From: Terriglobia bacterium | Lineage (GTDB): Bacteria; Acidobacteriota; Terriglobia; 20CM-2-55-15 | Length of the DNA: 64,000 bases | Direction of reading: 5' to 3' | Assembly: GCA_965218585.1 (NCBI GenBank) | Contig: CBDCLE010000002.1 | Coordinates: 320,001-384,000, forward strand | Shown here: positions 1 through 64,000 of the stretch, piece by piece | Layout of the letters: each line of letters begins with the position of its first letter | Numbering within the stretch: the stretch's first letter is position 1 | Translations under genes and position numbers: made by a program | Notes under the pieces: model-generated | The model's database searches: none | What the model was told of the DNA's origin: nothing | What the model saw: only the letters and a program-made list of their open reading frames with translations

Positions 1-273
1 TCGGGTCTCAGTCAGCCGCCCCGCATTCTGAGGCTGCCGGCCGGCCGGGCCCGCAGGGGACTGGCGCGCAGCACCATCTCCCTGCGCATTGCCCAGGGCC
101 GTTTTCCAAGGCCCATTTCTCTGGGCGAGTGGGCCGTCGGCTGGATCGACGTGGAGATGGATGCCGGGTTGCGGCAGCAGATCGAGGCCAGCCGCCGGGA
201 GCCGGAGCCGCTGATCAGGCCATTTGGCGAGTTCGGCAACCTTTCAACGGAAGCTGAATTTCACGAGGCGTGA
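1..273 (+). CDS. AlpA-family regulator/excisionase-like protein (partial, degenerate; not in the ORF track)
   Basis: Frame +1 is open from base 1 to TGA 271-273 and reads RILRLPAGRARRGLARSTISLRIAQGRFPRPISLGEWAVGWIDVE, matching the AlpA pattern ILRL..V...TGLSRSTIY..I..G.FP.PI.LG..AVGW. Confidence 0.75.
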   Translation, partial: SGLSQPPRILRLPAGRARRGLARSTISLRIAQGRFPRPISLGEWAVGWIDVEMDAGLRQQIEASRREPEPLIRPFGEFGNLSTEAEFHEA

Positions 274-390
274 AACGGGGGATCGCGGTCGAAGTGTCGT
301 GGGAACTCCGAGAGCAGATCGGTTTGACGGCGGCACCGTGGAAGCGGTCAACGCGGCCGGGACCGGCACGAACAGGAATGGAGGCGCGCG

Positions 391-726
391 ATGGCGGAGA
401 AATTCTTTTCCCAGCGCGGGGAAGACGACACGGAGAAGGTTTCCGGCGAGCTCATCGAACAGGCTCACGATGAAGAACGCGACAGAGCCGAGGCGGAAAA
501 CCTTGCCCGGCCCCCGGCAGGGGCGGCCGTCTCTCAGAGTGAACGCGATTGGGCGTGGTGCCGGGAGGCGCTTCGGCGCGGGCTGGACCCGGCCATTGTC
601 CGGGCTCGCCTGGAAGACCGGCGGGCCGAGGATCAACCCAACCCAGAACACTACGCACGGCGCACCCTCGAGCGCGCTGAGGCTTCGCTTCGGCGGGAGA
701 TACCGGCCCCGGAGATCGAACGCTGA
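391..726 (+). CDS. Small helical protein resembling the C-terminal domain of RepB'-type plasmid primases (possible remnant)
   Basis: SQSERDWAW...LRRG...NPEHYARRTL motif; no catalytic primase domain seen upstream. Confidence 0.4.
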   Translation: MAEKFFSQRGEDDTEKVSGELIEQAHDEERDRAEAENLARPPAGAAVSQSERDWAWCREALRRGLDPAIVRARLEDRRAEDQPNPEHYARRTLERAEASLRREIPAPEIER

Positions 727-1234
727 TGGGTGATGCGCTGACACGAGACGAACTCCGAAAGATCGTCGTTGACGAGATCCAAGAGTATTTGTCGACCTAT
801 CGCGGAGCGGGTACCGCGGAGCGGTCCAAGGTCGGAACCGAACTATCGAGCGCAATGACACGGATTACAGCCGATTTATTGAAAAAGCGGGAAGGGCTTG
901 TTGCCGCGTTTGCCGTGCCCGGCCAGGTCGATCACGTCATCCGTACCTGGGGACGGGCTATTTTCACCGGCACGCTGATGCTCGCGGGAGTCCTCGGCGC
1001 GGCCTGGCTCGGCATCGCCGCGACCGAACAACGATTTCGGTGGCAGGTGGCAAAGAACGCGGAGATCGCCGAACAGATTGCCGCGCAGGAACGCATCCTG
1101 GATCAACTCAACCGGAGGACGGGCGCGCTTACTCTGGAGGACGTTGCTTCGTGCTTTTTCCCGCTGACGCCGATGTAGCGGCTGTGTATCGGCTCAACAA
1201 TCGGCCGGCCGTCGAGGTTGAATGCCATGAGTGA
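726..1234 (+). pseudogene. Membrane-anchored coiled-coil mobilization accessory protein, probable frameshift near 1135
   Basis: ORF 726-1178 has a TM helix and coiled coil; a more protein-like tail GRCFVLFPADADVAAVYRLNNRPAVEVECHE continues in another frame to 1234. Confidence 0.4.
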
Positions 1235-2036
1235 ACGGGATGCCAATGAGAAACGGAAGATCCCGGTAGGCAAACTCGCCAGCCTGGTCCATTCAGCTGT
1301 TAACAAGAACACGGTCCCTCAACAGGCCGACGCTTCCGAGGAAGGCCAGGGACCGAAGGAGCCGGAGCGGGGCAAGGACCCCGAGAGCAAGCGTGTCAGG
1401 GAATTGGTCAAACTACTCACGGCCGCGATTGATTCCAATGATGCGAAGACCGACGAAAAGATCATCGCACTTGCCCGCAATCTCTCCGAACGAAAACGGA
1501 GTCTGATCCAGATCGCGGCGGTGAAGATCAAACAGACCGAAGAACGGACCGAAGTGGCCCTCGATCAATTTACAGACCGGATCGTGACGTTTCATGACGT
1601 GCTCACCAAAACACTGAAGGAAGGCAATGCGCAGAAAGCTCTCGAGAGAGCGCAAAAGACGCTGGATGACATCCACATGAGTTATTGGGATCGCTTCGTC
1701 AAGGGTGTCAATGACACGTATCAGAACAAACTCGATGACGCGAAGCAGCAGATACAGGGCGTTCTTGACAAGGCGACCGACAACTTTTCCAAGCAAATCG
1801 CCGCACTATTGGACAAGTCCATACGCGAGGTTCAATCGCCCGTCGGGTCGCTCAAGCTCCGGGCCTTCCGGGAGAGGCGATTGCTTATCGGGGCGCTGGT
1901 CCTGGGGCTGATGCTGGGATCTGTCCTTGGAATCATGCGCCACACACTCTGGAACAGCGCCGAGGTGGCCAGCCGTCAGGCGCTCCGCGTGTTCGGTCCT
2001 TTCGTCCTGCCACTCTCAGGTCGGAGTGAACAATGA
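1218..2036 (+). CDS. Hypothetical coiled-coil protein with C-terminal TM helix
   Basis: 272-aa ORF, heptad-rich, LLIGALVLGLMLGSVLGIM; overlaps its neighbours. Confidence 0.65.
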   Translation: MNAMSERDANEKRKIPVGKLASLVHSAVNKNTVPQQADASEEGQGPKEPERGKDPESKRVRELVKLLTAAIDSNDAKTDEKIIALARNLSERKRSLIQIAAVKIKQTEERTEVALDQFTDRIVTFHDVLTKTLKEGNAQKALERAQKTLDDIHMSYWDRFVKGVNDTYQNKLDDAKQQIQGVLDKATDNFSKQIAALLDKSIREVQSPVGSLKLRAFRERRLLIGALVLGLMLGSVLGIMRHTLWNSAEVASRQALRVFGPFVLPLSGRSEQ

Positions 2037-2242
2037 CCCCACATCGGGAGGTGAGCATGCCACGACAGATCCGTGTTGCAACGACGCCGGAGGAATTTAA
2101 CGCCTGTTGGGCCAGTGGCGAGGCGTTCGAGGCGTCGGAAGAGTTGGCCGCCCGGATGGGATTTTTCCCGACCACCGAGGACGTCATCAGCGACGAGGAA
2201 TTTTTTGCCGCGCCCGATCCGAACCAGCCGGAGGCGGATTAA
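2033..2242 (+). CDS. Small acidic hypothetical protein
   Basis: ATGA overlap with the upstream gene; stop abuts the next ATG. Confidence 0.5.
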   Translation: MTPHREVSMPRQIRVATTPEEFNACWASGEAFEASEELAARMGFFPTTEDVISDEEFFAAPDPNQPEAD

Positions 2243-4306
2243 ATGAGCCGGAGAAAAGACTTCATTGATTCTCTCCTCGATGGCGCGTCTCGATTGCATC
2301 GCGCCGCCGGGGGTCACACCCATCACCAGGTCGGCGACCTTCTCGAACGTGGCGCGGATCCAAACATCCGCAATTGGCGGGGCGAGACACCCCTGCATCG
2401 GGCCGCCATCCGGAATCCCGACCTGGATGTATCCCGCACCTTGATTAACGCCCGGGCCGACGTAAACGCCCGGGACGAGACAGGCGCGACGCCATTGCAC
2501 CGGGCCGCGCACAACCCAACCACGGGTCGCGCCCATCTCTTGATAGAGGCGGGGGCGGATGTCGGTGCCCGCGATCACGAGGGACGAACCCCTCTGCATC
2601 ATGCCGCGGAGTCGGGGCGCGAGGAAATGATCGTCTGTTTCATCGAAGCCGGGGCCGACCCGAACGTGCGCGATAACGCGGGCGAGACGCCCCTGCATCG
2701 GGCCCTCGACAAGGGTTGGGGTGAGGGCACCGAGACTCTTCTCAATCATGGGGCCGATCCGAGGGTTCGCGACAACGCGGGGCGGATTCCAATGCACCTG
2801 GCCTATGCCGCCGACCGGCAGGACCTGGTGAATCGGCTCGGCGAAGCCGGGACCCACCTGGAGGCGCGGGATGATACGGGCCGTGTGCCTGTCCAATACG
2901 TTCGCTCCGGAGACGTGCGGACAAGCCCGGAATCGAAGGCGCGGATTCAAGACACTGTCAATCCGGCCGATTCAGAAGGACGCACTCCCTTGCATCGTGC
3001 CGCTGAAAAAGCCTCCTATATCGGCACGCACCGATTGCTTCAACAGGGAGCGGATCCGAACGTTCGCGACAACGAGGGACGGACCCCTCTGGAATTGGCG
3101 ACCGCCAGGCGCGCGCGGCTCGATCACGATGCGCTTCCCATGGGCGATGAAACGGTGCGGCACTTCGAGAAGGTCGCCACGCCCCAACCAGAACACAAAC
3201 CCCACACCGATACCCATCCCGGCAGGGGGCGGCCCACGCGCGGAAAGACAAGCACCGAAGAGTATTACAGGCAGTTTGCCGACGACATCATCTCCCAGAT
3301 CGAGCGTGGCACCGCGCCGTGGCAGAAGCACTGGAAGCCCGGCGAAAACCGATTGCCCGAAAACTTCTCTACGGGCGCGCGCCATCAAGGCGGGAATGCG
3401 TTGCAACTGATGGTCAAGCGCACCGGGCGCGCCTGGAACGATCACCGCTGGGGCACCTACAACCAGATCAAAGAGGCCGGGGGGCAGGTGCGGAAAGGCG
3501 AACGGGGCACCACGATCCTCGTCTACAAGCCGCCGATGCGGGCCGACGGGAAGGAAGCCACCCCGGGCGAGCTGGCCGAAGACGGCCGCAAGAATCCCGA
3601 TGCTCGGAAGACAACGCGGCCCATGTGGAAACGCTACACCGTGTTCAACGTCGAGCAAGCCGACGGGTTGAAACTCCCCAACCGGGCCGCGCCGACTCCC
3701 GAATGGGAGGCGCAGCAGAACGTCGAGAAAGTCATCGAGGCGAATGGTGTGCCGATCCGCGAAGTCAACGGCGACCGGGCCTACTACAACATGCCGCGCG
3801 ACGAGATCGTCCTGCCCGACCGGTCGCAATTCAAGAACGCGGAAGGCTATTACCAGACCGCGCTCCATGAAGTCGGCCACAGCACCGGACACGAGAGCCG
3901 CATGAACCGGGAGAGTCTTCAACAGGGCATCAAGGACGGCTTCGGGTCGGAGGCTTACGCGCGGGAAGAACTGCGGGCGGAAATCAGCGCCATGATGTCC
4001 TCCGATCGCCTGGGCGTGGCCTACGAACCGCAACACGGAACCGCCTACGTCAAGGGATGGGTCGAGGTGCTCCAGGACGACCCGAAGGAAATCCACAAGG
4101 CGGCGGCCGAGGCCGGACGCATTTCCGACTATGTCTGCGAAGCGCCCGAGCGCAACCGAGCCAAGACCATGGGCGAGACCAGGGATCGACCCACCGTAAC
4201 GGGCGAGGTGCCGGGACGCGGGCGGGCGATGCCCACTCCGGTGGTCGCGCATCAACCGCAACCGGCGGTCCCGACGAGGGCACCTGAAATCGAGTTGAGC
4301 CGCTAA
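2243..4306 (+). CDS. Ankyrin-repeat / ArdC (ssDNA-binding DUF1738 + zincin MPTase) fusion protein
   Basis: About 8 ankyrin repeats (GADPN.RD..G.TPLH.A) in aa ~1-290; ArdC-N motifs PWQKHW, GTYNQIKEAGGQVRKGE, YTVFNVEQ; HEVGH zinc motif and YAREELRAE. Confidence 0.92.
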   Translation: MSRRKDFIDSLLDGASRLHRAAGGHTHHQVGDLLERGADPNIRNWRGETPLHRAAIRNPDLDVSRTLINARADVNARDETGATPLHRAAHNPTTGRAHLLIEAGADVGARDHEGRTPLHHAAESGREEMIVCFIEAGADPNVRDNAGETPLHRALDKGWGEGTETLLNHGADPRVRDNAGRIPMHLAYAADRQDLVNRLGEAGTHLEARDDTGRVPVQYVRSGDVRTSPESKARIQDTVNPADSEGRTPLHRAAEKASYIGTHRLLQQGADPNVRDNEGRTPLELATARRARLDHDALPMGDETVRHFEKVATPQPEHKPHTDTHPGRGRPTRGKTSTEEYYRQFADDIISQIERGTAPWQKHWKPGENRLPENFSTGARHQGGNALQLMVKRTGRAWNDHRWGTYNQIKEAGGQVRKGERGTTILVYKPPMRADGKEATPGELAEDGRKNPDARKTTRPMWKRYTVFNVEQADGLKLPNRAAPTPEWEAQQNVEKVIEANGVPIREVNGDRAYYNMPRDEIVLPDRSQFKNAEGYYQTALHEVGHSTGHESRMNRESLQQGIKDGFGSEAYAREELRAEISAMMSSDRLGVAYEPQHGTAYVKGWVEVLQDDPKEIHKAAAEAGRISDYVCEAPERNRAKTMGETRDRPTVTGEVPGRGRAMPTPVVAHQPQPAVPTRAPEIELSR

Positions 4307-4324
4307 CAGAAGGAGGGGCCCGGA

Positions 4325-4594
4325 ATGACGGACACGAAACCGGCCGATGAGATCCGCTTCGGCCGTGTCAAGGGGACAATCTGGATGAATCCCACCGAGG
4401 ACGGACAGGCCCGCTACAGCGTCGTCTTTTCACGCGTCTACCGCGCCGGTGAGCAGTGGAAGAGTACGCACAGCTTCGGCCGCAATGACCTCTTGCTCCT
4501 GGCCAAGGTCGCCGACATCGCACACACCCGGATCTGGGCGCTTCGACAGGATGAAGCAGCCGCGGCCGAGCCGGCGCCCGAGACAGAGGCATAG
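4325..4594 (+). CDS. Small conserved mobile-element protein, putative PC4-like ssDNA-binding fold
   Basis: RBS AGGAGG; EIRFGRVKGTIW...YSVVFSRVY...WKSTHSFGRNDLLLLAKVAD; the fold assignment is inference. Confidence 0.6.
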   Translation: MTDTKPADEIRFGRVKGTIWMNPTEDGQARYSVVFSRVYRAGEQWKSTHSFGRNDLLLLAKVADIAHTRIWALRQDEAAAAEPAPETEA

Positions 4595-4598
4595 CCGC

Positions 4599-5510
4599 GT
4601 GGCGCGCTTTGACATCCGGGAGACGACAACGCGTGACCGGCAACCGGAGCCTGGACCCGAGCGCCGGCCCGACCGGGGGGCGGAGCGCCCCGGACATCGG
4701 CGCACCTACGATCCGCGCCGGGAGTGCCAGGACATCAAAGAGCGAATGCGTGCCGCTGTGGCAGACGTCGGTCATTACCGGGTCCTCGCCCTGGCCGATC
4801 TTGTCCGAGAGCGGTTCGGGGGGAACCCGTTTGCGGCGCGCAAGGCCGTCAACCGAATGAAGGCCGATGGACTGGTCACCGAACGCACCCTTCATGGGCC
4901 CAAGGGCGGGACCTACCGTGTGTTGACTCCCACGGAACAGGGAGCCCGCCGCGCCCTCGAGCAAGGCAGTCAATGGGGCCTGGACCCCGAACAACGAATA
5001 TGGGGGAGCCCACTACCGAAAGCTCACGACGCGAGCCACGATGTGGCCATCTACCGGGCGGCACGGGCCGAACAGGCCCGCTTCCAACAACGCGGGGCAA
5101 CGCTTCGGCGCATCCGCATCGACGCGGAACTGAAAGGTGAGATCAATAGCCGATCCGAGACCGCGCGCATCCGTGGCGGCCAGGAGGCAGCCAACCGGGA
5201 GCGCGAGAAAGCCGCCCGAGAACTCCATCTGCCCGTCCAGGACGGCCGGGTGCAGTATCCCGACGCGCAGCTGGAATTTCTCGAATCCGACGGCCTCACC
5301 CGAGGCCACGTCAACATCGAAGTCGTCTCCGGCAACTACCGGGCCGCCGACATCGCGGCCAAGGCCGCGGCGGGATTCCAGATGCACGGCAACGGCAGCC
5401 CGCGCGCCCAATCGCTCATCGCCAGTGCAGCACAACTCGCCCGGTCGGCGAGTCAGGGCGGTGGCGGTGGCGGTGGTGGCGAACGTGGCAAGGGAGTCAT
5501 CGAACTATGA
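4599..5510 (+). CDS. wHTH + PD-(D/E)xK replication-relaxation (MOBC-like) family protein
   Basis: GTG start at 4599; wHTH-like N-region, HDVAIY, YPDAQLEF and HVNIEVVSGNY motifs; position directly before the virB genes. Confidence 0.6.
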   Translation: MARFDIRETTTRDRQPEPGPERRPDRGAERPGHRRTYDPRRECQDIKERMRAAVADVGHYRVLALADLVRERFGGNPFAARKAVNRMKADGLVTERTLHGPKGGTYRVLTPTEQGARRALEQGSQWGLDPEQRIWGSPLPKAHDASHDVAIYRAARAEQARFQQRGATLRRIRIDAELKGEINSRSETARIRGGQEAANREREKAARELHLPVQDGRVQYPDAQLEFLESDGLTRGHVNIEVVSGNYRAADIAAKAAAGFQMHGNGSPRAQSLIASAAQLARSASQGGGGGGGGERGKGVIEL

Positions 5511-5824
5511 AACCGATCTTCTTTGGCATCGGCATCACGGCGGTGTGGGCCGGGACGGCTGTTCTTTTGGTCGGGTCGCAACTCGATTTCCTATCGCCCT
5601 GGTGGGGCGCGATCCTTCGCACCTATTGGCTCACGCTTACTCTTCACGCGGCGGCGGCGTGCGTCACGAGCATCGTGGTGTTCTACGAGCTGGCACGTGT
5701 GCTGGGGCTGGCCGATCTGGGGCGGCGGGTTGAATTGGTAGAGCGCGGCATTCGCCGTGGCTCCGGGGATCGGGACCTTCAACAGGCTCTCGAACGGGGC
5801 GATGACGGTCTGTATCCCGATTAA
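5507..5824 (+). CDS. Small two-TM membrane protein of the conjugation cluster
   Basis: ATGA overlap with the upstream gene; two hydrophobic helices. Confidence 0.65.
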   Translation: MKPIFFGIGITAVWAGTAVLLVGSQLDFLSPWWGAILRTYWLTLTLHAAAACVTSIVVFYELARVLGLADLGRRVELVERGIRRGSGDRDLQQALERGDDGLYPD

Positions 5825-5846
5825 CAAACGAACAGGGAGGGCAACG

Positions 5847-6140
5847 ATGACTCTGGTTACAAACAACACATGGTGGCACCGCGGCCTGGGGGTCGTGGCG
5901 ATTCTGCTATGCGCTCCGGTCGCGGTATGGGCGCAGAGCCCCTGGCTCCAGGCCATCACCGTCCTGGAGGCCGCATTTACCGGGCCGATCGCGCGCGGGC
6001 TGGCCCTGATCAGCATCGTCTGTGGCGGCCTGATGTTCGCCTTCGGCGAGGGCGGCAGCAAGAAGGCCATGGCCGGGATCATCTTCGGGGTGGGCATGGC
6101 CGTGGGTGCGGTCAATTTCCTCGGCTGGCTGTTTCCCTGA
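5847..6140 (+). CDS. virB2: VirB2/TrbC pilin
   Basis: RBS AGGGAGG; signal peptide, SPW..AI..L...FTGPIARGLALISIV.GGLMFAFGEG. Confidence 0.9.
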   Translation: MTLVTNNTWWHRGLGVVAILLCAPVAVWAQSPWLQAITVLEAAFTGPIARGLALISIVCGGLMFAFGEGGSKKAMAGIIFGVGMAVGAVNFLGWLFP

Positions 6141-6451
6141 TGGCGCGGCAAGGCAAGCGGCTCTGGCCCTGCTACCCCAGTCTCAGCCGCCCGCTCACCA
6201 TCATGGGGGTCGAACGCACGTGGTTCATCCTGAGCGCCACGCTGGCGCTCGCCCTCTGGAATGCCCTGAACGCCATCGTCACGGCAGCCGTGGTTTTTGT
6301 TGTGTTGTGGGGCGCGGGCTACCTCGCCTGGAAACAGGATCCCAACATGCTGGCGATCCTCAAGGCGTCGACCCGTTTCAAACCGCGTTACGACCCCGGC
6401 AAGTGGATTGCCGAGCCGTGGCGCGTGATCCTCGAAGGACGGCATCCATGA
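6140..6451 (+). CDS. virB3: VirB3/TrbD
   Basis: SLSRPLTIMGVER, two TM helices, KQDP..L, RYDP; lies between virB2 and virB4. Confidence 0.9.
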   Translation: MARQGKRLWPCYPSLSRPLTIMGVERTWFILSATLALALWNALNAIVTAAVVFVVLWGAGYLAWKQDPNMLAILKASTRFKPRYDPGKWIAEPWRVILEGRHP

Positions 6452-8880
6452 ATCTTGCCGGTGAACGCAGGGAATACGATGCGGCCGGCGCGCTGGCCGA
6501 GGAGTTGCCCTGGTGGGGTTATCTCAATGACGACCGGACCTGCCTGACCCGGGATGGTCAGTTGCTATGCGTCGGCCGCATCACCTCGAGCACGCTCGAT
6601 GGCCGAACGGGCGAGGCGCTCGATACGGTGCTGGAACGCTGGACCCGGCTGCTCTCCAATGTCGAGCCCGGCGGCCGGCTCCATTTCTATCTGCTCCGGC
6701 GGCCGGTTGACCTTCCCGCAGACGCATCCGATGACGGCGATAGCGTCTCGGCACTTGCGCGGCGGCGCCGCAAGGCATTCCTTACCGAACGATTGCAGGA
6801 CGTTCAGGCGTATCTGGTCTGGTGTCACGATCCGGGATTGCAACAGGCCACCACGATGCATGGACGGGGGCCGTGGTGGTTCAACTACTGTCGCGCCTGG
6901 TTTGCCCGGAACCGGGCGCCGCATGAGGCCGTCTACATTTACGACGAGATCGAGACCGCGGCCTCGCGTTTCCGGCAGGTTGTGGATGCCGCCTCGAAGC
7001 TCGTCTCCGACCTGACCCCGATCGAATTGTTGAACGGCCGGGACGGGGGCCGTTTCTTCAGTGAGTTGGTCAACCGGCCGGGGTTGCCCTGGGATGGCTC
7101 GGTCAGCTCTGGATTGAACTGGAGCCTCGCCGTTTCCGAGTTGGATGCCGAGCGGCGCTTCCTGCGCCTCGACGGGGAACCCGTCATCCTCTATTCCCTG
7201 CTCTCGCCACCGGGCGCGGCCCGCGCCAACATGCTCAACGACCTGTATCGGCTCGACGCCCGCATGACGGTGTCGCTGGAATGGCGCCCCTACACGACCG
7301 AGGCGGGCCGGAAGAAGATCAACTCCGCGCGCAAGCACTACTTCTCGCAGCGGTACTCGATGATGGCGCACGTTCAGGAAACCGAAGGCAGTGCCGTGGC
7401 TATGGAGGACAGCGTGGCCAGCGCGGAGTCGGATCGGTTGTCCAAAGCCCTGGTGGAACTCGAAACCGATGGCATTGCCTATGGCGACGTGAGTTTGTCC
7501 ATCGCCTTGCATGGCGAGCTGGCCGACATCGAGCGCCTGGATGGCGACGTGCGGCGCATCTTCGCCACCCACGACGCGAAGCTGATCCGGGAGGGCTATG
7601 GGCAACTCGCGCAGTGGTTCAATCGGATGCCCGGCCAGCCCCGCTCCCGGCAACTGCGCAAGGTCCTGGTGTCCGCCGGTGCCGCTGCCTCGCTCGCGCC
7701 CCTGTTCGGCCCGCCGCGCGGCACGGAGCGGAGCGCCCATCTTGGTGCGCCGGCACTCACAACACTCGAAACCCATTGGCAAACGCCATTCTTCTATGAC
7801 CTCTTTGCCGATGTCGGGCACACGCTGATCCTGGGAGCGACCGGGGCCGGCAAGAGCTTCACGCTGAATTTCCTGCTCGTTCAGGCGTTGCAGTACCGGC
7901 CGCGCGTCCTGATTCTCGACCTCGGGGGAAGCTATCGCTGGCTCACACGCTTCCTTGGCGGGGGCTACCTGGAACTCTCGCCCGATGACAGCCGATCGGA
8001 GGATGCCTTCCGGTTGCAGCCGTTCAGTCTCCCGCCCGGTGAGCGCACGTTTCAGTTCCTCACCGGCTGGGTCACGCGACTCCTCCGGCTCGGGGGCATG
8101 GAAACCAGCGGCGACGATCCCACCGAGATCCGCAACCGCATCGAAGACCTTTATGCCTTTCCCCCGGCACGGCGCGACCTCAGTTCCCTGGTCCGGTCCT
8201 TGCCCAGGCGCATGTGGGCGGCGATGGGACGCTGGCACGGCGCGGGCACCTGGGCCCGGTATTTCGACAACCCGGCCGACGGCGCCGACCTGGAATTTGC
8301 CGACTGGCAAGTGATCGATCTGGCCGGGGCGGCCGAGCATGAAGACCTGTGCGAAGCCGCCATGTTCTACCTGCTCGAACGCCTGCGGCTTGCGCTGGAA
8401 GACCCCGCCGGCATTGCCCGGGTCAAGCTCATGGTGGTGGACGAGGCGTGGCGCTACCTCAAGGACCCGGCCGTGCTGTCCTATCTCGCCGAGGCCGCCA
8501 AGACCTGGCGGAAGAAGAACGCCGCCCTCATCATGGCGACACAGAGCGCGGTCGATGTGACCGGTACGACCGGCGCATCCGGGCTGCTCGAATCCATGCC
8601 CACCAAGGTGTTCCTGGCGAACCCGAATCTCCCCGAAAAGGTCGGGGAGATCTTCCGGCTCAATCCCAGCGAAATGGAGACGATCCGATCTCTCGTTCCC
8701 AAGATGGAACTCTACCTCCGGCGCGCCGGAGAGGCCGCGATCCTCCGGCTCGAAGTCGATCCGGCGAGCTACTGGCTCTATACCTCCAACCCCCGTGATT
8801 CCGAACGGCGCGCCCGGATGATCGAGGAACACGGACTGCAACGCGCCCTGGAAATCCTGGGCGCAGGGAGTGAACAGTGA
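6448..8880 (+). CDS. virB4: VirB4/TrbE ATPase
   Basis: ATG at 6448; VGHTLILGATGAGKSF Walker A, MVVDEAW Walker B, KTWRKKNAALIMATQS. Confidence 0.95.
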   Translation: MNLAGERREYDAAGALAEELPWWGYLNDDRTCLTRDGQLLCVGRITSSTLDGRTGEALDTVLERWTRLLSNVEPGGRLHFYLLRRPVDLPADASDDGDSVSALARRRRKAFLTERLQDVQAYLVWCHDPGLQQATTMHGRGPWWFNYCRAWFARNRAPHEAVYIYDEIETAASRFRQVVDAASKLVSDLTPIELLNGRDGGRFFSELVNRPGLPWDGSVSSGLNWSLAVSELDAERRFLRLDGEPVILYSLLSPPGAARANMLNDLYRLDARMTVSLEWRPYTTEAGRKKINSARKHYFSQRYSMMAHVQETEGSAVAMEDSVASAESDRLSKALVELETDGIAYGDVSLSIALHGELADIERLDGDVRRIFATHDAKLIREGYGQLAQWFNRMPGQPRSRQLRKVLVSAGAAASLAPLFGPPRGTERSAHLGAPALTTLETHWQTPFFYDLFADVGHTLILGATGAGKSFTLNFLLVQALQYRPRVLILDLGGSYRWLTRFLGGGYLELSPDDSRSEDAFRLQPFSLPPGERTFQFLTGWVTRLLRLGGMETSGDDPTEIRNRIEDLYAFPPARRDLSSLVRSLPRRMWAAMGRWHGAGTWARYFDNPADGADLEFADWQVIDLAGAAEHEDLCEAAMFYLLERLRLALEDPAGIARVKLMVVDEAWRYLKDPAVLSYLAEAAKTWRKKNAALIMATQSAVDVTGTTGASGLLESMPTKVFLANPNLPEKVGEIFRLNPSEMETIRSLVPKMELYLRRAGEAAILRLEVDPASYWLYTSNPRDSERRARMIEEHGLQRALEILGAGSEQ

Positions 8881-9749
8881 TGACTCATCGACCTTTTACG
8901 CGGCGGGTCGCGCGGACGGCGCTCGCTCTCGCCGGCACCGCGCTTCTCTGGCTGGGACAGCCTCCGTCGAGTACCGCCCAGGACGCCGGCCCCATGCTGC
9001 GCATCGAGGCGATCCCCGGTGTCGATCAACTTGTCGATATCGAGACCCGGGTGCGCCATACCACCGTCATCGTCCTGCCGGAGAACGAGAACATCCTCGA
9101 TTTCGTGGTCGGGGATTCCGAGTACTGGCATCTGACCGGCGCGGCGAATGTGGCCTTCCTGAAGCCGATCGCAACGGGTGTGGAAACCAACGTCGCCCTG
9201 ATTTGCGAGTCCGGACGGATCTATTCCTTCCTCGCATCCGAAGGCGGGGAGCCTCACCTGGTCGTCCGGATCGAGCCGCCGCCCGAGGACGACACTCTCA
9301 TATCGGCAGAACCGCACACGCCCGCCTTCATTGCCCGTTCCGAAGTCACCGCCTATCAGGTCATGGCGCAACAGGCCCGGGAGACCGCGCGCAACGCCCA
9401 GGTGGCGGCCGACACGGTGGCCGCCGAAGCGCGCGCCGCGGCCGCTGCGGCGGTCGAGGAGTTTCGGGCGGACTATCCCACGCGGCTGCATTTTGTTTAC
9501 AGCCTGTCGGATCGAGCTCTCGATCCCCCCTTCAATGTCGAAGCCATGTGGCACGACGGCCAGTTCACCTATCTCCGCTCCCACGCCCAGGAATCGCCGG
9601 CCCTGTATGAAGCCGTCGACGGCGACCCGTCGCTGGCCGCCTACGACCTCACCGAAGACGGCCTGTTCATTGTGCGGCGCATCCTCGATTCCGGCTGGCT
9701 GCAGATTGGAGAGCGCCGGGCGATCTGGCGCTACGAACCGGAGCGTTAG
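8877..9749 (+). CDS. virB9: VirB9/TrbG
   Basis: Signal peptide; RHTTVIVLPENE, FLKP...ETN, MWHDGQFTYL, ESPALY motifs. Confidence 0.9.
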   Translation: MMTHRPFTRRVARTALALAGTALLWLGQPPSSTAQDAGPMLRIEAIPGVDQLVDIETRVRHTTVIVLPENENILDFVVGDSEYWHLTGAANVAFLKPIATGVETNVALICESGRIYSFLASEGGEPHLVVRIEPPPEDDTLISAEPHTPAFIARSEVTAYQVMAQQARETARNAQVAADTVAAEARAAAAAAVEEFRADYPTRLHFVYSLSDRALDPPFNVEAMWHDGQFTYLRSHAQESPALYEAVDGDPSLAAYDLTEDGLFIVRRILDSGWLQIGERRAIWRYEPER

Positions 9750-9751
9750 TC

Positions 9752-11125
9752 ATGAGTCTATGGAAAAAGATTCCCATCGCGCCGGGGGGCGTCATGCCCG
9801 AGGGCCTGGTCACCAAGATCGGGGTCGCGGCCATATCCCTGCTCCTGGCCGCCATGCTCCTGACCTACAGTTTCACCGGCGGCGGGCCCGAAGCCGAGAT
9901 CGACGTTCCCGAAGCCGCCGGCTTCGATCTTCAGCAGAGGGCCGCCGCCGCAATCGAAGCCGAAGCCCGCCGGCAAGCCGAGCAGCTCCAACAACAGGCC
10001 GTAGCGGCCGAGCGCCAGTTGGCCCAACTCCAGAACGAACAGGAATCGAATGCGGCCATATTGGGAGCGGGCATCGTGCCCCTCCCCGCTCAAGACCCCG
10101 CGACAGGCTTCCCGCCTGACGATCAACCCGTCCCCTTCGAAGGCAACGCCCCACGTAGCGAGGCCGAGGCCGTCCTGCTCGAAACGCTGCGGCTCGAGGA
10201 AATGGAGCGCCGTCGGCGTTCCCTGCGCACCGAGCCGCTCGTGCTGTCCTACCGGAACCCCGACCCGGACCCCGCCGCGGCTAACGATGCGGGGACGGGC
10301 GCCGAAGCCCTGGCGCAACTGCCGGGCATATTTTCGGACCGCGTTCAGGCCGCCCAGGCTACCCGGGCCGGCGTCACGGCCGAAGACTCCATTGCCACGG
10401 CCGGGGAATTTCTCCAATTGCTCAACGAACTCAACGACCGGGAACTGGCCGCGACCGCACAGCCCGCACCGGGGGCGGGAGCCGCGGCCCCTGTTTCACT
10501 CACACAACCATCGATGGAAACGCCCGTGGCCGGCCAGCCGGCGGATCCGGACGGTTGGGATCGCATCTATGAAGGATCGTTTTTAGAGGCCGTTCTCGTC
10601 ACGCAGCTCAGTGGCGATTTCCCCGGTCCGGTCCTCGCCAACGTATCGGTTCCCTTTTATTCGACCGACCGCCAACGCGTCCTGATCCCGCGTGGCGCGC
10701 GGGTCGTCGGTACCGTCGAGGCGGTTGCGGGAGTCGATCAAGAGCGCCTGGCCGTGGCCTTCCACCGCATCATCTGGCCCGACGGCCGGAGCGTCTCGCT
10801 CGAATTCAACGGCCTCAACCAGATTGGGGAAGGCGCGCTCAAGGACGAAGTCGATCGGCATTATTTCTCGATGTTCGCCGCGGCCGGGGCCGTCGGCGTC
10901 CTTTCCGGCCTGACCGCCATCGGATCCAACCCCTATGCCGGAGGCCGGGCCGGTTTCCAGGCCGGAGCCAGTCAAGGGCTCGGGCAAGGCGCGGTACGGA
11001 TTCTCGAACGCTTCCTCAATCGCTTTCCCACCATCACGATTCGCGCGGGCCACCGCTTGCGAATCTGGTTCACCGGCGATGTCCTCGTGCCGCGGCAACC
11101 GCCGCCGACTGGGAGAATCCAATGA
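9752..11125 (+). CDS. virB10: VirB10/TrbI
   Basis: N-terminal TM helix; EGSFLEAVLVTQL, LIPRGARVVG, D.VDRHY, PTITIRAGHRLRIW. Confidence 0.93.
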   Translation: MSLWKKIPIAPGGVMPEGLVTKIGVAAISLLLAAMLLTYSFTGGGPEAEIDVPEAAGFDLQQRAAAAIEAEARRQAEQLQQQAVAAERQLAQLQNEQESNAAILGAGIVPLPAQDPATGFPPDDQPVPFEGNAPRSEAEAVLLETLRLEEMERRRRSLRTEPLVLSYRNPDPDPAAANDAGTGAEALAQLPGIFSDRVQAAQATRAGVTAEDSIATAGEFLQLLNELNDRELAATAQPAPGAGAAAPVSLTQPSMETPVAGQPADPDGWDRIYEGSFLEAVLVTQLSGDFPGPVLANVSVPFYSTDRQRVLIPRGARVVGTVEAVAGVDQERLAVAFHRIIWPDGRSVSLEFNGLNQIGEGALKDEVDRHYFSMFAAAGAVGVLSGLTAIGSNPYAGGRAGFQAGASQGLGQGAVRILERFLNRFPTITIRAGHRLRIWFTGDVLVPRQPPPTGRIQ

Positions 11126-11988
11126 AATCACGCGTCATCGCTTTGTCTTTTTCTCTCTCCCTGACTGGGGTCTTGGCCATGTCACCGGGCGCGAGCGCGC
11201 AGTTCAACCTGGACTTGCAGGCGACCGAGATTGCGAATCAGGTTCAGGAGATCGCCAATCGGATCACGCGCTACACGACATTGCTCACTCAATTCACCAG
11301 CCTGGACTGTTCGGCGCAGGGCATGGCGGCGGGCGCCGAAGCAACCCCCGTCGACGAGGCCGCCGTTGCCTGCAACACCCTCAACATGATCGGCGCGTTC
11401 AAGGATTCCTACCAACAGTTGCTCACCGCGCCCCTCGTTCTGCTCAACACCCCCGTGCCGCTTCCGAACTGGCGCGACGTGTTGCAACAAGCGGACACCG
11501 TCACCGAGGCCGACATCCGGAACGTCTACCAGAGCGGCCCCAATGCTGCCGATACGGCGGCGGCCACCTTCCGGCGGCAACGCGACTACGCGGATCGCAG
11601 CGTTGTCCTCGCACATGCCCAGGCCGATGCCGCCGCTGCGCTCACCGCAACACTCGATGAGGCCGAACGTGTTGTTGCGGATCTTGAGTCCCGCAACAGC
11701 GTCACCCGCACGGGCCTTCGACAAACCCGGGCGGCCGCTACGCTCACACGCGCGCGCCTTATCGCGGCGCTGGCCCAGCTCCGTGCCTATCAAACATCCG
11801 CCGAGGCGGCCGATGCTTACAACGCCGAAGTCGTGCGGCGAGAGATTGAAACCCGCAGGTTAGCCGAACGTGCGGCCCTTGAAGCCTTGTGGGCTGCCGA
11901 AGAGGCCACACGGGCCTTCGGCGCCGACGAACGCATCGAGGCCATGTATGGCGGCTATCGCCTGCATCCATTCTTTTCCGGGAACTAA
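11122..11988 (+). CDS. TrbJ/VirB5-like secreted helical protein, paralog 1
   Basis: Signal peptide, ANQVQEI coiled coil; position between virB10 and virB6. Confidence 0.65.
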   Translation: MKSRVIALSFSLSLTGVLAMSPGASAQFNLDLQATEIANQVQEIANRITRYTTLLTQFTSLDCSAQGMAAGAEATPVDEAAVACNTLNMIGAFKDSYQQLLTAPLVLLNTPVPLPNWRDVLQQADTVTEADIRNVYQSGPNAADTAAATFRRQRDYADRSVVLAHAQADAAAALTATLDEAERVVADLESRNSVTRTGLRQTRAAATLTRARLIAALAQLRAYQTSAEAADAYNAEVVRREIETRRLAERAALEALWAAEEATRAFGADERIEAMYGGYRLHPFFSGN

Positions 11989-12019
11989 GGACCGTTCGCA
12001 AACTAAGAGGAGCATCCCC

Positions 12020-12913
12020 ATGAGAAAAATATTTATCGTCCTCATCGCCATCGGAGCTTTCTGTCTTCCGGGTGTTGTGCGGCGCGGGAGGGCTCAGGAC
12101 AGCCTTCACTATCTCGTGATGATCGCCAACCAGGGCACGCAGATTTCCAATCAGGTTCAAGCCCTCGCGCGCATGGACAGCCACATCGCGCAGCTCACCG
12201 GCCAGTTCGAGCACTTGAAGGAATCCGCACTCGGCCAGATCGGCGCGATTGCCGACCCGATTACGGATCTCATCGCCACCCCCACCGACCTGCTCCACAC
12301 CGCGCGCGACTGGCATTCGGATTTCACCGGGCCGGTGGCCGGCATGGTTACCGCTGTGACGGAGTTGTCCAACGGCACGTCGTTCAGTGAAAGCTGGCGC
12401 GCGATGTTGCAACAGGCCAACACCGTTTCTGCGGCCGACATCCGGAACATCTACCAGATCGGCCCTAATGCCGCCGACTCGGCGGCGGCCACCTTCGCCC
12501 GGCAACGCGACTACGCGGATCGCAGTGTTGTCCTGGCCCATGCACGCGCCGATGCCGCGGCCTCTCTTGCGGCGACCGCGGCTGAAGCCCAGGACAAGAT
12601 CGACACCGTAGCGGCACAAAACAATGTTTCCGAGACGGCGCTGCAGCAAGCGATCCTTGCCGGCAATCTCTCCCAGGGACAACTTCTGGCCGCAATGGCT
12701 CAAATGGAAGCATGGGACGCTTCGGCCGCCGCGGCCGAAGCCTACAACGCCGAAGTCGTGCGGCGGGAGCTTGAAGCCCGGCGCTTGGCCGAACGTGCGG
12801 CCCTTGAAACCGTGTGGGCTCAAGAAGAGACCGCACGGGCGCTGGGCGCCAACGAACGCATCGCGGCCATGTATGGCGGCTATCGCTTGCATCCCGTCTT
12901 TTCCGGGAACTAA
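12020..12913 (+). CDS. TrbJ/VirB5-like protein, paralog 2
   Basis: RBS GAGGAG, ATG at 12020; C-terminus nearly identical to paralog 1 (MYGGYRLHP.FSGN). Confidence 0.65.
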   Translation: MRKIFIVLIAIGAFCLPGVVRRGRAQDSLHYLVMIANQGTQISNQVQALARMDSHIAQLTGQFEHLKESALGQIGAIADPITDLIATPTDLLHTARDWHSDFTGPVAGMVTAVTELSNGTSFSESWRAMLQQANTVSAADIRNIYQIGPNAADSAAATFARQRDYADRSVVLAHARADAAASLAATAAEAQDKIDTVAAQNNVSETALQQAILAGNLSQGQLLAAMAQMEAWDASAAAAEAYNAEVVRRELEARRLAERAALETVWAQEETARALGANERIAAMYGGYRLHPVFSGN

Positions 12914-12915
12914 AG

Positions 12916-13435
12916 ATGCTGATGAAAAAACGGGTCGTTACATGGACGCTCCTGGTCGCACTCGCCGCGGCCGTCCCGGCCTTCGGCATCTTCGGCATTC
13001 CCAGCCCGGACGAACTCCTGATCTGGTTGGTTTTGCGGCCGATGATGCACGGCAACCAGCGGACGATGGTTGCCAACCAGGTTCAGGAGCTTCAAAAGCT
13101 CGTGGAACAGTTGCAAACCGCTCAGAGCCAACTCACCCAGGTCCGTGACGCGGCGCAGGGTTTGGTGGGCGCACTCACAGAGCCGATGGCCGAACTGGCC
13201 GCAACGCCCACCGATTTGCTCCACACCGCGCGCGACTGGCACACGGATTTCACCGGGCCGGCCGGGGATATGGTTACCGCTGTTGCTGAGCTTTCCAACG
13301 GCACGCCGTTCAGTCGGAGCTGGCGCGACGTGTTGCAACAGGCCGACACCGTTTCTGTGGCCGACATCCGGAACGTCTACCGGAGCGATCCCAATGCCGC
13401 CGACTCGGCGATGGCGACCTTCGTCCGGCAGCGGG
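12916..13435 (+). pseudogene. TrbJ/VirB5-like paralog 3, 3'-truncated
   Basis: Similarity to paralogs 1 and 2 ends abruptly after ATFVRQRD (~13435). Confidence 0.7.
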
Positions 13436-13981
13436 ATGCTGGACATTGTCCTCAATGGCTTCACGAACCTGTCCTACCTGTTCATGGCCTTTCTCCACAC
13501 CATCATCTTCGAGCTTTTTCTTCTGCTCATTCTCGTGTGTCTCATCGTGATCTATGCCGTTTCAATGGGGCAGGTGATCTGGGCACAGCTCGCCCTCGGC
13601 GTGCTCCTGATCCTCGGCCCGCTCTTCATTCCCTTTCTCCTGGTCGAGCCCCTCGCGTTCCTGTTCTGGGGATGGTTCAAGGGCATGTTCACCTACACCC
13701 TCTACGGCGCGATCGCGGCGGCGCTCATGCGGGTGTTCCTGGCGGCCAGCATGGGCTGGATCGAGGCCATTATCAACGGTCCGCCGCCCGGTAACAGCTT
13801 CTGGTGGCACAGCACGGCCTGGTTCCTCAGCATTGTTCCCCTGGTGGCCGCGGGGCTTTTGTCCTCGCTGATGATCGGCACGCTTGCCTCACAACTCGTC
13901 TCGGGGAGCGGAGGTGGGGGTGGAATCATGGGCCTCGTCGGCCAGGCCGCCAGCGGGGTTTCCAAATTCAAGGGAGCATAA
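13436..13981 (+). pseudogene. virB6: VirB6/TrbL C-terminal portion (N-terminal part apparently deleted)
   Basis: LGPLFIPFLLVEPLAFLFWGWFK, polytopic TM helices, LASQLVSGSGGGG; only ~180 aa and joined to the truncated paralog 3. Confidence 0.75.
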
Positions 13982-13986
13982 ACGTC

Positions 13987-14667
13987 GTGGCAAAACCCAA
14001 AGACAAAGAATCCGACGCCGGCCGGGAATACGCCGAGATATGGGGCGAGACGATCCACTCGAACCGTCACTTTCGCGTGTTCTCCATCGTCCTCGGCGTC
14101 CTGCTTCTATGCGTCACCATCGCCGTGGTTCGCCTGTCATCGGTCGAGCCGCCCAGGCCGATTGTCGTTCGGGTGGACGAGGTCGGCCGGGCCGAAGCCC
14201 TGGCCTATGAAACGGTCGAGGCCCAGGCCGACCCCCGCGACCCGACCACCAAGTACTTCCTCAACCGCTTCCTCCATGACCACTTCGACCGACGCCAGGC
14301 GACGGCCCAGGAGTACTGGCCCCGCAGCCTCCGGTTTCTCAGTACCGATCTGGCCAACGCCGCTTTCACCGCCAGCAACGAGGAAATCGCCATGCTGGCC
14401 GCCGGGATCACCCCCGAAGAACTCCGGGTCGAGAATGTCGTGCTCCGGATTCAGGCCAATCCCACCGAGCCCCACGGGGCGGTGGCCGACTTCGTCTTGA
14501 TCCGCACACGGCAGGAGCGGGAGGTATCGAGAGAGGCATGGACCGCCACGATGCAGTTTGTTTTCATGCCGGTCATACCGGCCGACCTGGTCATCTTCAA
14601 TCCAATGGGCATCCAGATCACATATCTCGAAACCGATAGAACCCTCATCACGAGCGAGACGCCATGA
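13987..14667 (+). CDS. virB8: VirB8/TrbF
   Basis: GTG at 13987; TM helix, PIVVRVDEVGRAEA, KYFL..F, NPMGIQI. Confidence 0.9.
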   Translation: MAKPKDKESDAGREYAEIWGETIHSNRHFRVFSIVLGVLLLCVTIAVVRLSSVEPPRPIVVRVDEVGRAEALAYETVEAQADPRDPTTKYFLNRFLHDHFDRRQATAQEYWPRSLRFLSTDLANAAFTASNEEIAMLAAGITPEELRVENVVLRIQANPTEPHGAVADFVLIRTRQEREVSREAWTATMQFVFMPVIPADLVIFNPMGIQITYLETDRTLITSETP

Positions 14668-15644
14668 TTGCGCACTTGCGAGAACGGGAAAAAGCGCTCG
14701 AACGGTTCGGGTGGAACCCGCAAGACGCCGAGTGGGTTGCCATGGTCTGTCTCCACAGCGGCGTCTTCACCCGTGCCCAATACACCGCTTATTTCCATGC
14801 CCATCATAGCCGGGCACAGCGTTTCGTTCAGAACCTCGTGGACTTCAAGCTTGCCGTCGAAGAGCCCATTCCCGTCATTCGCCGCATGGATCGAACCGAG
14901 GCCTGCCGGATCACCCACAAGGGCATCTACCGGGAGCTGGGAGTTCCCAACATCCGGCACTGCAGATTTGCCGATCCGGGGGCCTATCTCCGGCGGCTCC
15001 TGTCCCTGGATTACGTCATCGAACACGCGGAACTCGAATGGCTCCCGACCGAAGAGGAAAAGGTTTTTTACTGCACGGGAGTCGGCGTCCCGAAGAACCA
15101 GCTGCCCAGACGGATTTATGGCGGATCGGCCGGGAGCGTCTCCCGGCATTTCCATCTGAAGCTCCCCATTGCCGGCGGGCCGACGACCGCGTTTGTCTAT
15201 GTCGATCCCGGCAACAACACCTCCACGGAACTCCGGCATTGGGGCCGGGCGCACCAGAATGTTTGGCGTGTCATGCGGAGCCGCGGGATCACGATTCATG
15301 TGGCCGCAATCGGAATCAACCCGGACGCCGACAACCGCGCGCGGGCCGTCCTGGAGGGATGGGCGCGCGAGGGCACATCAGGCAACGGCGGGAGTAACGG
15401 CCGGAGCCCCCGGGCGGCAGTGTTGCAGAAGGAAGTGGACGAACTTTCCAGGGCGCTCGATACCTTCGACTCCAAGGTTCTCCGACGATACGGAGGGTTC
15501 ACCCGGGCCGGAGCGCGCTACCGGTCATTGAGGGGCATGTTGGCGAATCCCACGACGGACGCCATCCGGATTGACACCTTCGAGGTATGGCGATCCTGGC
15601 GTATTTATCCCGGCGGCGTGCAGCTCTACGAGGCTCCGGAATGA
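14664..15644 (+). CDS. Second wHTH/nuclease-fold protein, candidate relaxase (replication-relaxation-like)
   Basis: LHSGVFTRAQY, LLSLDYV, WLPTEEEKV, KLPIA, FVYVDPG; adjacent to the repeat-rich intergenic region and virD4; function is inference. Confidence 0.55.
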   Translation: MIAHLREREKALERFGWNPQDAEWVAMVCLHSGVFTRAQYTAYFHAHHSRAQRFVQNLVDFKLAVEEPIPVIRRMDRTEACRITHKGIYRELGVPNIRHCRFADPGAYLRRLLSLDYVIEHAELEWLPTEEEKVFYCTGVGVPKNQLPRRIYGGSAGSVSRHFHLKLPIAGGPTTAFVYVDPGNNTSTELRHWGRAHQNVWRVMRSRGITIHVAAIGINPDADNRARAVLEGWAREGTSGNGGSNGRSPRAAVLQKEVDELSRALDTFDSKVLRRYGGFTRAGARYRSLRGMLANPTTDAIRIDTFEVWRSWRIYPGGVQLYEAPE

Positions 15645-15782
15645 GATCGAGCTTTGCGCGTTGTCCAAGAAGGTGTGGGCCTCGATCCGGCCCCAAAAAC
15701 CCGGTCACAGCCCCTCGAAAATCGGGCACCCATTGCGCAGCCGAAAAGCCGCACCAGCGTGCGCCAAACAGAACGGGTACTG

Positions 15783-15854
15783 TTGCGCACGCCCTTTGCG
15801 CACGCCCTTTGCGCAGGACCTTTGCGCAGGACCTTTGCGCACGAGCCTTGCGCA
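15783..15854. repeat. 13-bp tandem repeat x5.5 (TTGCGCAcgccct / TTGCGCAggacct)
   Basis: Units start at 15783, 15796, 15809, 15822, 15835 and 15848; each contains the palindrome TGCGCA. Confidence 0.95.
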
Positions 15855-15913
15855 TCTTCTCTCTCCCATATCGCCGTGATCCACTTGGGGTTAGGCTATT
15901 GTGCACGGTCCTA

Positions 15914-15961
15914 TCCAGTGCAGCACCAGAGAGGGTGTCCGGTGCAGCACCAGAGGGGGTC
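15914..15961. repeat. 24-bp direct repeat x2 (tccRgtgcagcaccagagRgggtS)
   Basis: 15914-15937 and 15938-15961. Confidence 0.9.
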
Positions 15962-15964
15962 AAA

Positions 15965-16075
15965 ATGGCGGGAGCGACCCCCCCGTTTGCGCACTTCGTG
16001 CGGCTCTGACCCCCGGATGCAATGCGCATCACCTGGGCCAGTGCCGCCCTCCCTGCCGGGGGTCGCTCCCGCCAT
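15965..16075. repeat. 18-bp perfect inverted repeat enclosing small hairpins (oriT/ori candidate)
   Basis: atggcgggagcgaccccc (15965-15982) / gggggtcgctcccgccat (16058-16075); internal cgcac-ttc-gtgcg. Confidence 0.8.
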
Positions 16076-16120
16076 AGTGATCCCTGCGGGAAGGCTCGGA
16101 TTCCGGAGGGCTGAGCCGGC

Positions 16121-18142
16121 ATGAAATGGAGTCACGTTTTTCTATTTGTCCTGGCGGTTGCCGCCTCAACGGGCCGGTATGTGTGGAGCCCGTTTCCGGC
16201 CGGATCGGAAAACCCCGTCGTGGCACTGATGGCCCTCGATGCACCCATGCTTTTGTGGCTGCTGCACGGCTGGTACGCCGTCATGCCCGGTACCGTTGTC
16301 TTTATCGGTGGCACGCTCGTTTTGGGTGTGTGGCGCGTATGGTTTGAGCCCGCGCCACGGAAGCGACGCAGCCGCGGCGGCCTTCCCCCATGGCCGCTTT
16401 CGCCCTCGGACGAGAAACCGGCCATCGTCGTCGTCGAGACGCATCACCCGATTGAGGCCCGCGAGGTTCCCAACCCGGACTGGCTCGTCATCCCGGAGCG
16501 GGGCCTCTATACCGGAGTCGCCATCTTCGGGGCGGTCGGGTCCGGGAAGACCTCGGCCTGCATGCACCCGTTTGCCCGGCAACTGCTCGGCTGGCAAGCC
16601 ACCAATCCAAAGCGGCGGGCCGCCGCCCTGGTCCTCGAAGTCAAGGGGGATTTCTGCGACGGCATCCGGGAGATTCTCGAAAAGGCGGGCCGGGAAAACG
16701 ATTACATGGAGCTTGGCATGAGCGGGAAATGGCAGTGGAATCCCCTGGCCGCGCACTGGCTCGATTCCTACTCCCTCGCCTATACGGTGTCGTCTCTCCT
16801 GAATCAGTTGTTCGGCAAGGGGAAAGACCCGTTCTGGCAACAGGCCTACACGAACCTGGTGAAGTGGATCATCGAGCTGTACCGGATCTTTCCCGACCGT
16901 TGGGTGACCTTGCAGGATGTCTACCGATGCGCGATTGACCCCGACCTGTTCCAGCAAAAAATCGATGAGGCCGGAGTCGTTGTATACATCCAGTTGCATG
17001 GGGAGGTCGTGATTTCGGATAAGGATTGGGCGGTGCGCAAGGAAGAGCTGCTCGCCTTTGGAAATTGGAATGAACTTGAAGATGGGGAGTGTAAAGCCAG
17101 CAAGACACCCGCGTTGGAGGAATGGTTGCAAACGGAGGGGATCCCATACCGCGTCACAGTGCCCCGGGGTCACACCAAACCGGAACGTTTGCTCGCGCGC
17201 TGGCAAAGTGTGAAGACCTGGTACGACCACGACTGGATGAAGCTGGACCCGAAACTGCGGACCTCGTGTGTCGAGGGTATTTCCAGTTTCCTCTCTCTCT
17301 TTGACATGGAGGACGTCGCCTCCATTTTCTGTCCCCAGGCGCCGCCGGTGGAAGACGAGGAGGAGAGGCCGAAGTGGGAGCCGACAGAAACCGGTGGAAT
17401 CTGGAAACATCTTCCGCCCCTGGACGAGCTGATCGAGAGCGGAAAAGTCCTCGCCCTCAACATGCCCGCCGGATCGAATCCGGCCCTGGCCCGCGCCGTG
17501 GGTGTGTTCCTGAAGAACGCCTGGCTCCAGGCCCTGCTCCGGCGGCCGGCACAGATGAAAGCGGACCGCAAGCGTTACTTCCGGCCCGCCGTTTTCATCT
17601 GCGACGAGTACCAGTCGTTCGCCTCAGTTGGCGAGGACGACCCCAGCGGAGACGAGAAGGCGTTTGCCCTCACCCGGCAGTGCCGTGTCATTCCCATCGT
17701 CGCAACCCAATCCATATCCTCGCTCCGATCCGTGCTGGGCACATCCGAGGCCTGGCGCGCTCTCTTGCAGACGCTCCGCACCCGGATCTTCCTCTCCCTC
17801 AGCGACGACGCCAGCGCCGAGATCGCCTCGAAGCTCTGCGGGCAGGTGGCCAGGATCAAGCCAAGCTGGATCGTCACCGAATCGACACGGAGAGCCGAAG
17901 TGTCGCTCCTGTCCGGCAAAGCCGGGGGCGGCCAGGGGTCGGTTGGAACCAGCAAGTCCTTCCGGGAACAGCGCGAGGCTTTGTTTCAGCCGAGAGAGTT
18001 TGCCTTGCTTCCCAATTGCCAGGCCATTTGCTTGCCCTATGACGGAACCAACGCGGCCAGCGCCGTCCGCGTCTATCTCAAGCCCTACTACCTTCCGGTC
18101 GCCACACCCTACTGGCGCGCGGTCGAGAAGGGGAAGATATGA
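16121..18142 (+). CDS. virD4: VirD4/TraD-like type IV coupling protein
   Basis: N-terminal TM helices; GAVGSGKT Walker A, FICDEYQ Walker B, IVATQSISSL. Confidence 0.92.
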   Translation: MKWSHVFLFVLAVAASTGRYVWSPFPAGSENPVVALMALDAPMLLWLLHGWYAVMPGTVVFIGGTLVLGVWRVWFEPAPRKRRSRGGLPPWPLSPSDEKPAIVVVETHHPIEAREVPNPDWLVIPERGLYTGVAIFGAVGSGKTSACMHPFARQLLGWQATNPKRRAAALVLEVKGDFCDGIREILEKAGRENDYMELGMSGKWQWNPLAAHWLDSYSLAYTVSSLLNQLFGKGKDPFWQQAYTNLVKWIIELYRIFPDRWVTLQDVYRCAIDPDLFQQKIDEAGVVVYIQLHGEVVISDKDWAVRKEELLAFGNWNELEDGECKASKTPALEEWLQTEGIPYRVTVPRGHTKPERLLARWQSVKTWYDHDWMKLDPKLRTSCVEGISSFLSLFDMEDVASIFCPQAPPVEDEEERPKWEPTETGGIWKHLPPLDELIESGKVLALNMPAGSNPALARAVGVFLKNAWLQALLRRPAQMKADRKRYFRPAVFICDEYQSFASVGEDDPSGDEKAFALTRQCRVIPIVATQSISSLRSVLGTSEAWRALLQTLRTRIFLSLSDDASAEIASKLCGQVARIKPSWIVTESTRRAEVSLLSGKAGGGQGSVGTSKSFREQREALFQPREFALLPNCQAICLPYDGTNAASAVRVYLKPYYLPVATPYWRAVEKGKI

Positions 18143-19122
18143 GCGCCACCCGCGGCATGGACTACCTGCGCCCGTTCCTGCCTGGCCTGGAATCGGTCCT
18201 TGAAGATGAGGATGTCAGCGAGATCATGATTAATGGATCCGGCAACGTCTGGGTTGAAAGCCGCGGTGAAATCCGGCCCCATCCCGCGCCCGGCCTTGAT
18301 GGGGCTGCGCTGGATCGGGCGGCCATTCAGATCGCGCGGCCTCTCGGCCTCGACCCGGCCACCGCGCCGATCCTCGATGCGCGCCTGGACGACGGCTCCC
18401 GCGTGGCTATCTGTGTTCCCCCGGCCGCGCCACACGTCGCCATCACCATCCGGCGCTTCGGCAAGCGGAGCTATTCGCCCGACGATCTTGTGCGCTTCGG
18501 CTCACTGCCCATCGAAGTCCTGGACGATGCGCGCGCCGCACTCCTCGGACGGCGGAATATCCTGGTGTCGGGCGGCACGGGATCGGGTAAGACCACGCTG
18601 CTCAATGCCCTGGTCGAGTTGCTCCCCGCCGACGACCGCATTGTTTCCATTGAGGACACGCTGGAGCTCCGGATCGACCGGAAAAACTGTGTCCGCTTCG
18701 AGGCCCGCGGTATTGACGGCGAATCGGTGACGATCCGCGACCTCGTCAAGCATGCGCTCCGGCACCGGCCCGACCACATTGTGGTTGGCGAAGTCCGGGG
18801 CGGGGAGGCCGCCGATCTGTTGCAGGCGCTCAACACCGGGCACGGCGGATCCCTGACCACAATCCACGCCAACAACGCCGAGTCCGCCCTGTCCCGGCTG
18901 GCAACTTGCGCCATGCAAGGCGAGACGGACTTGCCGTGGGAAGTCACGTGCCGGGGCGTGGTGGACGGGATCTCCATGGTGATTCACATGACGCGGCGCG
19001 AGGGGAAGCGCTACGTCGAAGAAGCCCTCCACGTGGGCGATTACGACGCCGCAAAGCGGCGCTGGCACTACAGGCCCGTGGCGTTCGCCGACCCCCAACT
19101 CGCACTGAAGCAGGTGCGGTGA
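18139..19122 (+). CDS. virB11: VirB11/TrbB (CpaF-family) ATPase
   Basis: VSEIMING, SGGTGSGKTT, IEDTLEL, ALRHRPDHIVVGEVRG, NTGHGG. Confidence 0.93.
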   Translation: MSATRGMDYLRPFLPGLESVLEDEDVSEIMINGSGNVWVESRGEIRPHPAPGLDGAALDRAAIQIARPLGLDPATAPILDARLDDGSRVAICVPPAAPHVAITIRRFGKRSYSPDDLVRFGSLPIEVLDDARAALLGRRNILVSGGTGSGKTTLLNALVELLPADDRIVSIEDTLELRIDRKNCVRFEARGIDGESVTIRDLVKHALRHRPDHIVVGEVRGGEAADLLQALNTGHGGSLTTIHANNAESALSRLATCAMQGETDLPWEVTCRGVVDGISMVIHMTRREGKRYVEEALHVGDYDAAKRRWHYRPVAFADPQLALKQVR

Positions 19123-19283
19123 TGCTGGGCAACGCTGCCAGGAGGATCAGACAGGGGCGAGCCTGGATTGTCAGGGGCGATGTTTCTTTACTGGTTCGCG
19201 CATACAACGCGGCAAAGAATCTCTGGTTAACAGCCCCGATCTGGCCGGTAAAACATGATAAGGATATGGAGGCTTGCGAGGAT

Positions 19284-19700
19284 ATGAACGATAAATCAAA
19301 ATCTGCGCTCTCGCTGGTGACCCCCCAAGCGCGGCACCACTTCACCCGCCTGGATCAGGTGGACCGACTCATAGGGGCTGGGGAGTCGGACTCAGACATT
19401 GGTTACATGGGGCGGCTGTTGGCGCTGTGCAGCTTGCCACGCACCAACCCTGGAAACCGCCATCAGTACGAACGTGTCAATGGACCGTACAAACTCGCCA
19501 TGCTTGCAGGTGTGGACAGCAAACTCCCGTTCGGTCACATACCCCGCCTATTGCTCGCATGGGTCTGCACTGAAGCGGTACGGACACAAAGCAGGGACTT
19601 GTTTTTAGGGAAATCTCTTTCCGTCTTTATGCGGCGATTAGGCATCGATCCGGCTGGGGCATCTTATGCCCGAGTCCGCAATCAGATGAAACGATTATTT
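19284..19700 (+). pseudogene. repA: Plasmid replication initiator RepA (RepA_C family), truncated by IS5
   Basis: LALCSLPRTNPG, YERVNG, LPFGHIPRLLLAW, LGKSLS.FMRRLG, RNQMKRLF, then IS sequence. Confidence 0.85.
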
Positions 19701-20494
19701 AGGGCGTGTTAACACTAATGAGCATGAATGTTTTATAATCAGGCATGGAGATCACACAGGAGCAGTATTGTCGCATCGAGCCGGAACTGCCGCGTCAGCG
19801 GGGCAACGTCAGTCTTTCGAACCTGACGGTCTTGAACGCCATTTTGTATGTGGCTGAGCAGGGCTGCAAGTGGCGCGGTCTGCCCAAGCGCTTTGGCAAC
19901 TGGCACACCATCTACACCCGGATGAACCGCTGGTCCAAGAACGGGGTGCTCGACGCCGTCTTCGAAAAACTCCAGCGCGAGCAACTGGTGCGCATCCGGG
20001 TGGAAGCCGTTTCGATGGACTCGACCATTGTGAAGGTGCATCCCGACGGCACGGGAGCGTTAAAAAAAACGGTCCGCAAGCGATCGGCAAATCCCGCGGT
20101 GGATGGACCACCAAGATTCATCTGGTTGCCGCGAATGCTCGAACGGCGATAACGTTTGCGCTCTCGCCCGGCCAAGCGCACGACGCCCCGCAGGGCCGCG
20201 ATCTGCTCGCCGGCCTGGGGCCGTTGCCCGCGCCGCTGCCGCTGCTGATGGACCGTGCCTACCAGGACGACCAGACCCGCCAATTGGCTCTGGATTTTGG
20301 GTGGATTCCCGTCGTGCCGCCCAAGCGCAACCGCCTGGAGCCGTGGGAATACGACCGCGTGCTCTACCGCCGCAGGAACGAAGTCGAGAGGCTCTTCCGC
20401 CGACTCAAGGGTTTTCGGCGTATCTTCTCCCGTTTCGATAAACTCGACGTCATGTTCCTCGCCTTCCTTCACTTCGCACTCATCGTCGACCCTA
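19701..20494 (+). mobile_element. IS5-family (IS427-like) insertion sequence, right end mostly lost
   Basis: Left end agggcgtgttaacact; the right end retains only ccct before the fdx stop codon. Confidence 0.85.
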
Positions 20495-20544
20495 GTGAGC
20501 TTCTCGGGCCGCGTTTCTATTCCAATCCGGAATATAAACGATGA
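19745..20544 (+). CDS. IS5-family transposase, two ORFs joined by -1 frameshift at A8 (20062-20069)
   Basis: GCKWRGLPKRFGNWHTIYTRMNRWS; DSTIVKVH; GKSRGGWTTKIH; DRAY; YRRRNEVERLFRRLK; native stop lost so the frame runs into fdx. Confidence 0.88.
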
Positions 20545-20902
20545 GGTTGCGGGTGCCGTTTCCCACACTCTGACACGACAGTCGGCTTTCAGGGGTCAGT
20601 CCCGGGGCAAACGAGAGTTGATCCTCCTCTCCGTCGCTCATTTCCGATAACGTCTCCCCGCCTTCCTGAACAATGGAGTGGCACGTCGCGCAGGCACACA
20701 CACCGCCGCACGCATGGTCGATTTCGATTCCATGGGCTAACGCTACATCGAGAATACTGCCGGGCAGGCCTGTGTCGCCGTAAGGGATCCGATCCGGATC
20801 CACTTCCACAGTCACATTCATCGGGAGAAAAGTAACTGTGAATTTTCCGGTCGGTTGTTCAACCGCGGCCAGTTCGTCGAAATACGGATTGCGCCCACCC
20901 AT
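20492..20902 (-). CDS. fdx: 2Fe-2S ferredoxin (ISC/adrenodoxin type)
   Basis: HACGGVCACATCH ... SRLSCQ; likely start MGGRNPY at 20902. Confidence 0.9.
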   Translation of the reverse strand: MGGRNPYFDELAAVEQPTGKFTVTFLPMNVTVEVDPDRIPYGDTGLPGSILDVALAHGIEIDHACGGVCACATCHSIVQEGGETLSEMSDGEEDQLSFAPGLTPESRLSCQSVGNGTRNLIVYIPDWNRNAAREAH

Positions 20903-20937
20903 CTTGATCTCGATGTTAGCACGTGGGGCAGGCATGC

Positions 20938-20963
20938 GTGGGGACAGAGGAATCTGTCCCCAC
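20938..20963. repeat. Perfect REP-like hairpin
   Basis: gtggggacaga-ggaa-tctgtccccac. Confidence 0.7.
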
Positions 20964-20969
20964 AGATGG

Positions 20970-21485
20970 CTACTGCAAGGATCGCAGTTCGTTCATTATG
21001 ATGCCCATCGGCGCTCTTTCCGAGGCAGTCATACCCACAAAATCCCAGCGGATCTGGCCTTCGCGATCGATGATGAAGGCAGCAGGACGGGAAATCCCTT
21101 CCTGTGGATGGAGTACGTCATAGGCATTGATGAAAGTTCTGAAGTTATCCGACAGAACGGGAAACCTCAGACCCAGATCCAGAACTGTCTGACGCGCAGT
21201 CACGGGAGGATCTGCACTCAGGGCTATGAGCTCTGCATCGAGCCCTTGAATCTCTTCGTAATATGTTTGCAACTCACCGAGCTGCGCTTGGCAGAACGGT
21301 CACGTGTGCATCCGGTAAAACACGACCAGGACGTTCTTGTCACCTTTGAAGTAGTCCAGATTGACAGAAACACCCTGAACGGCCATACCGCTGATGTTCG
21401 GGGCCTCTCCCTGTACCTGTGCCGCAGATGGAATCGCGGCCAGGACGAAAAGGCAAGTAATCAACAGGTATCGAGTTATCTTCAT
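20970..21485 (-). CDS. AhpC/TSA (peroxiredoxin-like) selenoprotein with signal peptide; Sec at TGA 21302-21300
   Basis: The two track ORFs (21300-21485 and 20970-21272) are in the same frame and read VVFYRMHT-U-PFCQAQLGELQ...VLSD...RPAAFIIDREG.IRW; SECIS-like hairpin downstream. Confidence 0.88.
21269..21285 (-). promoter_or_regulatory. Putative bacterial SECIS element
   Basis: mRNA GCAGCUC-GGU-GAGUUGC stem-loop starting 14 nt 3' of the in-frame UGA. Confidence 0.75.
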
Positions 21486-21487
21486 AT

Positions 21488-22153
21488 CTATCGTTCGGCC
21501 TCCTCTCTAGAGGTACTTGAAGTCATCGGTACAAATCGTACCGGAATGCGCTCTCGGATGTCTATCCCGAAGCCTTCCCGGCGGGTGACAACAGATAGAA
21601 CCTGCTCACCACCCTCACGCTCGAGCGGCAGCACCATTATGCCGCCGGGCGACAACTGCTCGACCAACCTTGGGGGGACACGCGGTGCGCAGGCTGTCAC
21701 AATGATGCGATCGAACGGCGCAAATCCGGACCAGCCGTCCCAACCGTCCGCATAACGAAATCGAACGTTGGAATATCCGAGCCGGTCCAGGCATCGACGC
21801 GCACCGTCCAGCAGGCCCTCCCGAACCTCAACCGTAAGGACTTCAGCAACAATCTCGGCAAGAACAGCGGTCTGATATCCCGAACCCGTCCCGATCTCCA
21901 GAACCCGAAAATCCGGCCGAAGATCCAGCATCTCGGTCATCAGCCCTACGATGTAGGGTTGGGAAATCGTCTGTTCTTCCCCGATGAGCAGCGGCGAGTC
22001 GGCATAGGCTTCGTCTACGTGATCGGGGGGAACGAACTCCTGCCTTGGAACACCGCGCATGGCGTCGAGTACCCGCGAGTCATGAATGCCGCGGGCCACC
22101 ATCTGCTCGGAGACCATTCTCTCACGTGCGCTTTCAAACCGGTCCGTTTTCAA
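21488..22153 (-). CDS. pcm: Protein-L-isoaspartate O-methyltransferase
   Basis: QTISQPYIV, VLEIGTGSGYQTAVLA, PFDRIIVTA, VRFVPM. Confidence 0.95.
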   Translation of the reverse strand: MKTDRFESARERMVSEQMVARGIHDSRVLDAMRGVPRQEFVPPDHVDEAYADSPLLIGEEQTISQPYIVGLMTEMLDLRPDFRVLEIGTGSGYQTAVLAEIVAEVLTVEVREGLLDGARRCLDRLGYSNVRFRYADGWDGWSGFAPFDRIIVTACAPRVPPRLVEQLSPGGIMVLPLEREGGEQVLSVVTRREGFGIDIRERIPVRFVPMTSSTSREEAER

Positions 22154-22896
22154 GGTTCGATACCAATGACGGCAAACATCCTTCCGGCACCATCACCGTC
22201 ACGCCTGTAGGAATGGAAGAGGTCTCCCCGGCAGCGTGTACACAGTTTTGAGACGGAGACCCCCTCGGAAGGAACTCCCGCCTCGAGAAGCTGTTTGCGA
22301 TTGGCTTCGCCGAGATTGAGATGCGGCTTCCGACGCCCCGGTTTTCTTTCGAAAATCGTGGGGTCTCGAAACCACTCGTAGACTTCCTCGCCGACCTCCA
22401 TGCAACAAACTCCGATGTGGGGCCCCAACGCAACCACGAGTTCTGACGCAGGGATCGAGAACCTTGAAACGACGGAGTCGACAACCTGCCGCACGACACC
22501 TTCGGACGTGCCCCGCCACCCTGCATGCGCGGTGGCAACCGCCTGGCCGTCCCGGGACGCAATCAGGACAGGAACGCAGTCGGCTGTTCGGATCTCAAGT
22601 CCCATCCCAGCCAGCCCGGTGTAGGGTGCATCGCCCTCGGGTGTCTCGTTGGCAAACTCGTTGTCATCTACGTGGTGCGTGATATTGGAATGGATCTGTT
22701 TCAAACGTCCGACCGGCCAACCCGCAAGGCCAACGGCTGCGATAAACCCATCCCTCTCATCCGAACCGGACACATCCCGTTCTCCGATGCCGGTGCCGAC
22801 TCGACGTGTCGAGAATCCATGAACCACGCCGGAAACTCCATCGAGAATCGGTGCCTTGAGAAAAGTAACGTTCGAGTTGCGATGGGCTTGTAACAT
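22150..22896 (-). CDS. pgeF: PgeF/YfiH family protein
   Basis: HGFSTR, QIHS, TADCVP, HAGWRG, GPHIG.CC.EV, FHSYRRD. Confidence 0.93.
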   Translation of the reverse strand: MLQAHRNSNVTFLKAPILDGVSGVVHGFSTRRVGTGIGERDVSGSDERDGFIAAVGLAGWPVGRLKQIHSNITHHVDDNEFANETPEGDAPYTGLAGMGLEIRTADCVPVLIASRDGQAVATAHAGWRGTSEGVVRQVVDSVVSRFSIPASELVVALGPHIGVCCMEVGEEVYEWFRDPTIFERKPGRRKPHLNLGEANRKQLLEAGVPSEGVSVSKLCTRCRGDLFHSYRRDGDGAGRMFAVIGIEP

Positions 22897-22969
22897 AGAG
22901 CGGTTTCAGCGAGCTGCCCAGAGTTCGAACCTGCGGCTGATGGCGGGCTCGATTCGAAGGAGAGATGAC

Positions 22970-23347
22970 TTGATCGTAGGCATCGGCATTGACGTCATAG
23001 AGAACAAGAGAATCGCTCGCTCCCTGGAGCGGTTTCCCAACCGCTTTGTCTCGCGCATCTACACGGAACGCGAATCTGAATACTGCCAGAGCTGTGTCGC
23101 GCCTGCAATCCACTATGCCGCACGATTCGCAGCCAAAGAAGCCGCATTCAAAGCCCTCGGAACCGGATGGGCCAAGGGCGTTAAATGGAAAGACGTTGAA
23201 GTCGAACGCCTGCGATCAGGACAACCTATACTGCATCTCTACGGTGCTGCACTGGAGCGGGCGAAATCAATGGGGGCGACGAACTTCCTCGTCTCACTGA
23301 CGCATGATCAGACGATCTCGGCCGCCGTCGTCGTCATGGAGACCTGA
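22970..23347 (+). CDS. acpS: Holo-[ACP] synthase
   Basis: RBS GAAGGAG, TTG start; IVGIGIDVIE, AARFAAKEAAFKALGTG, VSLTHD. Confidence 0.95.
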   Translation: MIVGIGIDVIENKRIARSLERFPNRFVSRIYTERESEYCQSCVAPAIHYAARFAAKEAAFKALGTGWAKGVKWKDVEVERLRSGQPILHLYGAALERAKSMGATNFLVSLTHDQTISAAVVVMET

Positions 23348-23444
23348 TAACAAAGGTTTTGTAGCGACAGCGACGGAAACCATTTTCCTTTCGGGTAACA
23401 CAGGGGTAACAAAACATCCGCCTAACCCCATTTTGTCCTTCAAC

Positions 23445-25193
23445 TCAAGTCTGATCAGCGACAATCAAAACTCCCGGCCGTATTGCCTCATTTAAAAATG
23501 TTACCGAACTGAGGGTTGTTGCCTCATTAGAAATGTTACCGAACGACCGGTCAAACGGGAGAGTTCTTCCCGCCGTCGAGGCTGTGGGGCGACCGCCTTT
23601 TCCACAGCCCCCGTCGCCCGCAGATGCTGAAGCCGGGCGGACCCGATCCAGTTCGAGCCACTCGCCATCGAAAGTCTCCAGAATCTGACGCCGCCATTCG
23701 CGCACGCGCCGCTGCAGGGTCCGTAACTGACCGTTGGGGTAACGTCCCGGGTGCCGCTGCTGAAGCTCAAGCAACAGCGACTTTGATGTTCGCCCGGGAT
23801 CGGATTCAAGCCATGACCGCATCTCCTCCCAGACGCCGTCGAACGGGTCCGGGCGAGTACGCCAGGTGTGGGGCACAGGTTGTTTCCGTGTTTTGCGATA
23901 CCGACGCGTGATTCGTTGCTCGAAGCCGGGATCGGGGAGTTCCGCCTCAATCGGGGCTCGGTCTGCATCTGCGCCGCAATTCGGGGACACAAGGGCGGCG
24001 CGCACGATGTCGTCCGTTAGCGTGGGAGAGGCCAGTTCCTTCGCATGTCTCCAGAATGCATCCTGGAGTTTCTCAAGCTGTCGTAGGAGATCGACCGGAT
24101 CCGAACGTTCATAACTCGCAGCAAGGCGAACGCGAACCTCCGGGTCGAGCGCATCCGAATTCGAGAGCCGTTGATAGGGCGTTTGCGCGATATCGTAGCG
24201 TTTCGTCACCCGGGATCCATCGCGAGTCTTCGTCGTGAGCTTCATGGACGGCTGGAAGAAGTTCACGTAGAACCGGACGACCCGATAGAGTTCGGCAAGC
24301 TGTCTGTAGGCCAATGAGCCTTCGTAGCGGTCGTAGCCGACCAATTGGCGGACGATCGAGCCGTTCTTCTGTTCGACGAAGCACTGGTCGTTCTTCCGGC
24401 GCGCCCGGCCTCGGGTGAATTGAATCGTTTCACGCTCGCAGTAGGCGAGGAGTCCGTAGTTCATGAACTCGGAACCGTTATCCGTGTCCAGGCCGACAAG
24501 CTGAAACGGAAGGATCTGCCGTGCCGTCGTGAGCGCCTGCAGAATGTCCGCCTCCGTACGCCGTAGCAACGCCAGACATTCGGTCCAGCCGGTCGCCACG
24601 TCGGTCAATACCAGGGTGTGGAGGAAAGGGCCTTCCGAGTTCCCGCCGCAGTGTGCAACCAAGTCCGCTTCCATGAATCCCGGCCGCGTGTCCGCCCAGT
24701 CGGCGAATGTGCGAATCGGAACGCGGTGTTTGAGTAACTGTCCGGACTTGGTGGTGGTCTTGCCGTGCGGTCGATGATCGAATCGGAATTGACGGAAGAT
24801 CCGATCAGCCGTGGCGGCGCTCAGCTCAAGCAGGTCCGCCCGCGTTTTATCGGACAAAGACAGATGCCCGTGACGCTCCATGGTCGGGATCAGCTCCGGC
24901 AGAAACGGAACGAGCCGTTTGCCACACACGTAATTGACTGTGCGCCAGGCCGCGATCAGGGCGGCCTGCACCGCGGGGCCGTATCGACGGACCCGGCCGC
25001 GCCGCTCCTGTCGGGGCCGTTCGCCCCTCAGAATGTCGTTCAGAAGCCGTGTCGCGTGCTTCCGATGGAACCCGGTCGATTCAAGGAACTCATCCAGGAT
25101 TCGCTTCTTCTCCGGTCGCGCCGCATTCTTGTAGCGAACCGCCGTTCGTAGAGCTAATTCTCGCCTTGCCGCAACAGTCATGTGTGTCCTCAC
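23445..25193 (-). CDS. Integrase-core (DDE) transposase with a C-terminal IstA-like HTH
   Basis: GFMEADLVAHCG, TDVATGWTE, DTDNGSEF, VEQKN; C-terminal WRTRPDPF...LRTLQRRVREWR. Confidence 0.88.
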   Translation of the reverse strand: MRTHMTVAARRELALRTAVRYKNAARPEKKRILDEFLESTGFHRKHATRLLNDILRGERPRQERRGRVRRYGPAVQAALIAAWRTVNYVCGKRLVPFLPELIPTMERHGHLSLSDKTRADLLELSAATADRIFRQFRFDHRPHGKTTTKSGQLLKHRVPIRTFADWADTRPGFMEADLVAHCGGNSEGPFLHTLVLTDVATGWTECLALLRRTEADILQALTTARQILPFQLVGLDTDNGSEFMNYGLLAYCERETIQFTRGRARRKNDQCFVEQKNGSIVRQLVGYDRYEGSLAYRQLAELYRVVRFYVNFFQPSMKLTTKTRDGSRVTKRYDIAQTPYQRLSNSDALDPEVRVRLAASYERSDPVDLLRQLEKLQDAFWRHAKELASPTLTDDIVRAALVSPNCGADADRAPIEAELPDPGFEQRITRRYRKTRKQPVPHTWRTRPDPFDGVWEEMRSWLESDPGRTSKSLLLELQQRHPGRYPNGQLRTLQRRVREWRRQILETFDGEWLELDRVRPASASAGDGGCGKGGRPTASTAGRTLPFDRSFGNISNEATTLSSVTFLNEAIRPGVLIVADQT

Positions 25194-25307
25194 TTCCCAC
25201 CTCCGTTCTCATAGAGTTGGGTAACATTTCTAATGAGGCAACAACCCTCAGTTCGGTAACATTTTCAATGAGTCAATGCGAGAAGGAATTCTGATTGACG
25301 TTGGACA
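23452..25307 (-). mobile_element. ISNCY (ISLbi1-like)/IS21-like element with ~90-bp imperfect terminal inverted repeats
   Basis: TG...CA ends; both ends carry two tandem copies of tgcctcattagaaatgttacc in inverted orientation; no target duplication found. Confidence 0.8.
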
Positions 25308-25670
25308 AGCCCTGGCAGTTCGAAGTCGATGCTGAAGATGGGTTCGCCTCTTACAAGCGCTCCATTGTCGACTCCGGGATGTGGTCGGCCTATGATCGTG
25401 AAATCACCCGGATCCTTTAAAGGAACGGCTTCCATGTCCGGCGGGTCGAGCGTGGACGCGAGCCCGGCAAGCTCACCATAGGTCATACTCCGATCGGTGG
25501 CTTCGTGAGTGACAACTCCGGTAGAAGTCGAGCATTCCTCTGCCAGAACGTCCCAGGTCTGGGCGCTGCGCTGAGCAACATCTGACGGGCTGCGGCCCCG
25601 ACCAGGCGCAATGGTTCCCAGTTGACCGGGGTCGCTGTACTTCCTCCAGCCAGCTGCAGACCAAATAGTC
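25308..25670 (-). pseudogene. iorB/xdh-like molybdopterin subunit, middle fragment (frameshifted, truncated by ISNCY)
   Basis: [31 protein letters not shown], then a frameshift, then TYGELA...PLKDPGDFTIIG...GEPIFSID. Confidence 0.85.
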
Positions 25671-25718
25671 GGTGATTATATACTTTACACACAAAACGCA
25701 GGGGGTTAGCATGGCCCG

Positions 25719-26101
25719 ATGTCGCGCTGGAAGAATAGCGAACTCTCGCCTTGGAAAGCTGTCGCTGCTTTGGGTGGCTCATGTGGCCTACTGGTCGATT
25801 TTCAGGGGGCTACCACGAAAATGACGCAGGTCATTCCAATCGTGGGAGCCTTCCTTCCCATTGTTGCTATCAGCGTGACGATATTGTCTATAGGTTGGGT
25901 CGTGGTCACTATGCAGAGCGCGATTAGAAGAATGCTTCCGAGTGGACGATTTTACGTTCTCCATGAGGATATTGAAGAAGTTCTTGATGCTCTGCTCGTC
26001 GACGTTTCGATAAGGAGAGACTACATCTCAGCTAAGACAGAGGTAAAAATGCTGAGACTTAGGGATAGGCTCAACGCATTGGGTGTGCCATCTCCTGTTC
26101 T
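25719..26101 (+). pseudogene. Hypothetical membrane protein (passenger gene) interrupted by IS256; remainder after 27467
   Basis: TM segment; the reading frame resumes PVLDTKQWYN after the IS. Confidence 0.55.
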
Positions 26102-27466
26102 GAGGTCGTTCCAATCGGTGTGTAAAAAGAGAAGGCGGTGTACGCTTTCGGTGAATTCGAAACCGTAAGCAATCCCGGCAGCAATCGGGAGAAAGGTACA
26201 CCACCCATGAAGAAGAAGAACATACCGGCATCAGTGGCGTCAACGAACGCGTATGAAGGTTTGGAGGACTGGGCGCGATCCCGGGTCCAAGTCTGGCTAC
26301 AGGAGCTGCTCGAGGACGAAGTCACTCAATTTCTGGGTCGGGAAAAGTCGGAGCGGAGTCCGAATCGACGAGGATACCGGAACGGTCACGGGAAACCGCG
26401 ACGCTTCGCAATGATGAACGGTACGATGGAGGTTCGACGACCTCGGGTTCGAAACACCGCCGAGCGGTTCGAGAGTCAGATCCTGCCGTATTTTCGACGG
26501 AAATCGAAACAGCTGGGCGAGCTACTTCCCGATCTCTACCTCCACGGCCTGGCCACAGGGGACTTCGAGCAGGCCATGCGCGGACTGCTTGGCGCTGGCG
26601 CTCCGTTGTCGCGAGCATCGATCCAACGACTGAAATCGATCTGGCAGTTGGAGTATGACGAGTGGGTCCAGCAGGACCTGTCCGGCCTCGAGGTCGTGTA
26701 CCAGTGGGCAGACGGCTTGTACGTGAAAGCGGGGATCGCGAAAGAGCGAGCGGCATTGCTGGTGATCATCGGAGCCTTGTCAGACGGGCGCAAAGTGCTG
26801 TTGGCCTGTGAGAGCGGGCAGCGGGAAAGCAAGGAGTCCTGGAGCCGCATTCTGCGCAATCTCCAGAGACGGGGCCTGAAGCTGGGACGGCTGACTGTCG
26901 CGGACGGTCACCTGGGCATCTGGTCCGCGCTGGCCGAGCAACAGCCCCAGGGCCAGGAACAACGCTGCTGGAACCACAAGTCGATCAACGTGGTCGATCA
27001 TCTGCCGAAGACCGAGCAGCCCGCGGCCAGACAGCTGCTTCATGGGATGGCCTTCGCGAACTCCCGCGCGGCCTGCGAACGAAAGCGGGATCAGTTCGTC
27101 CGCCGATATGAGAAGAACTATCCCAAAGCGGGTGAGACGCTGTTGCGGGACTGGGACCGGATGATTACTTTCTATGAGTTCCCGAAACAACACTGGGTGC
27201 ATCTGAGAACAACCAACATCGTCGAATCGCCCTTCGACATGGTTCGCCTCCGCACCAACGCCGCTCGCCGATTCAAGCGTGTCGAGAATGCAACGGCAAT
27301 GATCTGGAAGCTACTACGTGTCGCTGAGAAGGCTTGGCGACACTTAAAAGGATCCGAACTCTTACAAGAGGTCTATGATGGTCAGCAATTCGCTGACGGC
27401 ATCAGAGTCGTGATGAAATCGAAGGCCGCCGCCTGATGACTTTTACACACCTTTTGTAATGACCTC
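26102..27466 (+). mobile_element. IS256-family element, copy 1
   Basis: IRs gaggtcgttccaatcggtgtgtaaaa / ttttacacaccttttgtaatgacctc; perfect 8-bp TSD cctgttct (26094-26101 and 27467-27474). Confidence 0.95.
26207..27436 (+). CDS. IS256-family (mutator-type) transposase
   Basis: GYRNG, YQWADG, RESKESW, ADGHLG, QRCWNHK, LRTTNIVES. Confidence 0.95.
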   Translation: MKKKNIPASVASTNAYEGLEDWARSRVQVWLQELLEDEVTQFLGREKSERSPNRRGYRNGHGKPRRFAMMNGTMEVRRPRVRNTAERFESQILPYFRRKSKQLGELLPDLYLHGLATGDFEQAMRGLLGAGAPLSRASIQRLKSIWQLEYDEWVQQDLSGLEVVYQWADGLYVKAGIAKERAALLVIIGALSDGRKVLLACESGQRESKESWSRILRNLQRRGLKLGRLTVADGHLGIWSALAEQQPQGQEQRCWNHKSINVVDHLPKTEQPAARQLLHGMAFANSRAACERKRDQFVRRYEKNYPKAGETLLRDWDRMITFYEFPKQHWVHLRTTNIVESPFDMVRLRTNAARRFKRVENATAMIWKLLRVAEKAWRHLKGSELLQEVYDGQQFADGIRVVMKSKAAA

Positions 27467-27652
27467 CCTGTTCTGGATACAAAACAGTGGTACAACTTGG
27501 CTCCCCCTCCTTCTTGCTAAATCAATGGGAAGGGATCTCAAATTCGCAAGAAAGTATGAATTTGAAAAAATTGCCCCGTCCAGCGATACCGAGCGGGCGA
27601 ATCATGACGGGGGAGAAGAATGAAACTCTCCCCCGTTTCACGGTCGCTATTT

Positions 27653-28168
27653 CTAGGGAAATCTTTCCCTGAAGTAGTCCCGGACTTCATCAACCACGGC
27701 GTTCTCGGTGGATCTGGAGCTTCCACCAAGGAAGCCGCCAGAAATCTCTCCTTCGAAGTCCCCTTCGAACACCTTCTCCCCTGTGGTCTTGTTGATCATG
27801 ATCCCGCGCATGGTCATATAGCTCTTTCCAGTTCCAAATCCGATGAGGTACCGCTTCGCCCGAGAACCCTTCTCATAGCTGAGGATCGTGCTCTCCAAGC
27901 GCAATACCCCCTCGGTTTCATCGGTCTGTTGGGTGACGGATCGAAACCTTCTTATTTCGGATATCTTCTGGACGAGCTCTTGCCTCATGTTGATCGGAAC
28001 TTGAAACTCGACGTCCGGAACGTTGGTGTCGATCTCTGCAACCTCCAAGACGGAGAAAGCCGACAACGGCTGTGTAGCTGGAATGATCACGCTCACTCTC
28101 CGCGAAGAACACGCTGTCGTTGCGAGAAGGACAAGGGCTACCAAAGTAAGCTGCTTCTTGTGATTCAT
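27653..28168 (-). CDS. DUF4410-like lipoprotein (passenger gene)
   Basis: RBS GAGGAG; lipobox LATTAC; EKGSRAKRYLIGFGTGKS. Confidence 0.8.
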   Translation of the reverse strand: MNHKKQLTLVALVLLATTACSSRRVSVIIPATQPLSAFSVLEVAEIDTNVPDVEFQVPINMRQELVQKISEIRRFRSVTQQTDETEGVLRLESTILSYEKGSRAKRYLIGFGTGKSYMTMRGIMINKTTGEKVFEGDFEGEISGGFLGGSSRSTENAVVDEVRDYFRERFP

Positions 28169-28227
28169 AGTGTGTCTCCTCTCATATCTTTGGTTGGCGG
28201 GCGACCGGCATTGGCCGCCGGGCCAGT

Positions 28228-28337
28228 TTGCCAAAACACGCCGCGCGTTGTAGTGCGGAGCCCCACCTATTTCCCCGAAGGGTGTTGTATTCAGCGAGCA
28301 GCCCGACGATGGGCGTACACGCAACGTGTTTTGGCAA
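28228..28337 (-). ncRNA. Structured RNA leader resembling C4/Ash-type phage regulatory RNAs
   Basis: 13-bp perfect IR ttgccaaaacacg extended to ~21 bp by G-U pairs on the minus strand; internal AAUACAACACCCUUCGGGGAAAUA. Confidence 0.55.
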
Positions 28338-28342
28338 TAAGA

Positions 28343-28372
28343 AGGCTATGGCAGGAAGGAAGTTTGTGTCAA
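28343..28372 (-). promoter_or_regulatory. Sigma70-type promoter
   Basis: TTGACA-N18-TAGCCT just upstream of the structured leader. Confidence 0.5.
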
Positions 28373-28391
28373 GTAAAGAGGGAGTGATCTA

Positions 28392-28625
28392 TTGAAACGC
28401 CATAAGAAATTGATTCTCATGATTCTGCGTTACGCAGAGGAGAATGCCACTGGCAAGCCCCTACCGGCGCCGCGCTATGAGGAATACAGCCGGATAGAGG
28501 TTCTTTACCATATTGATCTTTGTCACCAAGCGGGTTATCTGGAAATCCAGAAATCGGGGAAGAATCTGAAGATTCTCAATCTCACATGGAACGGACAAGA
28601 AGAACTCGAAAGAAACCTGGACTAG
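28392..28625 (+). CDS. DUF2513-like small wHTH protein (passenger gene)
   Basis: MKR..KLI..IL...E, VLYHIDLC.QAGYLE, LTWNGQEEL. Confidence 0.75.
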   Translation: MKRHKKLILMILRYAEENATGKPLPAPRYEEYSRIEVLYHIDLCHQAGYLEIQKSGKNLKILNLTWNGQEELERNLD

Positions 28626-29524
28626 GCCACCAGATCCTTGTAGGGGAGCATGTCCGCGTTGACGATCAAACGCAAGGCATCCCGGAAGATGTAAGGGTTG
28701 TCGCGGTTGTTGAAGCGCCATTCCAGTTCCTCAAGATAACGGTCCAGATGTTTCGCACTGATCTTATGGAACGATCCGACGATAGACCGCTTGAACAGGC
28801 TCCACACGCCCTCAATGCTGTTGGTGTGGACATCGCCGACAACCCATTCCTCAGCGGAGTGGTTGACGGTCTCATGGCGCGTGTCGTGATCCTCGATCCC
28901 GAGGTAAGACTTCAGTTCGTCGGTATAGATCGCTGCGGCCTCATCCTTGATGTTGCGCCGGATGAAAGCATGGAGTGTGTGACGCCGGATGTTTGGAACC
29001 CGCTCCAGGCGGACCTTCCCGCCCCGCTGGATCGCGCCGGCCACCCAAGTCTTGTTGCCTCTGTAGCCGCTCCCCTTGCCTTTGGCCTTGCCGCCGACCA
29101 GGGTTTCATCGACCTCGACCACCCCAAACAGCGTCGGGCCGTCCGGTTCGCTATGTCCCATCGCGGAGCGGATGCGGTGACAGAGATACCAGGCTGTCTT
29201 GTAGGAGACACCGATGGTGCGCTTCAACTGGTTGGCCGAAATCCCCTTCTTGCCTTCGAGAATGAGATAAATCGCCAGAAACCACTTCCTCAGCGGCAGG
29301 TGGGAATCGTGCATGATCGTTCCCGCCGTCACGCTGAACTGGTAGCGGCATGAGAGACAATCCCATTGGTCGCGACTTGCGATCTCACAAAGCGATGTGT
29401 CGCCACAGCGAGGACAGCCAACGCTGTTCGGCCACCGCAGGTTTTCAAGAAACTCCCTGCATTTTTCTTCGTTCGGAAAGCGATCAATCAAACGTACAAG
29501 ATTCAACGAGGCGGTGTCAGGCAT
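28622..29524 (-). CDS. IS1595-family transposase
   Basis: Zn ribbon [49 protein letters not shown]. Confidence 0.95.
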
Positions 29525-29699
29525 GACTCAAAACTCCAAGAGAAAGCGAAAGCGAAGACTCCCGAAGAATCTCACCGAGAAGACCGACGTGGAGATCGTT
29601 GAGAAAATCTTCGGAAAGCGCGTGAAACGTGAGCTGGATAAGCTGATTGAGCAACCGGAAAGTGCTGATAAAAATACGGATGCTACAACCATGAAATGA
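29523..29699 (+). CDS. Small basic hypothetical protein divergent from the IS1595 transposase
   Basis: 58 aa, KRKRKRR...[15 protein letters not shown]; its start codon overlaps the transposase ATG. Confidence 0.45.
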
Positions 29700-29741
29700 T
29701 TGTAGCATCGGCATTATTTCTGTGTAAAGTATATAATCACC

Positions 29742-30044
29742 GAATAGTCCGGGATCGAAATCGGCCTGTTCAACGGTGACGTCACTCCAATCCACGTCAA
29801 GTTCATCGGCAATGATCATCGGGAGGGAATTCTTGATTCCCTGCCCGATTTCGGGATTTTTTGACATGATCGTCACCGCGCCATCGGGGCCAATACGAAT
29901 GAATGCCTCAGGAAGCAGGGGGGTGGTCTGCTGAAGCTGACCGGCAACCGCCCCGCGGTGGACGTACAGTCCGAGAAACATGCCGCCTCCAGCGAGTGCG
30001 GTCACACGAAGGAAAGAACGTCGATTGAGACGCTTGGCTTTCAC
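29742..30044 (-). pseudogene. iorB/xdh-like molybdopterin subunit, N-terminal fragment
   Basis: Tat-like [25 protein letters not shown]; ends at the IS1595 IR. Confidence 0.9.
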
Positions 30045-30053
30045 GGTTTCTCC

Positions 30054-30545
30054 TTACGCCTTCTCGGGCCCGGTTTGCACCGACATCGCCTGATCGATCT
30101 CGGAGGCTGCATGAATGGCCTCCCTTATCCTCAGATAAGTACCGCAGCGGCATAGGTTCGTGTTCATTGCGGAATCAATATCACCGTCACTGGGAGCAGA
30201 ATTCTGGGCCAACAGGGCAGCTGCAGTCATGATCTGGCCTGCCTGGCAATAGCCACATTGAGGTACGTCCACCTGTTCCCAAGCCCGCTGTAGGGGATGA
30301 GAACCGTCTGGGGACAACCCTTCGAGCGTCGTGATCGGCCGATCACCCACAGTAGCCACACGCGTGATACACGACCGGAGGGCTCGGCCTGCCAGATGAA
30401 TTGTGCAGGCGCCGCACTGACCGATTCCGCAACCAAACTTTGTGCCTTTCAACTTGAGAACTTCGCGGATGACCCAAAGGAGCGGGGTATCCTCAGGCAC
30501 GTCCACGGTCGTGGACTCTCCGTTTACGGTCAGGGTGTAAAGCAT
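30054..30545 (-). CDS. (2Fe-2S) small subunit, IorA/CoxS family
   Basis: [32 protein letters not shown]. Confidence 0.93.
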
Positions 30546-30821
30546 GGCTTCAACTCCCTAAAAGAGTGTCGGCGGCTGGCCAAGCAGTCCGTAACTGATC
30601 CGGATCCAGCCGGTAATCTGAGGATCTTTCTGACAAGGTCAGCTCCAAAATACCCCCGGCGAGCAAAAACGGTCAACCTCCGGGCGTGCATGTCCGTCTA
30701 ACATGAATGTATTGCCCGGCCCGGAAACGAAACCGATGCAACGAGCAATACGTTAAAAATAGTTAATTGTTGCCCTGAATTCTGTTAAATTTGCGACATC
30801 GAGTTGGAGGATTACAAAGCC

Positions 30822-31331
30822 ATGAAGATAAAGTGCGTCCTTGGTTGTTTCGTCCTGCTATTGGCCCTGGCTGCGAACGCCTCGGCTCAGCTCATCGCGG
30901 GAACCCCAGAGGACAGGCTGTACCAGCAAATCACAGGAGCGGCTGATCTGGATCAGAAGATCGAGCTGTGCCTGCAGTTTGAGAGCGAGTTCCCTGACTC
31001 TAACGTGTTGGTTGACATATACACGATGCTGATGGACGCCCACAGTCAGCGGAACGAATCCGCGCAGGTGATCGAATACGGGGAAAAGGCTATAGCGCAA
31101 GACGGCGAAAATGTAACCGCCCTGATGACAGTAGCCCGGTCCCTTGCGGTCGCTCGCCAGCAACTCCCCAAAGCGGTCGAGTACGCGGAACGCGCTGTAA
31201 ACACGATCGAGCAAATGAAGGCTGGAGATGTGCCGCAGCAGTTCACTCCCGAAACGTGGGAGCAGTACATCGCGAGTCTGGAAGCTCCCGCTCGAGATAT
31301 CCTGAGCTACGCCAGAACTGTCAGCCCGTAA
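30822..31331 (+). CDS. Secreted TPR-like helical protein
   Basis: RBS GGAGG, signal peptide ANASAQ, TPR-like helices. Confidence 0.75.
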   Translation: MKIKCVLGCFVLLLALAANASAQLIAGTPEDRLYQQITGAADLDQKIELCLQFESEFPDSNVLVDIYTMLMDAHSQRNESAQVIEYGEKAIAQDGENVTALMTVARSLAVARQQLPKAVEYAERAVNTIEQMKAGDVPQQFTPETWEQYIASLEAPARDILSYARTVSP

Positions 31332-31503
31332 ACGAGCTTCGCCTAGCCATATACGATCCGCGAACGGGAGTGTCCCCGACGCTCCCAATTCGAGTCTTCA
31401 CCAGCTACCCGTCTACGATTCGAACAGATTTTCACGGTCGGAATCCGAATTGTCAGTTTTCAGATTCCTCATCAATATGTGACGGATCATCTGGATTCGC
31501 CTC

Positions 31504-32418
31504 CTATCTGAACTCCTGCGCGCTGGAGGTATCCCGAACCTCGATCCCGGCAAGCTCTTCAAAGAACTTAACGATTGCGGAATGGTCGTCATCGCCATAT
31601 GAGCGGGTCTGCATGACTCTCAGGAATTGTTGAACCAGAGCGGTCGTAGGAATCGGGACTCTCAGGGCAGCCGCGGCCGCCTGTACCAAGCCCAGATCCT
31701 TCTGGTGGAAATCAATCTTGAAGCCCGGAGTGAAGTCACCGGCGAGGATCTTTTCGCCCTTCTGATCCAGACAGCGACTGCCAGCCATCCCGCCCGAGAG
31801 CGCCTGAATCATTTTCCGTGGGTCGATACCTGACCGGGCACCGAAGACCAACGCCTCGCCCATCGCGGTGAGGTTGATCGCAACGATTATCTGGTTGGCC
31901 AACTTCGTAAATCCACCGCTTCCCAAGGGTCCCATGTGGGTAACCGTCCGTCCCATAATTTCAAACAGTGGCAAGGCGCGGTCAAAGTCGGCAGGCTCCC
32001 CACCCACCATGATCGAGAGAATCCCATCGATCGCACCAGGTTCGCCACCGCTCACCGGAGCGTCGAGCATCCCCACTCCCTTCATCTCCAATTGCTTCCC
32101 TATCTTCTGAGAGACAAGAGGGTTGATCGTACTCATGTCGATCAGCAACTGCCCTTCGCGCACTGCACTGACGAAACCATCGGGTCCCAGAACCACGGAT
32201 TCCACATCCGGCGAATCCGGAAGCATCGTGATTATGATCTCGGAGGCTTCGGCCACTTCGCGGGCGGACTTGGCCCCGACGGCCCCTTCACTGCCAAGCT
32301 CCTTGACGCTGGAACGACTTCTGTTGTGGACGGTGAGCGGAAAACCCGCCTTCAGGAGATTTCGCGCCATGGGTTTCCCCATGATCCCCAATCCAATAAA
32401 CCCGACTTTCGTTTTCAT
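31504..32418 (-). CDS. 2-hydroxy-3-oxopropionate reductase (beta-hydroxyacid dehydrogenase family)
   Basis: GFIGLGIMGKPM, LDAPVSGGEPGA, KLANQII, KDL. Confidence 0.9.
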   Translation of the reverse strand: MKTKVGFIGLGIMGKPMARNLLKAGFPLTVHNRSRSSVKELGSEGAVGAKSAREVAEASEIIITMLPDSPDVESVVLGPDGFVSAVREGQLLIDMSTINPLVSQKIGKQLEMKGVGMLDAPVSGGEPGAIDGILSIMVGGEPADFDRALPLFEIMGRTVTHMGPLGSGGFTKLANQIIVAINLTAMGEALVFGARSGIDPRKMIQALSGGMAGSRCLDQKGEKILAGDFTPGFKIDFHQKDLGLVQAAAAALRVPIPTTALVQQFLRVMQTRSYGDDDHSAIVKFFEELAGIEVRDTSSAQEFR

Positions 32419-32441
32419 GATTTCTCAATTCAAACCGGAAT

Positions 32442-32550
32442 AAACGCAGAGACGCAGAGCAAGAAGTAACAGGTTAAGAGAGACAGACTCGCTGACAGAA
32501 ATCTCATCAACCATATCATCCGTCCTCAGCGTCTCTGCGTCTCCGCGTTA
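32442..32550. repeat. REP/REPIN-like inverted repeat pair
   Basis: aaacgcagagacgcagag ... ctcagcgtctctgcgtctccgcgtt. Confidence 0.7.
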
Positions 32551-32580
32551 AAGTCTATCTCCCAGACACCGACGTAATAG

Positions 32581-34533
32581 TCAGGCTTCTTCGGACTCCC
32601 GAAGTTTCGCCAGAACAGAATAATCCTCGAGCGTAGTCGTGTCTCCGACCGCTGTCTTCCCGGAAGCGAGATCCCGCAGCAGGCGACGCATGATCTTGCC
32701 ACTCCGCGTCTTAGGAAGCGCATCGGTGAAGCGGATCTGCTCGGGTTTTGCGAAAGCGCCGATCATTTTACCGACATGGCCTCGCAACTCCTCCTTAAGT
32801 TCCGGCGTGGGATCGGCATCACCTGTCGGCGTGACGAACGCGACAACACCCTGGCCCTTTATTTCGTGTTCGATGCCAACCGCAGCGGCCTCGGCCACCT
32901 TCGGATGGCTGACGAGTGCACTTTCGACTTCCATCGTTCCGATCCTGTGACCCGAGACGTTGATCACGTCGTCTATACGACCCATGATCCAGAAGTAGCC
33001 GTCTTCATCCCTGCGTGCGCCGTCCCCTGTGAAGTAGACGCCGGGAATGTCACTCCAGTACTGCTTCTTGTATCGTTCCGGGTCTCCGTAGATGGTTCGG
33101 AGCATCGACGGCCAGGGACGTTTGATCACAAGAAACCCACCCTGGTTATCGGGGAGTGAATTGCCGTCACGATCAACGATATCGGGAACAACGCCCGGCA
33201 GAGGTCTGGTTCCCGAACCCGGCTTCGTGGGCGTCGCGCCAGGCAGCGGAGATATCATGATCGAACCGGTTTCGGTCTGCCACCAGGTGTCTACGATCGG
33301 GCAGTTCTCACCTCCGATCTTCGTGTGATACCACATCCAGGCTTCGGGATTGATCGGCTCGCCGACCGTTCCAAGCAGTCGCAGACTCGAGAGGTCATGC
33401 TTCGCCGGCCATTCGTCGCCCCACTTGATGAAAGCCCGGATGGCAGTGGGCGCAGTGTAGAAGATGTTGATTCTGTACTTCTCGATGATGGACCATAATC
33501 TGTCCGGTTCCGGGTAGTTGGGAGCCCCCTCATACATCACGCTGGTCGTGCCGTTCAGCAGCGGTCCATAGACGATATAGCTGTGCCCGGTGACCCAACC
33601 GATGTCGGCGCCGCACCAGTACGTGTCCTCGTCTTTGAGATCGAAGACCCATTTCATGGTCGCGTACGCGCTCACCATGTAACCGCCCGTCGTATGAACG
33701 ACACCCTTCGGTTTTCCGGTCGTCCCACTCGTATAGAGCATAAAGAGGGGATGCTCAGCATCCAGACGGACGGCCTCGAACTCATCCGACGCCTCAGCGA
33801 TAAGTTCATCCCACCAGAGATCGCGACCGGACTCCATTCCGACGGCTTCTCCCGTTCTCTTGACGACGATAACTTTCTCGACCGAAGGTGCGCCATCGAG
33901 CGCCTCGTCTGCGTTCTTCTTGAGCGGCACAACTGCTCCCCTGCGATAGCCACCATCAGCGGTGATGACGATCTTCGATTGAGAATCGTTGATTCGGTCA
34001 CGCAGAGCTTCCGCACTGAAGCCTCCGAACACGACGTTGTGCGTCACTCCGAGACGCGCGCAAGCCAGCATCGCGATCGGCAACTCTGGAACCATCCCCA
34101 GATAGATTGTGGTCCGATCTCCAGGTTCGGCGCCGAGGGACCGAAGAACGTTGGCAAACCGGCACACTTCACGATGAAGCATCTGGTAGGTCAGGATCCG
34201 CTCCTCACCCGGCTCTCCCTCCCAGAGCAAAGCGACACGATTCTTGCGCCAGCCGGAAAGATGACGGTCAAGGCAGTTGTAAGACAAGTTCGTCTTCGCA
34301 CCAACGAACCACTTGGAAAAGGGTTCGTCCCATTCGAGGACCTTTGACCATGGCTCAAACCACTCCAACTCGGATGCGACCCCGGACCAGAACGCGTCCG
34401 GCTCGTCTATGGATTGCCGGTACATCTTCTCGTAGTCATCCATGCCGGAAACGGTGGCTCTGCTGGAAAATTCGGCACTGGGCGGAAAGACACGGCCCTC
34501 TTTCAAAAAGGATTCGATATTCTTGCCTGACAT
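32581..34533 (-). CDS. acs: Acetyl-CoA synthetase
   Basis: [46 protein letters not shown]. Confidence 0.97.
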
Positions 34534-34629
34534 CAGACTCTGCCTCCTTACTTAACTTTTTGGCATCGGCCTCCGGGAAGGCCTGACAAGAGGGGAACAG
34601 GGAGGATAAACCAGAAAAGGAAGGCATGC

Positions 34630-34659
34630 AAAAGGGGCGGCCCTGTGGCCGCCCCTTTT
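34630..34659 (-). terminator. Rho-independent (bidirectional) terminator
   Basis: aaaaggggcggcc-ctgt-ggccgcccctttt. Confidence 0.85.
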
Positions 34660-34678
34660 AAACTTTCGACTCGCTGAA

Positions 34679-34948
34679 CTAGTCCTTGCTCAATCCGAAA
34701 TACTCGTAGTTCACGGGGATATATTTCTGTTCTTCATCCGGCACATTGTCCTCTGGCCAGATAGCGGTCACCGGGCAAGCCGGCTCACAGGCACCACAAT
34801 CGATACACTCTTCCGGATGAATGTAGAGCATCTCGGATTCTTCGAAACCTTCTTCATCCTTCTTTGGATGGATGCAGTCTACCGGACACGCATCAACGCA
34901 GGCGGTGTCCTTGGTGCCGATGCACGGCGAACCGATGATATAGGTCAT
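34679..34948 (-). CDS. Ferredoxin (7Fe/dicluster 4Fe-4S type)
   Basis: CIGTKDTACVDACPVDC, CIDCGACEPACP. Confidence 0.93.
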   Translation of the reverse strand: MTYIIGSPCIGTKDTACVDACPVDCIHPKKDEEGFEESEMLYIHPEECIDCGACEPACPVTAIWPEDNVPDEEQKYIPVNYEYFGLSKD

Positions 34949-35045
34949 TCTGATCTCCTTCCAATTTGACTATAGCGTCCCAAAAAACGTCATTATACAC
35001 TGACTTCCCAGACGGCGACGCGCGTCTTTTGCCAAGGTATAGGCT

Positions 35046-36500
35046 TCACTTCAGCATTCGTTTCAGCACTTTCCCCGAAGGTGTTCTGGGAAGATCATCC
35101 ACGATTTCAATCACTTTCGGCACTTTGTAGGCGGCCACATGATCCTTGGAAAAACTGCGCAGTTCGCGCTCATCGATCGTCGCGCCCTCCTCGGCGATAA
35201 CGAAGGCCTTCGGAACCTCACCACGAACCTCATCCGGTATGCCAATCACCGCCACTTCCTTTACAGAGGGGTGCCGCACGAGCGCTTCTTCAATCTCTCT
35301 TGGGTAGATATTTTCTCCCGCAGAGATGATGAGCTCTTTTTTCCGGCCCGTAATCGAGACGTACCCTTCGGCATCTATCTTGCCCAGATCCCCCGTATGC
35401 AGCCAGCCATTGGTGATCGTCTTCGCGGTCTCCTCAGGAAGGTTGTGATAACCCTCCATGACGTTCTCCCCGCGAACCATCACCTCTCCGACTTCATCCG
35501 GCTGGAGCGATTCGCCCTGATCGTTCCAGATCGCAACTTCGACTTCCGGTAAGGCTCGACCGACTGTACCGAGCTTCCGGCTCCCCGGAACGTTGAGCGT
35601 GACCACAGGTGCCGCCTCGGTCTGTCCGTAACCCTCATAGATATCTACGCCGAAGCGGTTTTGGAAGGCTTCCGCTATTGCGACCGGAAGAGGTTCCCCT
35701 CCGGATATCGGGAATCTCAAAGCGCCGACATCGAACTCCTCGTCAGAGGCTGCCAACACCCGGTACATGGACGGGATCGCCATGAAACAGGAAATCCTCT
35801 GCTCTTCAATCAGCTTCAAAACCTTGGTCGGCCCGAACCGGTCCACCAACACAGCTTTGCTTCCGTTTAGTAGTGGCAGCAAGAAGGTGCCCGTAATGGC
35901 GTAGGTATGGAAAAAGGGCAGTAGACAGAGGAAGCTGTCTTCCGGATTGAACTTCCCTGCGAGCTGCGAGGACTTGACGTTCGCGATCAGGTTCGCGTGC
36001 GAGAGGACAACACCCTTCGGTCGTCCCGTCGTACCCGAGGTGTAAAGGTAAAGCGCGGGATCCTGATCCGATCCCGTTTCCAGCCCCGAAGCCTCTGGAA
36101 TGAAGTCAGGATCATCAGCCATCAGGATTTTTCCGTGCTCGCCGAACAGGAGCCGGATCTTCCCAATAGCTTCGTCAAAAAACTTCGACCCGATCAGGCC
36201 CGACATCCCGGAATCCTTCAGTATGAAGCCCAGGTCCTGGGGAGGCAGGAGGTAGTTCAAGGGAACAGCCGTCTTTCCCGCCTTCCAGATGGAAAGCATA
36301 GACACCAGGTATCGCTGGGAATTCAAAAGGAGTATCCCGACGACGCTACCTCTCACCTCAGTCTGGAGACGCCGGGCGAGGCGCTTCACCTCATCATCCA
36401 GCGTTGTATAAGTCCATGACTTCCCCGCCTCATCGACAAGCGCGATACGGTCCGGATGCTGACGGACAGTGCTATCAAATTGTTCGGACAAGAAAGACAT
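35046..36500 (-). CDS. Long-chain fatty acid-CoA ligase
   Basis: YTSGTTGRPKG, YEGYGQTE, WLHTGDLG, GRKKELII, PRTPSGKV; likely start MSFLSEQF at 36500. Confidence 0.92.
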   Translation of the reverse strand: MSFLSEQFDSTVRQHPDRIALVDEAGKSWTYTTLDDEVKRLARRLQTEVRGSVVGILLLNSQRYLVSMLSIWKAGKTAVPLNYLLPPQDLGFILKDSGMSGLIGSKFFDEAIGKIRLLFGEHGKILMADDPDFIPEASGLETGSDQDPALYLYTSGTTGRPKGVVLSHANLIANVKSSQLAGKFNPEDSFLCLLPFFHTYAITGTFLLPLLNGSKAVLVDRFGPTKVLKLIEEQRISCFMAIPSMYRVLAASDEEFDVGALRFPISGGEPLPVAIAEAFQNRFGVDIYEGYGQTEAAPVVTLNVPGSRKLGTVGRALPEVEVAIWNDQGESLQPDEVGEVMVRGENVMEGYHNLPEETAKTITNGWLHTGDLGKIDAEGYVSITGRKKELIISAGENIYPREIEEALVRHPSVKEVAVIGIPDEVRGEVPKAFVIAEEGATIDERELRSFSKDHVAAYKVPKVIEIVDDLPRTPSGKVLKRMLK

Positions 36501-36592
36501 AGGGCGAATCAACCTCAGCAGAGGGCGAGTATAGCATGAGAAAACCGCCTTCAATCGGGGGCCGGCACTACTTGGACAGGATGGCCGATCGT

Positions 36593-36988
36593 TTAGGAAC
36601 GCTCCGAAATGGGCGGATGGTAGATGAGCTGGATCAGAATTCGATCTGGATCGTAAAAGTAAAAAGAGCGAGCTCCGTCACGATGAGTTTTCAGAGGTCT
36701 AGCCAGCTCGATACCGTGGTCCTGGAGTCGCCGCGCCCAGAGGTCCACATCCTCAGGAGACGCCACAGCAAACCCGATGTGGTCGAGCGTCTGGACTTCG
36801 CCGGGTTCGCGATCCGGAGGTAGCTCGTGAAGTGCAAGGTTGTCGGAGCCGGAAGTCAAATACACATTCTTCTCATCCGGTTTCCACTCCAGCTGCATGC
36901 CCAGCACATCACGATAAAACGCCATCGATCGACCGACGTTTCGAACATAAAGGGCGGCATGGCGTAGACCTATGAACTGTGGATTCAT
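36593..36988 (-). CDS. VOC/glyoxalase family protein
   Basis: LRHAALYV, LDHIGF, SFYFYDPD. Confidence 0.88.
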   Translation of the reverse strand: MNPQFIGLRHAALYVRNVGRSMAFYRDVLGMQLEWKPDEKNVYLTSGSDNLALHELPPDREPGEVQTLDHIGFAVASPEDVDLWARRLQDHGIELARPLKTHRDGARSFYFYDPDRILIQLIYHPPISERS

Positions 36989-37057
36989 TGACTCGGCCTC
37001 ACGACCAACACTACAATTGGATTCTTTATTGAAGACACGCGAGTGTAGCATACGCGA

Positions 37058-38416
37058 GTGAAGAGAAACCGGGACGGCCTGAGCCTTCCCGAACAGCAGA
37101 TACCGTCTATCGAAAAACTGGAACCAGCCACATTCATGAGCGCGAAGTCATCCGGAAAACCCTACACAACTGAGCACTTGAACGCATGGCGAATGCATCG
37201 CCAGTGGTTGGACCGCCCGTTTGAGGGTCGCAGCATCCTGGACCTCGTACGCAGGCTCGGATGGATTCACTCCCCGGGTTGTTCCACTCCGTACCTTTCT
37301 CTCTGGGCACGATCGAAAAAGTTCAGGCCGGCAAGCCTGGACCGACTGGTCTTCAAGGAGCGAAAGCTCGTCCAGTTGGAAACGTTGCGAGGCTGTACCA
37401 TGCTCCTGCCTCGCGAGCACGCGCCGATCGCACTTCGCGTGCGGAGCCGTGCCTTCACCGACCTAGCCAAAGAAGCCGGCCCTCTCATGCCGATCCGTCA
37501 AAAGGAAATCGACCAGCTCAAGAAGTCAGTTATCCATGCTCTGGAAGGCGGCTCCCTCACCCGGGATGAGATTCGCCTCGCGGTGCCTTCAGGCCTTGTT
37601 CGCGACTTCCCCTTACGATTGAAAAGGATTGGTCTGACAGAGAGCGTATCGTTGGCGATACGCCTGCTGGAAGAAGATGGACGTATCCTCAAGGTTCCGT
37701 CCGGAAAGCGACTGGACTCGACCGAATATACGTACTCTTTGCTTTCCGATGTCCTGCCCGAAGTCGATCCCTTTCATCTGAAGCCCGAAATCGCCAACAT
37801 CGAACTGGCAAGTCTTTACTTTGCCTCCGAAGGGCCCGCGCGAATCAAGGACTTCGCATGGTGGGCCGGAATCAACGTGACTGAAGCAATCCGGGCCGCC
37901 GGAGAGGTCCGCCCGGTTTTACAAGCCATCGAGGTCGCCAACAGCAAGGACGAATTTCTTCTGAGCGCGCACGCGGTGAGGGAATTCTCCGAGTTCACCC
38001 CCGACGATTCTACGGTGAACCTGATCCCCTACCGCGATGTGTACCTCAAGGGACAACGGGAAGTGGTCAACCGCTTCGTTCGCCCCAACCATTCCGACAA
38101 ACCGTTTGCTCGGTTGCGCGGGAAACTCATCAACGATCCCCTGCCGACAGTCATCCGGAACGGTGAAGTTGTGGGCGTCTGGGAATGGGATGCGTCCGGT
38201 CCGGGCAGGCTGAACTCCGAACTCTTTGGAAAAGGTATCGGAAAGCGCGATCAGGAGCGAATCTCGAGGCGTGGGGCTGAGCTTGCCCGGTTCATAAAGA
38301 ACGAGCTTAAAGTGGTACGCCTTGGTGGAAACGGTTCCAGCCGGCAGATGACGCGGATCAGCGACTTGAGAGCCTACTGGGGACAGGGAGCAGAAGTTGA
38401 TGTCAGCGCCGTTTGA
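37058..38416 (+). CDS. AlkZ/YcaQ-like winged-helix (HTH_42) DNA glycosylase family protein
   Basis: PYLSLWAR, LRGCTMLL, GPARIKDFAWWAG, LIPYRDVY, GEVVGVWEW; alternative start at 37136. Confidence 0.82.
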   Translation: MKRNRDGLSLPEQQIPSIEKLEPATFMSAKSSGKPYTTEHLNAWRMHRQWLDRPFEGRSILDLVRRLGWIHSPGCSTPYLSLWARSKKFRPASLDRLVFKERKLVQLETLRGCTMLLPREHAPIALRVRSRAFTDLAKEAGPLMPIRQKEIDQLKKSVIHALEGGSLTRDEIRLAVPSGLVRDFPLRLKRIGLTESVSLAIRLLEEDGRILKVPSGKRLDSTEYTYSLLSDVLPEVDPFHLKPEIANIELASLYFASEGPARIKDFAWWAGINVTEAIRAAGEVRPVLQAIEVANSKDEFLLSAHAVREFSEFTPDDSTVNLIPYRDVYLKGQREVVNRFVRPNHSDKPFARLRGKLINDPLPTVIRNGEVVGVWEWDASGPGRLNSELFGKGIGKRDQERISRRGAELARFIKNELKVVRLGGNGSSRQMTRISDLRAYWGQGAEVDVSAV

Positions 38417-38687
38417 TATCGATCGAACGGAAGCATCCTATTGGTGGCGCACCAACGTCGTCACCGGGGTCATTCTCCATCGCCTCATGCTGCTCTTCAT
38501 CGCGGTTCCGGCCGTTCTCGTCTGGCAACGTTATTACCTCCTGAGCGGTCTGGTCTTTCTGGGAATGATTCCCTACGGATTCTTTCTCAGATATCTCGCG
38601 GAACGCACCGTTTCAACCTTCATCGAGGCGAACCCAGAAACGGTCTCTGAATTCCAAGAGAGCGGGATCATCAGCGGCGGGGACTGA
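38400..38687 (+). CDS. Small two-TM hypothetical protein
   Basis: Two hydrophobic helices; overlaps the upstream stop. Confidence 0.6.
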   Translation: MSAPFDIDRTEASYWWRTNVVTGVILHRLMLLFIAVPAVLVWQRYYLLSGLVFLGMIPYGFFLRYLAERTVSTFIEANPETVSEFQESGIISGGD

Positions 38688-38747
38688 CTGCTCCCTGCAC
38701 CGGCCCTTTTGTTGCGTGCCTTTGGCGATTCTCGATATCATGAACGC

Positions 38748-40610
38748 ATGCATCGAAAGCACTACCCTCTCGCTGTTCTTATTGCAGCCGTTGCCGCTGT
38801 TTCTTCGATAGCTCTCGGCTCGCTGGTTGCGACTCCGGCAACGACCACCCCGGCCGCCCATCTGCTCGCCGCAGAGTCCATATCCGCTAATCGGTACATG
38901 GATCACGTCGAATTCCTGGCGGACCCCGAAATGGAAGGCCGCGGAAACGGATCTCGTGGATTGGAGGAAGCCGCAGACTACCTGGCCGCACAATTCCGCA
39001 TTTGGGGACTCAGCCCGGCCGGCGAAGACGGCACTTACTTCCAGACATTCGAATTGACAACAGAAACCGAGCTAGGCACGGGCAACCGATTGGCTTTAGG
39101 GGAAAGCGATCTGACTCCAGGTGAAGATTTCTCAGCGATTCGATTCTCATCCTCAGCCAGCATCGAAGGTTCCCTGGTTTTCGTCGGCTACGGAATCACA
39201 GCTCCCGAAATGCACTGGGACGACTACGCCGGTGTGGATGTCACTGACAAAATCGTCGTGGCTTTCAGACACGAACCCCAGGAAGAGGACGAGGACAGCC
39301 CTTTCAACGGAACGGAGTTTACGTCCCATGCATCGCTGATGAAAAAGGCGATTAACGCCAGGCAACATGGAGCAGCCGGCATCCTTTTTATTCTGGATCC
39401 CAACAACCATGGACCTGATGAGGAGGAGATCGTCTCGACCGCTACGAGGACGGCGACGGATAACTCCGGCATCGCAGTCGCGTATGCGCGGATGGAGCCC
39501 GTACTGTCTCATTTTGAGACGGGAGGTTTTGATTTGCGTCAGATGCAGACCGAAATCGACACGCGGTTAGAGTCCCGATCGTTCGAATTCGTCGGCCCCG
39601 CGGCAGCGCTGACGACTGACATCGTCCGGGTGCGGAAGCCGGTCCGCAACGTTCTGGCGTCTATCGAAGGTTCAGATCCAGAGTTGAAGAACGAATGGAT
39701 CATAGCCGGCGCACACTACGACCATCTGGGACTTGATGGCGAGTTCTCCTTGGCCCGGGATGGGGATGGACAGATTCACCACGGAGCCGACGACAACGCG
39801 TCGGGGACAGCTGGAATTCTGGAGTTGGCACGCATCGCAGGCCAGAATCGCGAATCTTTCAAGCGCTCCATTCTACTGATAGCTTTCGCGGGCGAAGAGG
39901 TCGGATTGCGCGGATCCAGCCATTTCGTGGGAGAACCGACGATCGACATCGAGAATGCCATCGCGATGTTGAATCTGGATATGATCGGGCGTTTGAGAGA
40001 TGACCACGTGTACGTGAGCGGCGTTGGTACGTCTCCGAGTTTCCGGGAGGCGCTGGAAGAGTTGAACGAGCCGATTGGACTCTCGCTGGACTATTCAGAT
40101 TCGGGCATGGGCGCCAGCGACCACATGTCGTTCAACATAAAAGGGATCCCGGTTCTTTTCTTCTTTTCCGGCCTCCATGGTGACTACCACCGGCCAACCG
40201 ATACGGCAGAGAAGATCAACGCCGATGGAGCGCGCAACGTTCTTATGCTTGCCTACCAGATGCTGGGCCGTTTGGCAGGGGAGGCCGAGCGCCCACTTTA
40301 TACGGAGGTTGTCGAACCTAGACCCGTGACAGGAAGCGGGGGCGGTTATGGGCCGTACTTCGGATCGGTCCCCGATTTTCGGGACGACCTCGGTGGCGTT
40401 CTGTTCGCAGACATCAGCCCGGGAAGCCCTGCCGAAGAAGCCGGGTTGCTGGCGGGCGACCTCATGGTTGAATTCAACGGCAAACAGATTCAGAACCTCT
40501 ACGACTTCACGTATGCACTGCAGGCGGAGGAACCTGGAAACGTCATCACCGTAGTGGTTGAACGCGACGGTGAACCTCTGGCGGCTGAAGTCACACTGGG
40601 AGCGCGCTAA
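38748..40610 (+). CDS. M28 family peptidase with PA and PDZ domains
   Basis: GAHYDHLG, GADDNASG, AGEEVGL, NLDMIGR, DYHRPTD; C-terminal PDZ. Confidence 0.93.
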   Translation: MHRKHYPLAVLIAAVAAVSSIALGSLVATPATTTPAAHLLAAESISANRYMDHVEFLADPEMEGRGNGSRGLEEAADYLAAQFRIWGLSPAGEDGTYFQTFELTTETELGTGNRLALGESDLTPGEDFSAIRFSSSASIEGSLVFVGYGITAPEMHWDDYAGVDVTDKIVVAFRHEPQEEDEDSPFNGTEFTSHASLMKKAINARQHGAAGILFILDPNNHGPDEEEIVSTATRTATDNSGIAVAYARMEPVLSHFETGGFDLRQMQTEIDTRLESRSFEFVGPAAALTTDIVRVRKPVRNVLASIEGSDPELKNEWIIAGAHYDHLGLDGEFSLARDGDGQIHHGADDNASGTAGILELARIAGQNRESFKRSILLIAFAGEEVGLRGSSHFVGEPTIDIENAIAMLNLDMIGRLRDDHVYVSGVGTSPSFREALEELNEPIGLSLDYSDSGMGASDHMSFNIKGIPVLFFFSGLHGDYHRPTDTAEKINADGARNVLMLAYQMLGRLAGEAERPLYTEVVEPRPVTGSGGGYGPYFGSVPDFRDDLGGVLFADISPGSPAEEAGLLAGDLMVEFNGKQIQNLYDFTYALQAEEPGNVITVVVERDGEPLAAEVTLGAR

Positions 40611-41719
40611 TGAGGCCTCTTGCATCGTTAATGGCGGCGATGGCATTGTTCCTGGCCGGTTGTGGGAATGTGAACGACACGGGAGAACCGGCCGGAATCA
40701 ACCAACCGGAACCTGAGAGTACGCCGGCAACCGCCCAACCCGTTGCGGAACATCTCGATGAGGTTCACATCAGAAATCCGCGACAACTGACATTTGGTGG
40801 AGAGAACGCGGAGGCTTACTTTTCGTTCAACGGTCAGGACATCATCTTTCAGTCCACACGCGACGCCAATCAATGTGATCAGCAGTACACGATGAAGACC
40901 GATGGGTCCGACCTCAGACTGGTCAGTACGGGTGAAGGACGGACAACCTGTGGATACTACACCCCAGACGGCGCGACGATCATCTATGCTTCAACCCATC
41001 TGGGAGATCCCGCTTGCCCCCCTGTTCCAGACCAGTCGTTAGGATACGTGTGGCCTCTGTACCGCAGCTTTGACATCTTTGCGGCGAACGCGGATGGGAG
41101 TGGCCTGCGCCGGCTCACCGATGTAGACGGATACGACGCCGAAGGCACAATATCTTCCGATGGCGAAAAGATTGTCTTCACGTCAACGCGGGATGGCGAC
41201 CTGGAGATCTACACGATGAATCTTGACGGCAGTGAACAGACCCGGCTCACCCATGAACTGGGGTACGACGGGGGCCCGTTCTTCTCGCCTGACAGCCAAT
41301 GGATCGTCTACCGGGCGGGTCATCCCACCGACCCCGAAGAAGTGGCCGAGTACGAAGGACTCATAGATCAGGATCTCGTCCGTCCGGACGACCTTGAAGT
41401 CTGGGTCATGCGGGCCGATGGCAGCGAAAAGCGCCAGATCACTTCGTTTGGAGGGGCCAATTGGGCGCCGTATTTCCATCCGAGCGGGGAGAAGATTATC
41501 TTCGCCTCGGATATGGACAACGAGAACCCACGCGTACCCAATTTTGAACTCTACATGATCGATATAGACGGCACAGGGCTCGAGCGACTGACGTTCGATG
41601 AAGCTTTCGACGGGTTCCCGATTTTCAGCGCGGACGGGACTCAACTCATCTGGGCCTCCAATCGGTTTGCCGAAGACCCTGGAAATACCAACGTTTTTGT
41701 TGCAGACTGGATTGAATAG
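40610..41719 (+). CDS. TolB-like PD40 beta-propeller lipoprotein
   Basis: Lipobox LAGC; repeated RLT...GYD(AE/GG)..FS.DG. Confidence 0.88.
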   Translation: MRPLASLMAAMALFLAGCGNVNDTGEPAGINQPEPESTPATAQPVAEHLDEVHIRNPRQLTFGGENAEAYFSFNGQDIIFQSTRDANQCDQQYTMKTDGSDLRLVSTGEGRTTCGYYTPDGATIIYASTHLGDPACPPVPDQSLGYVWPLYRSFDIFAANADGSGLRRLTDVDGYDAEGTISSDGEKIVFTSTRDGDLEIYTMNLDGSEQTRLTHELGYDGGPFFSPDSQWIVYRAGHPTDPEEVAEYEGLIDQDLVRPDDLEVWVMRADGSEKRQITSFGGANWAPYFHPSGEKIIFASDMDNENPRVPNFELYMIDIDGTGLERLTFDEAFDGFPIFSADGTQLIWASNRFAEDPGNTNVFVADWIE

Positions 41720-41725
41720 GAGATA

Positions 41726-41953
41726 ATGATGCCATTGTTCGAATACGTTTGCAGCCAGTGTGGAACCGAGTTTGAAAAGATCGTTCGCTCACGCACGTCG
41801 GCCGTTGAATGCGTTAGTTGCAGCAGCGCGAAGGTCGAGCGGCAGCTGTCGGTCTTTGCCGTGGCCACGGGCAGAACTGATAGCGCCGCTGGCCCAGCCG
41901 AGTTCTGCGGAACCTGCGGAATGGACGGACCGGGGTGTGGCACAGTGAATTAG
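41726..41953 (+). CDS. FmdB-family zinc-ribbon protein
   Basis: MPLFEYVCSQCG.EFE, CVSC, RQLSVFA. Confidence 0.88.
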   Translation: MMPLFEYVCSQCGTEFEKIVRSRTSAVECVSCSSAKVERQLSVFAVATGRTDSAAGPAEFCGTCGMDGPGCGTVN

Positions 41954-42077
41954 GAAAGTAACTGGTCAATAGCTACAAGCAAGATTTTCGAACCCGCCGC
42001 TCGTCACTTGTCACTCCCACACAGCACTGCCAACCTGCCCGAACATAGCCGCTCGCGGCTGTGCTAAACTGCCGCCT

Positions 42078-44933
42078 ATGCAGGATTTAGCGCGCCGACT
42101 TCGGGAAAAAATCGCCGGCGAGGTCCGCTTTGACCCCGCATCTCGTTTCCTTTACAGTACCGATGCCAGTATCTACGAGATCGAACCGATCGGAGCGGTC
42201 ATTCCTCGTAACCGGGACGACATACTTCAAACGGTGGAAATAGCTGCCGAGTTTGGAGCTCCTGTCCTTCCACGGGGCGGCGGCACGAGCCTCGCCGGTC
42301 AGACGGTCGGTCACGCAGTCATCATCGACCACTCGAAGTACTTGAACCGGGTTCTTGAGGTAAACACTGAAGAGGGCTGGGCCTGGGTCGAGCCGGGAGT
42401 AGTCCAGGAACAGTTCAACAAGCACCTGCACCCCATGGGTTTTCTCTTCGGCCCCGACACGTCGACAGCAAGCCGGGCCACCATCGGCGGGATGATAGGC
42501 AACAACTCGGCGGGCTCACACTCGATCATCTACGGCAAGACAATCGATCACATCCTGGAAATCGATGTCGTCCTCGCTTCCGGAGAGCGGCGAATCTTCA
42601 AGGAGATGGATTTCGACCACGCCCGCCGAATGGGTGGACTGGACGGACGCATCGCCGACATCGTCGACACAAACAGAAGTGAGATAGAGCGGCGATTTCC
42701 GCGTCTGATGCGCCGGGTCACCGGGTACAACCTCGATGAATTTGTCCGCAATGGAAAATTCAACCTCGCCAAACTAATTGTCGGCTCCGAGGGTACCCTG
42801 GCTCTGGTCAACCGGGCCAAGGTCCGCATCGAACCGCGACCTAAGGCCAAGGCTTTGATGGCCGTGCATTTCAAAGACATCGTCGAATCGATCGAGGCCA
42901 CCCAGGCCATCCTGCCGCTGGATCCGTCGGCCGTGGAACTCATCGACGACGTCATCCTGAACCTGGCACGGGGATCCCTGGAATTTTCGCGCCAGATAGG
43001 CTTTATCGAAGGCAACCCAGAGGCGATCCTGCTGGTCGAATTCTATGGAAGAGAACCGAAGCAGCTCGAAGCGCGACTGGATCAACTCGAGAGCATACTC
43101 AGACGTGACGGGCTCGGCTATGCGTATCCCCGATCGCTGGATCCAGCCGGCCAGGCAGCGATCTGGAAAGTACGGAAGGCAGGACTCGGACTCCTTCTGG
43201 GCATGAAGGGAGAACGCAGACCGATCGCGTTCGTTGAGGACTGTGCCGTCGAACCTCACCGACTACCGGAATTCTTCAAACGCTTCCGGTCGGTGGTGAA
43301 TAAGTACGAAACCAGTGCCGGCTATTACGGCCATGCCAGCGTCGGCTGCCTCCACATCCGGCCGTTGATCAACACCAAGCTGGGTTCCGAAATCCGAAAG
43401 ATGAAGGACATGACCAACGAAATTGCGGATCTGGTCATGGAATTTAACGGATCGATGAGTGGGGAACATGGGGATGGGCTCGCTAGAAGTCACTTGAACA
43501 AGAAACTGTTCGGGCCCGAGATATATCGGGCGTTGCAGAACGTCAAGTACGCCTTCGACCCGCTCAACAGGATGAATCCGGGCAAGATCGTAGATGCTCC
43601 TGAAATGGATGAAAACCTCCGTTTCGGAGAAGAGTACGAAACGATTCAAGTCGACACGCATTACGACTTCACGAAAGAAGGCGGGTTTGCCACGGCCATC
43701 GAACTCTGCAACGGCAACGGCGCATGCCGCAAGACGGGGGAAGGTACGATGTGTCCCTCGTATATGGTCACGCGTGAGGAAGAACACTCCACTCGGGGAA
43801 GGGCGGACTTGATGCGTGGAATCCTTTCAGGAAGGCTGTCCGGAGAAACGGTCGAGAGAGAACTTTCCGGCCAGATCCTTCACGAAGCCCTCGAACTCTG
43901 CCTTGAGTGCAAAGCCTGCAAAGCCGAGTGCCCCTCCAACGTGGACATGGCCAAACTGAAATACGAGTTCCTCGCACAACATAACGACGAAAACGGAACT
44001 CCGCTGCGTTCGACCTTGTTCGGCCATATCCACAGCCTCAGTCACGCAGCGTCACTGTGGCCGGGAGCGGCGAACCAGATGGTGCGGAACCCGACTCTTC
44101 GGGGCCTGATGGATCGATTCATGGGAATCGATCGGCGCAGGCAACTCCCCATGTTCGCTGACGAAACGTTCGAAGCGTGGTTCAGGAAACGACCCCCTCG
44201 CCGAGCGGACAACAACACGTCGACGGGAAAAGTAGTGTTGTTCCACGATACGTTCATGAACTTCAATCATCCCGAAATCGGGAAAGCTACGACACAATTG
44301 CTGGAAACAGCGGGCTACGAAGTACGGCTCGCGGACCGGGTATGCTGCGGACGACCGATGATTTCCAAAGGAATGGCCGAAACAGCGCGATCCTATGCCT
44401 CTCACAACGTGGAGGAACTTCTGGGTTGGGTCGAAGAGGGATACACAGTCGTGGGATGCGAACCGAGTTGCATCCTGACGTTCCGTGACGAATACGCCGA
44501 TCTGCTCGAAGGAGAGGCTGTAGGGAAGGTAGGCAAAGCCTGTCTTCTTCTGGACGAGTTTGTTGACCGCGAGACTCGCGAGGGGCGTTGGCGGATCGAA
44601 TTCGGTGCGATCCGCAAGAAAGCGCTGCTGCACACCCACTGCCACCAGAAAGCCCTGGTCGGAAGCACGCACCTGCACAAGATGCTCAGTGCCGCATATG
44701 ATGTTTCCGAAATCGATTCAGGTTGCTGCGGGATGGCCGGCTCGTTCGGCTACGAAAAGGAGCACTACGACGTGTCGCTCCAGATCGGACAACGTCGCCT
44801 CTTGCCTGCAGTTGAAAACGACAACGATAGTGTCGTAATTACGCCGGGCGTTTCATGCCGCCAGCAGATCTTCGACACCACGGGCAGGCACGCGCTCCAT
44901 CCCGCTGAAGCGCTCATCGCCGCTATGCAATGA
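42078..44933 (+). CDS. FAD-binding, Fe-S oxidoreductase (YdiJ/GlcDF-like)
   Basis: PRGGGTSLAGQ, SGEHGDG, CNGNGAC, CLECKAC..ECP, CCG domains. Confidence 0.93.
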   Translation: MQDLARRLREKIAGEVRFDPASRFLYSTDASIYEIEPIGAVIPRNRDDILQTVEIAAEFGAPVLPRGGGTSLAGQTVGHAVIIDHSKYLNRVLEVNTEEGWAWVEPGVVQEQFNKHLHPMGFLFGPDTSTASRATIGGMIGNNSAGSHSIIYGKTIDHILEIDVVLASGERRIFKEMDFDHARRMGGLDGRIADIVDTNRSEIERRFPRLMRRVTGYNLDEFVRNGKFNLAKLIVGSEGTLALVNRAKVRIEPRPKAKALMAVHFKDIVESIEATQAILPLDPSAVELIDDVILNLARGSLEFSRQIGFIEGNPEAILLVEFYGREPKQLEARLDQLESILRRDGLGYAYPRSLDPAGQAAIWKVRKAGLGLLLGMKGERRPIAFVEDCAVEPHRLPEFFKRFRSVVNKYETSAGYYGHASVGCLHIRPLINTKLGSEIRKMKDMTNEIADLVMEFNGSMSGEHGDGLARSHLNKKLFGPEIYRALQNVKYAFDPLNRMNPGKIVDAPEMDENLRFGEEYETIQVDTHYDFTKEGGFATAIELCNGNGACRKTGEGTMCPSYMVTREEEHSTRGRADLMRGILSGRLSGETVERELSGQILHEALELCLECKACKAECPSNVDMAKLKYEFLAQHNDENGTPLRSTLFGHIHSLSHAASLWPGAANQMVRNPTLRGLMDRFMGIDRRRQLPMFADETFEAWFRKRPPRRADNNTSTGKVVLFHDTFMNFNHPEIGKATTQLLETAGYEVRLADRVCCGRPMISKGMAETARSYASHNVEELLGWVEEGYTVVGCEPSCILTFRDEYADLLEGEAVGKVGKACLLLDEFVDRETREGRWRIEFGAIRKKALLHTHCHQKALVGSTHLHKMLSAAYDVSEIDSGCCGMAGSFGYEKEHYDVSLQIGQRRLLPAVENDNDSVVITPGVSCRQQIFDTTGRHALHPAEALIAAMQ

Positions 44934-44953
44934 GAACCCTTTGACCTGAAACT

Positions 44954-46063
44954 ATGTCTGAGCGCATACAGGGAACAGCTACCGGAGAGGGGACCCGACG
45001 ATTCGCAGATCGTTTCGATAATGCGGCCAAGGGACACTTCCGCCCGAGCCGCGAGCTGACTGTGGCGTCGGTTGGCGTGGGAACGTATCTCGGAGGAGCC
45101 GACAATCGTACCGACGCGCTCTATAAGCAGTCCATTGTTCGCGCGGTTCAATTGGGCTCGAACGTGATCGATTCAGCGATCAACTACCGTTATCAACGAA
45201 GCGAAAGAGCGATTCGCGGTGCGCTCAAAGAACTCCAGAAGGATGGGTTCAGGCGAGACGAGTTGGTTGTTGCGACCAAGGCCGGCTTCTTAAGCTTCGA
45301 TAACGAACCGCCTTCCGACGCCCGGGAATATTTCGAAAGAACATATCTGAACACAGGGCTTCTTTCGCCAAACGATATCGCTGCGGGGTCGCACTCGATT
45401 GCGCCGCGTTACCTCGAAAACCAGTTAGATCGCAGCCTCGAAAACCTTGGGCTGGACACGATAGACATCTTTTACATCCACAATCCTGAAACTCAGCTCG
45501 AAGAAATCACAACGGAAGAGTTTTCCGGACGGCTACGCAGTGCCTTCGAGTTTCTCGAATCTGCTGTAGAGGCGGGAAAGATTGGCACCTATGGAACGGC
45601 AACGTGGAACGCTTACAGGAGTGCGCCTGATTCCCGGGGCTTCTTGAGCCTCTCCAACCTTGCCGAATGCGCAACCGCTGTCGGAGGCAAGGACCATAAT
45701 TTCCGCGTCATTCAACTGCCGTACAATCTCGCGATGAGAGAAGCTTTCGCGCTGCGAAATCAGAAAGTAGGGAACAGTCTTCTTTCGCCGCTGGAAGCCG
45801 CACGCGAACTGGACATCACTGTGGTGGCCAGCGCATCGATCCACCAGTCTCGCTTAAGCCGCAACCTTCCTGAATTCCACCATACTCATTTACCCGATCT
45901 AGCCACGGACGCTCAGCGCGCAATCCAGTTTGTCCGCTCGACACCGGGGGTCACGAGCGCACTGGTCGGCATGAGTCGCCCAGACCATGTGGAAGAAAAC
46001 CTTCGTCTGGTAGCAATTCCGCCTGTCGGGGCGGATAGCATTCAAACCATCAATGCTGCGTAA
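44954..46063 (+). CDS. Aldo/keto reductase
   Basis: GVGTYLG, IDSAINY, VATKAG, DIFYIHNPE, IQLPYN. Confidence 0.9.
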   Translation: MSERIQGTATGEGTRRFADRFDNAAKGHFRPSRELTVASVGVGTYLGGADNRTDALYKQSIVRAVQLGSNVIDSAINYRYQRSERAIRGALKELQKDGFRRDELVVATKAGFLSFDNEPPSDAREYFERTYLNTGLLSPNDIAAGSHSIAPRYLENQLDRSLENLGLDTIDIFYIHNPETQLEEITTEEFSGRLRSAFEFLESAVEAGKIGTYGTATWNAYRSAPDSRGFLSLSNLAECATAVGGKDHNFRVIQLPYNLAMREAFALRNQKVGNSLLSPLEAARELDITVVASASIHQSRLSRNLPEFHHTHLPDLATDAQRAIQFVRSTPGVTSALVGMSRPDHVEENLRLVAIPPVGADSIQTINAA

Positions 46064-47057
46064 GTACATCGAAGGCCGTGAGCGCCGCTGGCACCAGCGC
46101 GACTCGAACCGCTTGCCCAGACCCTTCGCGTGGGGAGTGGAACATCTGGACTTGGGAAACGGATCGGACCCACATGCGGCTCTGGAAGATTTCGCAGCCG
46201 AAGCGGTCCGGGACAGCGAGACCTTCTATGCTCATTCTCCGACCCAGGATTACGAGTTCGACGGCCACACACTTCGGTTCCCCAGCCCTATCGAGACCCT
46301 TGATGAGGTCAACAATACGGTCTGGGGACGTTTTTTTCCTGCGCAGGGCCCCCTGGCCCTAATCGTATTGCCGCAGTGGAACGCTCAGTGGGGAAGCCAC
46401 ATCGGTCTGTGCCGGATTCTCCAACGATTCGGCATCACTACGCTACGGATGAGCCTGCCATACCATGACCATCGACGCCCCGAAGAATTTGAGCGCGCCG
46501 AACCACTAATCGGCCCGAACGTCGGACAGACCATGGCGACAACCCGACAGGCTGTACTCGAAGTCCGGCGCGCCGCAGATTGGCTTGCCGACCGCGGATA
46601 TAGCCGGCTGGGTGTCCTTGGAACCAGCATCGGATCCTGCATCGGCTTTCTGGCGATGGCCCACGATCCCCGGCTCCAGTACAACGGTTTCATACACGTT
46701 TCGTCCTACTTTGCCGACGTTGTGTGGGAAGGTCTTTCGACGAGCCACGTTCGAGAATCATTGGAAAGCGCCCTCCGGTTGGAGGAGCTGCGCCGCCTCT
46801 GGGCGCCGATCAGCCCCTACCCATTCATTTCACGACTCAGTGGAGTTCGGAAACCGCTGCTGGTACTCTGCGGCCGTTACGACCTGAGCTTCCCGTTTCA
46901 CCTCACCAGAAAATCCTTCGAAGAATTCGACCGGCATCGAGTCCCTTACGAACGCGTACTCCTCCCGTGCGGGCACTACACCATGGCCCTGTTCCCTTTC
47001 CGGGAGATCGTCGGTTTCCAGATTGTGAAGTTCTTCAGAAGGTTTCGAGGAAGTTAG
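46053..47057 (+). CDS. Alpha/beta hydrolase
   Basis: GTSIG nucleophile elbow, YDLSF, PCGHYT. Confidence 0.85.
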   Translation: MLRKYIEGRERRWHQRDSNRLPRPFAWGVEHLDLGNGSDPHAALEDFAAEAVRDSETFYAHSPTQDYEFDGHTLRFPSPIETLDEVNNTVWGRFFPAQGPLALIVLPQWNAQWGSHIGLCRILQRFGITTLRMSLPYHDHRRPEEFERAEPLIGPNVGQTMATTRQAVLEVRRAADWLADRGYSRLGVLGTSIGSCIGFLAMAHDPRLQYNGFIHVSSYFADVVWEGLSTSHVRESLESALRLEELRRLWAPISPYPFISRLSGVRKPLLVLCGRYDLSFPFHLTRKSFEEFDRHRVPYERVLLPCGHYTMALFPFREIVGFQIVKFFRRFRGS

Positions 47058-47291
47058 GAGCTCAGAAATAGGATCTCAACTTTTGGCTCTTAACTTTCAG
47101 GGCTTGAGAGTACAATCCCTATCGATGACCTGCGATCTTTGCGAAGATGACGACGGAAAAGGCACGCACTATCACGCCTTTATAGATGGAAGACACTACT
47201 GGATCTGCTCACCCTGTAAGAAGAGACTGAAAGTCGAATCCGATCACAACGACGAGTAACGCGAAACCTGCCCCGCAAACCTCTCAAGGGA

Positions 47292-48215
47292 TTATTCGCT
47301 CTTGGGTTGTTCCTCGGCGAGAATCTCGTTCTGAGCGGGTTCGGTCGCAATTTCTTCAAGGAAAGCAATGGGCGCGCCCGTCTCTTCCAGCGTTTTCTGG
47401 GCAAGCGCTTTGGGTTCGAGTTCCTCTGCAGACGTACTCAGGACAACAATATCCACCCGCCGGTTCAGGCCTCGGCCCTCCCGGGAATCGTTCGGTGCCA
47501 CGGGCCGGTACTCGCCGTATCCGACGGCCGAGAGACGGCTGGGAGGAATACCGGTTTCCGAAATCAGGTACTGGAGTACGTGCGTCGCACGAGACGTGGA
47601 CAGTTCCCAATTGGAGGGAAATCTCGCTGTCCGGATGGGGATGTTGTCTGTGTGCCCTTCCACGCGAAGGTTGTATCGCACTTCCTTCAGCTTTTCGGCG
47701 ATGCTATCAACCACAGGCAGCCCGTCTGCCTGAAGGACATCCGACCCAGGTGAGAAGAAACCGGCCTCGGCCAGACTGACGGTCAGGCCGCGTCCATCGA
47801 GAGTCAGACGGACCTTTCCGGATTCGACTTCCTCCCCGAGCATCGTCGTCAGCAGTTCGTTGACTTGATCGATCGTGTATTGGCCTTCACCCACACCGTC
47901 ACCGTTTCCGTTTCCAGAACCCATGAACTGCGTCTCGGAAAAGGCCGAATGGAGGTTACCAATTACGCTGACCTTGTTGGAAGGCAGGCCACCCTCATCG
48001 TACAGCGGAAACACCTTGCCGGCAGGCGTAAAGACAGCCATCTCGGAAAAAGCGACCTGAATGGCCTGCGCAACTTGACCGGCTTTGTCTTTGTCCTCAT
48101 TCGACGCCGCAAACATCACGACGAAGAACGCGAACAGAAGCGTGATGAAATCAGCATAAGACACCAACCACCTTTCGTGGTTGACGTGTTCCGGGTGTTT
48201 TTTCTTTCTCGCCAT
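47292..48215 (-). CDS. motB: Flagellar motor stator MotB
   Basis: ERWLVSYADFITLLFAFF; OmpA domain VEGHTDN, NWELS, NRRVDIV. Confidence 0.95.
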   Translation of the reverse strand: MARKKKHPEHVNHERWLVSYADFITLLFAFFVVMFAASNEDKDKAGQVAQAIQVAFSEMAVFTPAGKVFPLYDEGGLPSNKVSVIGNLHSAFSETQFMGSGNGNGDGVGEGQYTIDQVNELLTTMLGEEVESGKVRLTLDGRGLTVSLAEAGFFSPGSDVLQADGLPVVDSIAEKLKEVRYNLRVEGHTDNIPIRTARFPSNWELSTSRATHVLQYLISETGIPPSRLSAVGYGEYRPVAPNDSREGRGLNRRVDIVVLSTSAEELEPKALAQKTLEETGAPIAFLEEIATEPAQNEILAEEQPKSE

Positions 48216-48297
48216 CAGCGTCCTTTAGGTTCCGCGTAATCTGTGCCTCTAATCCGTGACATCCGCGTTACGGAATCCGCAGCGGGAGCGACCAGGC

Positions 48298-49077
48298 CTA
48301 ATCGCCCGGCGACTTTTCACGCATCTTCTGCAGTTCCTCATCGAGGAAAGAACTCAGTTTCCCTTCTATCAGGCGAGGGTTCTGGCCTTCGAGGATGCCC
48401 AACGTGCCTTCGAGCATCATCTCTTTGATGATCATGCGTTTCCGATGCTTGGCCTTGAGCTTCGCAGCGGCGGGCAGGAAGAAGATGTTGGCAATGCCGA
48501 CACCGTAGATCGTGGCCACGAAAGCGACAGCGATACCGTGACCGACTTCTTCGATATCGTCCAGGTGCTGCATGACCTGGATCAGCCCGAGCACAGCACC
48601 AATAATCCCAATCGTCGGCGCGTACCCACCCGCGGCTTCGAATATCTTCGCGGAAGTTTCACCGCGCTCGTCCATGTAGCCCAGTTCGACTTCCATCGTT
48701 TCGCGGAGTTCGCTGGGCTCGCTGCCATCGACCGCCATCATGGTGGCCTTCTTGAAGAAGGGGTCTTCTACATCGTTGGCGTCCTTCTCCAGCGAGATGA
48801 TCCCCTCGCGGCGCGCCTTGTTAGTGAAAGCGATGATCTGATCAATGACACCGTTAGGTTGAGCGGACTCTTCCTTGAAAACATAGATCAATTCGCTCAC
48901 GGCTCGCTGGAACGAGGCTAGAGAAAAGCCAATCATTGTGGCCCCGATCGTTCCGCCGAACACGATAAGCGCTGCTGTGGGCTGGAGAATCTGTAAGACA
49001 GAACCGCCTTCCAGGAACTGTCCGAACAAAATGCCTACGAATGCTACAGTTATTCCAAGTATCGTTCCGAGATCCAT
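48298..49077 (-). CDS. motA: Flagellar motor stator MotA
   Basis: ARREGIISLE, GGYAPTIGIIGAVLGLI, AFVATIYG, GQNPR. Confidence 0.95.
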   Translation of the reverse strand: MDLGTILGITVAFVGILFGQFLEGGSVLQILQPTAALIVFGGTIGATMIGFSLASFQRAVSELIYVFKEESAQPNGVIDQIIAFTNKARREGIISLEKDANDVEDPFFKKATMMAVDGSEPSELRETMEVELGYMDERGETSAKIFEAAGGYAPTIGIIGAVLGLIQVMQHLDDIEEVGHGIAVAFVATIYGVGIANIFFLPAAAKLKAKHRKRMIIKEMMLEGTLGILEGQNPRLIEGKLSSFLDEELQKMREKSPGD

Positions 49078-49149
49078 GGTTGTATTCCCTTACGTCTCGT
49101 GCCCGTCTCTGGCCGCTGCGGCCTAGTCCGGGCTAAAGAGTGATTCCTT

Positions 49150-49401
49150 TCACTCTTTGACGGTTTCGAGTTCCTCCATCTCTTCCTCTGTGGATCGCAC
49201 GTACACGTCAATACCCGAGGAATTAATGGCTCTTCTGTATTCAACTACCTTGCTCACGATCTCGTGAGGCCGGTCGGCAACAACGAGCTTTTCGCCCGTG
49301 GTCAGAGAGATCACCGTGTCTGCGTGCTCTCCCTCGATCATCTTGATGAGTTCACAATTGACCACCAGATCTTTCTTGTTGATCTTCTTAACTGTGATCA
49401 C
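49150..49401 (-). CDS. flbD: FlbD/SwrD-family flagellar protein
   Basis: MITVKKIN...VVNCELI..IE...DTVISLTTGEK; RBS GGAGG. Confidence 0.88.
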   Translation of the reverse strand: MITVKKINKKDLVVNCELIKMIEGEHADTVISLTTGEKLVVADRPHEIVSKVVEYRRAINSSGIDVYVRSTEEEMEELETVKE

Positions 49402-49588
49402 GCATTTCCTCCCGGAGGGATGTATTCTTCCCCTACAAACAACTCATCGGCCGGGGAATCGAGTTTCTGCAGGACTAAATGGGGTTAAGCCGATTACGGG
49501 GATTATTGTTGATCGCGCGGGTTACTGAGAGGAACTGATAGGCACTTACCTCAGACAAGAACTTCGCTCGTAACTGCCTTTTGATCAA

Positions 49589-50311
49589 TCAGATCTGTAC
49601 AGTCTTCGTATCAGGCGGGGGGCGAAGCACCGAGGCTCGGGCTTGCTGGATCAAGGCGGGCAGGTCGAACCCGGTACCCTTGAGATTCCTCGCAACTTCT
49701 TGAACCCAAAGGTAATCGGGTAGTTCGTCTATGGTCAGGCTCAATTCCGGGCACTCGCACGCGGGACGTGGCTCTAAAAAGATTCCACCTGTATCGGACG
49801 GATTCTCTTTTGCATACAGAGTCACATGCTCTCGCAGACGTTCCTCATGAGCAGTCTCTGAGATTCTGGCCAGGAGCCTTCGGGTCAGCGCCTCCCCGGT
49901 TGTTCCGACGGGCAGCCCGTTTTCGATGACATACTCGGCACCGGTCTCGACAATGTGGCTCACGACGCGATCGATGCTTTCGGGGTCGGTGAAGGGGTTG
50001 TCTGCAGTCACGCGAACGATGATGTCGGCGTCCGTCACGGTCGCCGCTGCAAGGTAGCGGGAAAGCACGTCATGCTCGCTTCCACGGAAACAATCAATGT
50101 CATGCCGGCGACATTCCTCAACGATGATGTCGTCTCTTGGATGGACTGTCGTCGCAACGACTACCTGATCCAAACACTTTGTATGATGTAGACGCTCGAC
50201 CAGGTAGGTCAGAATGGACCGGCCGTCAAGTGTCAGTAAGACCTTGCCGGGCAACCGGGCCGAACCCATACGGGCCTGCACTATGGCAACGGTACGAGGC
50301 TTTACTTCCAC
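49589..50311 (-). CDS. SpsF-like cytidylyltransferase
   Basis: IVQARMGSARLPGKVL, GSEHDVLSRY, VRVTADNP, EHVT, LTIDE. Confidence 0.88.
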   Translation of the reverse strand: MEVKPRTVAIVQARMGSARLPGKVLLTLDGRSILTYLVERLHHTKCLDQVVVATTVHPRDDIIVEECRRHDIDCFRGSEHDVLSRYLAAATVTDADIIVRVTADNPFTDPESIDRVVSHIVETGAEYVIENGLPVGTTGEALTRRLLARISETAHEERLREHVTLYAKENPSDTGGIFLEPRPACECPELSLTIDELPDYLWVQEVARNLKGTGFDLPALIQQARASVLRPPPDTKTVQI

Positions 50312-51385
50312 GATTCGCTCCCTTTGGAAGCGGTTGCGGAATCACCCAGTGCGGTTTCAACCGCTTCAACGAGTTCTCCGATCCGGAAAGGCTTGGACAG
50401 GCACGAAACGCCAGAGCGAGAGATAAAGTCCTTCATCTCTCGACTGGCAACATCACCGGTCAAGAGAAGCACTTCCGAGTTCTTGCCTTCTGACTGGATC
50501 CATTCAACAACTTCACGGCCGCCGACTCCCGGCATACGGAGGTCACTGATAACCAGATCAAATTCCGTTGATTGAAGCTTGGCAATAGCCTCCTCGCCGG
50601 ATCCCACACATTCGACTTCGTAGTCCGTATCCGACAGGACCGCATCCACCAGATCCAGGATGTGATGCTCATCGTCAGCCACGAGAACACGGGGCGGTCT
50701 CTTGTCGCCGACTCCGGGATCGGGATCTCCTTCGGTGACGGGAAAATTCAGAGTGAACGTTGTCCCCCGACCTTCGTCGCTGACAACAGAGATCTCTCCC
50801 TGATTCGACTCGACCAACTGACGCGAAAGGCTCAAGCCCAGACCGGTTCCTGTTTCCTTTGTCGTAAAGAACGGCTCAAATATCTTCGAAATGTCGCCTT
50901 CGGACAGTACCGACCCATTGTCCCGGACCCGGATCAACACACGGTCTCCGAACGTTTCGGTCGAAACGTCAACCGAACCCTCCTCACGTCCTCGCCAATC
51001 GCCTGGACGGCGTTGTTCACGATGTTGAGCAGGACCTGCGTGAACTCGCAGGGATTTACGGAAATCGCCGGACTCTTTGCAGCCAGATTCAATCCGAGGC
51101 TGACCTTGTTCAAGCGCAGTTGGTACGCAGCCAGTTCCAGAGTTTCCCGAACAGTTGAGTTCAGATCAATCGTTTCGTTGTCGGTCTTACCAGGGAAGGA
51201 TATGCGTAGCACGTTCTGAACGATGCGTGCACAGCGCTCGGTTTCGGAAACAATCCGGCTGAGGTTCTTCTTATTGCCCCCGTCTGTCCGGGCCAGCAAC
51301 TGAGCAAAACCGAGGATCGTGGTCAGCGGGTTGTTCAACTCATGAATTCCCTGTTTACCAGCCTCTGGTCTTAATCTCCGGTTGT
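50302..51385 (-). pseudogene. Hybrid histidine kinase-receiver lacking a sensor domain, frameshifted near 50990
   Basis: HELNNPL H-box with no start codon upstream; N-box QVLLNIVNNA; frame change before DNG; FEPFFTTK, GTGLGL; REC domain SDLRMP. Confidence 0.75.
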
Positions 51386-52424
51386 CTAGTTGACGTATGC
51401 CGTCGCCGAACTTGTCCGGGCAAACCGGCCACGCGGCACTCGGTTTCGCTTCACCTTCAACTCTTCCTCGCTCGCGAATAAGCTTTCCTCGAAGCTCATC
51501 ATCGTTAAATCCTGCTGAAATTTTCCGACTTGGGACGGGACAGATCGGCCACCTCTCAACTGAACGAGCCATGTAGCAAAGTCCGCACCGGCAGCTATCG
51601 TCAAGGGAATACCCCCGGAAAAACGAGGATTCACTTCGATCAGACTCACTGTCAGGCCATCCCATTTGCACTGGATGTTGGCGGCTCCGACGATCTGCAG
51701 GCTTTCGGCAACGTTGGTAGCGAATTCGATAATTCTCTTGTGTAGCCGGGTCGTTCCCTTGTCGCTGACGCCGGCCCGGATTACGAGCCGTTCGCGTGGC
51801 ACGACAGATATCACTCGGCCTTCAAAATCCGAACACACATCAACGGTGAACTCTGTTCCCTCCAGATAGTCCTGCACAACAGCATCGGGCACGTAATCGC
51901 AGAAGAAGCGGAGCTGCTTCTCGTTGTGTGCTTCGAACACCTGGATGCTTCCACGCCCACACCTTGGTTTGACAACAACGGGATACGAAATTTCGTCGAA
52001 ATTGATGTCCTCGGGCAAACGGGTTGGGGGACTTTCGATCCCGTTCATGAGCGCGAACTCATGCGTCCGGTACTTGTCATTGGAAATTTCAGTTGTTTCT
52101 TCACCTGAAACCGCCACCCAAATATCATTCCGTTCGAAACGCGGACGGTTCCGACCGAAGATCGGCAATTCATCGTCGATTGTTGGAATGATCAGATGAA
52201 TGTTTTCAACGTCGCAGATGCTTTCAATAATCGGAATATACTCCGGGTCGCTTGTCAGGGGCACGATATGGTTCTTGTGGCCAAAGTAAAGAGCCGGGGA
52301 CATGGAATTGATGTCGGTGGTAACAACTTTACCCTTTCCGAAGCGCTCCACGGCTCTGCGGAAAGCGCGTACCAAAACCGACGCGACGGGAAGCAGCTGT
52401 GATGAGGACGTTTACGGGCTTCAT
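51386..52424 (-). pseudogene. ATP-grasp (CarB-like) protein of the sugar pathway, +1 frameshift near 52375
   Basis: MKPVNVLITAASRRVG from 52424 is out of frame with LVRAFRRA... at GGTTTTGG; IPTIDDEL, EFTVD, IEVNPRFSGG. Confidence 0.75.
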
Positions 52425-53464
52425 CCTATGGAATCCCACTGTACCGGTTCGTTCTCATCTATCGAGTTGCGTGCCTCGCGGCCGACAACCTCATCGACGT
52501 GCTCCGGAGATATCCCCACGGCAGGCCGAAGGGCATACAACATGTCGCGGGAAATCGTCTCTCCCGGTGCGATGGGGCGCTTGGCGTACAGCGCACGGCG
52601 GGAAGCCGTCAGGTTCTGGCTTTCCGTCTCAGTTCGAACCTTGTCGCGCTGACCCAGCATCGATCTGATCGAACGCAGTTCTTCGATACTTGCACGTAAC
52701 TGCTTGGTGTCGAATGAAACATCACGATCAGGAACGTCACCCCGGGTATCGAGCATGAAATGCCGCTCGAAGACCTGTGCGCCCAAAGACACAGCGATTA
52801 GGGCGCCCATGTTATCGACGCTGTGGTCGGAGAACCCAACGGGCAGTCCGAATCGGTCCCGCAGGAACTCAATCGATTTCAGATTCAACTCCTCAGGTTT
52901 CGGCGGATAAGCTGAAACGCAGTGCAGGAGGATGATCTGGTTATTCTGGGATGTGTAGATCCAATCGATCGCTTTCTCGATCTCGTCGGCCGTACTCATC
53001 CCGGTCGATAACAGAATCGGTTTGCCTTTCCGGGCAATGTGTTTAACCAGAGGACTGTGCGTGATGTCGCCCGAAGCGATCTTGAAGGCACCCACTCCGA
53101 GTTCTTCCAGGAAATCGACACTTTCTTCGTCGAAAGGTGTCGAAAGAAATTCGATTCCTATCCTGTTGGCTTCACTGTGTATGACACGAAAAGCGTCGAA
53201 ATCCAGTTCCAGCTTCTTGAACAGGTCCTGCAGGTCAACGTCCTTGGTGTGGGTAAGCTGGGCACGCGTCTTGGAGTTGAGTCGCTCGGCCTTGAACGTC
53301 TGAAACTTGATCGCGTCGGCTCCGGCCCACTTGGCGGCACGCACCATGGCCATCGCTTTCTCTTTGGAGCCGCCGTGGTTCAGGCCGGCCTCGGCTACAA
53401 AGAACGTCCGGTCGGTGTCCTTCTGCAGAACGTCGAACAGGTTAGCGGTTACATTGTTGGACAT
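52421..53464 (-). CDS. NeuB/PseI/SpsE-family nonulosonic acid synthase
   Basis: AEAGLNH, IKFQT, STPFD, FKIAS, LLHCVSAYP, GFSDHS, ERHF; SAF domain. Confidence 0.92.
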   Translation of the reverse strand: MSNNVTANLFDVLQKDTDRTFFVAEAGLNHGGSKEKAMAMVRAAKWAGADAIKFQTFKAERLNSKTRAQLTHTKDVDLQDLFKKLELDFDAFRVIHSEANRIGIEFLSTPFDEESVDFLEELGVGAFKIASGDITHSPLVKHIARKGKPILLSTGMSTADEIEKAIDWIYTSQNNQIILLHCVSAYPPKPEELNLKSIEFLRDRFGLPVGFSDHSVDNMGALIAVSLGAQVFERHFMLDTRGDVPDRDVSFDTKQLRASIEELRSIRSMLGQRDKVRTETESQNLTASRRALYAKRPIAPGETISRDMLYALRPAVGISPEHVDEVVGREARNSIDENEPVQWDSIG

Positions 53465-54411
53465 AGTTCTCTCCTCACGATCTCCCTGACGCGGAACAAT
53501 CCCTGACCGTCCACCAATCTACGACCGGCTTCGGCCAGGCGGTTCATCAGCGAAGGGGTTTCGCGCATCTCCCTTGCGCGTTCGACGACTTCATTTGGGT
53601 GAAGCGCTGACATTACGCCCGCATTTTCGACGGCGCCTCTATCTTCAAAAGCAGCGGCCGTCTTGAGTTGAAGTTCATCGACGCTGAGCGCAATCGTCGG
53701 TACGCCCGCCGCCAACATTTCGTAAAGTGAAATCCCCGCGTTGGAAATCGCAAACAGACAGCGGGATACTGCTTGATGAATCTCGTCACGATTGCGGATC
53801 CAACGAACTAATGGGTTCCGAGGGTTCGGGGAATCCTGTAACGCCGTATCAAACCCTTGTGTCGCACATACCTGGAATCCTTGGTCCGTCAGTCGGTTCA
53901 CAACAGCGTTGAGATACTCAGAATCGACCCCACCACCCAGAGTCACGAATACCTCATCACTGGTCCCGTTGCGCTGCTGTTGCCAGGGGTCGACGACTGT
54001 ATAGTCCGGACCCACGAACATCTTTCGACCGGGATCTGCACCGTAGGGCACTGCTTGAGTGATACTGCCATCGATGACGATGTCGGAATCACACTGAGCC
54101 AATCCCAGATCACGAATGCTGATGTGATGGCAACCCTCGGTCCCGACCCGGTCGGTCACCGGATGAATCCGGCAGAGGTCACTCACAACGAGGGCTGGGA
54201 AACGGGAGGTGTCGTCAAAACGGACCGGAAAATCCCTGTCCGACAGGAAGCGGGCGCAGGGTTCCGATAGCGGGTAGAAATCGATCTTCGCGTCGCGGGC
54301 GAGACCCTCTGCGATTCTGAGGCAACGCACGACATGTCCATAGCCCACCTCGGGTCCGGCATCGACAACGAAACCAATATCGGCAACTTTACTGTTAGTT
54401 GACCTGACCAC
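53449..54411 (-). CDS. SpsG/PseG-like UDP-sugar hydrolase/glycosyltransferase
   Basis: DAGPEVGYGHVVRC, VTLGGG, ISNAGISLYE...GVP, LVDGQG; start uncertain (GTG at 54411). Confidence 0.8.
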   Translation of the reverse strand: MVRSTNSKVADIGFVVDAGPEVGYGHVVRCLRIAEGLARDAKIDFYPLSEPCARFLSDRDFPVRFDDTSRFPALVVSDLCRIHPVTDRVGTEGCHHISIRDLGLAQCDSDIVIDGSITQAVPYGADPGRKMFVGPDYTVVDPWQQQRNGTSDEVFVTLGGGVDSEYLNAVVNRLTDQGFQVCATQGFDTALQDSPNPRNPLVRWIRNRDEIHQAVSRCLFAISNAGISLYEMLAAGVPTIALSVDELQLKTAAAFEDRGAVENAGVMSALHPNEVVERAREMRETPSLMNRLAEAGRRLVDGQGLFRVREIVRRELCPTM

Positions 54412-54985
54412 GTGTCCTCTTGACCAAACTCTTCCAACCATCCAGCACAGGAGCAATCTCATACTCCAGGACGTCGCAGACCGAAATCCAGAATCCGTTC
54501 TCCTGGGCGGAGATCAATTCTCCCAAAGCCTGCTCCAGGGAAGCAATCATTGCTGGACGGGTATCGCCTTCCTCACCGTGAACCCAACCCAGATCCTCTG
54601 AAAATATGCTGAACAAGACCGCAAGTGATTCTAAATACTGGGAAAGTGCCTGATAGGCCTGCTCCTGGTCGCGACTCTCGAAAAGCCGTACGATCGCAGC
54701 CCCAGCCTCGGCGACCTGATCCAATTCCTTATCCAGCTCCCCGAGAGACTCACGTACGACACTGTCAAAGTCCCCACTTTCGATGTCAATCTGCTCCAGG
54801 CCGCCGAGTTCTTGCTCGCAGAGGCCGTCGTCTCGATAGCTCATCGCTTCCTGGTCGCCGAAACTTACGTTCGTAATGCATTGACCCGACTTCAGATAGT
54901 CGGTCTCGAGCCAGTCCAACAGGTCACCCCAGGTAGCCAACTGCCCGGGGATGTCGATGGGGTCCTGGTTTACTCGGATGTTCAT
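54395..54985 (-). CDS. Hypothetical acidic protein of the flagellar glycosylation island
   Basis: 196 aa, QENGFWISVCDVLEYEIAPVL. Confidence 0.7.
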   Translation of the reverse strand: MNIRVNQDPIDIPGQLATWGDLLDWLETDYLKSGQCITNVSFGDQEAMSYRDDGLCEQELGGLEQIDIESGDFDSVVRESLGELDKELDQVAEAGAAIVRLFESRDQEQAYQALSQYLESLAVLFSIFSEDLGWVHGEEGDTRPAMIASLEQALGELISAQENGFWISVCDVLEYEIAPVLDGWKSLVKRTRGQVN

Positions 54986-55030
54986 CTTATGACTCCACTG
55001 GGAAGCTTGACGGCGGTCATTTTTCCGACT

Positions 55031-56311
55031 TCAAGCTTCTGTTACGCCGGTGGCGGCTGGAACGGCCGAACCTCCGGAATTCAACAACTTCTGCTCCAAA
55101 ACCTGCACTTCCTCGGTAAAGAAAGGCTGTGTCTGGAGGCGGTCTAGAATCTTCTCTGCTGCATTTCGGTTTCCTTTTTCCAGATACATGTGGCCCTTCT
55201 GGAGCATGGTCAGAGGACCAGACCAGCGCGGCGGCACCAATTGGGGCTCCATTCGCTCAAAGAGTCGGGACCACTCGCTGGCAATAGATCTCCATGAATA
55301 ACGGCCAAATGCGCGGGAGCGGGCAGCGGCGGACATCGCCTGGTGCCGCTGGGGATTCCTCGCCAGCTCGACTACAGCCTCGACAAACTTTCGCTTGTAC
55401 GTTTCAGAAGATGGATCCCCTTCGATGCAGAATCCGGTTTCTCCGTCAGCAACTGTCTCGTTAAGGCCGGCCTTGGCGGACGTGACAACGACGGCGCCAC
55501 AAGCCTGAGCTTCGATGGCGGCGATGCAGGAGGTTTCATCGAAGGTGTTGGGATAGAGCAGGAAGCCACTCCGGGAGAGCTCCTCTAACAGCAACTTCTG
55601 CCCGACGCTGCCGTGCATCGTCACGCCGGGCTGCTCAGCAACCTTATATAGGTCACCATAAGCCTCACGATCGTTGTCCTCGGTCCAGCCGTAGACTTTC
55701 ATACTGCTGAAAACGTCCAACGACATGTTTCCAACCTGCTCTCGGATCCGCGGGAACATTTCCAGCAAACCCTTCAGACCCCGAAACGGGGTGCTGGAGT
55801 AAATGCCGTTGGTCCAGATCTTCTGCCGCTGGGCAGGGACCAGGTCGTCCCTGAAGCCGTTTCGTGTGGCGACGACCTTTTCCGGGGAAAGATCAAAGGT
55901 GTCGATGAACGTAGACCGTTGCCATTCGCTCACACAGAAGTGCAGGTCGATGTTGTCCTGAATCGCCGGGTGACCCAGGTTCGATATCGCCGGTTGATCG
56001 AACGCGTCACCGGTCCAGAAAATCGTGCGTGGCGCGACGCGGCCTATCAGAAACGGATCGAACGAGCGGAAAGAGATAAAGACATCCCACGGTGTGACTC
56101 GGAATTCTTCGAAAAAACGATGGTGGTGCTGGTAGCGGACACCGTCGTAGATTTCCGGTTCGGGGCAGTTGCAGTAAACGCGCACCGAATGGCCGATCCC
56201 AGCTAACTCGCGCGCCATGTAAACGATGCCGCTTTCGCTGCCTCCAAGCGGCCCTTCCACGGGTGAATTTCCGTGAAAAGGTATGCCGTTGTTGTAGATT
56301 GCAATATTCAT
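55031..56311 (-). CDS. GT4-family glycosyltransferase
   Basis: LGGSES, YSSTPFRGL, YPNTFDETSCIAAIEAQACG. Confidence 0.9.
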   Translation of the reverse strand: MNIAIYNNGIPFHGNSPVEGPLGGSESGIVYMARELAGIGHSVRVYCNCPEPEIYDGVRYQHHHRFFEEFRVTPWDVFISFRSFDPFLIGRVAPRTIFWTGDAFDQPAISNLGHPAIQDNIDLHFCVSEWQRSTFIDTFDLSPEKVVATRNGFRDDLVPAQRQKIWTNGIYSSTPFRGLKGLLEMFPRIREQVGNMSLDVFSSMKVYGWTEDNDREAYGDLYKVAEQPGVTMHGSVGQKLLLEELSRSGFLLYPNTFDETSCIAAIEAQACGAVVVTSAKAGLNETVADGETGFCIEGDPSSETYKRKFVEAVVELARNPQRHQAMSAAARSRAFGRYSWRSIASEWSRLFERMEPQLVPPRWSGPLTMLQKGHMYLEKGNRNAAEKILDRLQTQPFFTEEVQVLEQKLLNSGGSAVPAATGVTEA

Positions 56312-58062
56312 GCTTCGTGTGACCTCTCCTGCCGGACGATTTTGAGGTGGGGACCGGCCGACAACCTGGCGGCAACTTGCGGCTCGCTCTGTTTCTGATG
56401 GATCCAGTCCCGAAGCTGGGGCACCTGATCGTCCATCACCGTGAAGTGCTCCTCCAGTTCCTTCCACATCTGCTTACGCTCGAGTATCAGGCTCCGGTAG
56501 ATCCAATGATCCGGCGTCGCCTGACCTCGAGCGATGACCTCGTCCAGGTGGAAGAGAGCGTCGTCGAGGAGACCTCCACGCGCTTCGTAGATACTCAACG
56601 TGGGTAAAAGACTGGTATTCTGCGTCTTCTCGTAACCATGACGCAGGTGACGGGCGGCACGAACGAATTCACCGTCATTCCCATAAACGTGACTGATATT
56701 GATACGTGCATCGATTATTGACTGATCGCTGCGTATCGCCGCTTCCAAATGCTCACGCGCCTTGTCGTTATCGCCCCGCTCCAGGTAGGCCGCTCCTCGC
56801 AACGACTCGGCAACCGCATCACCGGGAAACCGGTCTCCAAGCAACTCGAGCGCAACGTCGGGGCGTTTCAACTGGAGGTTCGCTTTGGTCAGCGCCAGTC
56901 GGACATCCCGCCGCTCGGGGTGGTGAGTCAGAAGTTCTTCCAGGATTGTGGCAGCCTCGCTGAATTCGCTGGCGTCAGTGTGAATTGCCGCAAGTTCCAG
57001 CACGGGTTCGGCAAAGGCTGGATCAAGATGATGCGCACGCCTGTAGTAAGAAGTCGCCTTCTCCAACTGGTCTGTTTTCCTATACGTAAGACCTATGTTG
57101 AAGGTGGCTACAGGATTCCCGATGCTCCGTTCCAGACAAATCCGGTATGACTTCCGGGCTCTCTTGTAGTCGCCGAGCGCCAGCCAAACATTGCCCCGTT
57201 CGAGGTGAAGTTCGAACGTATCCAACCCATGCTCGGCGGCCCGATCCAGAAGCCTGCCCGCCTCTTCGTGGTCGCCAAGACTCTTTTCGGCTACGGCGCA
57301 GTGAAGAAGACTTAGGGGATATCCCGACATTTCAAACGATTTGAGAAACGGCTCGCGGGCATCGGCGTGCCTTCCCAGTTCCTGAAGCTGGATGCCGTAA
57401 TCCATGTAAGCCTTCGCGTTGGTCGGATCCTCTTCAAGTTTCTTCTCACCCAACTTTAGATACAGATGCTGCTTTTCGACAACGCGGTCTTCCCCACGCA
57501 CCTTCCCGAAATGGTGGATGGGCACGTCGAGTGTCGAAAAACTGAGGTTCTCGGGCAGCCATGTTGGATCGATGATTTCGTGAACGGCCCCCTGGAAGCG
57601 GAGCCTTTCGTCGTTTCTGAAGAATCGGATCAGGGGATTGTCCACAAACCCCGGATAGGGTCGGCCTTCGTCGTAGTCACTGGTGTTGGGTGCCCATCCG
57701 TGAAGGTGGTTTTGATAGACATAGTTCCGTTGGATGAGGTTGTAGCCGTCATAGGATCCGGACATCGCCTTTTCTAGCTTCGCCAGGTCGCTGGCGGCAA
57801 TGCATTCATCGGCATCCAGGACGAGAATCCAGGAATGCTGCGCCTGGGCCAGGGAAATGTTGCGGGCGTTTCCGAAATGATCCGACCACTCGCTGTGAAT
57901 AATCCTCGGGGAGAAGGGTTCCACTCTCTCCAGAGTCCGGTCCGTGCTGCCGGTGTCCACAATTATGACTTCGGAAACTAAAGAAATGACACTGGAGACG
58001 GCCTTTGCTATCCAATCTTCTTCATTCTTAACGATCATGCATAGAGATATTCCGTTCGTCAT
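56308..58062 (-). CDS. GT2 + TPR glycosyltransferase (probable flagellin O-glycosyltransferase)
   Basis: ISLCMIVKNEE, VDTGSTDRT, ARN, LDADE, followed by multiple TPRs; divergent from fliC. Confidence 0.9.
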   Translation of the reverse strand: MTNGISLCMIVKNEEDWIAKAVSSVISLVSEVIIVDTGSTDRTLERVEPFSPRIIHSEWSDHFGNARNISLAQAQHSWILVLDADECIAASDLAKLEKAMSGSYDGYNLIQRNYVYQNHLHGWAPNTSDYDEGRPYPGFVDNPLIRFFRNDERLRFQGAVHEIIDPTWLPENLSFSTLDVPIHHFGKVRGEDRVVEKQHLYLKLGEKKLEEDPTNAKAYMDYGIQLQELGRHADAREPFLKSFEMSGYPLSLLHCAVAEKSLGDHEEAGRLLDRAAEHGLDTFELHLERGNVWLALGDYKRARKSYRICLERSIGNPVATFNIGLTYRKTDQLEKATSYYRRAHHLDPAFAEPVLELAAIHTDASEFSEAATILEELLTHHPERRDVRLALTKANLQLKRPDVALELLGDRFPGDAVAESLRGAAYLERGDNDKAREHLEAAIRSDQSIIDARINISHVYGNDGEFVRAARHLRHGYEKTQNTSLLPTLSIYEARGGLLDDALFHLDEVIARGQATPDHWIYRSLILERKQMWKELEEHFTVMDDQVPQLRDWIHQKQSEPQVAARLSAGPHLKIVRQERSHEA

Positions 58063-58181
58063 GGTGGGGATTAATGCAAGCGGGACACCAAAACGGATTC
58101 TCTCGGACCAACTCATTACACATTGCAAAATAAAACAATCTGAATACCTTAGGCGAGGGTGTCGGTTTTTGACATCAGGTC

Positions 58182-58209
58182 TAAAGTTCGACACCGACTG
58201 ACTCGATAA
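58182..58209 (+). promoter_or_regulatory. Sigma28 promoter of fliC
   Basis: TAAA-N16-CTCGATAA. Confidence 0.75.
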
Positions 58210-58219
58210 GTTGTGTGAT

Positions 58220-58300
58220 GGTCCAAGGGTGGACCGATCAGCCCAGGACGGAATTAACCCAAAACGTCGCAAGGATGCGGCAATCAGTTTCATGGAGGAA
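58220..58300 (+). promoter_or_regulatory. fliC 5'UTR with putative CsrA sites
   Basis: Hairpin gtcgc-AAGGAT-gcggc (58266-58281), CAGGAC, and ATGGAGG at the RBS. Confidence 0.6.
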
Positions 58301-58308
58301 GCTTAAAA

Positions 58309-59136
58309 ATGAGCTTTTCAGTAGTTACAAACCTTTCATCGATTCAGGCCCAGTCGACTTTGGATATGACTCAGAGCGGTTTGCAGCGGACCCTGTCCCG
58401 ACTCACATCAGGACTGCGTATCAATAGTGCTGCCGACGCCGACGCCGGTCTGGCCGTTGCCAACCGTCATAAGCTGGACAACACCGGCCTGACGATCGGT
58501 ATCCGGAGTGCGAATGATGCCATCAGCAAGCTGCAGATCGAAGACGGCGCGCTGAACAATATCTCCTCGCTGCTCGATCGTGCTCTGACTCTGGCCAGCC
58601 AGGCCGCTTCAGACACATTCACGGGCTCCAGGGCCACGCTGGACTCCGAGTTCCAGTCGGTCCTCTCGGAAATCACCAGAAACGCGACTGCTGCGGGTAT
58701 TGAAACCAGCAACGCCAACCTGAACGCACGGTCGGTCTTTGTTGGAAACACCCAGACGAGTACTTCCGCGACGGTCACTTACGTAAGTTTCGCTCTGACC
58801 ACAGCCGTCGACTCCGAGGGTCTTGGCGTCAGCACGCAGAACATCACCAGCCAGGCCAACGCAGCCACCGCCATCTCGACGCTCCAGACCGCCATCGGTA
58901 CGCTCGGTACGGTCCAGGGTCGGGTCGGTGCGGCAATGAACCGTTTGAGTTTCGCCGTCTCTCAGGCGCAGACGATGTCGGTGAGTGTCCGGGCTTCGGA
59001 ATCCCGAATCCGTGACGCCAACATTGCTGAGGAAGCTGCTTCGTTGACGAAGCTCAACATCCTGACCCAGAGTGGTTTAGCTGCTCTGTCGCAGGCGAAC
59101 TCCTCGTCTCAGTCTGTACTTCAGCTGCTTCGTTAA
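58309..59136 (+). CDS. fliC: Flagellin (minimal, 275 aa)
   Basis: RLTSGLRINSAA, GRVGAAMNRL, SESRIRDAN, LSQAN...VLQLLR. Confidence 0.96.
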   Translation: MSFSVVTNLSSIQAQSTLDMTQSGLQRTLSRLTSGLRINSAADADAGLAVANRHKLDNTGLTIGIRSANDAISKLQIEDGALNNISSLLDRALTLASQAASDTFTGSRATLDSEFQSVLSEITRNATAAGIETSNANLNARSVFVGNTQTSTSATVTYVSFALTTAVDSEGLGVSTQNITSQANAATAISTLQTAIGTLGTVQGRVGAAMNRLSFAVSQAQTMSVSVRASESRIRDANIAEEAASLTKLNILTQSGLAALSQANSSSQSVLQLLR

Positions 59137-59145
59137 AGAATTTAT

Positions 59146-59219
59146 GGGGACTGACACCGGATTCATTGAAATTAAAGTAGTTAACTGATCAAGCGGAAAT
59201 GAATACGATGTCGGTTTCC
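59146..59219. repeat. REP-like long hairpin (possible terminator/stabiliser) after fliC
   Basis: ggggactgacacc.gattcatt ... aatgaat.cgatgtcggtttcc. Confidence 0.55.
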
Positions 59220-59249
59220 TGATTTTTTTCGAAAATATCCGGGGGTCTC

Positions 59250-59277
59250 TAAAGAGGCCTCCGGGGACCGCCGATAA
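59250..59277 (+). promoter_or_regulatory. Sigma28 promoter of fliD
   Basis: TAAA-N16-GCCGATAA, consensus match. Confidence 0.88.
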
Positions 59278-59316
59278 CGTGGTTGCGAACGAGATCGAGA
59301 GATCGAGGAGACAACC

Positions 59317-60671
59317 ATGCCGGGCGAGATTAATTTTCAGGTTTCAACGGCTTCGACTTCAACCAAATCATTGACGTCACGATCGAAGCCGAAAGTGCTC
59401 CCCTCAAAGCCTTAGAGCAACAAGACAAAGACCTCAGAACGAAAGATTCCGCACTGGGATCTTTCGGCGTCGAAGTCGCCGATCTTCAGGATCCCGTCGG
59501 GGATCTGGTTCTGGCTACGGCATTTACAGACCTCGAGGCAGCCTCCACCGACAAGGACGTGGCCACTGTAACGCTCGGCGACAACGCGGTTGCCGGCACA
59601 TACGACCTTGTCATCACACAACTGGCTAAAGCCCAGACCACTGCATCCACAAACGGATATACCAACACGACCGACACGGCGGCCGATGGCGGCACGATTT
59701 CGTTTACGATCGGTGCGAGTACGACAACCGACATCACGATCAGCGCCGCAACCTCGGTAGCTGAACTCAAGACATTAATCAACGACCAGAATTCGGGCGT
59801 CGTGGCTTCTGTCGTCAATGACGGCACCAACAACAAGCTGGTGATTTCGAGTCGGGTGACGGGTGCAACCAACGGATTCACGATCAACAACAGCCTGACC
59901 AATGGTGTCAGCACAGTCGTCGCATTTGCGGTGGGCCAGAGTCCGTCGGTCGGCAACAGCCAGGACGCACAGGATTCGGCCTTTACGGTCAACGGCCTCG
60001 CGATCACGAGCGCCACGAACGCTGTGACCGACGCCGTTCCCGGCACGACCGTAACGCTGGTCAAGGCCGGATCGGCATCCATCAACGTAACGAACGATTA
60101 CGACACGCTCAAAGAAAACGTCAAGACCTTCATTACGGAATTCACCGCCTTGAAGGAATTCTTCGACAAGCAGACCCAGATCGACAGCATCACCGGAAAA
60201 CCGGGACCGCTGGCCAACGACACGATTCTGCGGCAGGCTCTGTCGGACGTTAAGAACACAATACTGACCTCGAACGGGAACAACGGTCAGTACTCATACT
60301 TGACCGAGATCGGCGTGGAGTTCGAGCAGGCTGGAACTCTGAAGCTGGACGAGGAAAAGTTTAACACCGCAATCGATACAGCGGTTACCGACCTTCAGAA
60401 GCTGTTCCAGGGTGACGGCACCGTGGACAGCGTTTTTGACGATCTAAAGTCGGCTCTCGCGAACATCGACAACACCGCGGGGTTGATCAAGACGACACGG
60501 ACCGCGCTGGACCTGTCGATGAAGAAGATCCGCGATCAGATTCTGGGGCAGCAACTGCGCCTGGAACTGAGACGGACGGAGCTTCAGAAGATGTTTACAG
60601 CGGCTGATCTGGCAATGTCCCGGATCAGCTCACAACAGGGCGCACTCGGAGCAATCGGATTTGCGTTCTAG
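59317..60671 (+). pseudogene. fliD: Flagellar cap protein FliD with a -1 frameshift near codon 7
   Basis: RBS GAGGAG + ATG 59317 MPGEINF; SGFNGFDFNQII... needs one more T in the T4 run at ~59334; TQLAKAQ, AQDSAFTVNGL, GPLAND, FTAAD. Confidence 0.85.
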
Positions 60672-62408
60672 CCCGCATGTTTCACCAGTCCGGCGATCAG
60701 GGGGATTTGGGCAGTAAGAATCGGATTCGGGAGGATCTGGGTTCGAATTGGGCATGTGTGGCGTGACTCGCCGGTGTCGACAAGCGGGAGTTGCTGCGTT
60801 TTCGGGTTCAGAAGAGGGTGACGAAACGCACTGAGACAAACCTCGGCGGAGCCGAAAAGAGCGAGTCGATTTTGGCGCAGGGGATCGGGTCGGTTCTCAG
60901 CAGCGCAGAGGAAGCGCCTGCAGGTTTCGATGGACGAGGGCAAAGACCTCGGCGTAGGGATAGGCTTCCGACATGGAGATCCAGATGTTGCGAACCGTCA
61001 GACGGACTTGAGCTCCGATCTTGAGGAGCTTCAAGCGGATCGTCTGGCACTGAGCGCGGGCCAGATCGGTATTCTTCAGTCCCAGACGGCGTAACGCGTG
61101 CAGGAGCATGTAGGCGGCCGAGGACAGATAGAGCCGGAGTTGATTGGCGCGCATGGTTGCCGCGCTGGTCCGGTCGGCGAATAGATCCAACTGCTGTTCC
61201 TTGATGCGATTTTCCATGTCGCCCCGCGCACAGTAAAAGTCTTCATAGAGGGCGCGGGCGTCCAGGCGTTCCGGCGACAGTGAGGTCACAACGAATCGAG
61301 GATTGGCGCCTTTCTCCAGGAACTCGGCCTTGCCGATGACGCGTCGGGTGCAGGTCCAGCTCTTCCGAGTGCGATACCGGAAATCGTTAAACACCCGCGC
61401 CGGTTTCCCGGTGTCGTTAAACTCGGCTTCGGCCTGACTCATCGATTCAGCGATCTCGCGCTTGAGCCGATCGTTCTTGGCCAGACCCACCACGTAATCG
61501 ACCTGGTGGGCCTCGCACCAACTCAGCAATTCATCCCGGCAAAAGCCCGAGTCGGCCCGGATGATAATCGACACCTCCGGCCAGCTCTGCCGGATCTGGC
61601 CGATGATGCGGTTCAATTCCTCGACGGCGCCGTCCGCACCGTCGACATTGGAGCACCGCAACCGGGCGCATAGCAGATGCTCTCCCGAAAAGATGTAGAG
61701 CGGCAGATAACAGTAGTTGCCGTAGTAGCCGTGAAAGAACCGTCCTTCCTGATGGCCATGGATCGGATCATCGGTCGCATCCAGGTCCAGAACAATCTCC
61801 TCGGGCGCCGATCCGTGAGCCGCCACAAATGCATCCACCATCCAGCGGTCGATCTTGTCCGGGTCCATGGCCATCTTCTTGTACCGCTCCTTCCCATCGA
61901 CTTGCTCCCCGGTCAGTTCCAACCGGTTCAGCGTACACTTGCCCGCCAACGCTTTTCCCCGGTCTCGGGCCTGCCGCCGCTTCTCCCCCAGTGGATCGGC
62001 CTTATCCACCGCCACGGCCAGCATCGGATCGGTCCGCAGTTGGTCATGATCGTTCAGATCCTCGTAGCCCAGACAGAGTCCGTAGACGCGCTGCCCCAAT
62101 AACTCGCTCACCGTGTGTTCGATCAACCTCGCGTCCCGGTAATCCCTGAAACACTCGGCCAGTCCGGCGATCAGACCCGTTCGCTTTTCCACTTCCCTCA
62201 ACAGCAGAACCCCAGCGTCGGAGGTGATCTTTCCGCCGTCAAAACGCGCCTTCACTTTTCGTTGAAGAAGTCCGTGAAATTCGAACGTCGTTTGGTTACA
62301 CTCTGTTCTCATAAGGGCCGTCTCCGTTTGGCTTGTTAAACGTTTATTTCAAAACGCTTTATGCCAGACAGGGCGGCCTTTTCTGGTCCTATTGGTGAAA
62401 TATGCGGG
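60672..62408 (-). mobile_element. IS1380-family element inserted at the fliD stop codon
   Basis: IR cccgcatgtttcacca / tggtgaaatatgcggg; CTAG TSD at 60668-60671 and 62409-62412. Confidence 0.93.
60897..62312 (-). CDS. IS1380-family transposase
   Basis: FDGGKITSDAG, GYEDLNDH, LDLDATDD, RADSGF, YCARGDMENRIKE. Confidence 0.96.
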   Translation of the reverse strand: MRTECNQTTFEFHGLLQRKVKARFDGGKITSDAGVLLLREVEKRTGLIAGLAECFRDYRDARLIEHTVSELLGQRVYGLCLGYEDLNDHDQLRTDPMLAVAVDKADPLGEKRRQARDRGKALAGKCTLNRLELTGEQVDGKERYKKMAMDPDKIDRWMVDAFVAAHGSAPEEIVLDLDATDDPIHGHQEGRFFHGYYGNYCYLPLYIFSGEHLLCARLRCSNVDGADGAVEELNRIIGQIRQSWPEVSIIIRADSGFCRDELLSWCEAHQVDYVVGLAKNDRLKREIAESMSQAEAEFNDTGKPARVFNDFRYRTRKSWTCTRRVIGKAEFLEKGANPRFVVTSLSPERLDARALYEDFYCARGDMENRIKEQQLDLFADRTSAATMRANQLRLYLSSAAYMLLHALRRLGLKNTDLARAQCQTIRLKLLKIGAQVRLTVRNIWISMSEAYPYAEVFALVHRNLQALPLRC

Positions 62409-62456
62409 CTAGTCAGACGTACGGGCCAGGGCCGTACTAACAAGGAAGAGGAACCT

Positions 62457-62903
62457 ATGAACTATTCGAACTATGAATCAGCGGCTTACAAGGAGACGTC
62501 GGTAACGACTTCCAGCCAAACTCAGCTGATTGTCATGCTCTACGAAGGAGCGATCCGCTTTCTTCGTGAAGCGACTGACGCGATCGAAAAGAACAACATC
62601 ACTGCCAAAGCCAATGCGTGTGATCGCGCTCTGGCCATCGTTCAGCACCTCCATCTCTCGCTCGACATGGAACGTGGCCAGGAGATCTCCGCTGAGTTGG
62701 AACGATTCTACAGCTTCGTCATTTCGAAGATCGTGGACGGGTCGAGCCAACTGTCTGCGAAGAACTTGGATGAGGCAATCAAAGTGCTAGATATACTCCG
62801 TACTGCATGGACTGAGTTGGCCCAGAAGGAGCAAGCAGAAGAGGTCCCTACGGAACTGCTGGCCTCCCAGGCTGCTAAGGGTCGGCTGGCGCTGAACGGA
62901 TAA
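62457..62903 (+). CDS. fliS: Flagellin chaperone FliS
   Basis: QLIVMLYEGAIRFL, SLDMERG.EIS..L..FY, LRTAW. Confidence 0.93.
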   Translation: MNYSNYESAAYKETSVTTSSQTQLIVMLYEGAIRFLREATDAIEKNNITAKANACDRALAIVQHLHLSLDMERGQEISAELERFYSFVISKIVDGSSQLSAKNLDEAIKVLDILRTAWTELAQKEQAEEVPTELLASQAAKGRLALNG

Positions 62904-62919
62904 ATCACAGGAGAAATAG

Positions 62920-63354
62920 ATGAATTCCGCCCAAATCGTTACGAGCCTCGAACGCGAGAGGCAACTACTCGAAGAATTCCGCAGCGTGTCCGAGCAGCAA
63001 CTCAGGCTCATCGAAGATGAAAACATCGACGGTGTCGAAAGCTTACTCGGCCGGCGGGCTGACCTGATGGTGGAACTGACCGCTATCGAGTCGACCCTGG
63101 CAACGTGGATCTCCCAGATCCGCCATGACCCTTCCGTCACTCCGGAGATGATGCAGGAGCTGCGGTCGCTAAACGATGAAATTGTAGACCTTGCAAAGGA
63201 AGTGGTCGCAATCGATGCCGAGACTCACTGGAAGCTCGATCTGATTCGCGAACGGACGCAGGCTGAGTTGAAGGATATCGATACCAGCGTCCGGGCCCTG
63301 ACTCAGTACGGATCCAGCGTCGAAGCACAGCCCCGACTCGACATCGACGGGTAA
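62920..63354 (+). CDS. FliT/FlgN-like flagellar chaperone
   Basis: Helical 144-aa protein directly after fliS; RBS AGGAG. Confidence 0.65.
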   Translation: MNSAQIVTSLERERQLLEEFRSVSEQQLRLIEDENIDGVESLLGRRADLMVELTAIESTLATWISQIRHDPSVTPEMMQELRSLNDEIVDLAKEVVAIDAETHWKLDLIRERTQAELKDIDTSVRALTQYGSSVEAQPRLDIDG

Positions 63355-63550
63355 GCCGAGAGGCGTCTCTCCCGGTCAACCGGTCTAATTTGCCTACCCG
63401 GCAATTTTGACCTGCTTCGAACCTGCAACTCGGAGCACACCGCTCGCCTTCTCCCCTCTCATCGCGAGAGTCATGGAAGTTCAAGAACGCCCGAACTCTA
63501 CGGTCGGAGTGCGCGAGTAAACGATTCAGTTAGTTTTTGTCACAAGGGCC

Positions 63551-63578
63551 TAAAGTACTGTGGCAACGATTCCGATAG
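63551..63578 (+). promoter_or_regulatory. Sigma28 promoter of the second flagellin
   Basis: TAAA-N16-TCCGATAG followed by a GGA-rich UTR. Confidence 0.75.
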
Positions 63579-63676
63579 AGAAGATATCTGGCTAGGAGAA
63601 GGCCAGGTTAAGCAAGGACAAAAGGGAATACCCCGCAAGGAAGCTGGGGCCCAACATTCACGGAGGATAACAATTC

Positions 63677-63699
63677 ATGAGTTTTTCAGTAGTAACCAA
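63677..63699 (+). pseudogene. Second flagellin gene, disrupted at codon 8 by IS256
   Basis: RBS GGAGG; ATG AGT TTT TCA GTA GTA ACC AA = MSFSVVT, the same N-terminus as fliC at 58309. Confidence 0.75.
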
Positions 63700-64000
63700 G
63701 AGGTCATTACAAAAGGTGTGTAAAAGTCATCAGGCGGCGGCCTTCGATTTCATCACGACTCTGATGCCGTCAGCGAATTGCTGACCATCATAGACCTCTT
63801 GTAAGAGTTCGGATCCTTTTAAGTGTCGCCAAGCCTTCTCAGCGACACGTAGTAGCTTCCAGATCATTGCCGTTGCATTCTCGACACGCTTGAATCGGCG
63901 AGCGGCGTTGGTGCGGAGGCGAACCATGTCGAAGGGCGATTCGACGATGTTGGTTGTTCTCAGATGCACCCAGTGTTGTTTCGGGAACTCATAGAAAGTA
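63700..64000 (-). mobile_element. IS256-family element, copy 2 (partial; transposase 3' end at 63730-64000)
   Basis: Reverse complement of 27166-27466. Confidence 0.95.

Follow-up and report, generated by a model that had tools for sequence, protein, structure and literature searches.

The window (the whole 64,000-nucleotide stretch of Terriglobia DNA analysed here; all coordinates below are on its + strand) contains a single intact open reading frame of 687 aa, running from ATG to stop at 2243-4306, which we call Ank-ArdC and which heads a co-oriented VirB/D4 type IV secretion system (T4SS) operon. Its carrier belongs to a family of small integrative conjugative elements (T4SS, RepA, tyrosine integrases) in Terriglobia genomes. 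Along the protein lie about nine ankyrin repeats, a disordered linker, a complete ArdC core and a disordered tail, and the only Pfam families matched are Ank, ArdcN and MPTase. An earlier sequence-only reading had described one frame holding ankyrin repeats, a linker, ArdC-N and an HExxH MPTase, in the same orientation as a VirB/D4 cluster; the first point is confirmed by the ORF, Pfam, motifs and an AlphaFold2 model with a confident array, disordered linker and folded core, and the second by the same-strand set from VirB2 to VirB11 with a coupling protein downstream.

The ankyrin array (2243..3178, residues 1-312; Ank_2, 1.3e-43, above the curated Pfam cut-off) comprises about nine repeats including caps and eight G-x-TPLH-type motifs, and is modelled by AlphaFold2 as nine helix pairs (residues 5-312) with a pLDDT around 90, apart from a low-confidence insert at residues 222-233. 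A basic, poorly conserved Pro/Gly/Thr-rich linker (3179..3253, residues 313-337, pI 10.9; pLDDT <50 over residues 313-334) leads into the folded core at residues 338-647. The core begins with the ArdC-N ssDNA-binding domain (3254..3652, residues 338-470, pI 9.9), recognised by alignment to R388 ArdC and by the ArdcN family (PF08401; residues 340-468, 7e-32, 110.7 bits vs a cut-off of 22.6), and continues with a zincin (gluzincin) metallopeptidase domain (3695..4183, residues 485-647) that matches MPTase-PolyVal above its curated cut-off (residues 493-622, 5.1e-38). The remaining tail (4184..4306) is predicted to be disordered (residues 647-687, pLDDT <50, at 29-34) and ends in ...APEIELSR followed by the stop codon. 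Because the whole-model pTM is 0.44 and the linker has a pLDDT below 50, the array and the core appear to be joined by a flexible tether. The array was also considered as a DNA mimic of the ArdA/Ocr kind and rejected, given its pI of 6.3 and its 49 acidic vs 43 basic residues.

Residues 340-633 align with crystallised R388 ArdC (structures 6i89 and 6sna) over chain residues 8-286 (E 4e-41). In this alignment H542, E543 and H546, from the HEVGH motif at residues 542-546 (nt 3866-3880), correspond to R388 H201, E202 and H205, while E575 and E576, in the glutamate helix, and Y602 correspond to E228, E229 and Y255. A 67-row family alignment shows no variation at H542, E543, H546, E576 or Y602, and a conservation of at least 90% at E575. 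Judged by sequence, the window protein is thus an ArdC-type protein with the full core, both the ssDNA-binding ArdC-N domain and an intact gluzincin protease.

Upstream of Ank-ArdC, the window opens with an AlpA-type gene for a DNA-binding regulator or excisionase-like protein (1..273; Phage_AlpA 1.7e-10), whose 5' end lies beyond the window. Upstream of the cassette in locus L048 there is a homologue as well; this locus is from another family, keeps the Ank-ArdC slot and has T4SS proteins that share only 59-75% identity with those of the window. Next come a small protein with a RepB_primase_C-like helical domain (391..726; a Pfam match of 9.9e-5 that falls short of the curated cut-off), which shares 77% identity with residues 84-211 of a 211-aa homologue in genome G508, its own N-terminal part being missing or diverged; a conserved 150-aa backbone protein with a hydrophobic segment and no Pfam match (726..1178; 42-62% identical in 8 of 9 loci); and a helical, coiled-coil-looking 272-aa protein with a C-terminal membrane segment and no curated-level family match (1218..2036), which is the fastest-evolving backbone gene (24-56% identity across loci). 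The 216 nt upstream of Ank-ArdC fold into hairpins no better than shuffles do (z -0.15), and no sigma-70-like promoter was found in 1-6500, where 0.8 would be expected; with neither a notable ssDNA hairpin nor such a promoter, the region bears no mark of early expression in a recipient, which counts against the role proposed below.

Downstream lie a conserved 89-aa protein without a Pfam match (4325..4594; 80-88% identical in 8 of 9 loci) and a conserved protein of uncertain start (4449..5510) that has, from sequence alone, a helix-turn-helix-like stretch and a faint PaaX match only. The latter is 53-75% identical in 8 loci, with a truncated match in a further one (L001). No canonical relaxase was found among the ORFs scanned in the window and in the G508 element, and the 4449..5510 product is a possible DNA-processing protein of an element that does without one. 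The secretion genes follow on the same strand: VirB2/TrbC pilin (5757..6140; TrbC 7.5e-12), VirB3 and the VirB4 ATPase (6140..8880, about 6140-6451 and about 6448-8880 with approximate starts; VirB3 5.1e-10 and P-loop families), VirB9 (CagX) and VirB10 (TrbI) (8877..11125; 8.4e-25 and 8.5e-42), VirB8 (13804..14667; 1.9e-15), the type IV coupling protein (16121-18142; TraG-D_C 4.2e-9) and the VirB11 ATPase (18139-19122; T2SSE 6.6e-45). Beyond them a truncated RepA_C-type gene (19299..19700), covering only residues 2-135 of its 247-aa G508 homologue, is interrupted by an insertion sequence whose transposase (19870..20544; DDE_Tnp_1 1.9e-13) marks the broken right end of the element, where GC content drops from 0.61-0.66 to 0.54-0.58. 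The G508 copy is intact and terminates in RepA and two integrases. Integrases of this type are missing here, as no match was found within the window or in the 20 kb upstream, and the window's element, truncated by the insertion sequence, is probably no longer mobile.

Two features that the sequence-only reading did not mention are a small acidic gene abutting the Ank-ArdC start codon and the ...SR end of the protein. The gene (2057..2242) encodes 61 aa with 14 D+E and 3 K+R; its TAA stop abuts the ATG of Ank-ArdC, and a Shine-Dalgarno sequence, GGGAGGTG, lies upstream. The protein is 72-83% identical in 8 of 9 loci, and among 21 copies of the gene in 8 genomes 18 are directly followed by an Ank-ArdC ORF. 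It belongs to no Pfam family (0 of 9 members at a meaningful E-value) and has no Atlas match. Members of the same family also precede plain ArdC cores, at 14 of 24 loci and 16-206 nt upstream, so that the array fills the space between an older pair of genes. A predicted complex of the 61-aa protein with Ank-ArdC scored 0.53, against 0.00 for the best of three controls; of 80 solved complexes 58 attain that mark, as do 2 of 110 mismatched pairs, and as only 7 of the 80 solved complexes, together with both passing mismatches, pass at 0.60 or below, 0.53 is a weak pass. At least 80% of contacts agree between runs and the partner has a pLDDT of at least 74, the prediction giving no interface. The 61-aa protein is a candidate partner or chaperone of ArdC.

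A terminal arginine is shared by 191 of 204 Ank-ArdC relatives, vs 13 of 143 unrelated ankyrin giants, and it is found in every class: 94 of 99 relatives with the array at the N-terminus (N-Ank), all 6 with the array at the C-terminus (C-Ank) and 91 of 99 plain relatives. The ...SR end stays at the very C-terminus regardless of domain order, and 53 of 118 long TraC-type relatives end in SR. The tail is therefore a candidate C-terminal signal, the function of which would depend on its terminal position. Two of the plasmid-database (PLSDB) matches, H4 and H25, are long TraC-type genes that run past the edge of their locus.

Besides the window protein, the N-terminal array order occurs in 105 protein clusters (90% identity) and the reverse order in 6; a pool of 224 proteins divides into 106 N-Ank (the window's included), 6 C-Ank, 105 plain and 7 Ank-only. 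The occurrence of the fusion in both orders argues that tethering matters, rather than position. On a core tree of 204 rows no fewer than 15 changes account for the N-Ank label, starred branches forcing 10, while the C-Ank label needs 4, with 3 forced. Gains are not separable from losses on this tree, and incomplete gene calls may explain some of the "plain" rows within Ank clades. The Ank-ArdC slot is kept in 8 of 9 other related loci, all Terriglobia integrative conjugative elements. Whole-protein searches of phylum and class genomes scored two candidates per genome, and hence undercount in ankyrin-rich genomes and give weak negatives; in one genome (G459) there are 9 copies of the small gene vs 2 Ank-ArdC places reported by such a search. 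Among relatives at 50% identity, the best 150 representatives are mostly giant ankyrin proteins, with the best stretch in the ArdC part in 9 of the 150, and PADLOC matches to Ank-ArdC are likewise confined to the ankyrin part. Three "sponge metagenome" runs contain 6-7% of the sampled words, and in one of them (X10) coverage is essentially limited to the conserved ArdC core, at 90-95% likeness.

The fusion is also bridged by contigs: an 851-nt contig from run X2 spans window 2417-3267, including the Ank-to-ArdC junction, with 0 differences, and a contig of a relative from run X3 bridges window 2404-3393, the window's own source sample possibly being among these runs. The sequence-only reading had allowed for a one-off chimera and singled out the junction for checking against reads; the 105 other clusters of the same order and the slot kept in 8 of 9 loci exclude such a chimera. 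Since 105 clusters share the architecture and dN/dS is below 1 in both halves, the fusion is more than chance. We consider it extremely improbable that the array is a neutral or decaying N-terminal extension, or an artefact of assembly or gene calling. This view can draw on the truncation of the window's element, on broken copies elsewhere (G473 with one TAG, G409 with a frame closing at 443 aa) and on short or array-less forms inside Ank clades, and it is largely refuted by the intact 687-aa frame, the selection on the array described below, the 105 same-order clusters and 6 reversed ones, the confident AlphaFold2 model of the array and the contigs bridging the junction.

Relatives carry from 2 to 16 ankyrin repeats, and close relatives keep the ArdC core (95% identity) with a different set of repeats. 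P0002, for example, is 95% identical to the window protein in the core and alignable in the array over only 169 residues, at 96% and in shifted register. Across loci the T4SS core proteins are 85-94% identical and Ank-ArdC 46-62%. The dN/dS of the ankyrin half is 0.28-0.37 and that of the core 0.16-0.30, plus one value of 0.46 from a near-identical pair; at about 0.3, the value for the array means purifying selection. Being well below 1 across the gene, it lends no support to positive selection on this half and gives no direct arms-race signature, a point that counts against the array as a reader of targets. Canonical ankyrin binding positions are more variable than the rest in 4 of 4 subgroups, though this is expected of any ankyrin protein. 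The dS of the array is likewise raised in distant pairs, which points to recombination, or to alignment of non-orthologous repeats, rather than to fast point evolution. The N-terminal cap, MSRRKDFIDSL..., is conserved in clade-i copies.

How does Ank-ArdC compare with known systems? ArdC proteins are common on broad-host-range plasmids. With the ArdC of R388 (and of pSa) the window protein shares the two-domain core, over residues 8-286 of 297, and all metal-binding and catalytic residues, and its carrier, like the IncW plasmid R388, is a conjugative element equipped with a VirB/D4-type T4SS. Unlike R388 ArdC, it adds a 312-residue N-terminal array, the linker and the disordered ...SR tail of roughly 50 residues, and it has a dedicated small acidic upstream gene, an integrative element and an Acidobacteriota host. 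Identity to plasmid homologues in the core is only some 40% (41-45% for plasmid ArdC-like genes), and of the 3376 PLSDB records that match, none spans 80% or more of the fusion. Like the polyvalent proteins of phages and conjugative elements (Iyer 2017), the window protein has ArdC-N and MPTase as hubs to which a further module is attached, and its carrier is a conjugative element; the logic of delivery with DNA proposed for those proteins is the same. Among them is the TraC-primase-type combination of ArdC-N, DUF5710, MPTase and Toprim. The polyvalent proteins differ from the window protein in that its added module is a non-catalytic repeat array, with only two module types in all, and in that their ArdC-N is an N-terminal "header", whereas the window's starts at residue 338, behind the array; among the relatives ArdC-N is a header only in the 6 C-Ank proteins. 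Of 120 long relatives (>1203 aa) only 2 are Ank-ArdC, both simply with longer arrays. The sequence-only reading took ArdC to be a carrier for an ankyrin module and did not know the architecture as a described system. The general idea of ArdC-N/MPTase as a carrier for add-on modules delivered with DNA is already a published polyvalent-protein hypothesis (PMC5512222). The ankyrin architecture was not found described in our literature search, the main text of Iyer 2017 having 0 occurrences of "ankyrin" or "ANK" (PMC5512222); its supplementary tables may list one.

The small acidic gene abutting the gene of an ssDNA-binding protein, beside a VirB/D4-type system, recalls VirE1-VirE2 of Agrobacterium. 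There the small acidic chaperone VirE1 is co-expressed with VirE2, a secreted protein that binds ssDNA (PMC4513855, PMC5389803). The likeness is a functional analogy only, as Pfam gives no sequence relationship, and VirE2, unlike the window protein, has neither a protease nor an ankyrin domain. VirE1 has about 65 aa, and the VirE1 and VirE2 genes are translationally coupled. Ankyrin proteins are classical T4SS effectors (Legionella AnkX/AnkY and others), and in the poxvirus Ank/PRANC proteins the ankyrin part is a substrate adaptor for a degradative enzyme. As in both of these groups, the array of Ank-ArdC may be a target-binding module in a secretion or invasion process; unlike the poxvirus adaptors, the window protein has the degradative enzyme in the same polypeptide, and its context is bacterial conjugation. 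A related zincin fold is shared with the repressor-cleaving ImmA/IrrE-type metallopeptidases (PMC7213743), from which the window protein differs in being placed by Pfam in MPTase-PolyVal and in having no cognate repressor gene seen alongside.

Here, we propose for Ank-ArdC a role in establishment or anti-defence, as a protein of the ArdC type whose ankyrin array is a variable module for target recognition, a reading to which we give an even chance of being right. In this proposal the protein would probably act as DNA enters the recipient. The array would recruit to ArdC, bound to ssDNA, some protein of the recipient, most plausibly one that serves restriction or another defence, and this protein would be sequestered or cut by the protease alongside; array variation would adapt the element to different recipients. 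Two further steps are suggested by the acidic partner protein and the conserved ...SR end: in the donor the former may keep Ank-ArdC off DNA, as VirE1 does for VirE2, and Ank-ArdC may, like VirE2, be exported via the VirB/D4 system. By analogy, delivery through the T4SS is plausible, and the F-plasmid T4SS is reported to carry SSB, PsiB and other proteins into recipients (PMC8406263). Two results from R388 count against parts of the proposal. R388 ArdC works if made in the recipient and not if made in the donor (PMC7213743), which counts against delivery of Ank-ArdC. In the same study its protease activity was dispensable for anti-restriction against HsdRMS (PMC7213743), which counts against a role for the protease as proposed here. 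The pull-down reported there gave only one co-eluting protein, of unknown function, and no clear substrate (PMC7213743). The proposal in its fullest form strikes us as unlikely: conjugative elements of Acidobacteriota would inject, along with their DNA, a DNA-tethered anti-defence protease with targets that are set by the array and change as repeats are swapped, held inactive in the donor by an acidic VirE1-like chaperone and exported by means of an ...SR signal common to ArdC/TraC-type proteins in general.

What else might the array do? One option is docking or scaffolding: the array could bind the element's own coupling protein, relaxosome-like proteins or the small acidic protein, or self-assemble on ssDNA. 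Constant linkage with the same T4SS backbone and small acidic gene fits this option, as do the conserved clade-i cap and the complex weakly predicted between the small protein and full-length Ank-ArdC; yet a conserved partner is poorly matched by an array that is reshuffled while the T4SS core stays conserved, and the small acidic gene accompanies plain ArdC, so that the array is not required for that pairing. On balance we regard docking as an unlikely alternative of some weight. Quite unlikely, in our view, is a regulator of the element in place of an anti-defence factor, a switch of the ImmA/IrrE kind: binding of ssDNA, or a signal sensed through the array, would activate the protease to cut a repressor and so turn on excision and transfer in the donor. 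The ArdC protease domain is a structural neighbour of IrrE, which cleaves the repressor DdrO, and R388 anti-restriction, in needing no protease, leaves the purpose of the protease free (PMC7213743); the gene, moreover, heads the transfer operon near an AlpA-type regulator. Against such a switch, Pfam identified no repressor gene alongside Ank-ArdC in the window, the plain ArdC homologues are anti-restriction proteins acting in recipients (PMC7213743), and a hypervariable array suits variable foreign targets better than one cognate repressor.

Lastly, the array could be the active part of an effector aimed at eukaryotes, as in Legionella, Coxiella or Wolbachia, with ArdC merely its carrier. The standing of ankyrin proteins as T4SS effectors invites this idea, and the best NCBIfam matches are indeed Dot/Icm ankyrin models (T4SS_AnkY, AnkH, AnkX and others); their best score, however, is 112.2 bits vs a cut-off of 600, and scores so far below the cut-offs indicate repeat similarity only. 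The genome has many ankyrin genes (23 matches) and a 1256-aa LRR protein lies near the element of a relative, while the T4SS, with its coupling protein, is part of a compact integrative conjugative element that also has RepA and integrases, and the array is fused to an anti-restriction core that binds ssDNA and retains its catalytic residues. We therefore hold an effector of this kind to be very unlikely, and the link to symbionts of eukaryotes drawn in the sequence-only reading is unsupported, the carrier being a small integrative conjugative element in Terriglobia genomes.

Ank-ArdC is an ankyrin-tagged form of a known ArdC/polyvalent-protein type. A large natural family keeps the same core permanently attached, on one side or the other, to an array that binds proteins and varies, which argues that proteins are brought to the core for it to act on, and the natural ankyrin arrays are baits with which to fish for the proteins that the ArdC protease acts on. 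The acidic partner gene and the terminal ...SR are testable handles on the long-debated travel of ArdC-type proteins with DNA. For the soil Acidobacteriota, a poorly studied group, the family shows that their integrative conjugative elements carry their own fast-changing establishment module.

Our analysis establishes Ank-ArdC as an intact ArdC core joined by a flexible tether to a folded ankyrin array under selection, held in a fixed slot of a conjugative operon, co-inherited with a small acidic gene, and with a C-terminus that keeps its end position. The gene (window 2243-4306, +) is a single uninterrupted ORF of 687 aa, in which Pfam families were matched above their curated cut-offs: Ank_2, among other ankyrin families (1.3e-43), ArdcN at residues 340-468 (7e-32) and MPTase-PolyVal at residues 493-622 (5.1e-38). 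The crystal structures of R388 ArdC (6i89/6sna, residues 8-286 of 297) match residues 340-633 (E 4e-41), and the metal ligands and catalytic residues listed for R388 ArdC (H201, E202, H205, E228, E229 and Y255; PMC7213743) align with H542, E543, H546, E575, E576 and Y602. All six are invariant in a 67-row family alignment except E575, which is at least 90% conserved. By every sequence feature tested, Ank-ArdC belongs to the ArdC family. The AlphaFold2 model (mean pLDDT 76, pTM 0.44) has an array of 9 helix pairs (residues 5-312, most with pLDDT ~90), an unconfident linker (313-334), the ArdC core (338-647) and a disordered tail (647-687); a pTM this low alongside confident domains is consistent with two rigid modules joined flexibly. 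The same strand carries, further downstream, VirB2 (5757-6140, +), VirB3, VirB4, VirB9, VirB10, VirB8, the coupling protein and VirB11. The sequence-only reading, which had described an ankyrin-ArdC-protease protein co-oriented with a VirB/D4 cluster and named an AlphaFold model as a check, was thus correct in its description.

The fusion is not a one-off chimera, a prospect which that reading had raised. A search of 5.8 billion clustered proteins supplied the best 120 matches, most with Ank, ArdcN and MPTase. Pooled with 103 further matches from a search with the core and the window's protein (n=224) and sorted by a local repeat HMM and core alignment, they comprise 106 proteins with an N-terminal array (the window's and 105 others), 6 in the reverse order (ArdC-N, MPTase, then Ank), 105 plain ArdC and 7 ankyrin-only, both domain orders being confirmed by Pfam scans of eight examples. 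Relatives carry 2 to 16 repeats. Among 120 relatives longer than 1203 aa, 2 are Ank-ArdC with merely longer arrays and the remaining 118 are of the known ArdC-N + DUF5710 + MPTase (+Toprim) primase type. At the junction (~3100-3260), where a check of the reads had been advised, one public-run contig spans window 2417-3267 with 0 differences and a relative with ~265 additional bases bridges 2404-3393; as these runs may contain the source sample, the family-level evidence is the stronger argument against a chimera. In a FastTree built from 204 full cores, the N-terminal-array label takes 15 changes or more, of which starred branches force 10, while 4 changes (3 forced) are needed for the C-terminal label; gains and losses are not separable on this tree, sampling is skewed to ankyrin-bearing proteins, and plain rows may partly be truncated gene calls. 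The core appears to have been joined to an array repeatedly and independently, for which the existence of both domain orders is firm evidence.

Some copies are incomplete. P0164 (298 aa) equals residues 390-687 with 2 differences, and for its near-identical copy on a 62-kb contig the protein database has the 298-aa call only, without the 687-aa protein; the gene in that assembly seems to be called from an internal Met, or interrupted. Two further copies look broken, the frame closing at 443 aa in G409 (L047/L055) and containing one in-frame TAG in G473 (L046), and may be pseudogenes or misassembled.

Nine other loci, two from one Terriglobia MAG and seven from same-class genomes, were compared with the window. 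Eight keep the order o726, o1218, Ank-ArdC, o4325, o4449, o5507 (window ORFs named by start), VirB3, VirB4, VirB9, VirB10 ... VirB8 ... VirD4, VirB11, a count that includes L048, which lacks o726, o1218 and o4325; the ninth (L001) ends after o4449. L048 comes from a different family (G418), and its protein shares 95% identity with P0089, which falls in a distinct Ank clade (26 rows) on the core tree. In the intact G508 copy a RepA_C gene closes the operon together with two tyrosine integrases, which identifies the carrier as a small integrative conjugative element. The window's RepA is interrupted by an IS after residue 135 (19299-20544) and no integrase was found in the window or the 20 kb upstream, so this copy is probably immobile. 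The window's first 20 kb, bracketed by IS transposases, has a GC content of 61-66% versus 54-58% for the remainder (source assembly 4.55 Mb, 26 contigs). No canonical relaxase domain was found among the scanned ORFs (window 1-20000; G508:C2 about 521000-581000, loci L043, L049 and L050); the candidates for DNA processing are a conserved helix-turn-helix-like protein (4449-5510), the RepA_C protein and a RepB_primase_C-like protein. In PLSDB, none of 3376 matching plasmid records covers at least 80% of Ank-ArdC, and the ArdC half is 41-45% identical to proteobacterial plasmid ArdC-like genes.

Around the element, two DDE_Tnp_1_4 transposase genes with equal Pfam scores (8.4e-158) flank the region (L011 18226-19641, upstream, and window 60897-62312), and between them lie a Mutator-family transposase (26138-27436) and an rve integrase-core gene (23445-25193). 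A 654-aa protein encoded a short way before the window's start (L011 15778-17742; G000:C2:315778-317742) has N-terminal ankyrin repeats and a weak squalene-hopene-cyclase-like match at its C-terminus; the source genome has 23 ankyrin matches to the query overall. In G508, a 1256-aa leucine-rich-repeat and fibronectin-III protein (L050 2485-6255, -) lies ~1.5 kb past the element's left end and could be cargo or a chromosomal neighbour.

Across the syntenic loci, identity to the window's proteins is 83-94% for VirB3, VirB4 and VirB9, 46-62% for whole Ank-ArdC and 24-34% for o1218. Within Ank-ArdC, the core retains 80-98% identity and the array, changing in length, 40-72%. In the closest relative, P0002, the core is 95% identical while only 169 array residues align (96% identity, register shifted), the other repeats being replaced; repeat content thus changes even over a short evolutionary distance. 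In pairwise comparisons the array has a dN/dS of 0.28-0.37; in the core it is 0.16-0.30, apart from a single 0.46 obtained with two near-identical sequences. The array is functional and constrained only somewhat less. Array dS is also raised in distant pairs, which points to recombination or non-orthologous repeats and not to rapid point change. Repeat positions 2, 3, 5, 13, 14 and 33, which we take to be the binding positions of designed ankyrin proteins, have higher column entropy than other array positions in all four equal-length subgroups (0.34 vs 0.23, 0.65 vs 0.41, 0.16 vs 0.05 and 1.03 vs 0.54; permutation p 0.03, 0.005, 0.006 and 0 of 5000 shuffles). Since exposed positions vary in any ankyrin protein, this pattern is consistent with, and not proof of, changing array specificity. 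The 8.4-Mb genome G459 has up to 9 cassette copies with differing arrays.

The 206-nt "gap" before Ank-ArdC contains a 61-aa ORF (window 2057-2242) with the ribosome-binding site GGGAGGTG, a TAA stop directly adjoining the ATG of Ank-ArdC, and 14 acidic versus 3 basic residues. The protein is conserved in 8 of the 9 loci (72-83% identity). Searching 401 sampled genomes of the class with its profile gave 21 copies in 8 of them, all within the window's family; 18 copies are followed within 18 nt by an ORF that starts MS[RL]RK.FIDSL and contains 6 or more ankyrin motifs. A diverged acidic homologue of 63 aa lies upstream in L048, and with this added to the profile, the family lies 16-206 nt upstream of the core on the same strand in 14 of 24 plain ArdC loci (Acidobacteriota genomes, L012-L041, about 1050-1530 in strand coordinates) and, among 6 Ank-fused loci, ~1000-1380 nt upstream in 5, the sixth being too short. 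Because it also precedes plain ArdC, the small gene appears to be a partner of ArdC rather than of the ankyrin repeats, and the array sits in the space between an older gene pair. The family (~60-70 aa), with the core pattern T.EEF..A...G..FEAS.ELAA.MGF, seems to be an ArdC partner not described before; neither Pfam nor the Atlas gave a match for the small protein. Its predicted complex with the whole Ank-ArdC chain lends weak support, scoring 0.53 (best of 3 controls 0.00), a mark that 58 of 80 solved complexes and 2 of 110 mismatched pairs attain, with scores of 0.60 or below comprising only 7 of the 80 solved complexes and both passing mismatches. Contact agreement between runs was at least 80% and partner pLDDT at least 74; the interface was not given. 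The element family occurs in several copies within single Terriglobia genomes (small-gene copies: G459 9, G508 4, G503 2, G415 2; loci L051-L071), and no intact Ank-ArdC lies behind two of the small-gene copies in G415 and behind one in G422. An Acinetobacter plasmid (NZ_CP113937.1, L073 1316-1480) has a 54-aa hypothetical gene directly upstream of an ArdC-like zincin gene.

The predicted disordered tail has a conserved end, APEIELSR (window 4283-4303), R687 being at least 90% conserved in the 67-row alignment. A C-terminal Arg is present in 191 of 204 full-core relatives (94/99 with the array before the core, 6/6 with it after, 91/99 plain), most of which terminate in [STNG]R, compared with 13 of 143 unrelated giant ankyrin proteins; an SR end is found in 53 of the 118 long TraC-primase-type relatives. 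Where the domain order is reversed, ...SR comes after the ankyrin array, and is thus at the very C-terminus whatever precedes it. VirB/D4 substrates carry C-terminal, Arg-containing signals, and a motif confined to the free C-terminus is as would be expected of a secretion signal. The ...[STNG]R end of ArdC-family proteins is possibly a general export or recognition signal.

In light of this anatomy, what might Ank-ArdC do? [quoted passage not shown] ArdC-N and MPTase are described as hubs of polyvalent proteins, proposed to enter along with DNA (PMC5512222). VirE2, which binds ssDNA and is secreted, has the small acidic protein VirE1 as its chaperone (PMC4513855, PMC5389803), and an F-plasmid T4SS moves SSB, PsiB and other proteins into recipients (PMC8406263). 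We suggest that the array would bring a protein of the recipient, variable in identity and most plausibly part of its defences, to ArdC on ssDNA, where it would be sequestered or cleaved; in the donor, the small acidic protein would prevent ArdC-N from binding DNA, and export would be directed by the ...SR end. We give this adaptor reading as a whole roughly even chances, and hold export of Ank-ArdC tentatively, leaning somewhat against it. The array may instead dock onto the element's own machinery, which we consider unlikely, or the protein may be an ImmA/IrrE-like regulatory protease of the element, which we consider quite unlikely. An effector directed at eukaryotes is highly improbable, and Ank-ArdC falls outside the Dot/Icm ankyrin effector families (112 bits vs a cut-off of 600). 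That an array with such dN/dS values is an extension without function has a next to negligible chance.

Ank-ArdC fits the broad definition of polyvalent proteins but breaks their stated rule of ArdC-N at the N-terminus. The sequence-only reading knew of no described system with this architecture, and our literature searches (ArdC, DUF1738, anti-restriction or Acidobacteria ICE with ankyrin) agree, giving no description of an Ank-ArdC fusion among the papers listed, as judged by title or abstract. The main text of Iyer 2017 (PMC5512222) does not contain the word ankyrin; its supplementary architecture tables, and domain-architecture databases, may list the combination. Ank-ArdC arrays offer natural baits for substrates of the ArdC protease, and the small acidic gene and the ...SR end are two features through which export of ArdC-type proteins could be tested.
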